A stretch of DNA of 64,000 nt. It comes from Styela clava (Eukaryota). Of the stretch, positions 1 to 64,000 are shown piece by piece (the stretch's first letter is position 1; each line of letters starts with the position of its first letter). The notes under the pieces are model-generated. The model did no database searches. It was not told the origin of the DNA and saw nothing but the letters and a program-made list of their open reading frames with translations. Both the position numbers and the translations under genes were made by a program. Location: positions 13,330,001 through 13,394,000 of the forward strand of contig NC_135257.1 in the NCBI RefSeq assembly GCF_964204865.1. Direction: 5' to 3'.

Positions 1-341
1 GTTGTTATGAGAAGTTTATGAAAATTTTAAATTTAAACATGTAATAAACTTGTTAAGGGACATTTTATTTGTTTAGATGAAATGAAAGTAATGTATACAC
101 AGATCTAAATCAAATACACAGTTTGACAGAATGTCATACGATTTAACACGAGCCTGACAATCAAAACATATCGAGTATTTCAATATACTTATTTCACTCA
201 ATATAGTATAATATATTAAAATTGATTTATGATTTTATCTGTTTTAAGTATATCAAAGGTATTATCTACATAAATTAAAAAGAGTTGACACGTTTACAGC
301 CAGGCTCTTCAACAAATTATGCAAGTCTACTCAAACCTGAC

Positions 342-1205
342 CTCTTTCTTTAATTTTGCATCTTGCTGTAAGTTATTTCTTTTTTCCTCAGATTGTTGTC
401 TGATTTGTTCAATTTTCAATTGTTCAACATGTGTTTCATATTCCTAGAAAAAAATGATATATTTGATCACTGTACAATAAGACAATAAGAAATTTACATC
501 TTTGAGTCAACCATATTTAAAAATAAAATGACAATATTTGAATACCTTGACTTTTGCTTGAAATTCAATTTGTTTTGTGTGTTCTTGATGTTTCGAGAGT
601 TCCAACGCATCTTTGGCATGAGCTGAACAAAAGAATTATCGTTGCCATAAATGCATAAATGACAACTCATTTGGATATTATAACTTTGGATTAACTGTCT
701 TGAACACTAAATAAATAAAACGACAAAAACAAATGTACAAAATAGAAGAGCAATAATTGCTTCAATGTCATGATTAATGCTATTTTTTGTGAAGTAATGA
801 TTCCTAATTTTATTTTCGAAGGAATTTAGTTCATCATTAAAAACCAAATTGGACTGAAGAGTACAATAGTAGAACACTTAATCCAACTAAGAACCAATCC
901 AACTAATATTTCATATGGGCTGACACAAATACTGATTAGTTATATTACTGTATTAATAAATTATAATTTATGTCATAAATGAAACTCATACAAGATGCAT
1001 CCAGCTCTCTGGCAGCTTTTGCTGCTCTCTCCAGGCCAGTCGGATCAAAACTTGACCATTTATCTCCAGGTTTGAGTCCTGAATTGTCATTTTTATCAGG
1101 TGGAGTTGGTGGTGTAGGTAAGCTGCCAGCATCAAACTTTACATCGGGAATATCTGCAGATGCACCTTTGCTCCCAAAAAATTTGCTTAATATTGAATTG
1201 TCCAT
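342..1205 (-). CDS. ATAD3: ATPase family AAA domain-containing protein 3, 5' part (gene continues past position 1)
   Basis: Exons 1205-992, 622-546 and 443-342 with GT-AG introns splice in frame to [11 protein letters not shown]...[88 protein letters not shown] is the ATAD3 N-terminal signature. Confidence 0.93.
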
Positions 1206-1799
1206 AATTTATTTCTAAAAATGAACATTCAATACCTCACTTTCCTAGTTAAATTTTTGAAATATAGAATTCTATTTATAGGAAACCTGGAAAATATTTC
1301 ACTTTAACAAAGCAATAAAAATACACCGCTGCCATGAAATCAAAATACAATTACTTTCCAGTGTTGTCATATGGCAGCATATTAATGATTGATTGACTTG
1401 ACTATTTGCTTAATTTTGAAGAAAGTTCACTTTCAAATTGAATTTATTTTTTTTAGATACATTTTGAAAAATGTTCTTTAGATAGAAAATTTTTTTTCAA
1501 CTTCCAGGGAAGGTCAAACGGGACTGCATTAAACTACTCTAGCCATTGCACCATCCTCTGCTAAAGAGCGTTAATGGGATAAAATATTTCCTAAAAAAGT
1601 TTTTTCAGTATGTGTGTTTCAAAGCAGCACATGGGAAAAAATTCAACAGAATAACTTGATATATACTACAACAACCTTCCAGGCAGTTAAAATTCAAAAC
1701 TTTGTAATATGCAATTTATTTTGTGAATTTAATCACAAAATCACACCTATTTATAGCCCATGTTCAATATGTACATCTTGATCTTGAAATGCTGTAAAG

Positions 1800-2440
1800 C
1801 AGGGGTGTCAAACCCGCAGCCCCGGGCCGCATGCGACCCCAGGGAGATTCCATTGCGACCTTCGAACACTTAACAATTATTGTAATATTTGGTAATTTTT
1901 TTTTATCTAAATGAATGATAACACATTTTTCAAACATTTCAAAGTGAAATTGATTTTTCACACAGAAAATGACAATTTACAGAAAATAGTTTTACAAATT
2001 TTTCAGTTATCATTTGACCCAATTATTTTGGTACTGTAATATCATTTCAGCTTTATATTAGTAAGCTGGTGGCCCGAATGAGATGCCAAACGCCAGAAAA
2101 TATGTAATAATAAACATTGGTTTATTCTGTATTTTTGTAAATTTTAGGTCTAAATAATAAGATAAATCATTTTCAGTCTATGTATTATTTTTTTATTATC
2201 GAAAATATTTTTAAAAAATGTTTTGGATAATTGTATATAAAAATTTATAATTTTTTGTAAAAAATAGCCTACAGTGAATAACAATAATAGTGAAATGCAA
2301 GAAATTAATATGTAAATGGCATTTGAAATTTAGGAAATATTCGGCCTATCTAAAAATATACATTATCAACATCAAAAACTGTTTGCGGCACAATTCCCAA
2401 AATGCAATGCCCTCCAAAACCCACGAGTTTGACACCCCTG
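1800..2440. mobile_element. Non-autonomous hAT (Buster-like) MITE
   Basis: TIRs CAGGGGTGTCAAAC / GTTTGACACCCCTG; 8-bp TSD ctgtaaag/ctataaag. Related to the hAT nested in the three large elements. Confidence 0.85.
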
Positions 2441-2729
2441 CTATAAAGGATATGCCAAATTCTCAGGTTCTGGGTTCATATGTTTTATTGAATGCTTGTG
2501 CCTATATAAAAACAGCATATTTCACTTATATTGGTATTTATATATGGGCATTTTTCATACTGATCCTTAAGATGACATCTCTTAAATGGGAAACCACCGC
2601 TTCTGACGCAGTAATCAGAATTGGTCTGGTAGGGGAACATCTATTACGGCAATCTTGAAAGCCACACAGACTTAAAAGGAGGGAAAAAGCAGGGACTGAC
2701 TGTGATTCTACTTTTGAGTCGCTCTAACA

Positions 2730-3009
2730 CTGACATGGGCAAACTACGGCCCACGAGTCAAATCCAGCCCGTTGAGTAATTCAATCTGGCCCACCTGATG
2801 CTGCCACAACTGCAAAACTAAACTAAAACCAAATTTTTGATGTTTTAGATAAAATAAAAATCAAGAAATTTGTCAAGATTGCCATTAAATTTAACTTCAT
2901 CACAAGCTAACAGGGCTCATTGTTGTCCACTTTTGCATCACTGTAAATATCGTTCAATAAAATGTAAATTTTGGCCCCTGGTTCAAAAACCTCGCCCATC
3001 CCACCCCTG
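2730..3009. mobile_element. Short hAT-like MITE, same family as 21059-21354 (opposite orientation)
   Basis: Starts CTGACATGGGCAAAC, ends ...GCCCATCCCACCCCTG; internal similarity to the reverse complement of 21059-21354; degenerate TSD. Confidence 0.65.
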
Positions 3010-3559
3010 CCTAACATCTGAATAACCAAACCCATACATGCCTATTAGCTTCTTGTATTCAATTTAAGACAAATTATAAGTTTTTTCATTTTAGGGTTCG
3101 CATCTAAAGAGTTTCATATTTTTCGATGGATTCATCCAAACACTGAAATTACGCAGCAATTGCGTCATTCATCACTCGATCATTTGCGATGGCGCAAGCC
3201 TGTCTGCCTGTGAGCGACGATGCTCTAAAATTTGAAAACATTCCAGTAAAAGAGCTAATTTTAAATGATTGGTTCCTACAAACGAACGCCATTACTGTAA
3301 ATGGGGTCTATGAACGATCACGAAAACCTAACATATCAGACATTAATCCACGTACCGCCGTACACATAACAGCGGGCCTATCCCAAACATATTCATAACC
3401 TGCACAGTACCAAAGTGACAAGGGCACACGTGTGATTTTGAGAGATTGTTAATACGAGAGTTCATTAGAGCGTATAAGTATTTTCAACAGCTACATTTAA
3501 GTAGTGATACGCATTGCTTAATCTCGTCCATCTCCAAGACACCACTGCGAAGCTATTGT

Positions 3560-3850
3560 CGCTCTACAGATATTGTAAATGCTTTGAATCTGTAAACTCA
3601 GAAACTAGTAAACGACAAAAATAATGTTAGTGGAAAGGGTTTATGAATGTAAATGTTTCGCGATCAACCCATTTCTTTGTTTATCACGCAACAATGGTGA
3701 CGTAACAATCAAAAATTCATCACTTCCCGGACTCTTGCTTTAACATCAGAACATCGAAGTCTCGATTTAAACAACTTTTTGTGAGCGTCGACTCGATTTC
3801 GCAGTTTTATTTGTCGGTTTTTAAGTGTAGACTATACGGTATACGCTATG
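3560..3850. promoter_or_regulatory. Probable bidirectional promoter region between ATAD3 and IFT46
   Basis: CpG-rich patch between divergent genes; CRE-like TGACGTAA near 3698; candidate donor G|GTATAC near 3839. Position is inferred. Confidence 0.35.
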
Positions 3851-4356
3851 GTCATCGTTTATTCGTCTAGTCGTGGGAGAGCGTTGATAAGTGATTGCTG
3901 CTGGGTTGTAGCTGATTATAATTTTAGTGCGATAAACAATAATCTTTTGCCAGTTGTAGACCTATGGTATTACATTTATCAAAATCAGGGTTTCTATTAA
4001 ATTTATATTAACCAAAGTCGTCAAATTGAATCCAGATAATAAAATCCTTGTAAATTCATGTGTTTGTAGTGAAATAGGTATCGAGCTAAATTAAGGGATG
4101 AATGTTTTGGTACCTAAACGGCTAAATGAAACCGTGAATTTCACTGCCCAAGTTTTTTATTTTAAAATATAAGGCTAGGCTATAGTCCGATTTGGTGTTT
4201 AATGAAATTTGTAACACCCTGGTGTTCTATATTGCATTCACTAATAAATTTAAAAGTCAAAAGTACAAGTTTTCTGCACTGCTCAATACCTTAAACTATT
4301 GTCTGAACAAACACTTTCAGCAGTCTTGATTCATTTATTTGTTCGTAACATGGTAC

Positions 4357-5418
4357 ATGGCTTCAAATGACGAAAACACTAAACTAGTTGTTAATCAGCA
4401 TTACGACGAAAGCTTGGATGTGAACGATTCTGAAGAAATTGCCAGTTTATATAGCCCTAGCCCAAGAAAGACTCCAACACCGCTTCTGCAACCGGGACCT
4501 GAGAAGCCAAAATATAATAAGATGTCATCACAAGATGATGATGATCAAATATCAAATGAATTTGGAGATAACGATGCCACTGATGGTTCTCCTGGTGATG
4601 TTGCTGATCCCCAAGCTCAAGCAAGGTCTGGGACATCAACAATGAGCGAAGGAGATTCTTCAGAGGACAGCGACTCGTCTTCTGGTGATGAAGAAAATGG
4701 AACAGCCCTAGAAGGTGCTTATGATCCTGCAGATTATGAAGGTTTGAATGTAAGCGTGGAGATAAAAGATTTGTTCCAATACATTACTCGATACACACCT
4801 CAAACTATTGAGCTTGAGCACAAATTAAAACCATTTATACCTGAATACATTCCTGCGGTCGGTGACATTGATGCATTCATAAAAGTATCAAAACCTGACA
4901 ATTCATCCAGTTTACTTGGACTCACTGTATTAGATGAACCATGTGCAAAGCAATCAGACCCTACGGTTCTTGATCTGCAGTTGAGGAGTATCTCAAAAAT
5001 GTCTGGTATAAAGGCAATGCAAGTTCGTAGTCTCAAAGATGCTCAAACCAATCCCAAATCTGTGGAATCCTGGATTGAAAGTATAGAAGATTTACGTAGG
5101 ACAAAGCTTCCACAAAATGTACACTACACAAAAAGCATGCCAGATATTGAACAACTCATGCAGGAATGGCCTCCTGAATTTGAAGCTCTTCTTTCTAAGG
5201 TTCGACTACCATCTGCAGATCTTGATTGTGATTTACAAAAATATATTGACATGATATGCGCCGTGTTAGATATTCCCATATATCCAGGCAATAAAGTGCA
5301 ATCACTTCACGTTTTATTCAGCCTCTACATGGAGTTCAAGAATTCCCAGCACTTTCAAACTGCTAGTCCCAATGAACATCATGATGTGAACGAGCCAGAT
5401 GTAATGACTTTTGATTAA
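4357..5418 (+). CDS. IFT46: Intraflagellar transport protein 46, single coding exon (353 aa)
   Basis: First in-frame ATG at 4357. Acidic N-terminus, then GAYDPADYEGLNVSVEIKDLFQYITRYTPQTIELEHKLKPFIPEYIPAVGDIDAFIKV...LGLTVLDEPCAKQSDPTVLDLQLR...MPDIEQLMQEWPPEFE...SLHVLFSLYMEFKNSQHF, the IFT46 conserved core. Confidence 0.96.
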   Translation: MASNDENTKLVVNQHYDESLDVNDSEEIASLYSPSPRKTPTPLLQPGPEKPKYNKMSSQDDDDQISNEFGDNDATDGSPGDVADPQAQARSGTSTMSEGDSSEDSDSSSGDEENGTALEGAYDPADYEGLNVSVEIKDLFQYITRYTPQTIELEHKLKPFIPEYIPAVGDIDAFIKVSKPDNSSSLLGLTVLDEPCAKQSDPTVLDLQLRSISKMSGIKAMQVRSLKDAQTNPKSVESWIESIEDLRRTKLPQNVHYTKSMPDIEQLMQEWPPEFEALLSKVRLPSADLDCDLQKYIDMICAVLDIPIYPGNKVQSLHVLFSLYMEFKNSQHFQTASPNEHHDVNEPDVMTFD

Positions 5419-6850
5419 TGTCATATAATACTGCATCAGGTGCTCCTTTTTTCATTTGCAGCTTATGGAAACAGTTACTGTGACACATTCATTCAAATTT
5501 GTCCCATTGAACTGCGCTAGTAACTTAGTCATGATTTATAGTATATTTTTGTATCGAATGTTTCTAAGTGTATATATGTTTTAGATAGTGTTCATCACTG
5601 TTATGTATGATCTCTCACTTCAGACTTTCATAATAATTCAATATAACTGTTACCACTCTCTCTCCAGGGATGGCCATAACTAAATACTTTGCTATTTCGA
5701 ATACATTCTAAAGTTCCCCTCATATTTTATTCACTTTTCTGATAATAATATCATTGTAAAGCAGCACAAATGGAATGTGTGATAGTATTGAAATTAGTGG
5801 TTTTCTTGCTTCTAAGAAAAAAAGACATGATAAACATACAGTATTCACACCTGTGAATGGTGGTGTATCTTGGTATTCACAGAAAAAAGTGCAACTATTC
5901 GTCTAGTGAAATGTTTTGAATTCTACAGAAAAATCAAAGTTAATAACAACACACACACTTTTGTTATAACTTCTGACTGTTTATCGTCAGCGTATGTGTT
6001 ATTTATTCCACCAACATAGTTAAGCTAAATTCAGCCACAGTTATCCCTCTACACAAAAATTAATTGTTGTGCAAGCGTGATCTTTAAATTTTATTTTGCT
6101 CCACCATTCGTTGATTCAGAAAAACGCAAATGTTATTACGCAGTCATTGTCATAATTAAATGAGTGAACCCAATTTCCATCAGCTAATGACAAAAAATTA
6201 GGACTGAAAATCGTGTTTTATTTTTTAGTAAGCGCTGATTCAAATCTTTCATGTCAGTTGTTATGCTCCTAAATTAAAACCGCCTACTGAACAATATTAT
6301 CATCAACGACAACGGGATAACGTAAAATCCCCGATACTAAATAATAGTTGAGAACTATTTTCTTCGCTGTAAATTGCAGCAATGTAAAAATTTCCTGTTA
6401 TGTTCGGTCACTATCGAAAGTGAGTATGAAAACAATTAATTCCGACACAATTTGCTTTCGGATTTTTTGCTGTGGCCGCACAAAGTATCTCGACTAAGTT
6501 GAAATATACGATACTAATTGTAAAATATTTGAGACATTTTATAAGCCCTAATTTAAATCTATTTATTGGCACGTCACACAAGTCCGTCTTGATTACGATA
6601 AAAAGTAATTGTAAAATGTTTTCAATCAAATCGTTGGCGGTATGCTCGGACTGGGTCATCATGAACATCTTTATATAGACCTCTACCACTCTGGCCCACA
6701 AATAAATACTCAATTTGACAACTCTCTGATTTGTAAAATTTTCATGCTATTTTTCTAATACATGGCAAAAGAACTTAAGTTTTTAACTATACTTAATTCT
6801 CCCACCGGAAGGGTAAATGGTTAAGGATAGCCATTTGTGTACTTGTCATG

Positions 6851-7012
6851 CATCTGATTTTTGCACCACTTACCCAAAACATTAGGTGAAATTGCTCTAT
6901 AATCAGGCTTATAATAAGTAGGACCGTCGCCATACATCTGATTTTTGCACTACTTCCCCAAAACATTAGGTGAAATTGCTCTCATAATCACACATTAAGT
7001 AGGACCGTCACC
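6851..7012. repeat. Two-copy ~84-bp tandem duplication
   Basis: catctgatttttgcac...caaaacattaggtgaaattgctct...taagtaggaccgtc occurs at ~6851 and ~6935. Confidence 0.8.
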
Positions 7013-7254
7013 AACCTCTTGTGCTCTGATATCAATTGTAATAAAAGTGAGCGCCGCATCGCTAATTCTGCAAAGAGCAGACATACTCTCTTAGGAACCC
7101 CAAAATGAATGATATATGATGAATGTCTGTATCCCTACGACACATGTGGGAATAAAACTATGTACCAATTACCTGGTGATGCAACTAGATTTCTAGCCTG
7201 AGCTGACAAATAAATCAACAGATTTTGTATGTTCCATGTTTAATTTAACCAGGT

Positions 7255-8093
7255 TTATTTTTGAGCAGATGCTGCAGCTGCCTTTCTTTGGGCTTGGATT
7301 GCGGCTTGCATTTCTTCACGCTTTCTTTTTGCACGGACATGAGAGCCAAGCTATATAAAAATAGATTATAAACTAATTTAGAAAGACACATTCACAAGCT
7401 ACATCAACATTTCCCCAATCAGAGATAAATTTTTCTTTGTTTTTTAGTAATTCATGTGCACATTATACATTAACTACTAGGACTGTACATGGATGGAAGG
7501 GCGACTTGCGCTAACACTAGCCTAAGATCTATTAAAGATTGAACAAGTAAAGACATTAACAGAGTGCTAAAGATTTCGGTATGATAATATATGTTTGCAT
7601 ATCATTCAAGCCTAAATCAGCTGTGGTAGAAATATCAGCCAATCAACATTGAGGTGGGGTTTTTAATGCTTCATTACTGAGATGTATAAGATATGATACA
7701 CAATATTATAGGCATTCGAAACAGTTTTCATACACTCCCAATCAAGTAAATTTAATGCAATTCAGTAGATATTTACCCTCTTTTTACAAAATCTCAGCGC
7801 TCTTTTGTCTTTACCAATTCTCAGCAATTCCATGCATCTTCTTTCGTAAGGAGCGAAACCACAGACTTCTCTCACAAGATCACGTACAAACTTGGTTTTC
7901 TTGGACAGGGTCTAAGGTGCAGAAGTGGCGTCATTAGAAAATAGATCAATAGAGATAAATAGACATAAAAAATAAAAACCCAAAATATAATTAAACTTAC
8001 TCCTCTTCGTCTTGCATGTTTAGGCTTCTGGGTAAACTTGGTAACTTTGTGGCCTTTGGTGAGGCCAAATACCATATCATGAATGACTGCCAT
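7255..8093 (-). CDS. RPL36: 60S ribosomal protein L36 (eL36), 107 aa
   Basis: Exons 8093-8001, 7911-7777 and 7350-7255 give [19 protein letters not shown]...[64 protein letters not shown]...K*. Confidence 0.97.
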
Positions 8094-9005
8094 GGCTCTA
8101 AAATATAATAAATAACATGAAATTTAACACATGCTCAAAGTGTTAAATTTGTGAAAAAATACTGTCAAAATGAATCAATTAAGCATTGCATAAGAATTTG
8201 TTCAATAAGGATTAGAATGCATCTCACAAAATTGAATCAATAATGATTGAAGAACCAATTTATAATATACACTCCTATTCGTAGCTTATAATAATTTCAT
8301 CTACAATATGGTCGAAAGTCTAACACCAGAGATGAAACTTAAAACTTAGTTCTGAAAAATCAAATTAAAACTTAGGAAAACAAAAAAAATGAGATTCAAA
8401 TAGAGCAATGTCATGCTATTAATAAACATTCCAATTATAAATCAAAATAAAAAATATATATATACTTTATTTTTTTTTATATGCTAAAATTACGGTAAGT
8501 TCACAGCATTGGTTTTGTGAATCAATAAAATACTGTACAAAGCCTAGCTAATCATGTGATTCACATTGTTGCTGCGTTAATGCCAAGTTTGTATTGGCTT
8601 TCCAATTTATAAGTTTATATGTCCATATTCTGATATTGCCAATTCGTATTTCCTCATTTATAAAAGGCAAAAACAGGGTTGTAAACATGAGTAGCAGGTA
8701 AACTTAAGCAGCTGAATGACTGCAGTACAAACTACTTATCACAGTTTTAGATATCAATCAGTGAAATAGTAAGCTATATCGTATAAATAAACAACAATAG
8801 CTAGATCGAAAATGAATACAGCAGACTAATTTGGATTATCGTAATTGGGTAAGAATGTGTATCAGTAACAATACTTTAAACTCATTTCTACCCTAACACC
8901 ATGACAAATATGTTAATTTAGCACCCTTTTGTTGTGAATACACCAACAAATTTATACGAAAATAGCCTTTATGACAAGACAGCGACGATAAAAACGCGAA
9001 CGTAC

Positions 9006-9034
9006 CTATCGATCGGCACAGCAGAGCAGAAAGG
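9006..9034 (-). promoter_or_regulatory. Non-coding first exon of RPL36 with 5'TOP/TCT-like start
   Basis: Minus strand reads CCTTTCTGCTCTGCTGTGCCGATCGATAG|GTACG (pyrimidine tract, then donor); matching acceptor TTTTAG|AGCCATG lies just before the ATG at 8093. Confidence 0.7.
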
Positions 9035-9884
9035 ACCATCCGTGCTGGTGAACTCATAGTTGCCATATTTGACAACGCTGTATGGAAATCCGAGTAAGCA
9101 AACTCAAAAAAGTTAATTGTGAATATTTGAGGGAAAAAAGTTTATTACTTTATTTTCCTAATTACAATGATTTTTTTTTAAATTTAGCATTGCATATTGT
9201 GTTGAATCGAATACGAACTAGGTAAGCAATAAACCAATAAAGTATCATTACGACAATCAATACAGGTTTCGGCAAATTGAAAAGGCAACACTTTATAGAA
9301 CAGAACAAATCATATAATTGTATATTTATATATATATATATAATTTGAATCATTTATGCTTTTCTATCGTTTTAATGTCACTGTGATTTTCGAAATTGTC
9401 ATGATATCTGGTAACTGTAATTAAAATAAACACCTATCACTATCCGCGAGGAGTCAGTAAAGAGTAGTAGAAGTTTCATATGTAGGAGGTGATGAGATGC
9501 GATAGCAATTTGAACTTGTGGGCAATGTGTTTTGAAATTATGAAATTGTTTTAATTGGGTGCAAATTATACTAATTCGACAATAAAATTAATATACGAAA
9601 ATTCCGTTTGGCATTGGAATTTATTTGGCAAAAAAAAAAAAAAAGATAGCAATTTGCAGAGGGACAGATATATGAAAATTCGTTTCCATCAACCGAAAAA
9701 ACAAAATTAAGGTCTTTTAAATTAAACTGTATTACAAATCTATAGTTCTCAACAATACATTGCATGGTTTTGCATTGCACAAGTATTTGTGAATATTGTA
9801 AAGTGTAAACAACATAGATTCTGATATTGAAACTCAACTTCATTATGAGATTCCTAATTTACAATTTGTTAACTTACAGATTTA

Positions 9885-10316
9885 GGGTCTCATGTAGTTT
9901 CGTACCTAACATACTTCTAGTGGGCGTAGCATAACAATTTTTTCACATGTCAATCCTAACCCCCACCTGACTACCGGTACGCCATCCGAAAATTACGTCA
10001 CAGTGACGTGATAGAGCCCTTCAAACTATACGAACTTCCATCCAAGACGCGCAGATGAGCACCCGAAATCGAAGAGCTATTTTTTTCGTTGCAGAGATCG
10101 ATGACGTTAGTCAGTTCTTTATTGTCGTCGCCGATGCTATTTCGGGCGATGGTATGTATATTTGGCAAGCTCTATGACATGATTGTGATGTCGTAGTGAC
10201 GTAATTTTTGGATGGCGTAGTCAGATGGGGGTTAGGATTATTAACATATCAAGAAATTGTTATGCTACGCCCACTCACCACTAGAAGTACGTTAGGTACG
10301 AAACTACACGAGCCCC
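9885..10316. mobile_element. MITE with long TIRs, 8-9-bp TSD (family shared with 25243-25621)
   Basis: GGGTCTCATGTAGTTTCGTACCTAAC...GTTAGGTACGAAACTACACGAGCCC, with imperfect inverted arms over 100 bp; flanked by cagattta on both sides. Confidence 0.8.
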
Positions 10317-10368
10317 CAGATTTAACTGTAATTTATTGGCTGCCCGGTTTCTTCATATGCCTTTATAG

Positions 10369-11657
10369 CAGCGTTTCCCAACTCTTTTTTGGTCGCGGCC
10401 TATTTTTTTACCGGCGAAAACCTTTGCGGACTTAATGTGCGTTTATTGCAAGCGTACTCTGTGTGAAAAGCAATAAAACCAAACACAACAGAACTTTAAC
10501 GAATTTCAAAATCGGAAATTCGCCGCAATTACGCGTTCGTTAAAAGAGACGAATTTTTTTAGTGTATAAAATGGCCTTTTCTGTCGCACAATATTCAATC
10601 CAATGACGACGACGAGAATTTAAAATGTCCTTTTATTTTAATTTAATTGTGTTCATGGTAACTCGCGGTTGTTTCGATGAAAGCATTACTGCTTTAAAAT
10701 GGCAAGGCAATCTGGGACTATGATGAGGTGAGAATATATTGCCCGATTATATTTAGTTTGGATTAGAGGTAAGATCGGGCTAAAAAATTCCAGCCCGACC
10801 CGACTCCGGCCCGTGGGTATTAAACCCGACAGACCCGAGCCTGACTAATTAACTGGATTTGCAGGCCCGACCTGACCCGGGCCCGTGGGTATTAAAACCC
10901 GACCCGAGCCCGACTAATTAACTGGATTTGCAGGCCCGACCCGGGTCCGTGGGTATTAAAACCTGACCCGAGCCCGACAGGCATCCTGAGGAAAAATTCA
11001 AAAAATCTTGAGGGAAAATCCAAGGAATTCTGAGGGAAAATGCCCTGGTACGTATACTACCGCAGCACCCGAAATTTTGCGATTCGTAGTGTCTAAAAAA
11101 GCATTTTTAATCGCGGACCATCATAAAACAAAACTTAATTAAGGTGTTCTTCGTTTTATTTTTAGTATTTCCGCTTTTCAATTTAAAAAATTTGGGTTGC
11201 CACCCTTGACACTTAGCATCAGAAAAAAAATATATTCCTCGTTGTTCGAACTCGCGAAACACCATTTAGGTATCTATCGAATCGCGTGCAGACTCGTGTT
11301 TTCGTCGGAAATCTGTAAATGAATTGGGAAATACGATCGTTTGATTAAGCGCGCGCAAGTGACCCGTCGCATCACTTGTTACTAAATTTTCGAATAGTAA
11401 ATTTATATTCTAATAGTTGAATTTTCGAATATATGAGCAGCCCTACTTAGTAACCAGTAATTAGTGACTCGATTAATGTTATGTGAATAAACTTGCTTAT
11501 TATGTTTTATGTAAATTCTAACGTAAATCGTAACTTGGCTGATAGTTAGGTTTCGCAAAAAGGTTTGCGACCCGCAGTAAATTTCTGGCTCGTTGCGGAC
11601 TCATTCAAACGCTCCGCGGACTCATTTGAGACCGCGGACTCGGGTTGGGAAACACTG
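10369..11657. mobile_element. Non-autonomous hAT element with internal GC-rich tandem repeats
   Basis: TIRs CAGCGTTTCCCAAC / GTTGGGAAACACTG; TSD ctttatag/ctctatag; CCGCGG-type subterminal motifs. Confidence 0.8.
10790..10980. repeat. ~62-bp tandem repeat, about 3 units (CCCGAC-rich)
   Basis: ggcccgtgggtattaaa...cccgagcccgactaattaactggatttgcaggcccgacc is repeated; resembles a hAT subterminal array, probably from a nested element. Confidence 0.8.
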
Positions 11658-13006
11658 CTCTATAGAGATACCGAATTCACGATACATGAATCAATTTATG
11701 AGTCATAGTTGTGATAATGAAAAATAGGCAGTAGGCCTATTAAAGAATAGAAAATTCTACATGCATAAAAAAAACGAAATTTAATGATCACAATGATATT
11801 ATGGTTATATAAACCGATAATCGTTGTTTGTGCTTATTTTTTATTTTATATATACTGATATTGGGACAAAATAATAATACAAAAAAGGGAGATGATAAAA
11901 TATCATTTTTATCCCATATATACCGGTATGCACTAGGGCAGGGGTGGGCAACCACTGGCACGCGAGCCCATTAGAATCCTCGAAAACGAGATCATTTCCT
12001 TCAGAAAAAAAGTTTGGAGACTCTGAATTATCTGATGAAACTAGTTGTTAATTTATTCATTATCGTATGTTAACAATTCGTTATTTATTTAAACTTTTTT
12101 TTTCTCTTTCATGACATATGGCTACAAAAAATGTATTATGTGTAACAAATGAGTAAGCTCTCGAGAAGAGCCCAGCATTAATTTGGCTGCATTCTTACGT
12201 AATATAGTTCGTCTGTGCCACCCTTTTCCTCATTTCCGCTTAATTTATGAAGTTGTACAGCTCATGTTGGTGAGAGTTACCTGTTAACTTACTGTTATAA
12301 ATTGATCTCAAAAGAAATATAAATGATTAGGGAAGGGAATACAAGAGAGAAGTGCAGAAAACAAACTATTGCGTGATTTGGCCATTCCCAAAATATTTTC
12401 GTGTCCTAAAAACTCTGCAACTGCATTACTCTCCATGTTTTTTTTATCTACATATATGCTTGTGAATCTCGGTTCTTAGTTATTATGAACTTTATTGAGT
12501 CTCGTAACAGGAGTAGCTTGAAAGATGAAACGAGTAGTTCGTGTATTTCTTTGAATTCAGGTGGGGCTTAGGAAGGACAAGCAAAAATGGTTGTGCCACG
12601 CCAACTAGAAGTACTTACGTTGTATTGTGAACATGGCCTATAGCAGGTGCCCAAGTCAGCACTGCAACTGCATGAATCGAATGATAATTGAAAAAACATT
12701 ATAACAGAAATTCGATATATGCACAAAACCTTATCTGTGACAATTCATGATGACATTGGTTCTTATTAGTTCATCAGTAGTGGGCCACTTGATATTTTGT
12801 AATTGTTATATTTGCTTTATTTTATTACATATGCTGTATCCTATATCAACTTTCACCTCACTCGGTGACATGGATATTATTACTGAAACAATAAAATTTT
12901 TCATGGAACTGGATAACAATATGGGCAAATATATATTTCAACATAATGGGAACGAAATTTTGTTATATGGACATAAGCAACCAGTGTAATAGGATATTTA
13001 GAAGAA

Positions 13007-16000
13007 ATGGCACCAAAATCTGACAGCTCCAAGCTCAAATTCAGTGATGGTAATAAATTATTACTAAATCTTAACATATTTCTTGCGATGAATGATAAAT
13101 AAATTATGTTAGTTTAACTCAAACTCTAATTTTTGAGTTCTTCTATGCTAATTATTATGCGGTTCGAAAATGGTCATACCCAATGGAATGTTCAAAATTA
13201 TTTGGAAGTTCACCAAGAGTTTAGAAATTTTGCGGGTCTCTTATGTTAAACTGAACTTGATAGAAATTTGCTTTAAGAGTTGCCTTAGATTCCAATTAAC
13301 ATGATACTTCAATCGGACAGAATTCATTTTTATAAGGAAATATTTGGTCTAGGTCGGAGAAAATTTCATAAACATGAAAAAAAACCTTAGTTATAATTTT
13401 CATAAACAAATAGATACATTTGGTATTCTCAATACTGCAGTCTGCAATAGTTAATTTTTACTCTTTCCGCTTTATACAATTCATTGACATGATATATATA
13501 TATATATATATATCATTGCTTAAAAATTGTCTCACTTTTAAAGGTGAATATGTCCAATAAGCTGATTATTAATAAATAATTTATCTTAGTTTGATGTCAT
13601 TTTCCAACAGGTGAACGAGTTCTCTGCTTTCATGGGCCACTTCTTTATGAAGCTAAATGTGTAAAAGCTGAAGTGAGAGACCATAAATGTGCTTATCTTA
13701 TTCACTACAATGGTTGGAACAAATCGTGGGATGAATGGGTACAAGAGAATCGGGTTTTGAAATATAATGACTCTAATTTACAGAAACAAAAGGATCTTCT
13801 GAAACAACATGGGTAAGTCTGATGTGTTTATCATTATCACTGTTCATTATCTCTTCCATCCTCAAATTGGATATTACTGGTGTTATTCATTATTTTATCA
13901 ATAGTAAAATGCCATTCTAGTTGTAGCCAACTAAGCAACCAATCACCCACTTATTCTGCTTCATTAAATGTGGAGTGGAGTCTAAACTGCCTGATTTTTT
14001 CTTTTAATATGTGTTAAAACAGGTCGAAAAAAACTCAATATTCATCATATTACATTGTCACCATCCAATATGATTCCCATTGCTATCGTATATTCTATGA
14101 ATTTATCACCAGTAGCATCCAATCCATTCAAATCCATTTTTTTTTTCATTTGTTTGTAGAAAAGACAAATTGCGAAGAGGCAAGCACCCTAAACCAAAAA
14201 CAGAAAAGGAAAGTATTGAAAAGAAAAAAGGTAAATTTCACATTTCGTTGAAATAAGCAGTTAGTATTTTTAATTATAGTAATTAATAACTATCAAGCTT
14301 GTCCAGGGACCTAAAGTTAAACTGAAAACTTGGAAAATGTGTAAAGATTGCTCTCATGAACATTTCTCAATGGACTATTCTTTGGGTCACATCTCACATG
14401 AATCAAAATGTATGATTCTCAATTGTAATATTCGTAGATTATGTAATTGGGCCATAACAATAAAATTTTATTTCTACAGTTACTACAGAGCCAAATACTT
14501 CAGCTGAACCTAAAAAGAAGAAAAACAAAGTCGATCCCACTGTTGAAACGGTGGGTTTTCAACTTGAATGTTTAAAGATACTAGGATTAGACAATGGGGG
14601 AAGATGTGGAATTTGCTCGTTAATTGCTATAGATACCTTTAATAACAAGTTGAAAAAGAAATTACACTAATGGTATATCTGATGGATATTTCTACTAATT
14701 CTGGGTAAAAGTAACTCGAGAAATAATTTTTCTGATTCTTGGCAATTTATATATTATCATGTTACATAAACCCTTATGGCTACATTATTTGACTTTTCTG
14801 CTCTGGGTAATTTTGCACAATAATATTTATTCTTACTTAACAGGAGGACTCGTTCTTTGCTAAAGTTGAAGTGAAGATTGAAATGCCTGATGAATTAAAG
14901 CCAATGCTTGTGGATGACTGGGATTTGATAACAAGACAAAAGCAGGTAGATCAATCAGAATCTTCAATATTTATTATCAATTTATATCGCAATCAATTAT
15001 TCAAATTTATTTTATGTCTACTATTTCATATTAGTTAGCTATATATGGAATTAATCATTACATCCTGTGTAAGAACCAATTTTTTGAGGCTCAATCCATT
15101 TATTTATATTGTCATCATTCATATATAACCCTGTTTGAGCTATGTTTTATTAACACAGTATATAACTCCTGTTGGCTAATTCGATATCCAATTTGGCAAT
15201 CCTCATCAAATTATTAATATGGTGTGGCAAAAAAATTCAATCATTATTGGTATTTTTTACTGATTAATTGATTTTATATCTTGCTTTTTTCTCTTCCGAT
15301 CGTGTCTCAGTGATCGTGTGTGCGTGCGTGCCTTAATTAGTTTTAATTCTTTTGGGTGAGCGAACAAGTATTACTTCTTTAAACCTTTTATCAATACCTT
15401 TCCATCTAAAATCTGTACGCTTAAAATTTTACTCGAGTTTTTGTTTTCTCTCACGATTCAATAATCAGTTTTATTTATTTATTATGCAAATTTCATTTTT
15501 TTTTCTATTGTAAATCATAATTTAAAAATATCTCGTGTGTTTTTCTATCACCTTTTTACCAGTAAAAGTAATGCTTTATTTGATTATTTTGTTTCGATGT
15601 ATTTCAGTTGTATCATCTTCCAGCTCGTAAAACTGTTGATGATATATTGAAGGATTATGTAGCATATTTTGAGAATGAAGAATCAAAAAGGTAATTGAAC
15701 TATGAAGTGCACTAGACAAACTTAGGATATCATGATATATTTTTAAATGATTAGTTTTTATAAATTATCTATTTCGACATACAGGGATTGCCTTGAAATG
15801 ATTCCTCATGCTTCGATGTTGTTAAAGTTTCTGATTTATTCTAAATTAGTTGGTTATAAAGCAAACTAAATTTAATAAAACTTAGGTAATTTGTTAAAAG
15901 ATTTTGCAATTTCGTTTGTTTGTAAAATAATAATATCATTAATTTCAATTAAAAAATAATTATTAAACTTAACTTAGACTTCACACCAAAATATTCACAC

Positions 16001-17476
16001 ATTTATAGATAAGACCTGACATTTCTGTTGTCCTCATTTATTGCTGTGATTCTTTTATTGTTATGTAGCCAGCAATGTGAAATTTGTTTTCTTTGCACAG
16101 TTATTTACAGTATATTTTATTTAGAGCAAGTACAATACTAGAGATGGTGGAAGGTATCAAAGAGTATTTTAATGTAATGTTGGGCTCTCAGCTTCTGTAT
16201 AAATTTGAAAGACCTCAGTATGGTGAGATCATGGAGAAAAACCCAGAAAAAAATATGTCACAGTTATATGGTCCTCCGCATTTTCTCAGATTTTTTGGTA
16301 AGTAATCAAAATAGAGTGATATTTTAGCCCACAACAGATCTACTCTATTCATAGAATGCCTGGTTGCGAGACTGGTAGTGTTAATAAAATCACAAAAATT
16401 CAAAGTGAAAAATATTTTTAAGATATTAATGGTAGTACTGGAAATAAAACCGGACTGCTAGAAAATATTTCTATTCAAAGATGCTGTAAACGGATGTGGG
16501 GCGATGGTTTGACTTGACTTTGTTGGCATTGCCATTTACATAGCCAATCCTATGCCCACCATCTCTTGTAGGGTGTAATAAATTGGGTAGGCAATGAGAT
16601 TGGATACTGCACAGAACCTTGTTCAGAGCTAAAGACTTTAACAAGCGTCGTATAAAAAACAGTAAGGCAGTCAATACTGATTCCTAGTAGTTCGGTATGA
16701 AAATCTTCCCTCGTAATATCGAAATTAAATTTATAGCAGACTTTTTTTATCTGATTTAATAATGGCAACTTTTTTTTCTAATCGTCGTATCTTTGAATAG
16801 TGGTTTGTTCATAATATAAAACTACTTTGATAATGGGAGCTTCTACATTGAATATAACTAAAAATATCCACCTCTATTAGGGATATTCTTAATTTAATGT
16901 AATATTTTTCAGTTCGAATGGGTTCAATGCTGACATACACAAGTTTAAATGAGAAGAATATGAGAGTGTTAATAAAGCATATTCAAAAACTTTTAAGGTT
17001 GGTATATAATAAGAAAAACTGATTTAAAACTATGATTTGAAAACACTAAATGATACTACCGGTAAATAATATCAAACAAAGCCTAGCCATATATGAATGT
17101 TATTTTGAAAGTGTTATTAAATTGGATACAGGCGATTTTTGTGATTCAATACTTGAGTGAACTATCTTTAATTTCATTCTTCAGTTTTTATTTTGATGCA
17201 AACTATAATGGTAAATATCTAACTGCAACTGTTTCTATTTTAAATTAACCTATTCTATGCGAGCCCTACCAAATTTGTCATGCCCAAATGTTATGTATGC
17301 TACTAGTATATTTTTATAGATAGCTTCTAATAAATCTGATGATACTTTCATCTGTACTGTTGAACTGTGATTTATGTTTTATTCCCAGCTATATTAAGGA
17401 CAACGCTTCCTCTTTGTTTGACACCAATGAGTATGAAGTTGCTCCTGCTGAATATCATAGGAAGGCAATGACATGA
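13007..17476 (+). CDS. MORF4L1: Mortality factor 4-like 1 / MRG15 (chromo-barrel plus MRG domain), 305 aa
   Basis: Nine exons 13007-13049, 13611-13812, 14160-14230, 14480-14550, 14844-14945, 15608-15690, 16125-16297, 16913-16997, 17389-17476 sum to 918 nt in frame. Motifs: [79 protein letters not shown]. Confidence 0.96.
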
Positions 17477-18532
17477 TTCAAAATTAGTGGAATAATGGAT
17501 TGATCGATCACAAAAGTGTTGGTGATTATTGCGCAAAATGATTACGACCATTTCTTGAAGAAGTGCGCCAATGATGTTGATAGTGTTTTTATTTCTGGGC
17601 TTCTGCCAGAGTTGATGCAAATGCCAGTTGTGGATTGGCCATTTTGAGAACAGATATCACAAACATTGTATCAATATCACTATACAAATACAAAATGAAT
17701 CGAATAAGTGATACTGAACAGTTCGAGAGCCTTTCAATTTCATGTTTGAAAACTGATGTCATCAGTAGTGTCAATATCCTTATGTGAAAATCAATCATAT
17801 CACAGTATACTAATATCAATATGGGAAATTTTGGCCACCAGTATTACTTGAAAAGACACTATGGTACATGTCTGACATGGTCTTCCAGCAAAAACACGTT
17901 AGGAATATGTATCTTTAATTTCGTAAATTTTTGTATGTTTTGCACTATCTTTGTATGATTTATTAGGCTTACCTGATCTGATGTTGGTGAAGGTAAAAAA
18001 ATCTTCTGGAAATGTCTGGTTATGATCAAGTTGTTCAGCGAAGCATGCGAGCTTGGCGCTTTACATGCTATGTGTGTGCTTACATAACCATTGTGAAGTT
18101 AAAACTTCCTTTGAAATGATTCTTTTTTTCGATCGGCCCAGCCACCAATATTTCTAAAACTTACATTTTCGAGCTGTTAATGGGAGGTATCTAACAGCAT
18201 TTTTCATGTTAGAATTTTTTTATTTGTAATACATAATATTGTGCTACGTCTTGATCATCGTTTAATCAGTTTATATTTAGTATAGGAGGTAGACTTCTAT
18301 AGATGTAGTTGACAGAGGTGCAAGTAGTCGGCATGTAAGGTTGTTGCGTGGAAATTATAAGAGATCTCCAAAGACATCCCCATGCCATTATGAAACTTTG
18401 GAGAAGCATCGAGCATGGCTCAAGCGATTTTCTCGTATCTTTGTCATGGGACAATACTAGCATCAAAGCCAATAAGCTGCTGTATAGAGGCAGGCCCATA
18501 CGCTCCAACAGATGCACTGGTAAGCTCTAAGT

Positions 18533-19227
18533 CAGGTCTCCAACACGCAGCCGGCCCGCGTCTTGGATTAGATATTTCCATAAAAAACTAAAATAGTACG
18601 ATGTTAACTATGAGTAGGTTTTATCGTGTTATTTAACATCACGTTGTGTAAATGGACGGAAGCCCATTCACTTAGCTAACAAAGAAAGTTCCTGAACTCG
18701 TAATAGATCTATAATAAGGAAAATCGGAATAAAACAATGGCATAACCCTGGCCTGGTACACATACTAGGAGAGTGCAAATTTTTCACTCTATTGTAATAA
18801 TTAAATTGTAAATTCAATAATTTCATTACACATTTTTAGTATGACGAAATAACAGAGTTTCGGTCTGATCATTGTGTCTCAAGAAAGGTTCGCAAAGTTA
18901 ATATGTGATGTTTGGAAGTACTTATATTTGCAAGCAGTTTTTTTTTAACAATGAAAATTACCAAATCAGCCCTCCTCAAACGACAAACATTAGCATGCCG
19001 TCTCCAGAATAGCAAATTACCGTAACGCAAAAGGAGTTTATCACCACTACAAAACCGTGCCAAGTATCCAGCACAGGTAAATGAATATGTCTAGTATTGG
19101 TAGGAGGTTCAGATTCAGATTTTTTTTTGTTATTTTTGTGTATCAATTTTGTACCTGGTTTGTGGCCCGCGTCGTTAATTGAGTTCAAAAAGTGGCCCAT
19201 GACATATTTTTGAGTTGGAGACCCCTG
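18533..19227. mobile_element. Non-autonomous hAT MITE
   Basis: CAGGTCTCCAAC / GTTGGAGACCCCTG ends; TSD ctctaagt/ctctaagc. Confidence 0.75.
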
Positions 19228-20878
19228 CTCTAAGCAAATGGAACTACACTTTTCCAAAGGCAGAATGTACATACAATAGCAGATAAAAAGCCAACCCCAG
19301 TCACTGGAACCACTTGTATCAGCTTACTGCCAATGCCACATAAACTAGAATAAAGCAAAATATATGAATAAAATTCATTATTATTAAAATTCACTACAAA
19401 GTAGCATTTGAAGCGGAATGAGAGCTACAGAAAAAGAACTGTAGAAAGATAAAATACAATTCTATGGTAAATACACAACATGCAACTAAAACCATGATTG
19501 AAGTGCACATGCTATTAGTCAGTGGAGTTGACAATTCAAAGATACCCTTTATAAAAAGTAAAGGTATTCAGTAGTCGATAATAAAACATAAGATGTCGTT
19601 ACACTCAATGAGTTGTTCAACATCACGAAAGATGAGGTATCTTCTCTTAAGGGCAAGGTATAGTTCTTTGTTGGATGATCAGAAATTTAGTTGAAAGAAT
19701 ATAATATTGTTTATCTACAAAAAAAAAATGTGAGTGCATGAGTCACCCACACAATTTAACTATAAAACTACGATTCAAATTGAATCTTGATATTTAAAAG
19801 GTAAAATGAGTTAACACTTCTATGCTGATCAAAGTATAGACTATATATGTTCACACACTACTTAAAAAAGTCCATTACAATTTAAAATTAGTAACTGAAA
19901 ATATTCAACTAATTTCACAATTATATTGTAATATTCCCATTTGCCGCTCAGAAATATAAAATTTGCTTCAAGGTTAGTTCCAAAAACATATCTATATTGA
20001 CCAAAATATTACAGTTGAAGCAAATAATTGCTCATATGAAATAGGTTTCAGTGTCTTCTAACTAGAAAAGGGGGATGTGGTACCACAAATAGCCGACTTC
20101 AAACCAATGAAGTAGAGCGTAAAAATGGTGCATATTCATCAACAGATTTTTGAATTACAAACTCCAAGCAATAGACATTTGGCACCTATAACAGTTACTG
20201 AATACTGAAAAGCCATACAAGAGCCAGAACATGTAGATTAAATTATGCATATTATAATAAATATAGAATCCATTTTACGCCTAAAAGACACAATATACCA
20301 TTTATCTTTTTTTTTCATCTGCAAAATTATAAATCAAAGAACAATTTTATATTTTTTTATCTCTTCCATAGAGCAAAATAATCATACCCTTATTTTTCAA
20401 TTAAAATTACTTCATTGGATACATTTTTCCATAGATATAACATTTTAGGCCCGAACTAAATATCGTGGTTTATATATGAAGATGAGGTACGATACACACA
20501 GCATATTATATATGCATGTTTCCTTCAAGCCAGTTCAATCAAAAATTCTCATCTGAAGATAATAAGGAAGCAACAAACAGCCATTGAGATATGAGAGTAT
20601 ATGACATTGGTTTTACAGTTATCAATATTAAAATCAAAATTTAGTATAAAATAATCGCTTATTGTTTGAATTGAACTGGACATTTACTTTCAATACAATA
20701 ACAGACAAGATTTTTCATACAGTATTGGTTTAAAAAATATTTTGAAACAATTTTTTGGCTGAGTTATAAAACCATTTCCAAAGTTTGACTTTCAAAATGA
20801 TTTTTTCAGTATTCAGTAACTTCATATAAAATTTAGAAAAAGAAATAAAGAACAGTGATTATATCAAGATTCTTTAAA

Positions 20879-23800
20879 CTACTGTTGCTTCCACCAAACA
20901 TATACTAAAGTCATAACAGCCATAACTCCAAGTCCTGACATAGTCCTTGTTGATGGTCCCCACCATTCTCGGATCATAGCCTGAAACAATGAAGCACTAA
21001 TAAAAACTACTCAGAAAAATACCTACTCCTCTATTGAACATGAATTGTACCTATAGACCAGGTGTGGGCAGGGATTTTGGACCAGGGCCAAAAATTTTGC
21101 CCACCTAAACTGGCGGGCCATGTATAAGTGACGTAAAAAATTTTAGTAACAATATTTACAATGTTACAAAAGCAAAAGAGGAAAACGATAAGCCTCTCGC
21201 CACATTTGATCACAATCCCAACAAATTCCTTGAGTTTTTTTTAGCTAAAACATTAAAATTCGGTTTTAGTTTGGTTGTGGCTGCATCAGGTGGGCCAGAT
21301 TGAATTACCCAATGGGGAGGAATTGGCCCGCGGGCCGCAGTTTGCCCATGTCAGCTATAGATTATTTTGCTAAATTGCTGCGATCATCTTGTTGATGGAG
21401 TCAATTTTCACTGCCACTAATGAATCAGTCAATTTTCAAATTTTTGGTACAGTAAGGCAATTGCGGTACTTGTTTTCAAATTTCATATGAGAACCAATAT
21501 TTTCAGCCAAAATTTTGCTGTTTTATTTCAGTCAAATGGGAACACTTTTTTATTCTGCCACGCTGCAACAGATTCAATGCTCTAAGGCTGTTGTTTTCAA
21601 ATTTTTGGTGTTATGGAGCCTGTGAAGAGGTTGAGTATTATTCATGGAGCCCCACAATAAATTTATAAAAATATAAACTATCTATTGAAACTTATAAATA
21701 TTGATTTACTTCCTTGTTGCCACATTTCGACGAATTCTAATAATGCCATTATTGCTTCTTTGGACAGTTACAAAGTTAGCAAGTCACTGTTTTAATTAGT
21801 AAACAAATAGCTCGCGGAGCCGCTAATGCCTAACTCTGCGAGTACCGATACACTACCTTCATGCATATATATTACTGTGGGGACTGTCTGTGTTAGCCAA
21901 GTGAATTTACACCCTTTCCATAGGATTCGGTCTGTTTACACAACTTGATATAAAGTAGTCGAGCAAAATTAGTTACTTCCATATTGGTACACACACTTCT
22001 GGTGTTCCGATTATAGTAGGACAGATTATAATTATAAAAAAAATTATTGAAAAGCCTTCTTAGATTAAACGCGAGGTAAATCCTAAACAGCATCAATGCA
22101 AATTACCGAATTTAATGACAAACAGTAATAGTACAAATATATGAATTCCAGCTGAATATATCTTAATATAACAGAACAGCATTATCACAAAGCTCAAAAC
22201 ATGATAAACTAGTATTGCATAATCTCTTTTATTAAATATTGACTTTTAATATTAAATTGCAGTTTGTTCTAAATCAAGAGGTTGGAAAAATACAGTTACG
22301 CGATTAATATAATGAATAATATAAACAGTACATACCCATCCACCACGTTGTATGATCCACCAGGCAACATATTGACAGAAAAAATCGATTGCCCATTTGA
22401 ATATTTCTTTTACCCATGGAATGCTATCAACTGCTGTCGCAACAGCCTGTAAAAAATAATAGTTTATTTTTTATGTTCAGTGCAAAATTGAACAATACAA
22501 GCAATACAATACAAGATATAGTATTTCACTTGTTTTCATTAATTATAGTTTTCCACCTGTACATAAACTTTTCTATCACAATTGTTGTCTAATACAAAGC
22601 AGTAAATCGCCAATAAAAATAAATGAAGTAATTTATTCTTTTAGAATTCAGCGTATTTGATCATTTTTAAAATTTCAAATCCTGTACTTATATTTACAGA
22701 TGTCAGTACCCTACACCAGTGTTTTTCAATCGTTGTGCCGTAAAATATTGTCAGGGGTGCTGTGGGAAATTCTCCAATTTGTGTGTCTATGCGGTGTAGC
22801 GCCCGGCAGAGTAATCATTTAGTACGGTACTGTTCTATATCAGAAAGTGGCAGCAGCAGTAGGTGGCGATTAGTCTTTTTGTCTTTGTTTTTATTTGATT
22901 ACTATTCAAGATGTCCGATTCAACATCATTCTTTTAATGTTAAAAAAGCTCATATTACCAATATAACACTTATATTGTAAATATTAGGTCTTTTCCCCAC
23001 ATTTTCAGCTGGTGGTGTGCCGGGGGATTTTCTCAATGAAAAAAGTGTGCCTTGGCTCGAAAAAGGTTTAAAAACTCTGCCCTACACAAGGAAGTACAAA
23101 AATCATCATATATACCTTTGTTATTAACCTGTAGGCAAAATAAAACAAGGCAACGACGCGACCCCAGTTGAACTGTCCATCATCAAACATTTGTCTGCAA
23201 ACTTTCATGAAGATTTCTTTGGGGGATTTAATTGGTACCATATCTATAAGGCTGAAGAAATAAAAGATCATGACAAACAATAATCATGAAAAGATATAAG
23301 CCAAGTGTGGACCATATAAAAATGCGCATACATAGAATAAAAATAATAATCATAATAAAAATGAGCTTTTATTTCTTATTAGGAACAGTTGATACTTGTT
23401 TGTCTTGGCTTAGACTGGTTTGCCACCTAGGTATAACCAATCCATAATTCATGCTTGGTTTTGGCTTACTTCCTCATGCTTGTGTATACTTCCTTATTTA
23501 GAATATGCATTTTTATTTATTTTTAGCGAAGTGCAAACATATCCGAAAGAACAAAGAGATCAGGTGTTGTGGTGAGTCATCACTTCTAACATCAGACCAG
23601 ACAAAATATATTTGGGGGTTTTCTCTGCCAAACAATTGGTAATTGTCAGTTTCTATATTAATAGCTGAATAAGAAACAAAGAATCAAAAACAGGCAATAC
23701 TTATTCAAATCATAATCTTGTGCAAGTTGATCACCAATATCTCGAAGAGCGCAAGCAACATCGTCTAAATGGTCTTCTCCGTGATCGGAAAAACTTTGCT

Positions 23801-26043
23801 TTTCCTGTTGCATCTGAAACAAATCAAGTTCATTAAACACATATTCTCTTTTGTATATGGTAGTTTTCAAAGAATAACAAGATATTTTTATGTTTCTAAA
23901 GTATTGTTAAACATCTTACGTCATCTTGACACACTGCAGTTTGTACTTGATCCCTATGCCTGGATGACATTGGGTCCCTCTGTATACGATCAAGAATAAA
24001 CCTGTAGAAAAATACAGACATTGATAGCAATTGCCATAGAGAAGGTATCCAAGCAACAGGCCCCTGAAAATAATGCGCAAAATTCTTTCCTTGAGAAGAA
24101 ATGCTTTGTGGCAATGGCAACAAAGTTCTAGCTAGCAGTTAGTGTAGAGCAGTACAGTTTCTATAAGCCCAGGCGCCCAGCTACATCCAACATCCTTGAG
24201 AGTGACAAATTCAGAAAGATGTTACAATAAACTGGGAAGATCACAGTCATTCATGTGTCTAACTGTGCTCAAATTTCATGAAGATGCTCAGTCTAATGTT
24301 ATAATACTGACATATAGGACTATAACACCAGCTAGGAAAACTATGACTTAACAAAAAAACAACATTACATTTCTAATAGTAAATGAGCTTGTCCACCAAC
24401 TCTTCTTTCTTGTTCACTTAGACCTCGTTGATATGAAATACCTGAAATATAGAGCAACCATGATCAACTGGATTATTATGTACTAGGTTACTGAAACTTT
24501 TGGGTACAATACACAAACATAAGTTCTTTAAAATAAATCTTCATTTTCATGAAAATAAATAAGAAATTTATAGTTCTGTCTTTCCTAGATTACTGAAACT
24601 TTTGGGAAAAATCATACACAAACATAAGTTCAAGTGTTAAAATAAACTTTCTTCATATTCATAGAATTAAGAAATTTGTGGCTTTTTTTTTAGATTTTTG
24701 GATACAATAATACACAAACATAGGTTCAAGTGTCAAAATAAATTCTTCATTTTCATAGAATTAGGAAATTTAGGGCTTCTGTTTTTCCTAGATTACTGAA
24801 ACTTTTGGGTACAATCATACACAAACATAAGTTTAAGCATCATTAAATAAATTTTCTTCAATGACATTAAAGTAATTAAAACTTTATAGGTTCAGTTTTT
24901 TTTAGTCACCCTGTACCATAAATGTCATCTATGGCACAGATCTAGTCCACTTCATTTTCTTTGAAACTATTTACATAATACTTTTTAAACTGTAAATCTA
25001 TAGCTTTTGTCTCGTATGCAATTTTTTGTTAGAAAATAACACATGTTGAAGGTCTGAAAACCGAAGTGCAGCTATTTTCTATCTAACTATAATTCAAAAG
25101 CAATATGTAAATCCAAGCCGAAAGAATCTACCTATTTGATTTGATAATTTACAAGTGTTTTAAAAGTACAACAGACAGAAAGTTCAATACATTCGCATAT
25201 ATTTTATTTATTTCTGGCCCAAGCTTCAACCAACTGAAGTTGGGGTCTCGTGTAGTCTCGTACCATAATAACTTCTAGTGGGTGTGGCGTAACAATTTTT
25301 GCATATGTCATTCCTAACCCCCAGCCGACTACGCCATCCATAAATTACTTCACCACGATGTCACAATGACATAATAAGCTATTTCTCTTGTATTCTTTTC
25401 GTTGCAATCCCAATGAGAGAGATCGCTGGCGCTAGTGAGTTCATTATCGTCGACGCAGATGTCATTTCGGGCAATCGTAGCTGTACTTTGGCAAGCTATA
25501 TGACGTGATTGTGACATAATTTTTGGATGACGTAGTCAGGTGGGGTTAGGAATAACATACGCAAAAAAGGTGTAGGGCAAGCACACTATAAGTTATTGAG
25601 GTACGAAACCACACAAGACCCCTGAGATTGTTGCTTTCTTGTATTTTTTTTTTGTGTTTGTGCTGGTGAGCAGGCACATGATATTTCTCATGTTTTAAAC
25701 ATTTTTAAAGGTTTTGCTCGCTCTCCAGAATTCCCCATTTTCAATTTGTATATATTAAGTTTTCAATATAACTACCTTATCTATCCATATACAAATCTCA
25801 AATGATTATGATTAGTTTTCAGTAAATTACAAATAAAAAAAAAATTTGATGCCATTCAATACCTTCTCCCCCAACAGCACCAGGTGGATCAGGTCCACGG
25901 CGCCTTGTTGGGCGTCTAGTTGGTGCCGTCATTGGACGCTCGGGGCGTGCATCAGGTTCATCTTCATCCCTATGTTGTTGAATGTTTTGAAGATCATCGT
26001 CATCATTAATTTTACTTTGTCTGTGTCGCCCATCCCCAGACAT
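20879..26043 (-). CDS. BAX: Apoptosis regulator BAX-like multidomain Bcl-2 family protein, 265 aa
   Basis: Exons 26043-25863, 24441-24369, 24001-23920, 23813-23701, 23251-23116, 22446-22336 and 20980-20879 total 798 nt in frame. BH3 LRDIGDQL; BH1 [19 protein letters not shown] (BAX-type); BH2 WIIQRGGW; C-terminal TM ending VWWKQQ*. Confidence 0.92.
21059..21354. mobile_element. hAT MITE in BAX intron
   Basis: CAGGTGTGGGCA / TGCCCATGTCAG ends; TSD ctatagac/ctatagat. Confidence 0.75.
22717..23079. mobile_element. hAT MITE in BAX intron
   Basis: CAGTGTTTTTCAA / TTTAAAAACTCTG ends; perfect 8-bp TSD ccctacac. Confidence 0.85.
24483..24915. repeat. ~100-bp tandem repeat (about 4 units) ending in a Tc1/mariner-like terminus
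   Basis: ctag(g/a)ttactgaaacttttggg...acacaaacataagttc...aaataaa is repeated; the array ends at GTCACCCTGTA (reverse TACAGGGTGAC). Confidence 0.7.
25243..25621. mobile_element. MITE, second copy of the 9885-10316 family
   Basis: GGGTCTCGTGTAGTCTCGTACC...GGTACGAAACCACACAAGACCC; flanks ctgaagttg/ctgagattg. Confidence 0.75.
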
Positions 26044-26746
26044 TTTATTTTTTTCACAGTGAAAGTCCTTATTTGATTGTATGACACAAAATCTTTTAAT
26101 CCACTGATGTTTCTTTCAGTTATATATTATTTCAAAAGTAAATCAGTTGGCAAGATGTTGTGTTAGTTAACTATTGTTAAAAAAATATTTAGATCTTATA
26201 CCGGTACTTTATTTAACCAATTCTATGGAAAAACTGAAAACAGTGACAGTATCTCAATCATTTTGATACAATTATATTCTGAATATCAGTTTATAGTCTA
26301 TGTTCGTTTGGCATTTTTACAACCACGAATATTCATAAAAAATAGATTATTAGAACAACTCCATCAGCAGATCAGACTGTCTGACTGCAGGACTGTGATT
26401 CCCCTTAATTCCATTTCTACAGTTCTATCAATTTTGAATATTGAAACATCAACTAAATTGAATGAAAAGTTAATAAAATGGATAGGCGTATCAGGTTATA
26501 GGCATATACTGATATACGGCAGTACGGTGTAACAGCCTGCCCACACGCCCGAAGACTGAAAGACCTGAATTCAGACAGACGGCGACCCAAGGACAGAAGG
26601 AGCAACATTGCGAAACGGAATCTGAAACAAGACAACAAAAGCGCTTAGGGTTAGGCCAAAATATATACGCTTTGTTTTTGGCTGATTGGCGCCACCAAGC
26701 AACCAAATATAGATTGAGATCACATAGTCAATCGTAAATATATAGA

Positions 26747-26880
26747 GTCAATCAATCAATCAATCAATCAAGTTTATAACACAGGCACAAATTACGAAAG
26801 TACACGGTTTTAATGCGAAAGAGAAGTCAGGGAGAACTAAAGATGGTTATCGAGCAGCGATACCCGAAGTATCACAAAGT
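26747..26880 (-). mobile_element. 3' end of a non-LTR retroelement (LINE/SINE tail) with (TTGA)n
   Basis: Reverse strand cttcgggtatcgctgctcgataaccatctttagttctccctgacttc...ttgattgattga matches the plus-strand copies at ~44465 and ~44685. Confidence 0.55.
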
Positions 26881-27021
26881 ATGTAATGGGGAATCTATAT
26901 ATATTAGAATGTATCACATTTCATTTACGCTATGATCTTAGTTTAAAGGTAATACATCGTCAAAAAGCTATTACAGCAAAAATTCAAAGTGTCTGTAATC
27001 AGTTCTTGAGAATGACTTTTG

Positions 27022-27875
27022 NNNNNNNNNNNNNNNNNNNNNNNNNNNNNNNNNNNNNNNNNNNNNNNNNNNNNNNNNNNNNNNNNNNNNNNNNNNNNNN
27101 NNNNNNNNNNNNNNNNNNNNNNNNNNNNNNNNNNNNNNNNNNNNNNNNNNNNNNNNNNNNNNNNNNNNNNNNNNNNNNNNNNNNNNNNNNNNNNNNNNNN
27201 NNNNNNNNNNNNNNNNNNNNNNNNNNNNNNNNNNNNNNNNNNNNNNNNNNNNNNNNNNNNNNNNNNNNNNNNNNNNNNNNNNNNNNNNNNNNNNNNNNNN
27301 NNNNNNNNNNNNNNNNNNNNNNNNNNNNNNNNNNNNNNNNNNNNNNNNNNNNNNNNNNNNNNNNNNNNNNNNNNNNNNNNNNNNNNNNNNNNNNNNNNNN
27401 NNNNNNNNNNNNNNNNNNNNNNNNNNNNNNNNNNNNNNNNNNNNNNNNNNNNNNNNNNNNNNNNNNNNNNNNNNNNNNNNNNNNNNNNNNNNNNNNNNNN
27501 NNNNNNNNNNNNNNNNNNNNNNNNNNNNNNNNNNNNNNNNNNNNNNNNNNNNNNNNNNNNNNNNNNNNNNNNNNNNNNNNNNNNNNNNNNNNNNNNNNNN
27601 NNNNNNNNNNNNNNNNNNNNNNNNNNNNNNNNNNNNNNNNNNNNNNNNNNNNNNNNNNNNNNNNNNNNNNNNNNNNNNNNNNNNNNNNNNNNNNNNNNNN
27701 NNNNNNNNNNNNNNNNNNNNNNNNNNNNNNNNNNNNNNNNNNNNNNNNNNNNNNNNNNNNNNNNNNNNNNNNNNNNNNNNNNNNNNNNNNNNNNNNNNNN
27801 NNNNNNNNNNNNNNNNNNNNNNNNNNNNNNNNNNNNNNNNNNNNNNNNNNNNNNNNNNNNNNNNNNNNNNNNNNN
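27022..27875. other. Assembly gap (N run)
   Basis: 854 consecutive N. Confidence 1.
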
Positions 27876-28996
27876 TCAGAAGGGAAAAACTACTACGTGT
27901 TAAAGATTTACTAATACTTGAGATTTGCACATTGATATTTTTATCTTTTACTGATCAACTCCCTAGTTGCTTTGATCATGTTTTCGTAAATTATAATATT
28001 CGAAATAGCAGAAGTCACACTAATTTTTTGTTCGTATGTGAGAAAATCAATAGCACAAGAATCGATCACATGTTTTGATCCCAAATTGGGGAATCCACTG
28101 ACTAACAGTATTAAAAGCTTAAAAACGACGTCCAAATTTATATCAAAACTTTAAAGACATTTATTAGAATTATATTAGCTTTTGTGCAGTAAGGAAATTC
28201 TACTCTCCAGGCATTATTTTTTAGATACAAAGGGCTCTTTGATGATTGGTGTAAAAAAAGTTGAGTTAGTTACTTCGTTCAATGAGCATATATACAAAGA
28301 GTGGAAACTTCCAAATATTTGCTCATTAATCCATTGTACCCTGCATTTTTTACGTCGTTCAGCTAAATGGTTCGTTACATATGAAGAAAGCATATCGCTC
28401 GCTGCAAAAATCCCTTGCTTGGGCTGCGCCAGTCGCGAAATTGGCAGTATTGAGGCTTTTAATTTTTCGATTCGTGTTCGGTTTTGGGTTTCGAAGTATG
28501 GTACGTTGAAAGCATACTAACTATAAGCATATGCTTATTGGGAATGCATATAGCACAGAATATGAAGTCAAGTGCGGTTATTTCTGATTATAGCATGGGA
28601 TTAAGGTACAAATTTATTCATGGGAAAGGAAAGGGATAAGAAGTACTAAATATATGGCGAACCACAGCTTCTCGCAATCTTAGTTTATAAGGCACTACAA
28701 ACGAAGCCCCAAGGCTCTCCGATTTCAAATCACTCTAGCAGCCTGGGATATCTTGACAATAAAAACGAAGACAAAAGTTTGAAGAATAGCAGGGAATCGG
28801 CTTATCTTCTTTCCACTCCACATGAGTAAATATGTTAATCCCATCCTATATCAAAGAATACAAAGCCCCACGTCCCCCTTTACATGGGTCGTAACTCGTA
28901 ACGAGTGGTGGGATTCAAATTTTTTGTCAGCTGGTTCCATCACAAAAGTCATAGTTTTCGGCCGGTTCTGTTACATGTATTTTTAGTAATGCTGAC

Positions 28997-31900
28997 CAAT
29001 GACATTAAACAACATGATAGGCAACTCTGACGTCACTCCATAAGACTACATGCGAAAGATTGTATTTCATGATACGCTCCAATGCACATATTTCTCGTCG
29101 CCTTTCGCGACGGTTTTCCGCTTGCTTTTGCTACTCGGCGTCTTCTTTACATGTAGTACCTGCCTTTTTGCGCCTGTAACGAAAGAAAATAATCTCTATA
29201 TCTGAGAAGTTTTGCTCATTTGGAAAGCTGGAATGGCAGACAAGCTGTAAAGAGTAATTCTGAACATCATAGACGTTTTTTTTATCAGAGAATATTACAA
29301 ACGCGATAGCGTAAAGATTTGTGTGAAACATTTTGCAGATAATGACAAAGTTCAAAGTTAGTAATTTTAATGTTTGCGCTTAAACATTGAAATTTCATTT
29401 AAAGAGGGTGTCATACAAAACAGCAAAACTGTTTTTACTTCTCTTAAAGGTGCTGTGATACAATTCCATAACACAAAGTTTGCACCTATCGAACTTGTTT
29501 TAGTAGGTGAATTTATTAGACATATTACATATTCAGTTAATCGTAGGTAACATTACTGGTACATAATGCCTCGTAGATAGGTTTGTGTCTAAATTTAGGA
29601 ATTTAGATCATAGCCCGCCAATTAATATTATCTTCTATGCAGGAGATTGCAGGGCTGATTCAACTTGCAGCCTTACCAATCACCTGACGATGCTCATTTA
29701 GTTTGTCTCGAGCAAGTCTTCTTGAAAGACTTGTGTGAATGGAAACTACCTATATGTTTTGCCTTCCTCCGATTTTAGAAGACAAATTCAATCTGAGGAA
29801 TTTTGCATATAATTCTCATTGATTGTTGGCTGTTTATAATTCCTATTAAATGTGAATTCTGATTATATCAAAGAGTTAAACATTTTTTACGTAATTTACG
29901 GGCACTTTTTTCTTGTCAATACTCCAAGCTGAGGTAATAAGCAAGACAATACATTCATGTCATCTGCAAGCAAAACATACACACTAATTAAAAGTTTGAC
30001 ACATTGAGATAATACATCATGACAGAAAATACAAAGATACAGTATGTATGGCCATCACATGGTAATTAAAATTTAAAAAAAATTATTAGAGGCTGTGGAG
30101 TATGAAAAGTTCAAGACAAAGAAAAGAACAAAAGTGCATAGCTCATGAACTCTCAATTCTGCCTCCATTGCTTTGTGAAGGCCAATATATTCCGAGTGGC
30201 TGAATTGGTTTACCTTTATGATAGCAACGGTTTTGTATTTAATATAGCGAGATTTTTTTTCAATTTAATTGAAGTGATATTATTTCCCAAAGCAATGCTT
30301 GAACGTCTAGAATAGATCAGTGGTGTCAAACTCATGGGTTTCGAGAGCCGCATTGCATGTTGGAAATTGTAAAAAGGGCCGCAAACAGTTTTTGATGATG
30401 TATACTCGAGAGATATTTTTCAGATAGTTTTAGTTTGTGACATATATTGTGATGCAACTAATCAGTTGGATTAAGTTTTATTATTTTCTTTAATTTCAAA
30501 TGCAATTACATATTAATATTTGCATTCCACTATTATTGCAAGTTACTGTATTTATTACAAAAAATCATAAAATTCCATGTACAACCATCAAAATCATTTT
30601 TGAACAAGCCTTGGTTAAGGAAAGAATAATATATACACTAAAAATGACTCAATCTAAATATATGAACCTAAAATTAACAAAAATACTACAGTATAAACTC
30701 AATGTTTTTTTAATTACATTTGTCCTGACGTTTGGCATCTTCTTTGTGTCACCAGCATACTAAGGCCAGGCAGAAATGATTTTATAGTACCAACTCTAAC
30801 TAACGAGGTCGCATGATCATGGGTTAATCTGTATCTTTGCAAAAGTTTAATTAATTCCAGTAATGCAAAAAAGTTACTTTTATCATTTCATGTATAGATC
30901 AGTAAAAAAAACAAATGACAGATTTTTTCGACAAGACATTTCACGCTACATTGCATGGCATAGGATTGCTTGAATTATTATTGATATTGATTTTTAGTAA
31001 CTAAGTCGTTGCATATTTATATTAATATACAAACACATGGAAATTTTCTGTTCGGAGTTGGTCTTCGAATTTGTCATATTGACTGCTGAGCTTATTGTGT
31101 TTTTCATTGTACTGATGGAAATATGACAAATTAAACAATGTGCTTCAGAATTTTGTGAAATGCAGAAATATTGCAACTCCCATTTTCTTCGAAAATGCCA
31201 CCTTCTTCGTGTACTTTAATTTAATCACTCAAGTGTTTTATTCAGTATTCTTTTGCTAGCTTGATGTGTATTCTTAATTGAGTCAAAATGTGAACAAAAA
31301 ACTTTCAGTAAATTGTTTTCTGTGTGAATATTCAATTTCACTTTGAAAGGTTTGAAAAATCTTTTACATTTAAATAAAAAAAATTCCAAAATACTATTAC
31401 AATTATTGTTAAGCGTTCGAGGGCCGCACTGGAAGTTCTCTGGGGCCGCCAGTTTGACATCCCTGGTCTAGATTGAAGTTGTCCAAAATATATAACATTA
31501 TTTTATCATGAATCATGATTATACCCTTTTCTGAATTTCTTCTATAGTACTACCAAAATTTGATGAACCAAATATAACACAGGTGTAGTCAGTGAACCGT
31601 AATCCTCATTTTTCAAAGCTGTTTTAAGTATGTCTGGCATATTTTGTGCCTTTTTACAAAGAAGACCGCTTATGTAATCTTACGCTTTGGAATTTTTAGT
31701 TATTTCCCTCAAGCCCTGCAGGATGTAGGGGCCATACACAACTTTACCGGAGGGTCAAATGTCTTTGCATTCCTCCATAGGTTGTTCTTCTATTGCAAAC
31801 ATTTATAGAGTATTCTAATCATATTTCTTGGAATCAAACTGTCACTGATATGTCGCCAGACTTCTGATATCTCCCCTTCAGCTACAGTTGTCCTGTGAAT

Positions 31901-32760
31901 AAATAATAGGAAATTGAGGTTAGACGAATAGTTGAAAGTTTTGTTTTATGTCGGCCTAATTTCTTGATTGATATACTCACTATTATTGCTATTGCCTCTT
32001 GTGCTGCAGGAGTCTCACAATGCTTAGACAGGTCTGTCCACAACTTTCACATCTGTAGGAGAGGAGATGTATTAATTTTCGTTAAGAATAAATAAAGCAG
32101 TCTATATGATTCAGAATGGAAAAGCTAATAAATCCAATATCTTATGTTTTTTGTAAAAAATGTTTTACTGAATTTGGTATATAAACTAACTAATAAAGGG
32201 GTTTAGTCAGAAAATTATAAGCATTCGTGGCTCCAAATACTTGAGAGATCAGACTATACAATATAGACCGGTATGAGGAAATTTTAGGTGAACTTGTTAA
32301 CCCGTTGATTCAATACGCAAATAAAAGTGAATGAGCAATAGTATGTTACAGCAATAAGTATATATCCTCACTGATTAAAAAAATCTAAATGGAGGTGCAT
32401 GAACTATTTGAAACCATAAGGGGTAAGTAAATATGCAATTTCGGCAAATGGGCAACTACGTACCGTACTGAATTAATAACTTCGTAGTATTTGACAAAAG
32501 CTGGCTTTTCCGCGGTGTGATATACAACAATAGTATTTACCTTACTTTTTTCCGATTTATTTTTACCTTCAATTTTCCACATATCATTAAAAACCACAAC
32601 AATTGTCGAAGCAACCTCGAACACCATTCGTGCTATGCCTTGAAAGCAACACACATCCGCTCGTTTTCGTCTCGTCAAGTATGTGCATTGGAGCGTGCTA
32701 TCGAATACGATCTTCGGCCAAAAATGCCGGAGTTGCGCATCATGTTGTTTTATGTCATTG
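28997..32760 (-). mobile_element. P/Galileo-like DNA transposon, decayed, copy A
   Basis: TIR CAATGACATTAAACAACATGAT at both ends (one mismatch); 7-bp TSD tgctgac; nested hAT at 30318-31465. Strand follows the putative transposase relic. Confidence 0.8.
30318..31465 (-). mobile_element. Internally deleted Buster/SPIN-like hAT nested in copy A
   Basis: TIRs CAGTGGTGTCAAAC / GTTTGACATCCCTG; minus-strand relic KVHEEGGIFEEKWELQYFCISQNSEAHCLICH resembles the SPIN/Buster transposase N-terminal zinc finger. Confidence 0.8.
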
Positions 32761-33147
32761 TGCTGACCCATTTGCTGATTTCATTAAATTCCGTGAGACG
32801 GGCTAAATCCCACCACTGGTATTAACCCCCCCCCCCTTTTGGTTTGAGAAAAAAATTTCATGCATGTTGATAGGTATTTGTCTGTATGTCTGTCTGTCTG
32901 TTAGATTCACGCAATATCTCACGAAGGCGTGGTTGAATCTGCTCCAATTTTGCATTTTTGCATGTGCATTCATCATATCTCGGACCAGTAGCCTATTGAT
33001 TTTGGATGAATTTTGCCGTATAATTAGCGAGTTATTAATTAATTAGTGATGAAGAGATCTGGATTTTTACAAAGCGAGAGTTTTCGAGACGCGCTGTATG
33101 TGTGTGTACGTGTCCGATGCCCAAGTTTTGACGCTAGTGAGTCAGAG

Positions 33148-36100
33148 CAATGACATTAAACAACATGATGCGCAACTCCGGCATTTTTGGCCGAAGATCG
33201 TATTCGATAGCACGCTCCAGTGCACATACTTGACGAGACGAAAACGAGCGGATGTGTGTTGCTTTCAAGGCATAGCACGAATGGTGTTCGAGCCTGCTTC
33301 GACAATTGTTGTGGTTTTTAATGATATGTGGAAAATTGAAGGTAAAAATAAATCGGAAAAAAGTAAGGTAAATACTATTGTTGTATATCACACCCGGGCA
33401 TCGCACTGTTAAGTACATGCGGGAAAGCCAGCTTTTGTCAAATACTACGAAGTTATTAATTCAGTACGGTACGTAGTTGCCCATTTGCCGAAATTGCATA
33501 TTTACTTACCCCTTATGGTTTCAAATAGTTCGTGCACCTCCTAGATTTTTTTAATCAGTGAGGATATATACTTATTGCTGTAACATACTATTGCTCATTC
33601 ACTTTTATTTGCGTATTGGATCAACGGGTTAACAAGTTCACCTAAAATTTCACTCATACCGGTCTATATTGTATAGTCTGATCTCTCAGGTATTTGGAGC
33701 CACGAATGCTTATAATTTTCTGAATAAACCCCTTTATTAGTGGGTTTATATACCAAATTCAGTAAAACATTTTTTACAAAAAACATAAGATATTGGATTT
33801 ATTAGCTTTTCCATTCTGAATCATATAGACTGCTTTATTTATTCTTAACGAAAATTAATACATCTCCTCTCCTACAGATGTGAAAGTTGTGGACAGACCT
33901 GTCTAAGCATTGTGAGACTCCTGCAGCACAAGAGGCAATAGCAATAATAGTGAGTATATCAATCAAGAAATTAGGCCGACATAAAACAAAACTTTCAACT
34001 ATTCGTCTAACCTCAATTTCCTATTATTTATTCACAGGACAACTGTAGCTGAAGGGGCGATATCAGAAGTCTGGCGACATATCAGTGACAGTTTGATTCC
34101 AAGAAATATGATTAGAATACTCCATAAATGTTTGCAATAGAAGAACAACCTATGGAGGAATGCAAAGACATTTGACCCTCCGGTAAAGTTGTGTATGGCC
34201 CCTACATCCTGCAGGGCTTGAGGGAAATAACTAAAAATTCCAAAGCGTAAGATTGCATAAGCGGTCTTCTTTGTAAAAAGGCACAAAATATGCCAGACAT
34301 ACTTAAAACAGCTTTGAAAAATGAGGATTACGGTTCACTGACTACACCTGTGTTATATTTGGTTCATCAAATTTTGGTAGTACTATAGAAGAAATTCAGA
34401 AAAGGGTATAATCATGATTCATGATAAAATAATGTTATATATTTTGGACAACTTCAATCTAGACCAGGGATGTCAAACTCGCGGCCCCAGAGAACTTCCA
34501 GTGCGGCCCTCGAACGCTTAACAATAATTGTAATAGTATTTTGGAATTTTTTTTATTTAAATGTAAAAGATTTTTCAAACCTTTTAAAGTGAAATTGAAT
34601 ATTCACACAGGAAACAATTTACTGAAAGTAGTTTTAGAAAGTTAATTTTTTTTGTTCACATTTTGACTCAATTAAGAATACACATCAAGCTAGCAAAAGA
34701 ATACTGAATAAAACACTTGAGTGATTAAATTAAAGTACACGAAGAAGGTGGCATTTTCGAAGAAAATGGGAGTTGCAATATTTCTGCATTTCACAAAATT
34801 CTGAAGCACATTGTTTAATTTGTCATATTTCCATCAGTACAATGAAAAACACAATAAGCTCAGCAGTCAATATGACAAATTCGAAGACCAACTCCGAACA
34901 GAAAATTTTCATGTGTTTGTATATTAATATAAATATACAACGACTTAGTTACTAAAAATCAATATCAATAATAATTCAAGCAATCCTATGCCATGCAATG
35001 TAGCGTGAAATGTCTTGTCGAAAAAATCTGTCATTTGTTTTTTTACTGATCTATACATGAAATGATAAAAGTAACTTTTTTGCATTACTGAAATTAATTA
35101 AACTTTTGCAAAGATACAGATTAACCCATGATCATGTGACCTCGTTAGTTAGAGTTGGTACTATAAAATCATTTCAGCCTGGCCTTAGTATGCTGGTGAC
35201 ACAAAGAAGATGCCAAACGTCAGGACAAATGTAATTAAAAAAACATTGAGTTTATACTGTAGTATTTTTGTTAATTTTAGGTTCATATATTTAGATTAAG
35301 TCATTTTTAGTGTATATATTATTCGTTCCTTAACCAAGGCTTGTTCAAAAATGATTTTGATGGTTGTACATGGAATTTTATGATTTTTTGTAATAAATAC
35401 AGTAACTTGCAATAATAGTGGAATGCAAATATTAATATGTAACTGCATTTGAAATTAAAGAAAATAATGAAACTTAATCCAACTGATTAGTTGCATCACA
35501 ATATATGTCACAAACTAAAACTATCTGAAAAATATCTCTCGAGTATACATTATCAAAAACTGTTTGCGGCCCTTTTTACAATTTCCAACATGCAATGCGG
35601 CTCTCGAAACCCATGAGTTTGACACCACTGATCTATTCTAGACGATTCAAGCATTGCTTTGGGAAATAATATCACTTCAATTAAATTGAAAAAAAATCTC
35701 GCTATATTAAATACAAAACCGTTGCTATCATAAAGGTAAACCAATTCAGCCACTCGGAATATATTGGCCTTCACAAAGCAATGGAGGCAGAATTGAGAGT
35801 TCATGAGCTATGAACTTTTGTTCTATTCTTTGTCTTGAACTTTTCATACTCCACAGCCTCTATTAATTTTAATTACCATGTGGTGGTCATACATACTGTA
35901 TCTTTGTATTTTCTGTCATGATGTATTATCTCAATGTGTCAAACTTTTAATTAGTGTGTATATTTTGCTTGCAGATGACATGAATGTATTGTCTTGCTTA
36001 TTACCTCAGCTTGGAGTATTGACAAGAAAAAAGTGCCCGTAAATTACGTAAAAAATGTTTAACTCTTTGATATAATCAGAATTCACATTTAATAGGAATT

Positions 36101-36944
36101 ATGAACAGCCAACAATCAATGAGAATTATATGCAAAATTCCTCAGATTGAATTTGTCTTCTAAAATCGGAGGAAGGCAAAACATATAGGTAGTTTCCATT
36201 CACACAAGTCTTTCAAGAAGACTTGCTCGAGACAAACTAAATGAGCATCGTCAGGTGATTGGTAAGGCTGCAAGTTGAATCAGCCCTGCAATCTCCTGCA
36301 TAGAAGATAATATTAATTAGCGGGCTATGAGCTAAATTCCTAAATTTAGACACAAACCTATCTACGAGGCATTATGTACCAGTAAAGTTACCTACGATTA
36401 ACTGAATATGTAATATGTCTAATAAATTCACCTACTAAAACAAGTTCGATAGGTGCAAACTTTGTGTTATGGAATTGTATCACAGCACCTTTAAGAGAAG
36501 TAAAAACAGTTTTGCTGTTTTGTATGACACCCTCTTTAAATGAAATTTCAATGTTTAAGCGCAAACATTAAAATTACTAACTTTGAACTTTGTCATTATC
36601 TGCAAAATGTTTCACACAAATCTTTACGCTATCGCGTTTGTAATATTCTCTAATAAAAAAAAAAACGTCTATGATGTTCAGAATTACTCTTTACAGCTTG
36701 TCTGCCATTCCAGCTTTCCAAATGAGCAAAACTTCTCAGATATAGAGATTATTTTCTTTCGTTACAGGCGCAAAAAGGCAGGTACTACACGTAAAGAAGA
36801 CGCCGAGTAGCAAAAGCAATCGGAAAACCGTCGCGAAAGGCGACGAGAAATATGTGCATTGGAGCGTATCATGAAATACAATCTTTCGCATGCAGTCTTA
36901 TGGAGTGACGTCAGAGTTGCCTATCATGTTGTTTAATGTCATTG
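33148..36944 (+). mobile_element. P/Galileo-like DNA transposon, decayed, copy B (inverted relative to A and C)
   Basis: Same 22-bp TIR, perfect; 7-bp TSD gtcagag; nested hAT at 34465-35630; spliced-looking transposase relic around 33330-34405. Confidence 0.8.
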
Positions 36945-37256
36945 GTCAGAGCGATAGATACACATTACACACCGCTAGATCATATCTCGTGATTAATCTT
37001 TAAGTATAGAGGGTCAACATAGAGATGCCACTCTGTGTGACGTCATAGGTTCCGCATGAGTAACGAGGTATGAACTTCTCAGCTTTCCATTTGCCACCAA
37101 ATATTTAAGCCGAACGTTTGTTTGTTGCGACAAGCTACGCGTATTTCTAAGTTATTTATGGTTAGCACTCTAAAATCAAGTTGCGGTAGATCAAGTTGCG
37201 GTATTTATGTCACAGACTGTGAACTGACACAGTACCTACGGTACCGTAAGTTACTG

Positions 37257-40200
37257 CAATGACATTAAACAACATGATAGGCAACTCTGACGTCACTCCA
37301 TAAGGCTACGAGCGAAAGATTGTATTTCATGATACGATCCAATGCACATATTTCTCGTCGCCTTTCGCGACCGTTTTCCGCTCGCTTTTGATACTCGGCG
37401 TCTTCTTTACGTGTAGTACCTGCCTTTTTGCACCTGTAACGAAAGAAAATAATCCCTATATCTAAAAAGTTTTGCTAGCTTGGAAAGCTGGAATGGCAGA
37501 CAAGCTGTAAAGAGCAATTTTGGACACCATAGACGTTTTTTTTTTATCAGAGAAGATTACAAACGCGATAGCGGAAGGATTTGTGTGGAACATTTTGCAG
37601 ATAATGACAAAGTTCAAAATTAGTAATTTTGATGTTTGCGCTTAAACATTGAAATTTCATTTAAAGAGGGTGTCATACAAAACAGCAAAACTGTTCTTCC
37701 TCCCCCTAACGGTGCAGTGATACAATTCCATAACACAAAGTTTGCACCTATCGAACTTGCTTTAATAGGTGAATTTATGATACCGTATGAACATATTGCT
37801 TCGTAGATAGGTTTGTTTAAATTTAGGAATTTAGCTCATAGCCCACTAATTAATATTATCTTCTATGCAATAGTTTAACAGGGCTGAATTCAACTTGCAG
37901 CCTTACCGATCACCTGAAGATGCTCATTTAGTTTGGCTCGAGTAAGTCTTCTTGAAAGACTTGTGTGGATGGAAACTACCTATATATATTTTGCCTTCCT
38001 CCGATTTAAGAAGACAAATTTATTCTGGGGAATTTTGCATATAATTCTCATTGATTGTTGGCTGTTTATAATTCCTATTAATTGTGAATTTTGATTATAA
38101 CAAAGAGTTAAGAAAAATTTTACGTAATTTACTGGCACCTTTTTCTTGTCAATACTCCAAGCTGAGGTAATAAACAAGACAATACATTTATGTCATCTGG
38201 AAGCAAAAAGTGCACACTAATTAATAGTTTGACACATTGAGATAAAACATCATGACAGAAAATACAAGTTAAAGATATGTATGACCATCACATGGTAAAT
38301 AAAATTAAAAAAAACTAAGAGGGGCTGTGGAGTATGAAAAGTTCAAAACAAAGAAAAGAACAAAAGTTCATAGCTCATGAACTCTCAATTTTGCCTCCAT
38401 TGCTTTGTGAAGGCCAATATATTCCAGTGGCTGAATTGGTTTACATTTATGAGAGCAACGATTTTGTATTTAATACAGTGAGATTTTTTTCAATTTAATT
38501 GAAGTGATATTATTTCCCAAAGCAATGCTTGAATCGTCTGGAATAGATCAGTGGTGTCAAACTCATGGGTTTTTGAGAGCCGCATTGCATTTTGGAAATT
38601 GTAAAAAGGGCCTCAAACAGTTTTTGATAATGTATATTTGAAAGATATTTTTAAGATAGTTTTATTGTGATGACACCAAACAGTTGGATTAAGTTTTATT
38701 ATTTTCTTTAATTTCAAATGCAATTACATATTAATATTTGCATTCCACTGTTATTGCAAGTTACTGTATTTATTATAAAAAATCATAAAATTCTATGTAC
38801 AACGCTCAAAATCATTTTTGAACAAGCTTTGGATAAGAAAAGAATAATACATACACTAAAAATGACTTACGGTAATCTAAATATATTGACCTAACAATGT
38901 GCTTGAAAATTTTGTAAAATGCAGAAATATTGCAACTCCCATTTTCTTCGAAAATGCCACCTTCTTCATGTACTTTGCGTTTAATTTAATCACTCAAGTA
39001 TTCTTTTGCTAGCTTGATGTGTATTCTTAATTGGGCCAAAATGTGAACAAAAAATAAAATAATTTTCCAAAACGACTTTCAGTAAATTGTTGTCTGTGTG
39101 AATAATCAATTTCACTTTGAAAGGTTTAAAAAATCTAATACATTTAGATAAAAAAAAAACTTCCAAAATACTATTACAGTTATTGTTAAGCGTTCGAGGG
39201 CCGCAGTGGAAGTTCTCTGGGGCCGCGAGTTTGACATCCCTGGTCTAGATTGAAGTTGTCTAAAATATATATAACAGTATTTTATCATGAATCACGATTA
39301 TACCCTTTCCTGAATTTCTTCCATAGTACTACCAAAAGTTGATGAACCAAAGAACCATTTTCCAAAGCTGTTTTAAATATGTCTGGCGTGTTTTGTGTCT
39401 TTTTACAAATAAGATCGCTTATGCAATCTTACGCTTTGGATTTTTTAGTTATTTTCTTCAAGCCCTTCAGGATGTGGGGGCCATACACAACTCTACCGGA
39501 GGGTCAAATGTCTTTGCATGCCTCCATAGGTTGTTCTTCTATTGCAAACATTTATGGAGCACTCTAATTATATTTCTTGGAATCACACTGTCACTGATAT
39601 GTCGCCAGACTTCTGATATCTCCCCTTCTGCTATAGTTGTTCTGTGAATAAATAATAGGAAATTGAGATTAGACGAATAGTTGAAAGTTTTACTTTATGT
39701 CGGCTTAATTTCTTGATTGATATACTTACTACTTTTGCTATTGCCTCTTGTGCTGCAAGAGTCTCACAATGCTTAGACAGGTTCGTCGACAACTTTCACA
39801 TCTGAAGAAAGATAGGAGATTTATTCATTTTCGTTAAGAATAAATAAAGCAGTCTATATGATTTAGAATGGGAAAGCTAATAAATCCAATATCTCATGAT
39901 TCATGTAAAAAATGTTTTACTGAATTTGGTATATAAACCAACAAATAAAGGGGTTTAGTCAGAAACTTACAAGCCTTCGTGGCTCCAAGTACTTGAGAGA
40001 TCAGATTATACAATATAAACCGGTATGAGTGTAATGTTAGGTGAACTTCTTAACCTTTTGATTCAATACGCAAATAAAAGTTAATGCGTAATAGTATGTT
40101 AGACCAATGAGTATATATCCTGACTGATTAAAAAATCTAAATGGAGGTGCATGAACTATCTGAAACCATAAGGGGTAAGTAACTATGCAATTCCGGCAGA

Positions 40201-40543
40201 TGGCCAACTACGTACCGTACTACGTACCGTGTTTAATAACTTCGTAGTTGTTGACAAAAGCTGGCTTTCCCACATGTACTTAACAGTGCTATGCCCGTGT
40301 GTGACATACAACAATAGTATTTACCTTACCTTTTTCCGATTTCTTTTTACCTCAACTTTCCAAAATTTCATTAAAATCGACAACAACTGTCAAAGCTGGC
40401 ACGAAAACCATCCGTGCTATGCTCGAAAGCAGCACACATCCGCTCGTTTTCGTCTCGTCAAGTATGTGCATTGGAGCGTGCTATCGGATACGATCTTCGG
40501 CCAAAAATGCCGTAGTTGCGCATCATGTTGTTTAATGTCATTG
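37257..40543 (-). mobile_element. P/Galileo-like DNA transposon, decayed, copy C (more diverged, internal deletion)
   Basis: Same 22-bp TIR; 7-bp TSD gttactg; nested hAT at 38549-39242 lacks ~450 bp present in A and B. Confidence 0.8.
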
Positions 40544-40576
40544 GTTACTGACAGTAGAGTAATTATCATATTCAGG

Positions 40577-40738
40577 GGTTCCATTTCATTTGAACCAACG
40601 ACAATTGCACCTATGGAATTTTATTTTTACGGATATTTGAGCCCATACTAACCCTAACCCATGGATTTTAACACCCTCATATAGATTGAACTCACGGATA
40701 TACGGGTGCATATGTATGGGTTCAAATGTACGTTCACC
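40577..40738. mobile_element. Short MITE with 9-bp TSD (Mutator-like)
   Basis: GGTTCCATTTCATTTGAACC...GGTTCAAATGTACGTTCACC; perfect TSD atattcagg. Confidence 0.8.
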
Positions 40739-43700
40739 ATATTCAGGTATTGTTATCTCATTTTCCGTACGGTATCTGGCTATTTTGCTTCCAGGCCCAT
40801 ACCCAGTTACCACAGTATTCTTGGCAAATTGTATCTAATCTATTTACCAGTACCGATACAATTCTAATCGTACTAGAATAGGAATCCGTTATTTCAACTT
40901 TTGTGAAGAAGGGACGACAGTTTCGAGAAGCAAATCAAGCATTTGTGGTATCAGAGATAGAGATTTATTATTCGTCAACCAGAAAAACAAGCATTGCAGC
41001 AATAAAAGCAAAGTTATTTGGTATAGCTGTATAAACTGGGAGGAGCGATACGACCATACGGTCATCAGAGTCAGCTCCCGCCATTTTTACTATTTTATAT
41101 TATGTATATGAGAGTGGCGGTTATGGTGTACGAAATGGGGGCGCTAACTGTCGGAGAGTTATCTACAAGACATTTTGAGGTTCGGTTATAAAATCATAGG
41201 GTTTTGTACCCAAATCGGTCGAGTATTACTGTATTATAGGATTGGTATAGATCTAGGGTTCCGTCCCTTATCCACTGTTTTTTTTTCTATTACAGAAGAC
41301 TATCTACCAAATACTGTTCTACTATTGAATAAATTGTTTTTTTTTCAAATCAAAATATAAGTTGATTACAAATCGATGGATATATGCTTGGGGGTTATTA
41401 TGAGCCATAGGGAGAGTTGAGGAGGTTTGGTCAATCTTGATATTGTATATATGTATGTACTTGTATTTTACAAGTTTCTCCTCCATTTTGGGCGGCCATT
41501 TCGCCGCTTAACCTTCTTAATTAAACCAAAGATACAAACCCGCGACTTTGTACCACCGAACGGCCCACGCTGAGATAGAGATCTCGCTTAAAAAGGCATC
41601 GCATTCCCTACTTCCGTACCTCTTTACTCATGTGGAACGACCCTTGAACCCGCCAGTGAATTCTCCATTGTCATTCTCTGTGCTTTAAGCATTGTCCATA
41701 TCTCTCTTGTAACTTTGACGTCGTCGCGATGCGCAAGTTTCCTTCGAGAAATTTTCCACGCTATTGAGTCAGAGCGAAGGATACACGCCGCGAGATCGTA
41801 TCTCGTTACTTATAATTACTCTTTAAAGTTTAAGCAATGTCCACATCTCTCTATCAGGTTCGGGGTTGCAGAATTCCTCACCAAAATATTGCTAGGCTGT
41901 GTTTGAATAGCCGTCGCAACCCGGGTTAGCGCCGTTGTATTTAACCCAAAAATATAGGATTGGTAAATATGCTATTGGCTGGAAACTAATCGAAACAATC
42001 CAGTTCGGATTTGCAGAATTCTTCATAAAAGTATTTCCTCGAGTAGTATTTCGACGACGACATGGGGAGTTGGCTATTGTTTCCTACATTTTTGATATTG
42101 GCTGAAAACTATTCAAAACAATCCAGTTCGGGTTTGCAGAATTTTTCGAATCGAAACCGAAGTTTCTGTTCTGGTGGATCCCCTAACTTTCGATCGATAA
42201 GTCTTCGGTCTCTGACCGATGTTCTCGTTTTTTTAGTTGGCGCTGATAATGACAAATAAGAATGCGTGATTGTTGATTGTTATTCAGTAACCGCCGTTAT
42301 GGCCGTACGAAATGAAAGAAGGGTTATGAGCTAATTTCAGGACATTTTCTTCCCGATTTCTTTTATTTTAATACAAAGCAGGGCGCGTTGAAAAGCAAAA
42401 TAGAATTTATTAACATAAATTTACAACGAGTTACGTAAAATTTACCGACGTAAAATTTACCAACAGACAGAAACGATGAATGTTAGAATTTTTTATTTTG
42501 TGTCATTTTTGCGCCATCATAGTTTTCAATTTCTAATTTTTTGTAAATGGCGTCAACATCGTTTTTGTAAATTTAGAAACGTTGAATCAGCTAAGCAAGG
42601 CATGTGAATAATGTATTCTATGCAAATTTTCCGAGATATTGCGGAGAAATAATATTTTGACCACGTAGAAATGCCATTATTGCTGATTTATTCACGTGTT
42701 AAGTATCAGTGTTTTAAACCAAAGCTGAGTTACGTGAATATTCAACACTGAGTATTCTAGAGATTACCAATTTGCGGAGTTTTTTAGTTATTATTTAATA
42801 TGAAAGTAACACGGAAACGATATAAAATTAAAACATAAAAATGTCAACTATCAGCTTCACAAATATCGCATCCCGGGGTCAGTAATGATAATATTGTTTG
42901 CTCAAAATTGGGACCGTAACTGTGATACAAATCCAACACAGAAGATAAAAATCAGAACAAAATTAATTTTTGTTGTGAATACATTCCTTAATAGTTTTTA
43001 ACATCTTCGCCGATGTTCGTTAAAATATTCGAATAAATTTATATAAAAATAATTTGGTTTACTGGGCATCCAAATCAACAGTATCTATATATATGACTAT
43101 ATGAAGGATCGTTAAAATTGAATAATATACATGCAAAAATCATAATTGATAACAAAATGTACTCTAAATAATAAAATAAAAAACAAACTTTTTTGTGTAA
43201 ATTCACAAGACATGAAAATGGCAAATTTTAAATTTCAATGTCAAGGTATCCCAGAGTAATTTATAGTTAAAATCAGTATTTTTATTTGAGTATACGAATA
43301 GCTCACAAAGTCCAGGCAGCCTGGGGGTTTATGTGTGAGCAATTTCGCACTTGATCCAGCTGAAACAAGGGATTTTTGCAGCGAACGATGTGCTTTCTTA
43401 ATATGCAACGAACCATTTAGCTGGACGACGTTAAAATGCAGGGAACAATGGATTAGTGAGCAAATATTTGGAAGTTTCCACTCATTGTATATAATATGCT
43501 CATTGGACGTGGTAACAATAAACTCCACACAATAGCGCCTACGAAATTGACCTGCATTTTATGCCAGACTCTATTGCTCTCATTACCTTTTTCGCATACA
43601 ATTTATGATTAACAACTCGAGTGTAAACAAAGAATTTCTACATATGTCGTTTATTGTTTACCTCATTAGAACCTAATCCTTTTGTGTCGTGGTCCCACCC

Positions 43701-44008
43701 AACGTTGGTTTTTGGCAAGTTCATGTCTAGATTTTTTTTTTACTTGTTTCGTACAATCTACTGTAAAAAAACACAAAAATGCAATTTATACCCTATTCCC
43801 ATCCCTTCACATGAGAACCTGGGACATGAACGTGCCATAAACTGTCTATTGTACCTATTATCGTGGCGCCGTACCTCTTTGTCTTGTGTATTGCACCAGA
43901 GTTTTTTGTATATTTCATGTCTGTTGTCCTACTATAACGCAGCAGTCCTAAACTTGTTGGGTTGCATGTCGCACATCTGTGTCTTAGGCCAGTAAGGTCT
44001 TGAACATG

Positions 44009-44045
<37 letters not shown>

Positions 44046-44179
44046 TTTATTTTTGCTATTTTCATATATCGAATGTTTGTATATATTATTGTTTACCATC
44101 ATCTAAGGCCCACGGAATTTTTATTGTTTAATATTGCCTAAATGAGTTTTCAACAAAATATGCCCTCCCCCAATGTGAA

Positions 44180-44815
44180 GTTTTCTGTGGTTATATCGAA
44201 TTTGTTAAAAGTATTATTTGACAGACAAACTTTTCTAATAGTCATCTTCAATGTGAACCTTACTCACATCAGCAAATAGGGTGGGAGTTGACTTCGATGA
44301 CCACTTGGTAGTATCGCTCCCTCCTGTCCATAACAAAGTAATTTTATTTCTGATACATTTTTTCGTATTGATAACTGTTTGTATCTTGGTTGACAAAATA
44401 ACAAATATCTCTCCACTTTCTATACGGAATCAGGTTATGCTTCCAAATTAAGTTAGAAGGAGAATCTTGGGTGTCGCTTCTCGATAACCAAATTTGGTTT
44501 CCCGCGGCTTCCCTTTCCCAGTAAAAATGTGTGTTAAATTTTGTTTATTTTTTGATTTTGTATGTTATTTTTTTGCTGCTTGGAAAAAATAAAATTGACT
44601 ATGACTATCTATCTTTTTCTGACTACGCTGACTTGAACTGCTTCAAGCCGTCATTTCAATGATTTTAAATTAGATATTTTAACCTCGGTTGTTGCTGCTC
44701 GATAACCAGCTTTGGTTCCCCCCGACTTCCTTTCCCCAGTAAAACTGTGTAAATATCATTTTTTCGTAATTTGTGTTCGATTGATTTTCTTCACTGGTTG
44801 GAAAAAATAAACTCG
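44180..44815 (+). mobile_element. Decayed LINE (L2/CR1-like) 3' ends, two adjacent tails
   Basis: ctcgataacca...ttggtt.ccc..g.cttcc.tt.cccagtaaaa.tgtgt...ttggaaaaaataaa occurs at ~44465-44610 and ~44685-44815; the first ends in a short tandem tail (gactatgactat). Confidence 0.5.
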
Positions 44816-46287
44816 AGTTACTGGTGCGTAATGTATTACCATAATCATGCATGGTTCCTGTATCGCTTGGCTTTTCTGGCCATGAGTTCTATCTCGCGGA
44901 AGAAGACTATTTGTTGTTTTCATGAGTTGTTCAATCAAAAAATGAGCAGGGTTTTCGTGATTTAGATTAATCCGCTTCTGGGTCGGCATAGAACTAAGAC
45001 AAACACAAAACAACTGGCGAGAGCGAATTCCTGTATTTGTTAAATTGAACAAGCGAAATGGTTATAAGGTCTGGTGCTCGCGAATCCTAGTGCACAAACG
45101 CATATTGTGATGGTACGTTTTTCCAACGTTATGACATTTCATGACATCGTTAATCTTCTGAAATTGTTTCTGAATTGAATTCATCAACGAATGTCGTAAG
45201 ACACTTATGACATTATAGAAAATTTACGCAAATCTGCTATGATGTTACAGTGGAATTTAACCATTATGTGAAATAAAAAATATTACATCACATTTTGCAC
45301 CTTTGAAATGGCCGTAACGAAATCCTGCGCAAGCCACTTTACCTAAAACGCTGAATGTATTCATTCATATATTTATGTAGTAGTTGAATGCAAGTAATTT
45401 TTTATTTTAATTATTTATAGTCATCAAATTCTGTCAAAGATTGAATGAGGTATCCAAACGTCAAAGCTGTTGTTTCATATGGCCAGTTTAAAATTATCAT
45501 AGAGACACCATAAAAATCTTTACAAATTGTATAGATGCAGATTCAATCTGTATTTGAGAAGGAATTCGTAATTTGAAGCACGCCATGTGCTCAAGTAGAT
45601 TGTGACAAACATAATTTTCTATTACATAGAATGTCTAAATGCAAAAAGGTTCAATAACTATCCGCAGTCGTGACAGTCAGCCACGCTTGGCGGGATAAAA
45701 TGAGGGATTTCTTGAATTAAAATAAAAGAGCGAGAATCTAGGTGAAATACTGGATCTCATAGGACTCAGAGAAATTTTGAAAAAAAAAAATAAATACACT
45801 AGCCATGTATCTTTCATGCTTTTTGAACCTTTATCTAGTACTTTCATAATCCATAGAGCACAAAAGTACTTAGATTATTATTTTAATTGATAGATTCCAA
45901 ATCCCATTATGATAAACTATTCGGGCGAAAGAAAGTGAAAACCCTCTGTGACTGAAATGAAGTTTCCAGATAATTTAAACTATGGCGGCCAAGGAATTTT
46001 ATTTTAACGGGAAAAGCGCAAACGAAATTGCATTAAAATCAATTTATCGATTAGTATTGTGGCCCTTAAAACTGTTCTGTAGTCGCCTTGTGTACCAGGG
46101 CCCCCGATTGGGAACAAGTTGTGTAGGCTATATACCGTATTTATTTTATAAGTCGAGAGTATACTTATTAAACTATTTATTTATGCATTTGTGTTTAGGT
46201 GCTGACTTACTTTACTTTGGTTTCAGCGTATTTGGTTTATTGTGTGCGCGTTGCGTTATTAGGAATTTTAAAATTTAACTTACAAGA

Positions 46288-46355
46288 GGGGTTGTGGTTT
46301 GTCGTAGGATTAATTCGACCCATTGGCGTACCCCTTCCCTGGGATAAATCTGAGA
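46288..46355 (+). mobile_element. SINE 3' tail fragment
   Basis: gtggtttgtcgtaggattaa...ccccttccctgggataaatctg resembles the 3' end of the SINE at 54765-55078; similar tails at ~28610-28680 and ~28790-28850. Confidence 0.4.
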
Positions 46356-46860
46356 AAAATCGACCCTAACCGAGGTCGTCCATGTGTGACAGGGTAAACA
46401 CTCACGTGACATCGTTAAAAGATCAACAAAACGGTGGGGATTTTAAATCAGAATTCGGCGATTGGGAATCTCGTCCTCTTCCTGGTCTCTGTAATCGTTT
46501 TTGTCTTGCGCGTTGTGAAATCACGTGCAGCAATCAGCAATCCAAACTGGTAATCAGGCATATCTTTTTCTATTAATTATGTCAAGGTTTCATTTCATAG
46601 GACGGTGGGAGCGTAATTCGAAGCGTAATGTTTTGATGAGGAAAACGCATTATTTAATGTAAATATTCCAGTACCGCAACTTTTAAATGAAATGCTAAAG
46701 TAAAGATTTCGTCAAACTAATCTGTAAGCTGGTACGGGAATACAGGAATATAAACAACTTGGAATGTCGTTTGGAGGAGTCAATATCAGAATATTCTTAT
46801 ATTAATTTAAAGATCTCTAGGTCATTTTTCAAATGCTGAATTTAAGGTAGGGTTGTAGGC

Positions 46861-47064
46861 GGTTCCATTACATTTGAACCCACGTACATTTGAACCCATG
46901 ACAATTGCACCTGTATGCTATTGCACCTATGGAGTTTTTTTTTGTTTCACGGATAGTTAAACCCATACTAACCCTAACCCATGGGTTTTATCACCCGAAT
47001 ATAGATTGAACCCGTGGATATACGCTAGGGTTCAAATGTACATGGGTTCAAATGTACGGTCACC
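46861..47064. mobile_element. Short MITE with 9-bp TSD, same family as 40577-40738
   Basis: GGTTCCATTACATTTGAACCC...GGGTTCAAATGTACGGTCACC; perfect TSD gttgtaggc. Confidence 0.85.
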
Positions 47065-47475
47065 GTTGTAGGCTATTTCGGCTTTGTTAAGTTGTTCTTG
47101 ATGATTTTGCATGTTGCATAAAAATCATAGATCGTATTTAGCTTTGAAATAAAAACTTTGTATGCCTGTAGACTATGCTGGAGTTTCATTAATAACATTC
47201 AGACATTCCTTCTGTATCGAAAGATTGATGATGTGTATTTTGCGAGTTTTGTGATTGAGGTATTCAGTTATTGTTCTGTATATTGGACTTTCATTGCCGC
47301 ATGGAACATTTATTATTTTAACTTATTTGAATCTGTAAATTGCAATTAACCAGATAATATTAATTTTTTGCTGTGAAATAAAAAAAAAATTGAGTTTTTT
47401 CACTCGAATTGCCTATTACTACTGTACTATTTTGTAGAATCAGACTTACTGTTATAGTATTATAATTACGAACCA

Positions 47476-49689
47476 ATGTCCGGAAAATCATCATTAGAAT
47501 CAAGTGATATCGTTGGTCATTTGGATCCATACATAGAACATTTACGGAAAAAATATCTTGAAAGAAATGATGACACTGATGTAAAGGTTTTGGAAACAAC
47601 CGATCAGAACACAACTGACAATGAACCATTTTCCCATCTACCTCCCAATCCATCTCTGACAGAAAGTGAGCGCAAACACTACAATCGTGCAATGAGAGAA
47701 TTAGGAAAAGCGTTGAAACTGAGTGAAAATAATTTGAGAAGTTCAATTGCCGAGTTTGAGAAAAGTGTTGTTCCTACTGACGAAGACAAACGAACTTCTA
47801 CAGGCTCTGGAGATCGTCAATGTGCTGCTACTATTACTGATGAAACAACAAATCAAGATACAGCTGCGGATAGCGAAAGTGATGCTTTAACATGGCCAAC
47901 TACTTTGCCGTCTACAATACCTATAGCATCGAAAAAAATCCCATCTTCTTCATCAGAATGCTGGGAAACTATAATTCCATCATCGTGGAATGATCAAACA
48001 ACATTATCTGGATTATCGCGTCAGTTCAATTCGTGTGCCGAACCGGATAAAATTTCTGCTGTTGATGTAAAAGCAATATACTCTGAGCTGATGGGCATTT
48101 ATCAAAAACTTCTTACTGAGAAAAGTAGAATAGCTGAGCAACAAATGATCGAAAATAGACTGGAACAAAATTTTGAAAGCCAAGAGAAGGAACTTGCAAT
48201 TAGAGAAGCTTTTTTGCTTGAAAAGGAAAAAGAGTTATTGGAAAGAGAACGTTCACTTTCTCTCGGACTACAGAATATGAAAAGAACAAAAGAGATTGCC
48301 GCTAAATTAGAAGGTGTAGAACTTGAGGTCCAAGAAAGAATTGACCTTTTACAGCAAGGTCATCAATTAGAGGTTGAAAGACTGAATGCAGCATTGCTTG
48401 AAAAGTCTTGTGAAGTCAAACGTGTGAGAACTTCTTTCAACATGATGAAGGACCAAAATGACGAATTTAGAAATAAACTGTCAGCTCTGGGTTTTGAAAA
48501 TCAAAAACTGAAAAATCTGAACTCGAAATTAACTAAACGGCTGGAAAATCTTCAGAGAAGACAAGATTTTAGAGCATGCAAACCTACTCATATTGTTTCC
48601 GGGAATGCAAAGTTTGAGAAAGAAAATGTTGCAAAGCAGTTTCCATCAACAATGAAGAGAATTTCGGAAAAAGCTTCTCCTAAGCAGTTTGTAGGAATGC
48701 TTGAAGCATTGTCAGTAACATTTGATTGGTTATCAGAAGTCCATTTGAAGAGATGTGACACTAATGACATGGCCATTTCAATCAGTGTAGAATATGCTGT
48801 TGATAAATGTCTTAAAATCCTCCCACTACTTGTGGATGTGGTGAAAATCCTACCTAGTTATTCAACACAGAAAAAACATCATTTATCAATACTTTCATTT
48901 GTCTATCTCTGTTTGTGTCGCATCGATGAATCACAAAATGCATTGTTGTCTTCAACAACACGTAGACTAGGTGATGAGCTATACAAACCTTCTCATGGAG
49001 TTTTGAATTCTCGAAAAGCTTCGTCAGCCTCTCTTATACTGGCAACAACTGCTTCATCTACTGCAGTTGACAGTATACAGAGTCTTAGTTTTGGAGAAAA
49101 AGCGCAAGAATTTGCTTCTGATAATTCTGTATATTTTCGTAGCAATGTTCCTGAAATTAGGCTTCTTAGTTGCTTTATTGTTTTAAAGACCTTACATCAA
49201 GTTGATGTATTAGCTCATGTTTTTGGTCAAATGAAGAAGGATTTGAAAAATGAAAATAACAGAAAAATATTTTTGGATTACAATGCAACTCATATTGTTC
49301 TGCCTTATGTTACATACAGAGCAAACAAAGCACTGATAGGAGATGCAATCGATGTCATTCTACAAATGTCAATGGAGTCTGCATTGTTGCCCGCATTCCT
49401 TGAACAGTGCAGCACAGAACAATGGTTCCGCACATTTTCTTCTACACTTAGGAGCGCCATTGGCTCTCTTGATAAAAGTTCATCACCAAACACAGTTATA
49501 ATCGAAAAATTAAGCATTATTCTTCAAAAATTATCGAAAGTAAAGACCAATCGGAAATATTTTGATGCTTTCTCGATGGGAAGGAATTTGCAAGAATGCT
49601 ATAGAACTTGTGATCCTAAAAATACATTTCTTGTTCTTAACTTGAGATCTATTTTATTCAATCTCAACTTACTCAAAGACAATTCCTAA
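47476..49689 (+). CDS. CCDC138: Coiled-coil domain-containing protein 138-like, single coding exon (737 aa)
   Basis: Long ORF with IYSELMGIYQKL, a central coiled coil, STTRRLGDELYK, RLLSCFIVLKTLHQVDVLAHVF and C-terminal IEKLSIILQKLSKVKTNRKYFD...FLVLNLRSILFNL, recalled as CCDC138 motifs. Confidence 0.85.
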   Translation: MSGKSSLESSDIVGHLDPYIEHLRKKYLERNDDTDVKVLETTDQNTTDNEPFSHLPPNPSLTESERKHYNRAMRELGKALKLSENNLRSSIAEFEKSVVPTDEDKRTSTGSGDRQCAATITDETTNQDTAADSESDALTWPTTLPSTIPIASKKIPSSSSECWETIIPSSWNDQTTLSGLSRQFNSCAEPDKISAVDVKAIYSELMGIYQKLLTEKSRIAEQQMIENRLEQNFESQEKELAIREAFLLEKEKELLERERSLSLGLQNMKRTKEIAAKLEGVELEVQERIDLLQQGHQLEVERLNAALLEKSCEVKRVRTSFNMMKDQNDEFRNKLSALGFENQKLKNLNSKLTKRLENLQRRQDFRACKPTHIVSGNAKFEKENVAKQFPSTMKRISEKASPKQFVGMLEALSVTFDWLSEVHLKRCDTNDMAISISVEYAVDKCLKILPLLVDVVKILPSYSTQKKHHLSILSFVYLCLCRIDESQNALLSSTTRRLGDELYKPSHGVLNSRKASSASLILATTASSTAVDSIQSLSFGEKAQEFASDNSVYFRSNVPEIRLLSCFIVLKTLHQVDVLAHVFGQMKKDLKNENNRKIFLDYNATHIVLPYVTYRANKALIGDAIDVILQMSMESALLPAFLEQCSTEQWFRTFSSTLRSAIGSLDKSSSPNTVIIEKLSIILQKLSKVKTNRKYFDAFSMGRNLQECYRTCDPKNTFLVLNLRSILFNLNLLKDNS

Positions 49690-50272
49690 TTGTAAAATTT
49701 ATTTATCTCTAATTTCAATAGCAACAAATTGATGTTACAAGCAGTAATTTAGAGAACCTAGACATTTTGGCGATTGATAAAATTAAAAATTTATTTTATT
49801 ATTAAATATAACTAATTTTCTGATTTTAACGAACATTACTGACTTGAATATTCTTAGGAATTAGCTATAATGAGTTCGCTGTATACAAATATTTGAAATC
49901 AAGTTTAGAATGTCTTTATTATACCATTTATTATTAACGTTTTCTGTTGTAGGCTATTCAATAAACTCCATTTTTCTATGTAATTTTTTATAAATAAAGC
50001 TATTCTTCAGAACAAAAAACATTGGAAGTGTTTAAAATTCTATTAATATTACGAAGATTTTTTCTATATGTTATAAATTACAAATGTTAAGTTACAAATA
50101 TTTTTGTCTATACACTTAGCAATGCTTAGTATATATTTTATATATCTAGTATGTACTTATTGTCATCAGGGTAGACTAGTAGATATGTGTAGATCTTATA
50201 CTGTCATTATTAATACTGTAATATTATATTTTCTTCAGTATAATTCGATTCTGCTTTTAATCAAGTATTTAA

Positions 50273-53200
50273 ATGGCATCAAATGTTGCAGCTGAAACCT
50301 CAAATCAATCTAGTGCTCTCCTTGAGCCAGATTCGAAAGAGACTCACAGTGCCATGAGCGGATTACTAGACACTGATGATTTGATCAGTGGCGTAAGTGA
50401 CCTCACAGAACGAGATATTTCTAGAGCTGATAATCAGACCAATAAACATGGTAATTGAAGTATAATAATGGATTATTCTCTATTTTAAGTTGCTTCTAAT
50501 ATAAATTTTCTTGCTATTAACTGGTGCTAGGGCATCCTTGGTGATTCTGGTAGTAACCTAATAGAATGACAGAAATAGATGAAGTAGACATTCTGAAGTG
50601 GGCAATATAGAAGGCTATATTATATACTTGTTGCAATGACTGTGTATATTTATCCCTTGGTATTTGATAAATTTTATGTCTGCATTGCCTTATCTACTTG
50701 TTATCAGTCTGATTATAAATTTTATAAAACAATAATTGTTCTATATATTTAATATTTATTTTTCATTAGGACGTGTTTCACGACACGAGTTTGAAAGAAA
50801 ACAAATGGTTCATGATCTTCAATTACTTCGAATTGAATTGTCTCAGAAAAATTTAGTTATCGATAACATGAAAGCAGATCATATGAGCAAGGTAGAAGAA
50901 CTTGAAGAAAGACTGAATGACACACTGCATAAAAGACAGGTAAAGAACACCATAGCCATAGTATCTATAAAACCATTATTATTACTGTACTTCCCAGAAA
51001 AAAAGATCCAACAAGAAGTTGCATGATGGTTCCAATAATTTAATAAAATTCCTTCTAGATTGTAGAACCTGGTATACCCCCTTGGGACTCTTGGTATCTA
51101 ATTTTTATGTTTATCGCAGATTCTGCAAGCAAGACTGGAAAGTGCATTAGCAATTCAGCAAGATGAAGCTCGAAATAGGCAACAACAAACCCAGAAAGAA
51201 CTAAAAATTATATTGGAAAGGTATTCACATTTAAATACAATGATAGGTTGTTGAATTACTCTATACTCGGACTATTTGGCAGTTGAATGACTCGTTACTC
51301 AAACAATTCGGTAGTCTACCAAAAAATTCCAGTCAAAAATTCTTCGGTACTCAAACAGAAATTCGGTGCTCGAACACCTAAGCATGCAGCCGAGTGAGAT
51401 AAAGTCATTTGGCCACGCATTCCGGCGACCCACATTATGTTTGATTTTCGTTATGTACCTATTTAAATAATTATTGTTGTTTAGGTACACGTTTTGTCAA
51501 TATTTTGGGTATTTCGGAATGCGTAAGAACGAATTAAAATAATCACCATTGTTACGGCACGGCAGTAAAAGTTTCAGTACTTGAACAAACAGCAGCATAA
51601 TGCCATGTAGTGAAAAAGCTAAAACGGCTAGTAATACAAAATCAGTTAATTCAGATAATGCAACATGAAATCAATCTAATAATTTATGGAAAAAATCCTG
51701 TAACATTTTAAGAAAGTGGAATCTTGTTATACACTTCAAGCATAATTATGAGTTTACATTCTAAAAATCTGTTAAAATATCATTTGAATTTACAGGCAAC
51801 AAGAACTTGAAAATGTGAATAAAAGACTTCAAGCAAAAGCATCTGACATTCAGTATCAGCTCCAGAGAGATGTTCAGATATCGGAGGAAGAATATATTGA
51901 GTTAAAATCGATGCCTCCCAATAAGTTGTCTCTCAAAGAATTCTTTTCCATGAGGTACAGAGTGTAGAGAAATTAAAAACACCATCAGTCAATAGCTTGT
52001 AAGAATGACTTACATTTTCCTAATCAATGACTAACTGTAGAATCAGTAGCCTATGCGACTTACATTGAAATCCATTATCTGTTCATACAAAATAATAAAA
52101 TCAAATCCAACCACAACAGCAATTTATTTGGTACCAATAAGATCTCAGCTGGGCAGTAAGCACAAGCTCTTTCAAAAAGATGTTGAAGTGGTCTGACGTC
52201 ACAGGACTGTCACGTGGTGGTGTAATATTCACAAAATAGCAAAATTTTGGCTGAAGTATCAGGCTCAGAGAAATTTGAAATAAAAATTAGCTTTTTATTG
52301 GCTCAAGCCATATCTAGCTACATTTAATCAAAATTTTGGGTGTATCAGGCTCGGAGGAGTTTAAAAAAAATGAATCTTTCCAATGGCTTGAGCTATATTT
52401 AAAACTGAAAGTTTGAAAATAATTGGTCTAATAAATTTGGAGAATAACCATTTTCTTCCAACAATAAATGTCACCCCCCAAACAGCAACAATTCAGCAGA
52501 ACATTCCTTGTGTGCAATTCATGTCCAGTAGTACACTGCGATGTCTATAACTTCCATGATTGATTTTGATAGGGAGAAAATAGGTCTACACTGAAATTTA
52601 GTCATTGATCACTATTGAAATATTGAACTTTAGTTATTGATATCATCATTCATCACATTTTTGTCTAAACCTCTTCTTTCTAAAAACTCTAAACCTGTAT
52701 TTGATTGCTTTCAGAATTTATGAAGTGATGTCACCAATTCGAATTGAATGCATCAATTTACGTGAACAACGGGATAAATTGTCAGTTGAAATTGCACAAC
52801 TAAATCACAGGTTGAATAGCACAGAGCAAAATTTAATGCAGGTTTGTAGATTTAAGATACAGTGGTACCTCCGTAATCTAACGACTCTATACTCGAACAA
52901 TGGGTAGTCCACCAAAAAAACGCATCTCAGCTGCCTCTTGACCATTAAACAAAATAGCAATGCTTAAATATAATATGTTCGAAAAGGCCAAAACGAAGTA
53001 GTAATCTGTGCAATGCAATCTGTAGATTACCGGTGTGGCAATCTTCATGACTAATGCGAAAGCGGAACTGCAACAAGGTGCGAAGTATTTGATATCATTG
53101 CACACAAAAACAAATCCCATAGAGCCCACAAAAATTTGCTCAAACATACAGTAACTGATACAAGATTTTTGATATTTTTATCCTTATAATGTTTGATCTT

Positions 53201-55758
53201 TATTATGTACACTTTTAAATAATTGTTGTTGTTTAGTTACATGATGTTTTTTTTTTTTTGGAATGCGTGAGAACGAATTAAAATAATTACCATTGTTTCT
53301 CATGGCAAAAAAAGTTTTGGTACTCCTGCTATTTGGTAGTCTAACACCAATCCTGAGTTATGAACGAATTATGTTCGTCTTCCGAGATCCACTGTATTAT
53401 GGTAGATATTTTTTCTAACCAGTGTTCAGTGACTCAGTTGCAGTTCGTAAAAAGTTTGTCAAAGTCCTTTGAAAATTACTTTATATTTATTATGGTATTT
53501 ATAATTTATATATATATATATATATATTATAAATCTTTGATGCTATTAACAATTTTAAATAGTTACATTTGAAAAATCTTCATTACAGCATGACTTAAAA
53601 ATATATTCTTTTTCGAGTTCTGAAATCTTTAAAATAAAGTAAACCAAAGTCAAATTGCTGAATGTATTTCTATGTATTTTTTATTTAACATGACCTAATT
53701 TAAAATAAGTCGATATTCTCTTTTCGAAGCAGCTATTATTTTGGGCCATCCATCCATGACGTCCATACCAAACAATGTTTCGATGCTGTGTTGTAAACAT
53801 ATTATATACCAGTTTCGTAATGTGCAATAAAATTAGCTGAGTAATGACGGTTTACATTCAAATTGTTGTATTTTTTATTATTTATTATTTATTTTTTCAT
53901 ATATTTAATGACCATCATGGAAATTTTGATTCACCGTTTGTAAGATTGTAAGTTATTTCGTTTCTAGGAATGTAGAGCTCGTAATCATGCAGAAACTCAA
54001 CTCAATGTTGTATCAGCAGAATCAAAGCAATCGCGAGATCTCCTTCATACATATAACTCAAAAGCTCAGAGATTTGATTCTGTCAAGCAAGAAAGAGACC
54101 AGTAAGTCATTTTTTACCAACCCAGTTTTGAAGTTGTTTTTACTGCTATAGCAGGGGTCACCAACACGTTGCCCGCGGGCACCAAGTTGCCCGCGAAGAC
54201 CATATGAGTAGCCCGCAGGTCTGTTCCAAACTAAGCTTAATAACGCCTCTTATAAGTAAGCTACATCAATTAAATTTTGTCCTGCTATTTTAGTATAAAT
54301 CACACTTTTATGGGGACTGGAAATGACACTATATTAATTATTGTAACCATCAACCTTATTTTTGACGGGTCAATTAACACTCTTCCGAATATGACATCAC
54401 ACTGATATCACTTTTCACGAACCCGCGCTTTTTCTTGTCCGTTGGTTTGTGGAGCAGCAATTTTAAAATGGCAGAAAAACGATGAAAAACCCATCATTTT
54501 CACAATGAATGGGAAGTGGTTATATTTTTACCACCTTGAAAACAGCCTGCGTCTGTCTCTTTAGTGGGGCGATTGTAGCGGCGACGAAGCGAAGAGATAT
54601 TTTACATTTTGTCACACAATCTATCGCGCTAACTATCCACTCAGTCACTGGTCAGCGCAGTACAGGCAAAAAAAGTTCGCAATTCAAATCATACAGCAAT
54701 CCTATTTTATGAGACCATTGTCTGGTTCCGCCTATCTTTGTGAATCAACATTTTTGACATGAACTCAGGATAGGAGGAGATTTACATATTTATCCCGTGG
54801 GAGAAGATAGCCGATAAGACAGCTTAACCATATGACGAACCTTGGCCTCTCGTCCAGTTACCATTCCATGTCGGGTATGAGATTAGTTAGTTATTTGTTT
54901 CCGAAAGCATGGACTTGATGGCGAAGGAAGCCGTAACTGACCAGCGGTTACGTGAACCACCCTACGGGGGCGAGGAGTCCAGCAATCCTCTCGTACATAA
55001 CTATCCACGCATGGGTTTCTAACCTGCTAACCTAACGCTTAACACAATGGGCCACAGCGCCGCGACTCACTCCACCGGGAACAAACACAGAACACGCCTC
55101 ACTGATGAAAATCTGCGAGACTCGCTCATAGTCACAGTGTCAAGTTACACGTCGGAGTATAATACTCTGCAACATTTGATAGTACAACTGTTGAGTCCAT
55201 TTTATCTTAAACTTGTGCAGAGTGTTGAAAATCAATTTGAAAACACTCAGTTTTGAAATGCAAGTGTCATTGATAGAAATTTATTTGCTACGTTGTGATA
55301 ATCGTTTGATTTCCTGAAGAATCCTAAAGTTTATTAGTGGGTCTACTTGACTAAATACCAGTAATTATATTAATAATTGGAGCTCATTCGAACAACTGAC
55401 TTTTTTAGAAGTGTACATTGAACTGGTAGCCCGCAGCTTAATCTGTACCGAGAAAGTAGCCCTCGGCCTCGAATAGGTTGGTGACCCCTGTGCTACAGGA
55501 TATTGAGACCTAGTGCTAATGCTCTTTAATTTGTATTGATTTGTGCTGGTGACCAGAAACGTTAAAACCTGCTTGTTGGCAAGTACCAAAATAATTCTTG
55601 TCTGTATTTTTTTTTTGGTAAGGTTGGAAAAAGATTTATTAAATGTACAAAAACAACATTCCTTTCAACAAGCAGAATTAATATCTTCAAGGAAAGAGAT
55701 AGATGAATATAGGAAAGAGATTGACACCAAACAACAAACAGAAAAGTTACTTGAGCAG
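50273..55758 (+). CDS. PIBF1: Progesterone-induced blocking factor 1 / CEP90, 5' part (continues past the window)
   Basis: Exons 50273-50450, 50770-50939, 51120-51220, 51796-51954, 52715-52841, 53968-54101 and 55623-55758 splice in frame. ERKQMVHDLQLLRIELSQKNLVIDNMKADHMSKVEELEERLNDTLHKRQILQARLE matches the PIBF1 N-terminus; no stop reached. Confidence 0.9.
54152..55490 (+). mobile_element. Internally deleted Buster-type hAT transposon in PIBF1 intron
   Basis: TIRs CAGGGGTCACCAAC / GTTGGTGACCCCTG; TSD tgctatag/tgctacag. Relics of the transposase N-terminus (HFHNEWE...TTLKTACVCL) and dimerisation domain (GSAYLCESTF...NKHRTRLTDENLRDSL). Confidence 0.88.
54765..55078 (-). mobile_element. tRNA-derived SINE nested in the hAT element
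   Basis: Minus strand begins gcggcgctgTGGCCCATTGTGttaagcg...GGTTAGAAACCC (A-box- and B-box-like), ~310 bp, ends gggataaatatgtaaatctcctcctatcc; it interrupts the transposase relic. Confidence 0.7.
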
Positions 55759-56814
55759 GTGATTTGTATGTAAATTTGACTTGAATGTCGTGTGTTTTTG
55801 CAGAGTCTTATATTTTCGGCGAGTTTTCCATAATGAAGATAATTTTGGTCAATGGCCCAGCCATGAAGGGGGTTTACGTATGCGAGAGGTGTTATTTAGG
55901 GCGTAAACACCTTGTTGGTGGTTATTCTCCCTAAATCACAAATTTCAGACAAATTTGTGCCCCACAACGATGATAATTTCTTTATTTTTGTACTTGCAAA
56001 GAATTATGAATCCGGTGAGAGTTATTATACATTCATCGGCGGCGAGATGTTATAGCAAATAAAGGAGTGAATCCACGCCGAAAAAAATACCAAAAATAAA
56101 ACCGTAAACAATATAAGTTTTGTTGTGGGAGGCCCGCGACAGATTAAAAAAAACTTTTATAGGTATTATGTTTGGTCGGCGTAGGGAACCATATCGTCAC
56201 TAAAATCAAAACACAGTCAATTGTGAGCGGGATTTACCTTTTTATTCATTAGTCATTACTTCAAATTGCTGTTGAAAATTTTTGTGTTAACATTATACAA
56301 GGCTGGAAACACGACTTTTTCCCGATTTTTGATGATATTCAAGATAATTAATTAAACTGTATTCAATCAATTTTTATTGTACTAAAATAAATTTTACTTC
56401 ATCAGATTTTATAGCAGACTTGAGATTTAGCTGATTTTTCTAACGGTTTTATGATTTTATCTTGAAAATAATCTGAGTAGCAGCATTGCGATAGAGCGGA
56501 GTCAGTGTTGCAAGTACAGATCAGATTTGTTGAATTCGAAAAATGGCAAAAATACTTATTAAAACTAGATATAATCAGGCAGTTTACCATGCATTTTTAT
56601 CTCCCCGGATTGCCGTGGTATTTTAGAGCAGTGATGCTTTTATTTTGTCAACGCAACCGCATGTTAAATTGAAGACAATGAAATTAATACAGCAAGACAT
56701 TTTAAACATGCCCGTATCGGTCCTGGATTGATTACTTTGCACAACAGGAAAATCTTGATTATCCGTCGAAAAAGTCATTCCGCTGGGATTTTGAGGCGAT
56801 TAATATTTATTTTT

Positions 56815-59800
56815 ATGTACTGATATACTTTATATGTATTTACCTGTACTCTACAGGATTTTATTACAGATCTTGAGATTTTTCTAACGACGATAACGAA
56901 TTAGCATGATCTCGAAAATAAGTATCAAAACTATATATAATTAGGCATGTTTATCTCATATTTTTATGTCAACAGATTGACGTGGTATTTTAGAGTAGTA
57001 ATGTTCTTATTTTGAAGCAAAAAGACGCAAACGCGAGTTAAGTTGGCCACAATTATATTGATATAGAAATGAATTTTAGATTCTCGTAGCTGTCATGAAT
57101 TGAATATGTTACGCGACAAAAAAGTCGATATGCGCTGAAATAGTCGGCTATGTTACCGAACGCGTAATTGCGACGACTGTTTCAGAAGGAAATGGGAATT
57201 TCCGATTTTGAAAATTGAGTGAAATAAACCTTATATTTGTCAAGGTTAGCATTATATTTTAAGGCTGCTGAAACTTAGTTATGAAAACTACAGAATTACA
57301 TTTTTTCATGACCCTGAAAACTTCTAGGGTTGGTTGGTGAGTTATCCAAATCTACAGCAATTCATGATATTTTATAATTCTGTTATGAATAGTTTCAACG
57401 TGAAAGTCTATACTCTACAGATATTTTAGCAATAATAGTTAAATCGGAAGTGTGCAATTGACATTCTTACTTATCCATGTCATAGAACAGACTGTCTGTT
57501 CATGTTTTGCATTCTGTAGGCTACATATATTTGTGCACTTGATGATGTTATATTTTTTAAAGGAGGCAATGTGAAAACATATTTTTTTTGTTCATACTGT
57601 CTGGCTATCATGCATTGTTCCTTGGAGGCATAAGAGAGCAATAGATTCACATTTCCAAGAATATGTTTATTCATTTGTGCTTCATCCAATCCTTTTTCTG
57701 TACAAATATGTAGAATTCTATCATATTCTAATTTTTGATGTTTTATCATTGTAGTGCTATTTACACACACTCATACAATTACAAATAGAGGCTTCACTAT
57801 ATATATATATATATATACTCTATCTAATGTACTGTGATATCCACCCCCAAAATATCAAACCACTATATTTTTGTTTAAATCTATTAACAATGAACTAAAT
57901 TTTTATCTTATCTTATCAAATTGTGAAGGATAAAAATGAATTCCTCTAGTTTCAAATTGCAAACAATAGCGTTGAAACATTTGCATCATGTCTTCATTGT
58001 ATAATTTATAACTTGAATATAGCACAACATAATAACAATGAAACTGAAAGAGACATGGCATAAGACCTAATATTATATATATAAAAGTACTCCAGTAGTT
58101 TTCTTACTGTTTTTATTTTTTTCTAGAATATAATAGTTGTACTAAATAGTATACTGCAGTATTATAATTCTTTTTAAATAGATATTTGTTCATCGTTATA
58201 CCTCAGTATTGAATGATCTTGTCACTTCAAACTTTCCATCAACTCTGGATTTTCAACCGTTTTGGAAGGATAAAGTTGTACAATGATTCCTTTCTCAATG
58301 AGTTTGTTCCACATTAAACTAATTTGATGAATAGTTGGATTCAGGGTTGGAAATGCCACCCAGACAACCCATTCATCTGAAAAGATATTGATCCGATATC
58401 ACTACTGATATAAATCGCTCTAGGAATCTACACATATTCAATTGGTTTGTGTCACTTTTTTGAAATTTTGAAAGATTCGTTGTCTTATGTATAGCCTGGA
58501 GAGGAAAAAATAGTTTAGTCCGGTATTGCAGTTTTATAGTTGGTTGCTTTTCCCCCAATTTCCTTATGTGCAATGTGGTGCTACCTCCACTGGTGAGCAG
58601 GCATTCCTTGTGAATGAACGTCCTTGAATGTTTTTAAGTGGGTGATTTTAATTACTTACCGTACTCTTGAGTGAGTTTAATCCCTTATATTGTGAGTTCT
58701 ACCAATGCTACTGAGAGTAAATTGTCATTGAAACTAAATGAAAAGCGGAATAAAATACCTGAAAGACTGCAGAATGCATTGACCAAAAAATTCTTTTCGT
58801 CACATAGAGACAGAATATCACCATTGAATAAGGCATCATCTGAATATTAAAATGTTTTAACTTTTGGATTGTCAAATTTATTTTACCATTGCCAATTTAA
58901 TCTGTAAATTCAATTATACATTACCTATTTTTTTCGCTTTATCATTTGTTCCTCCATCTGGTGTTAGAGTGTGAGAAGCCAAAAAAGCTTGCTCTGTATC
59001 AAATAATTGAATTTTTCATTTCATTTTACCTATATAGGTATATTTAAAAATAATACCTTCGCTCTTTTTCCCATAATAAACGCCGTCTCTTCGTTTGGTC
59101 TTATGACTTGTAAAGGTTTGGGGAGGAGAACTGAAATAAAGTAAAATGTACAATTACATATCTTCTGGTTTTGAATGCAGCTTTGATTTGGGTTAAACAC
59201 TGAATAGTCTGATCTTTCAATTCAAATGTAACTGAATTCACTTGTATACTTTAGTTTGAATATTGCAGTGTCAAATCATTGCTTCGTTTTTTTTTCAACT
59301 TTTTTCAGTTTATTTGAAATAAATTATAAACATACTTTTCATGTAAATCAGTAATCACAATTCGCATTCCTTCATTTGTATTAGAGATATTCTGAAATTT
59401 TGCACCTATAACATCTTTTTTCATGATCTCATCGTTGGTGTGTAGCACCATATACCAGTCATTCTTTACCTGCGCACAATAATAAGAAAGCCGAGTTCAG
59501 TGAAGATGTTGAAATCTCCAGATATATTATTGTGAGATGAATGTATTTGAAGTCCTAATGTTGTTTTAATCAAATTTTTGAAAAAAAGTGTAAGCGGATA
59601 ATGAATGTTTCATACATATTAAAAATTGATTGAAGGTTAAGGCTTTACTATTTACCTAATTATATACATACCTTATCCCAGTCGATATCTTCATTGTTCT
59701 CTGGAATTTTACATTTTTTTGCCTGGTTAATCTCGATGCCTATAGCAAGCATCAAAAGTGAAATCCACAATATGTTCCTCAAGGCCAACATTTCATTTTA

Positions 59801-62800
59801 AAGCTGCTAAATCTTAGTTTTAAAAACCACAAAATTATGTACTTTCCTAACCCTGAAAACTTTTAAAGTTTATTTGTGAGTTATCCAAATTTACAGCAAT
59901 TTGTAAGATTTCAGAATTAGATTATGAATAATTGCATCGAAAAGTCAATAGATACTGTAGCAATAATATTTGAATCAGAAGAGTGCAATTGACATCCTCA
60001 CTTATCCAAGTCATAGAACAGACTGTCTGTTACAAGTCTTGCATTCTGTACATATATTGGTGTTGTGAATACGTTAAAATTCCTGAAGAAGGCAGTGGGA
60101 AACGAGTATCGTATTTTTTGTTTTGTTTATACTGTCTGGCTATGTGGAACCTGCATTGTTCCTTGTAAGAGGAGGCAAAAGAGATCAATAGATTCACATT
60201 TTCAAGAAAATGTTTATTCATTTGTCATTCATCCGATCCTTTTTCTGTACAAATTCATAGGATTCTCTCATATATCCTAATTTTTGATGTTTTATCATTG
60301 TAGTGCTATTTACACACATTTATACATTTACAAATATAAACTTTAATGCATATATTATATATATATATATATGTATACTATATCTAATGTACTGTGATTT
60401 CCACCCCAAAAATATCAAACAACAATTCAGTATCAGTAAGTCTGCTATTTTTGAAAATATTATTCTTCTGTATGCGCAGTACCATAATATTGGGTTTGAA
60501 CTGCATATTCTTTTTCTTTGTCCACTACCTACTTGTATCTTACCCACAAGGAAACTTTAAGGACATGATTGAATGACAGTGGCAACTTTTTTCAACTATC
60601 GGTGACCAAAATATTTGACCTAACGTGTGCCGGTTTTGGACAATATGACAACTTATTGTAGACATGAAATTTGAAAAATACGTAATCTATTGGAATGGCA
60701 GAATAAATATGGCATAATGCATTGTTTTACAAAATACTTTGACATTTTTATAAAAGGCGTTAGTTAATTTGAATAATTCACAAACAATATTAAATCTTAA
60801 GTTCTAACATCGACATCTGGTTTTTGGTTTACATCCATTTATCAGGTCAACTCATAGGGTGCGAAAAATTATGAAATGTAAAAGAAACATGATGCGTTTG
60901 TTAAAAACTGAAGGTTTTTGCAATTAGAAAAGGCCAGTAATTTTCGTGTGCTAACTAGATCATAAAGCTTAAAATGCAAAAAAGATGCAATAACGAGTCT
61001 TCGCAGTGACATATTCATCACTGTCTTCTTGTTCTGAATATGCCGACTCCATTTACGGTGCTTGGTGCCTACTACTTTTATGTGTGCTTTGCAATCAAAC
61101 GCAAGTATAACCTAACAAGAAAGATTCAGACGCAAGAGAAACTGCTTTTCAATGAATATTAAATTAGATATCCAAATTACAAAAATCGCCACATGGTGCG
61201 AAGATGCATAAACTGAATTGCAGTAACAGATCCCCCAGATTCAGTTATTCGAATTGTCCGTTCTTAGTCAAGTCACTGCAATAAGATAAAAAAAAAAGGG
61301 AGTGGAATATTTATGACCATCTCATGTTGGCTGTGCAACATAGCCTTTTACTCAACTATATAGCATTAGCATATTAATATGAGGCAGACAGAAGCAGAAA
61401 GACAAAAAGACTTCGATGAGAGAGGAGGCAGAAAGGGAACAATAGATTCACATTTCCATGAACATGTTAATACATTTAGGGGCTTCATCCATCTTTTTTT
61501 GTACAAACATTTAAATTCTATCATATCTAGTGTTTTGAACATGTGTTTTTGATATACTGATATACTTCATATGTGTTTAATTGTACTTTACAGGATTTTA
61601 TTACAGATCTTGAGATTTTTCAAACACTGATAACGAATTCCCAAGGTCGCAAAAATGAGTATCAAAACTAAATACAATCAGGCATGTTCATCTCATATTT
61701 TTATGTCAATAAATTGACGTGGTATTTTAGAGTAGTAATGTTCTTATTTTGACGCAAAAAACGCAACCACGAGTTATGTTGGGCACAATTATATTGATAT
61801 AGAAATGAATTTTAGATTTTCGTAGCTGTCATGAATTGAATATTTTATTCGACAAAAAAGTCGATATGCGCTAAAATAGTCGACTCTTTTATTAACGAGC
61901 GTGTAATCGCGGCGACTGTTTCAGAAGGGTTAGCAATATATTTTAAGGCTGCTGAATCTTATTTATGAAAACTACAGAATTACATCTTTTTATAACCCTG
62001 GAAACTTTTAGGGTTTGTTGGTAATAACAATTATCTAAATCTACAGCAATTCCCGATATTTTATATTTCTGTTATGAATAGTTTCAACGGAAAGTCTACA
62101 CTCTACAGATATTTTAGCAATAATAGTTAAATCGGAAGTGTGCAATTGACATCCTTATTTATTCAAGTGATAGAACAGACTGTCCGTTCACATTTTGCAT
62201 TCTGTAGGCCTATATATATTTGTGCACTTGTTGATGTTATATTTTCTAAAGAAGGCAATGTGAATACATAATTTTTTTGTTTATACTGTCTGGCTATGTG
62301 GAACATGCATTGTTCCTTGGAAGAGGAGGCAAAATAGATCAATAGATTCACATTTTCAAGAAAATAGTTATTCATTTGTCCTTCATCCAGTCCTTTTACT
62401 GTGCAAATATATAAAATTCTATCATATCCCAATTTTTGATGTTTTATCATTGTAGTGCTATTTACACACACTTTTACAATTACAAATATAGGCTTCACTA
62501 TATATATATACCGGTACTCTATCTAATGTACTGTGATATCCACCCCCAAAATATCAAACAACTATATTTTTGTTTAAATCTATTAACAATGAACTAAATT
62601 TTTATCTTATCTTATCAAATTGTGAAGGATAAAAATGAATTCCTCTAGTTTCAAATTGCAAACAATAGCGTTGAAACATTTGCATCATGTCTTCATTGTA
62701 TAATTTATAACTTGAATATAGCACAACATAATAACAATGAAACTGAAAGAGACATGGCATAAGACCTAATATTATATATATAAAAGTACTCCAGTAGTTT

Positions 62801-64000
62801 TCTTACTGTTTTTATTTTTTTCTAGAATATAATAGTTGTACTAAATAGTATACTGCAGTATTATAATTCTTTTTAAATAGATATTTGTTCATCGTTATAC
62901 CTCAGTATTGAATGATCTTGTCACTTCAAACTTTCCATCAACTCTGGATTTTCAACCGTTTTGGAAGGATAAAGTTGTACAATGATTCCTTTCTCAATGA
63001 GTTTGTTCCACATTAAACTAATTTGATGAATAGTTGGATTCAGGGTTGGAAATGCCACCCAGACAACCCATTCATCTGAAAAGATATTGATCCGATATCA
63101 ATACTGATATAAATCGCTCTAGGAATCTACACATATTCAATTGGTTTGTGTCACTTTTTTGAAATTTTGAAAGATTCGTTGTCTTATGTATAGCCTGGAG
63201 AGGAAAAAATAGTTTAGTCCGGTATTGCAGTTTTATAGTTGGTTGCTTTTCCCCCAATTTCCTTATGTGCAATGTGGTGCTACCTCCACTGGTGAGCAGG
63301 CATTCCTTGTGAATGAACGTCCTTGAATGTTTTTAAGTGGGTGATTTTAATTACTTACCGTACTCTTGAGTGAGTTTAATCCCTTATATTGTGAGTTCTA
63401 CCAATGCTACTGAGAGTAAATTGTCATTGAAACTAAATGAAAAGCGGAATAAAATACCTGAAAGACTGCAGAATGCATTGACCAAAAAATTCTTTTCGTC
63501 ACATAGAGCCAGAATATCACCATTGAATAAGGCATCATCTGAATATTAAAATGTTTTAACTTTTTGATTGTCAATGTATTTTACCATTGCCAATTTAATC
63601 TGTAAATTTAATTATACATTACCTATTTTTTTCGCTTTATCATTTGTTCCTCCATCTGGTGTTAGAGTGTGAGAAGCCAAAGCAGCTGGTTCTGTATCAA
63701 AATATTGAATTTTTTATTTCATTTTACCTATATAGGTATATTTAAAAATAATACCTTCACTCATTTCCCCATAATAAACGCCGTCTCTTCGTTTGGTCGT
63801 ATGACTTGTAAAGGTTTGGGGAGGAGAACTGAAATAAAGTAAAATGTACAATTACATATCTTCTGGTTTTGAATGCAGCTTTGTTTGGGTTGGACACTGA
63901 ATAGTCTGATCTTTCAATTCAAATGTAACTAAATTCACTTGTATACTTTAGTTTAAATATTGCAGTGTTAAATCATTGCTTCGTTTTTTTTTCAACTCTT
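56815..64000. repeat. ~4.7-kb tandem duplication with internal partial repeats, inside PIBF1 intron
   Basis: 56815-59300 recurs at 61553-64000 (ORF 58373-58573 recurs at 63072-63272, offset 4699); a third partial copy of ~57260-57860 lies at ~59790-60420. Confidence 0.92.
58202..59739 (-). pseudogene. Decayed multi-exon gene of unknown family, antisense within PIBF1 intron
   Basis: About seven AG...GT-bounded, more GC-rich blocks with protein-like frames and scattered stops (e.g. 59739-59672, 59130-59057, 58839-58759, 58376-58202); partly duplicated at ~62890-63830. Confidence 0.45.

Follow-up and report, generated by a model that had tools for sequence, protein, structure and literature searches.

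The window analysed here, a stretch of 64,000 nucleotides of the Styela clava genome (G000:C9:13330001-13394000), contains three non-autonomous transposable elements whose common TIR is perfect over 22 bp and imperfect over 31 bp:

28997..32760, plus strand, copy 1, non-autonomous element of 3764 bp, TSD TGCTGAC at 28990-28996 and 32761-32767
33148..36944, minus strand, copy 2, non-autonomous element of 3797 bp, TSD GTCAGAG at 33141-33147 and 36945-36951
37257..40543, plus strand, copy 3, older non-autonomous element of 3287 bp, TSD GTTACTG at 37250-37256 and 40544-40550

An earlier note on this DNA had described three copies of 3.3-3.8 kb with a common TIR and had read them as independent transposition events; both points are borne out. 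Six TIR matches lie in the window (five exact, one with one mismatch), against 0.01 by chance, and the three TSDs are all perfect at 7 bp and all different. The copies are separated by 387 bp (copies 1 and 2) and 312 bp (copies 2 and 3), and copy 2 is inverted relative to the other two. Identity is 98.9% between copies 1 and 2; copy 3, which has an internal deletion of 464 bp, is about 92% identical to either. Copies 1 and 2 each have an empty paralogous site in which the target stands once (in L051 and L205, respectively), and both are therefore true insertions and not the products of a segmental duplication; as the origin of the cluster, the latter is ruled out by the different TSDs, the empty sites and the differing nearest relatives of the copies.

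None of the copies codes for a transposase, and Pfam searches of 19 short ORFs within them returned nothing meaningful. Comparison by tblastn with the two genes of a probable parent element elsewhere in the genome, the only means by which they were recognised, revealed gene relics in each copy, listed here together with the subterminal motif and the hAT-like inserts:

29074..29090, plus strand, subterminal 17-bp motif of copy 1, candidate transposase (THAP) binding site
29210..29367, plus strand, transposase exon 1 (THAP) relic, copy 1
36571-36731, minus strand, transposase exon 1 (THAP) relic, copy 2
37470-37629, plus strand, transposase exon 1 (THAP) relic, copy 3
29662..29782, plus strand, catalytic-domain exon relic, copy 1
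36156-36276, minus strand, catalytic-domain exon relic, copy 2
37892-38017, plus strand, catalytic-domain exon relic, copy 3
30154..32051, minus strand, gene-2 relic (C2H2 finger and CTD-like), copy 1, convergent and split by a hAT-like insert
33879-35795, plus strand, gene-2 relic, copy 2
38386-39800, minus strand, gene-2 relic, copy 3
30318..31465, no strand assigned, hAT-like insert of about 1.17 kb within the gene-2 relic, copy 1
34465-35630, hAT-like insert within the gene-2 relic, copy 2
38549-39242, hAT-like insert within the gene-2 relic, copy 3

Identity to the parent transposase is 64-72% for the THAP-exon relics (E 2e-6 to 7e-11) and 62-71% for the catalytic-domain exon relics (E ~1e-8); the main blocks of the gene-2 relics are 46-85% identical to parent gene 2 (best E 6e-21). 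Relics of both parent genes, convergent as in the parent, are thus present in all three copies; the earlier note had missed these, as well as the two-gene parent itself. The insert of about 1.17 kb, which from its terminal motifs we take to be hAT-like, occurs in most copies of the family (of 75 copies, 71 have its left end and 68 its right end), indicating that the family amplified after losing coding capacity. A solo relative of this insert lies near 1800-2440 of the window. The 17-bp motif occurs near both ends in all three copies and in the parent, at a distance of 78 bp on the left and 65 bp on the right. By analogy with the subterminal sites of the fly P element, which likewise stand at unequal distances from the two ends (PMC7776569), it is a candidate binding site for the transposase through its THAP domain.

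A genome-wide TIR search and a TSD logo, both suggested by the earlier note, place the three copies in an abundant family, referred to here as family A. The TIR pattern has 940 exact matches in the 377 Mb genome (reversed control, 0), corresponding to about 470 non-autonomous elements, mostly of 3.7-3.8 kb. In 56 end pairs, three from the window and 53 from fetched loci picked among the listed matches, the TSD was a perfect 7 bp in 54, 8 bp in one (locus L048) and rearranged in one. The symmetrised target is T-n-R-[GTYWRAC]-Y-n-A, a 13-bp palindrome around the TSD, to which the target of copy 3 conforms poorly (1.9 bits). TIRs ending in CA...TG together with 7-8-bp TSDs are features of the P superfamily. 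The features compared here do not establish the narrower attribution to Galileo. As described for Galileo and 1360 (PMC4168063, PMC3698922), those elements share with family A a 7-bp TSD, a palindrome extending beyond it and rare 8-bp TSDs, and the consensus target of Galileo, GTANTAC with a longer palindrome (PMC4168063), is similar though not identical to GTYWRAC. In contrast, Galileo and 1360 are described as intronless and the TIRs of Galileo as long (PMC4168063, PMC3698922), whereas family A has TIRs of 22/31 bp, which are not of the long foldback-like kind (those of its sister, family B, reach about 440 bp), seven introns in a transposase gene of eight exons, and a second gene of three exons.

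A P-transposase profile search of the genome gave at least 44 matches, among them the probable parent, an element of 10,154 bp at G000:C18:4775463-4785616 with the TSD GTCAGAC and a TIR that differs from that of the window family at two bases. It contains two intact, spliced, convergent genes (with predicted GT-AG sites): an open transposase gene encoding 856 aa and, on the opposite strand, an open gene 2 encoding 310 aa with a C2H2 finger. The transposase exceeds the Pfam cut-off for PF21787 (E 5e-20), PF21788 (E 6e-13) and PF21789 (E 5e-6) and has the RNase H-like DDE domain with GTP-binding insertion that characterizes the P superfamily, with a catalytic triad of D461, D552 and E794; taken with the CA...TG ends and 7-bp TSDs, this bears out the assignment to P made in the earlier note. 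We count the N-terminal THAP domain as present, although exon 1 of family A falls below the Pfam cut-off (E 5e-4, 21.2 bits versus 23.9); in family B, the domain is over it (E 6e-6). The stop codon follows only 62 residues past E794, and Pfam finds no THAP9_C in this protein, in contrast to the one-gene P of the same genome. Instead of a single gene with a fused CTD, as in canonical P and THAP9, the element has its CTD homology in the antisense gene. The gene models are consistent with an NCBI protein that is 98% identical to gene 2, has the same exon junctions and carries the label Styela clava, in accord with the tunicate host surmised in the earlier note, and with assembled contigs from four runs of two studies, none recorded as RNA and only guessed to be so, in which intron 1 of gene 2 is joined in three of the four, intron 2 in all four and transposase exons 2-3 in one.

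The earlier note had proposed a search for an autonomous THAP-P transposase copy with a matching TIR, and the C18 element, as a probable helper, comes near to this description. The non-autonomous family is 68-81% identical to it in scattered blocks, which makes it a relative and probable helper rather than the direct source; no intact copy closer than the C18 element was found among the scored candidates, the counts of which are lower bounds. In all seven non-autonomous copies checked in which the two ends carry different TIR variants, the TSDs were perfect, which suggests that one enzyme reads both variants. At G000:C18:4785617-4785623, a non-autonomous copy abuts the parent head-to-head, the TSD being shared three times. 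The L001-L007 family (e.g., G000:C13:4852267-4854732) is distinct from these; it is a young P/THAP9-like family with a single gene, long open frames and a fused CTD. It is the most intact P family of the genome, and no credible match between it and the window element was found.

What gene 2 encodes is indicated by several comparisons. Its product aligns with the C-terminus of the one-gene P transposase of this genome (28% identity over 88 aa, E 6e-7), and a profile of 93 gene-2 sequences had a single match in the PDB, chain B of 6P5A, the Drosophila transposase (E 9.8e-11). In an AlphaFold model of gene 2 (pLDDT 82.6), residues 150-287 align to fly residues 617-734 of the same chain, which is the top structural match (Z 9.5, rmsd 2.7 over 112 residues; next Z 7.0); Foldseek alone also ranked it first, but with an E of 0.39. 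The C-terminal half of gene 2 thus matches the fly CTD, including its terminal basic helix. A profile search found 184 relatives of gene 2; among the best 150, 149 are at most 437 aa long, many with an N-terminal C2H2 finger, though some of the short ones may be fragments, and a few relatives are C-terminal parts of one-gene P transposases. None was found in viral contigs. Of 12 one-gene transposases, 10 are matched by the gene-2 profile at their C-terminus; of 16 split-type transposases, none is matched. The split-type transposases form a single branch (support 100/99) in a tree rooted at its midpoint, without an outgroup and with sampling anchored on the split-type clade. The dN/dS of gene 2 is about 0.11 for one unsaturated pair (dN 0.23, dS 2.19), most other pairs being saturated.

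A parent transposase without a CTD, combined with a CTD supplied by the facing gene, would work as a two-part enzyme, and a two-subunit transposase is the simplest reading of these sequences. The catalytic protein would bind the TIRs and the subterminal motif through its THAP and HTH domains and would use its DDE triad for cleavage. The product of gene 2 would dock at the position of the fly CTD, holding transposon and target DNA. Alternatively, one could envision gene 2 as a regulator, such as a repressor or titrating DNA-binding protein, or as an accessory, with the truncated transposase acting alone. Gene 2 does encode a zinc finger of its own as well as an additional helical domain, separate genes permit separate expression, and a conserved basic tail of the transposase might stand in for the basic helix of the CTD. 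Yet the fly CTD, attached by a flexible linker, lies between the subunits and contacts both transposon and target DNA, its basic helix pointing at the target centre (PMC7776569); gene 2 keeps this helix, and the loss of the CTD from the transposase coincides across the clade with its gain as a separate gene, so we regard a purely regulatory or accessory role as unlikely. A predicted complex of the transposase core with gene 2 scored 0.00, in a run that used no alignments and in which the fold of the partner was uncertain.

The convergent two-gene layout is not peculiar to family A. Three further families in this genome have it. Family B is a second two-gene P family, whose element at G000:C19:15766263-15774775 has TIRs of about 440 bp and a 7-bp TSD. 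It adjoins a family-A copy at a common 7-bp site (L035), and on both C2 and C1 it has inserted into family-A copies of the two-gene type. In a metagenome sample of 60 loci, 14 were informative in that they included the 3' end of the transposase and at least 1 kb downstream; an antisense gene 2 followed the transposase in nine of these, no gene 2 was seen in five, and a CTD in the sense orientation was found in none. Two of the metagenome loci comprise complete elements, bounded by TIRs and 7-bp TSDs. Named relatives of the CTD-less transposase come from Ciona (where the protein model stops short of the catalytic Glu and is perhaps incomplete), a gorgonian coral and thrips, and those of gene 2 from two snails.

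The surroundings of the three copies are composed of nested older repeats, framed by arms of family B:

28280..28665, plus strand, long-TIR arm of family B, left of the cluster, 75-88% identical to the TIR of the C19 element
32864..33147, plus strand, dispersed repeat, target of copy 2, continuing at 36952-37007 and 41683-41839
37005..41682, no strand assigned, further insertion carrying copy 3, direct repeat CTTTAAG at its bounds
43340..43505, minus strand, opposite family B arm, on the right side of the cluster, 87% identical to the TIR of the C19 element

The flanks of the left and right arms show no TSD match. An uninterrupted paralogue of the dispersed repeat hit by copy 2 is present in L205 (87-96%). 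The insertion at 37005-41682 has a 7-bp direct repeat at its bounds and weak inverted ends; it may represent another P-like element, the third here, or one that targets TTAA. No long ORF lies between 26.1 and 47.4 kb of the window, and Rfam gave no match at 26.0-47.5 kb. Elsewhere in the window are a single-ORF IFT46-like gene at 4330-5418 (plus strand, PF12317), a single-ORF CCDC138-like gene of 743 aa at 47458-49689 (plus strand, Pfam PF21035 and PF21037), an exon at 50736-51026 (plus strand) that presumably resembles PIBF1/CEP90 and has no Pfam match, and local duplicated blocks at 56810-63872 (2.1-4.7 kb spacing, 60-98% alike).

The earlier note had held that the cluster exceeds chance and had offered local hopping or an insertion hotspot as its cause. 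The excess is real: with uniform placement at 1.25-5 copies/Mb, about 0.0001-0.002 triples with both gaps below 400 bp are expected per genome. For all 442 exact TIR matches (about 254 elements) of C1-C5 plus the initial 18.8 Mb of C6, we compared the gaps with uniform and locally jittered placement. Gaps of 7 bp were observed 5 times versus 0.01 expected, and gaps of 13-500 bp twice versus 0.19-0.33 (p 0.02-0.05, from few events). For 0.5-2.5 kb, 2 were observed versus 0.8-1.4; for 2.5-10 kb, 3 versus 2.9-5.2; for 10-50 kb, 19 versus 15-25; and for 50-200 kb, 47 versus 49-63, so that on C1-C6 copies do cluster at the shortest ranges but show no excess 2.5-200 kb apart. A further tandem came to light on inspection, as did two gaps of about 140 bp and five true self-nestings; variant TIRs had masked some of these. 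Genome-wide, all 12 TIR junctions within 12 bp are at exactly 7 bp and represent 12 same-site tandems, direct and inverted, with one TSD at the junction and partners mostly unrelated, the pattern of double insertion into one target. The window's own three copies, 312-387 bp apart, include no such tandem. At L142 (G000:C9:590640-600299), at least three copies stand in direct tandem with one 7-bp TSD per junction and partners 93% alike, possibly the start of a transposon-derived satellite.

If the copies had arisen from one another by short-range transposition, neighbours should be kin. Copies 1 and 2 are indeed nearly identical and inverted, fly P elements prefer hops of 50-150 kb (PMC7776569), and a pair at L040 (99.7%) are mutual nearest relatives. 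Yet copy 1 groups with copies on C8, C2 and C5 (99.3-99.5%, support 0.996) and copy 2 with others on C8 and C16 (99.2-99.3%, support 0.992); in a sample of 75 copies enriched for copy 2 relatives, copies 1 and 2 rank only 6th and 7th for each other and copy 3, whose best identity to any sampled copy is 93.4%, ranks 60th and 73rd, and neighbouring copies are nearest relatives in only 2 of 19 pairs. With no excess of gaps at 2.5-200 kb on C1-C6, we consider local hopping very unlikely. Kinship and gap statistics together point to a short-range hotspot filled by separate donors, and it is in this sense, at very short range only, that the hotspot of the earlier note survives.

A less active process, in which copies simply build up in repeat-rich DNA that tolerates them, without being drawn to particular sites or resident copies, is a possibility of some weight, though not the one we favour. 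All three copies lie in older repeats, the region around them is empty of long ORFs and Rfam matches, and true self-nesting is modestly raised (5 events versus 1.5-2.8 overlaps expected); but the same-site tandems, both on C1-C6 and genome-wide, go beyond what tolerance alone would produce, and broad tolerance would give an excess at 0.5-200 kb that is not seen. We thus conclude that, quite probably, independent insertions of an abundant non-autonomous P family make up the cluster. Their mobilisation in trans is likely due to a parent with two genes, in which the CTD is likely a separate protein. The copies would have come from different donors and on separate occasions, landing at preferred 13-bp target palindromes among stacked older transposons, where insertions are tolerated; the family at times also takes one target twice and lands a few hundred bases from residents above chance.

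ProtoRAG, Harbinger and Kolobok likewise have two genes within one TIR pair, convergent in ProtoRAG, but their second genes are unrelated to the transposase, whereas gene 2 here is a piece of the ancestral transposase. The P element of Drosophila melanogaster is alike in its THAP and HTH domains, split RNase H domain with GTP-binding insertion and DDE triad (PDB 6P5A; PMC7776569), and in its short CA...TG TIRs, unequal subterminal sites, palindromic target and homologous CTD fold; it differs in having one gene, a fused CTD and an 8-bp TSD (PMC7776569), in contrast to the two convergent genes, the CTD on a zinc-finger protein and the 7-bp TSD found here. In the P-element literature that we examined, the transposase is one polypeptide throughout. 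Tandem dimers of fly P elements are described with one TSD per junction, both orientations and unrelated partners (McGurk and Barbash, bioRxiv 10.1101/158386), whereas our data come from one assembled tunicate genome and include a triple array and tandems between families. The cluster and the tandems are known behaviour, the cluster being ordinary for a hotspot. We searched the literature for P elements that are split or have two genes, also among the transposons of Styela clava, and found none; these searches covered papers rather than repeat databases such as Repbase and Dfam, so that a description in a database may exist. As far as these searches reach, the two-gene P layout is new within a known superfamily, and new here are also an intact, spliced tunicate parent, its target motif and the cluster statistics.

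This architecture, with the CTD encoded apart from the transposase, has a parallel in the two-gene RAG transposon, and through it many animal proteins of 200-400 residues that lacked a name (184 relatives) acquire an identity. It may be that an animal-wide P clade has an obligate two-subunit transposase, in which the zinc-finger/CTD subunit captures the target, sets the 7-bp spacing and draws insertions to occupied sites; we regard this broader proposal as evenly balanced. With the division falling naturally at the flexible linker that precedes the CTD, what this domain contributes to target capture and to TSD length can be tested directly. If the two-subunit model is true, the tunicate parent and its several hundred passengers would constitute a test system for it, and P transposition would be retargetable by altering one small subunit.

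Follow-up and report, generated by a model that had tools for sequence, protein, structure and literature searches.

In ascidians, the closest described systems to the locus considered here are the spliced leader (SL) operons of Ciona. About one fifth of Ciona genes are reported to lie in operons, and single-exon genes are the 5′-most in 60% of 1,310 of them (PMC2760879). According to PMC1488885, polyadenylation takes place in Ciona operons at the G of the acceptor AG or, in some cases, 2–6 nt upstream of it, and 16 of 18 operons have no AATAAA within 40 nt. [quoted passage not shown] It is to be noted that the tunicate leader is reported on monocistronic genes as well (PMC7986045, PMC1488885), so the question whether two neighbouring genes form an operon turns on the gap between them.

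Here, we describe a pair of genes in Styela clava, CCDC138 and PIBF1/CEP90, on a 64-kb stretch of the genome (hereafter, the window). A sequence-only reading had proposed that they are either a dicistronic operon or two genes that share a first exon. We consider that they probably constitute a two-gene operon of the Ciona type, with one presumed promoter upstream of CCDC138. The two genes are same-strand neighbours, the upstream one has a single exon, the downstream one receives the SL, and AATAAA is absent within 40 nt of the likely cistron boundary at 50238. Coordinates of the features are collected in Table 1.

Table 1. Features of the CCDC138-PIBF1 locus, in positions of the window.
Feature	Position	Strand	Basis or remark
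Likely 5′ outron of the unit	46470-47437	+	X2 contig 46470-46871; discarded on SL trans-splicing to CCDC138
MITE-like multicopy element	46860-47068 (approx.)	.	Has terminal inverted repeats and a duplicated TTGTAGG flank; lies within the outron
Trans-splice acceptor of CCDC138 (TTTTGTAG)	47430-47437	+	X2 contig: AG at 47436, preceded by 14 loose letters of leader
CCDC138 CDS	47476-49689	+	Intronless 737-aa ORF; one genome match; 99% identity to a Styela clava record
AT-rich gap, read as CCDC138 3′ UTR up to the PIBF1 acceptor	49690-50238	+	549 nt; contigs of X7, X1 and X2
Possible proximal poly(A) signal AATAAA	49993-50019	+	CA and an A-run follow at 15 nt
Trans-splice acceptor of PIBF1 (TTTTCTTCAG), likely cistron boundary	50229-50238	+	X2 contig: AG at 50237, preceded by 19 loose letters of leader
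PIBF1/CEP90 exons 1-7	50239-55758	+	ATG 50273; four GT..AG joints in RNA contigs; tblastn

The intronless CCDC138 frame proposed from the sequence was confirmed: it runs without interruption, and it contains both CCDC138 domains of Pfam, CCDC138_cc and CCDC138_C (PF21035, E = 4.9e-81, and PF21037). The matching Styela clava record is named CCDC138-like, and in a quick tree of 58 rows, each of at least 380 aa, the CCDC138 of Ciona savignyi groups with the Styela protein; the 14 CCDC138-like proteins that were checked include none from Clavelina or Phallusia. As for PIBF1, tblastn of a 782-aa record (P0009) gave 15 pieces, seven inside the window and eight beyond it, and an intron of about 22 kb separates exons 1-7 from the eight later exons outside. 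The translation of exons 1-5 equals the record exactly, and four of the GT..AG introns are spliced out in RNA contigs. Its identity to named PIBF1 proteins is 47–53% for Phallusia, Clavelina and Ciona and about 40% for vertebrates, and a Pfam search of the protein matched no family. The PIBF1 ATG lies 583 bp from the end of CCDC138, just where it had been placed before. RefSeq numbers of the two Styela proteins are consecutive, which merely repeats their adjacency, and the Ciona savignyi accessions are uninformative as to position.

The RNA data are assembled contigs from five RNA-like runs of three studies (X1, X2, X3, X6 and X7, out of nine such runs), together with one of four DNA-like runs, X10, which covers all 30 bins. 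None of the runs is catalogued as RNA; they were judged to be so from skipped PIBF1 introns, from uncovered unique flanks and from the presence of the leader. Such contigs show no strand, start or expression level, and rare variants are dropped from them.

What stands at the 5′ ends of the two mRNAs? Acceptors had been predicted just upstream of each ATG, TTTTGTAG ending at 47437 and TTCTTCAG ending at 50238, each a possible site for an SL or for an upstream exon, and in X2 both carry a leader directly before the exon. The 14-letter piece on CCDC138 is the 3′ part of the 19-letter piece on PIBF1, and it is non-genomic at this place: the window holds no match to the leader better than three mismatches, and none beyond chance. 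The leader was seen in one of the five RNA-like runs, the contigs of the other four starting inside exons. Its sequence corresponds to the 3′-terminal 21 letters of the SL consensus "Chordata 1" in Table 1 of PMC3795323, and the genome contains this 21-letter form 386 times, against 0 for a control. When followed by GTA it occurs 115 times, and most of the 100 places listed belong to a tandem array on another contig (C8) with a period of 1,634 bp, whose unit has a TATA-like box, the leader, a GTAAGT donor, a hairpin and, as judged by eye, an Sm-like AU-rich word; an Rfam search of the unit gave no match. The leader is thus absent from the locus, and multicopy genes bearing it with a donor and an Sm-like site are found elsewhere. 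From the leader on both acceptors, the match to a published SL and the SL RNA-like array, it follows, as far as one run can tell, that CCDC138 and PIBF1 both receive the SL by trans-splicing at the acceptors that had been predicted. This also provides sequence evidence for a spliced leader of Styela and for its gene array. Apart from the array, an LTR retrotransposon bears the leader inside its LTRs.

The gap itself is as AT-rich as had been claimed, at a GC content of 0.225; of 1240 windows of its size (583 bp) sampled over the 64 kb, none is as low. The accompanying claim that it is nearly CpG-free did not hold: it has six CpG, a number not exceeded in 18% of the sampled windows, and an observed/expected ratio of 0.82, the window as a whole having 0.79. 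Two AATAAA hexamers had been pointed out, at 49960 and 49993; both are in place, whereas their number is not significant (1.03 expected by chance, P = 0.27), and the one at 49960 is allele-specific, being altered by A49964G in all five RNA-like runs. The gap also has ATTAAA at 49782 and 49801, and a second TTCTTCAG, which the sequence-only reading had passed over, ends inside it at 50010. The upstream patch, which had been called the only promoter-like, CpG-rich stretch, is modest; its 17 CpG are reached by 5.9% of 310-bp windows, so it is not the sole such stretch in the window. Ciona, moreover, is reported to be without CpG islands (PMC4691747), which weakens any CpG-based promoter argument. 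With an ordinary ratio in the gap and a modest patch upstream, CpG was rejected as promoter evidence, and so was G+T richness, which does not separate the upstream patch (maximum 0.70) from the gap (0.67).

RNA covers the gap in five of five RNA-like runs. A contig of X7 (49019-50017) links the CCDC138 coding sequence with the gap. A contig of X1, from study P1, extends over 49888-50233 and ends 5 nt before the acceptor, and the contigs of this run appear to tile from the coding sequence to 50233, one 129-nt piece being supplied by depth arithmetic. A contig of X2, from study P2, covers 49887-50238 and stops at the G of the acceptor, followed by six unmatched letters. Gap contigs thus end at 50238 and 50233 in two of the five runs; contigs in the others end at 50134 (X3), 50118 (X6) and 50017 (X7), none of them at the acceptor. 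No unspliced contig crosses 50238/50239 in any of the five runs, as judged from all records of X2 and X7 and from depth tables and arithmetic for X1, X3 and X6, and no contig spans both ORFs. RNA that reaches the acceptor, with none crossing it unspliced, fits the Ciona operons that have no intercistronic DNA. Together with the same leader on both acceptors, this supports the operon branch of the earlier proposal. Of all seven loose contig ends in the region, two carry the leader, three continue into PIBF1 exon 2, one carries an adapter-like string, and the last, at 50134, is of none of these kinds. The string, an extension of X3 at 50244 that resembles a sequencing adapter, was set aside.

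If the pair is an operon, one primary RNA, starting at about 46470, would take in the CCDC138 ORF and the AT-rich gap and continue into PIBF1. Trans-splicing of the leader at 47438 would strip the outron and form the 5′ end of the CCDC138 mRNA, and the same reaction at 50239 would form that of the PIBF1 mRNA. The CCDC138 RNA would likely reach the AG at 50238, with poly(A) presumably added there and no intercistronic DNA left, although shorter ends near 49830 or 50014 are possible. As to the outron, 46096-46369 has zero cover in four of four runs, so that the X2 contig beginning at 46470 gives a weak hint of a transcription start nearby. Cover is also 0 over 47090-47428 in three of three RNA runs as against 18.7 in the DNA-like X10, even though 46470-46871 is covered, and a lack of contigs proves nothing in such a place. 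Within the outron lies the MITE-like inverted-repeat element, not mentioned in the sequence-only reading, which is 95–98% identical over about 200 bp at all 39 other scored places, out of 1911 first-look candidates.

How else could the two mRNAs be made? The second branch of the earlier proposal, a cis-spliced first exon ending at 46549 and joined either to 47438 for CCDC138 or to 50239 for PIBF1, with CCDC138 inside the first intron of PIBF1, is very improbable. The donor on which it relied, CTG/GTAATC at 46550, does exist, and RNA cover begins at about 46470. Nevertheless, the X2 contig is colinear with the genome through this donor and unspliced, no joint of 46549 to 47438 or 50239 is present among 15 of the 20 joints or the seven loose ends, and no genuine 5′ extension other than the spliced leader is seen at the two acceptors. 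Since contigs drop rare variants, the shared exon is disfavoured only as the main form; Ciona genes with both spliced forms are reported to have weak paired donors (PMC11155486), by which a minor form is possible.

A more serious rival, which we still regard as unlikely, supposes two monocistronic SL trans-spliced genes, PIBF1 being driven by a promoter of its own, located either within the gap or in the 3′ region of CCDC138, and the gap being partly 3′ UTR and partly outron. Against the operon, 549 nt is a typical length for a Ciona outron, and TATA-like words occur in the gap at 49989, 50072, 50130 and 50139; the AATAAA at 49993 is canonical and the X7 contig ends 19 nt after it, and in Ciona, where the two genes are unlinked, each is represented by SL transcript models. 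TATA-like words are, however, to be expected in DNA of 78% A+T, and the precursor of an outron should cross 50238/50239, which no contig does in the five runs, though holes of this kind prove little. That two contigs stop at, or 5 nt before, the acceptor, and that those of X1 appear to extend there from the coding sequence save for the one 129-nt piece, also speaks against an independent start. It is doubtful, too, that most CCDC138 mRNA is cleaved around 50014 or 49830, leaving 224–410 nt as an intercistronic outron, to which an internal promoter may add. Main CCDC138 contigs do end at 49802-49829 in X1, X2 and X3 and at 50017 in X7, the ATTAAA words at 49782 and 49801 and the AATAAA at 49993 are present, and depth declines along the gap, from 25.5 to 4.2 in X2 and from 66.8 to 16 in X3. 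The breaks around 49830-49887, however, fall where allelic differences are clustered and an insertion or duplication is present, and they may be assembly effects, as such differences can break contigs. The X7 end sits within a genomic A-run, where a real 3′ end and internal priming look alike. The two-gene operon without a spacer is, in our view, the probable reading.

Is this arrangement found in other tunicates? In the Ciona gene models, CCDC138 is KY21.Chr14.99, which adjoins SLC37A3, while PIBF1, KY21.Chr4.1137, has GBA2 and RASA1 as its neighbours, and both genes come with SL transcript models (PMC10951915); adjacency, which had been suggested as a check, thus fails in Ciona, with the two genes on chromosomes 14 and 4. 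In the Botryllus rows available, g4435 is far in number from g10616 and g27879, a weak indication that assumes gene numbering to be positional (PMC7949349), and a search of the supplements of PMC11273300 gave no match. Given the separate chromosomes of Ciona, the pairing appears to be lineage-restricted; it is likely unnecessary for the joint work of the two proteins, and may be due to chance. By a rough estimate, which assumes 100–200 satellite genes, 0.07–0.27 satellite-satellite junctions are expected per Ciona-sized operon set. The idea that the arrangement couples two satellite components found no support either: the genes are unlinked in Ciona, and Ciona operon genes are described as neither tightly coordinated nor mutually exclusive (PMC1488885). 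In Ciona, mRNA profiles of CCDC138 and PIBF1 over eight stages correlate with r = 0.89, and since RASA1 correlates too (0.85), this is best read as generic maternal decay.

With respect to its origin, a young operon of the Styela lineage can be imagined, in which an already intronless copy of CCDC138 inserted into the PIBF1 outron and was retained because two centriolar-satellite components became co-transcribed, the choice of poly(A) site between about 50014 and 50238 setting the ratio of the mRNAs. We give this scenario little credence. The insertion would have to be one without a retroposition signature: no leader relic and no clear poly(A) relic were seen at CCDC138, and a genome search found no intron-bearing parent copy. 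If true, it would offer a testable model for the predominance of single-exon genes at the 5′ position of ascidian operons. As a fifth or so of Ciona genes are in operons, one further operon is ordinary in itself. Among the papers listed, the literature search found no operon paper for the genus Styela, most subscription papers lying outside it, and the papers naming both CCDC138 and PIBF1 concern, by title, human protein-complex, satellite and leukaemia data. The pair is likely an operon of an already known ascidian type in a genus for which no operon paper was found. Its value is modest; besides the evidence on the leader, it shows that operon membership in ascidians turns over between lineages, and a satellite gene pair could help to find out if operons of this kind couple expression at all and by what means the upstream 3′ end is formed.

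Compared with the Ciona SL operons as described in PMC1488885 and PMC2760879, the Styela pair is alike in the common strand, in the single-exon 5′ gene, in one leader serving both genes, in having no AATAAA within 40 nt, and probably in upstream RNA that extends to the acceptor AG or a few nucleotides short of it. It differs in the leader, which in Ciona is 16 nt long and of another sequence, and in possible additional proximal 3′ ends that would leave a spacer of 224–410 nt; for Styela, addition of poly(A) at the AG is presumed, and so is a dicistronic precursor. Operons of Caenorhabditis share with it the separation of mRNAs by leader trans-splicing, and are described as an SL2-type with spacers of about 100 nt and a rare SL1-type without (PMC1488885, PMC7986045). 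Proximal polyadenylation of CCDC138 would make the Styela pair resemble the spacer type of Caenorhabditis. Unlike in the SL2-type, no second specialised leader is seen in Styela, the same one being used on both genes. For vertebrates, whose CCDC138 and PIBF1/CEP90 are orthologous to the Styela proteins, direct binding between the two is not stated in the relevant parts of PMC5488662 and PMC6627244; both are located at basal bodies in Xenopus (PMC5488662), and in human cells CCDC138 has been confirmed as a resident of satellites (PMC6627244).

The acceptor of PIBF1 is not the only place upstream of this gene where TTCTTCAG occurs, as a second copy is followed closely by an A-run at 50014, and five ATGs lie between this copy and the PIBF1 start. 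No leader was seen at this second TTCTTCAG. When contigs assembled from the RNA-like runs X2 and X3 are compared with the window, allelic variation is found at 46650, 49773-49887 and 50134: an identical 6-letter insertion appears at two sites, 46650 in X2 and 49861 in X3, while X3 contigs also have a short back-jump (49828-49773) and, at 50134, an unexplained loose end of 26 letters.

IFT46 is a second ciliary gene without introns in the window. The next recognised gene after it, the RPL36-like exon, is on the opposite strand, which leaves IFT46, with its single exon, without an obvious partner for an operon. As for duplications, further copies of the inverted one, 87-93% alike, extend up to 40543, and the direct one falls within the long PIBF1 intron.

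Features in the window and elsewhere in the Styela clava genome (G000; C1 and C8 are contigs)
Feature	Location	Strand	Remarks
IFT46, intronless	window 4330-5418	+	Pfam E 2.5e-96
RPL36-like exon	window 8001-8093	-	match weaker than curated cut-off
Large inverted duplication	window 28992-40543	inverted	arms 28992-32770 vs 33138-36949, 97%
Second TTCTTCAG	window 50003-50010		same 8-mer as PIBF1 acceptor
Direct duplication	window 56810-63997	direct	4.7-kb period; 57244-59300 vs 61928-63997, 95%
LTR retrotransposon (L019)	G000:C1:14846500-14855500		SL exon within each LTR
SL RNA gene array (L028)	G000:C8, about 4.13-4.60 Mb and on		1,634-bp period

Outside the SL RNA gene array, a second class of leader copies is dispersed, with the leader followed by GTAGATTTTCC and with differing flanks; one such copy has a telomeric repeat 7 kb away. 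The LTR retrotransposon, which carries the leader exon in both of its LTRs, may be a greater surprise than the probable CCDC138-PIBF1 operon. Among the 100 listed of the 386 leader copies in the genome, many pair up on the same strand at a spacing of 5.0-6.5 kb. In some copies the leader precedes a T-rich AG, and in others the join follows directly after it, as if element RNA, once trans-spliced, had undergone renewed reverse transcription. The LTRs of the element on C1 are 99% alike and lie 6,485 bp apart, and it codes for a Gag zinc knuckle and then for protease, RT, RNase H and integrase, an order of domains which we take to be Ty3/Gypsy-like.
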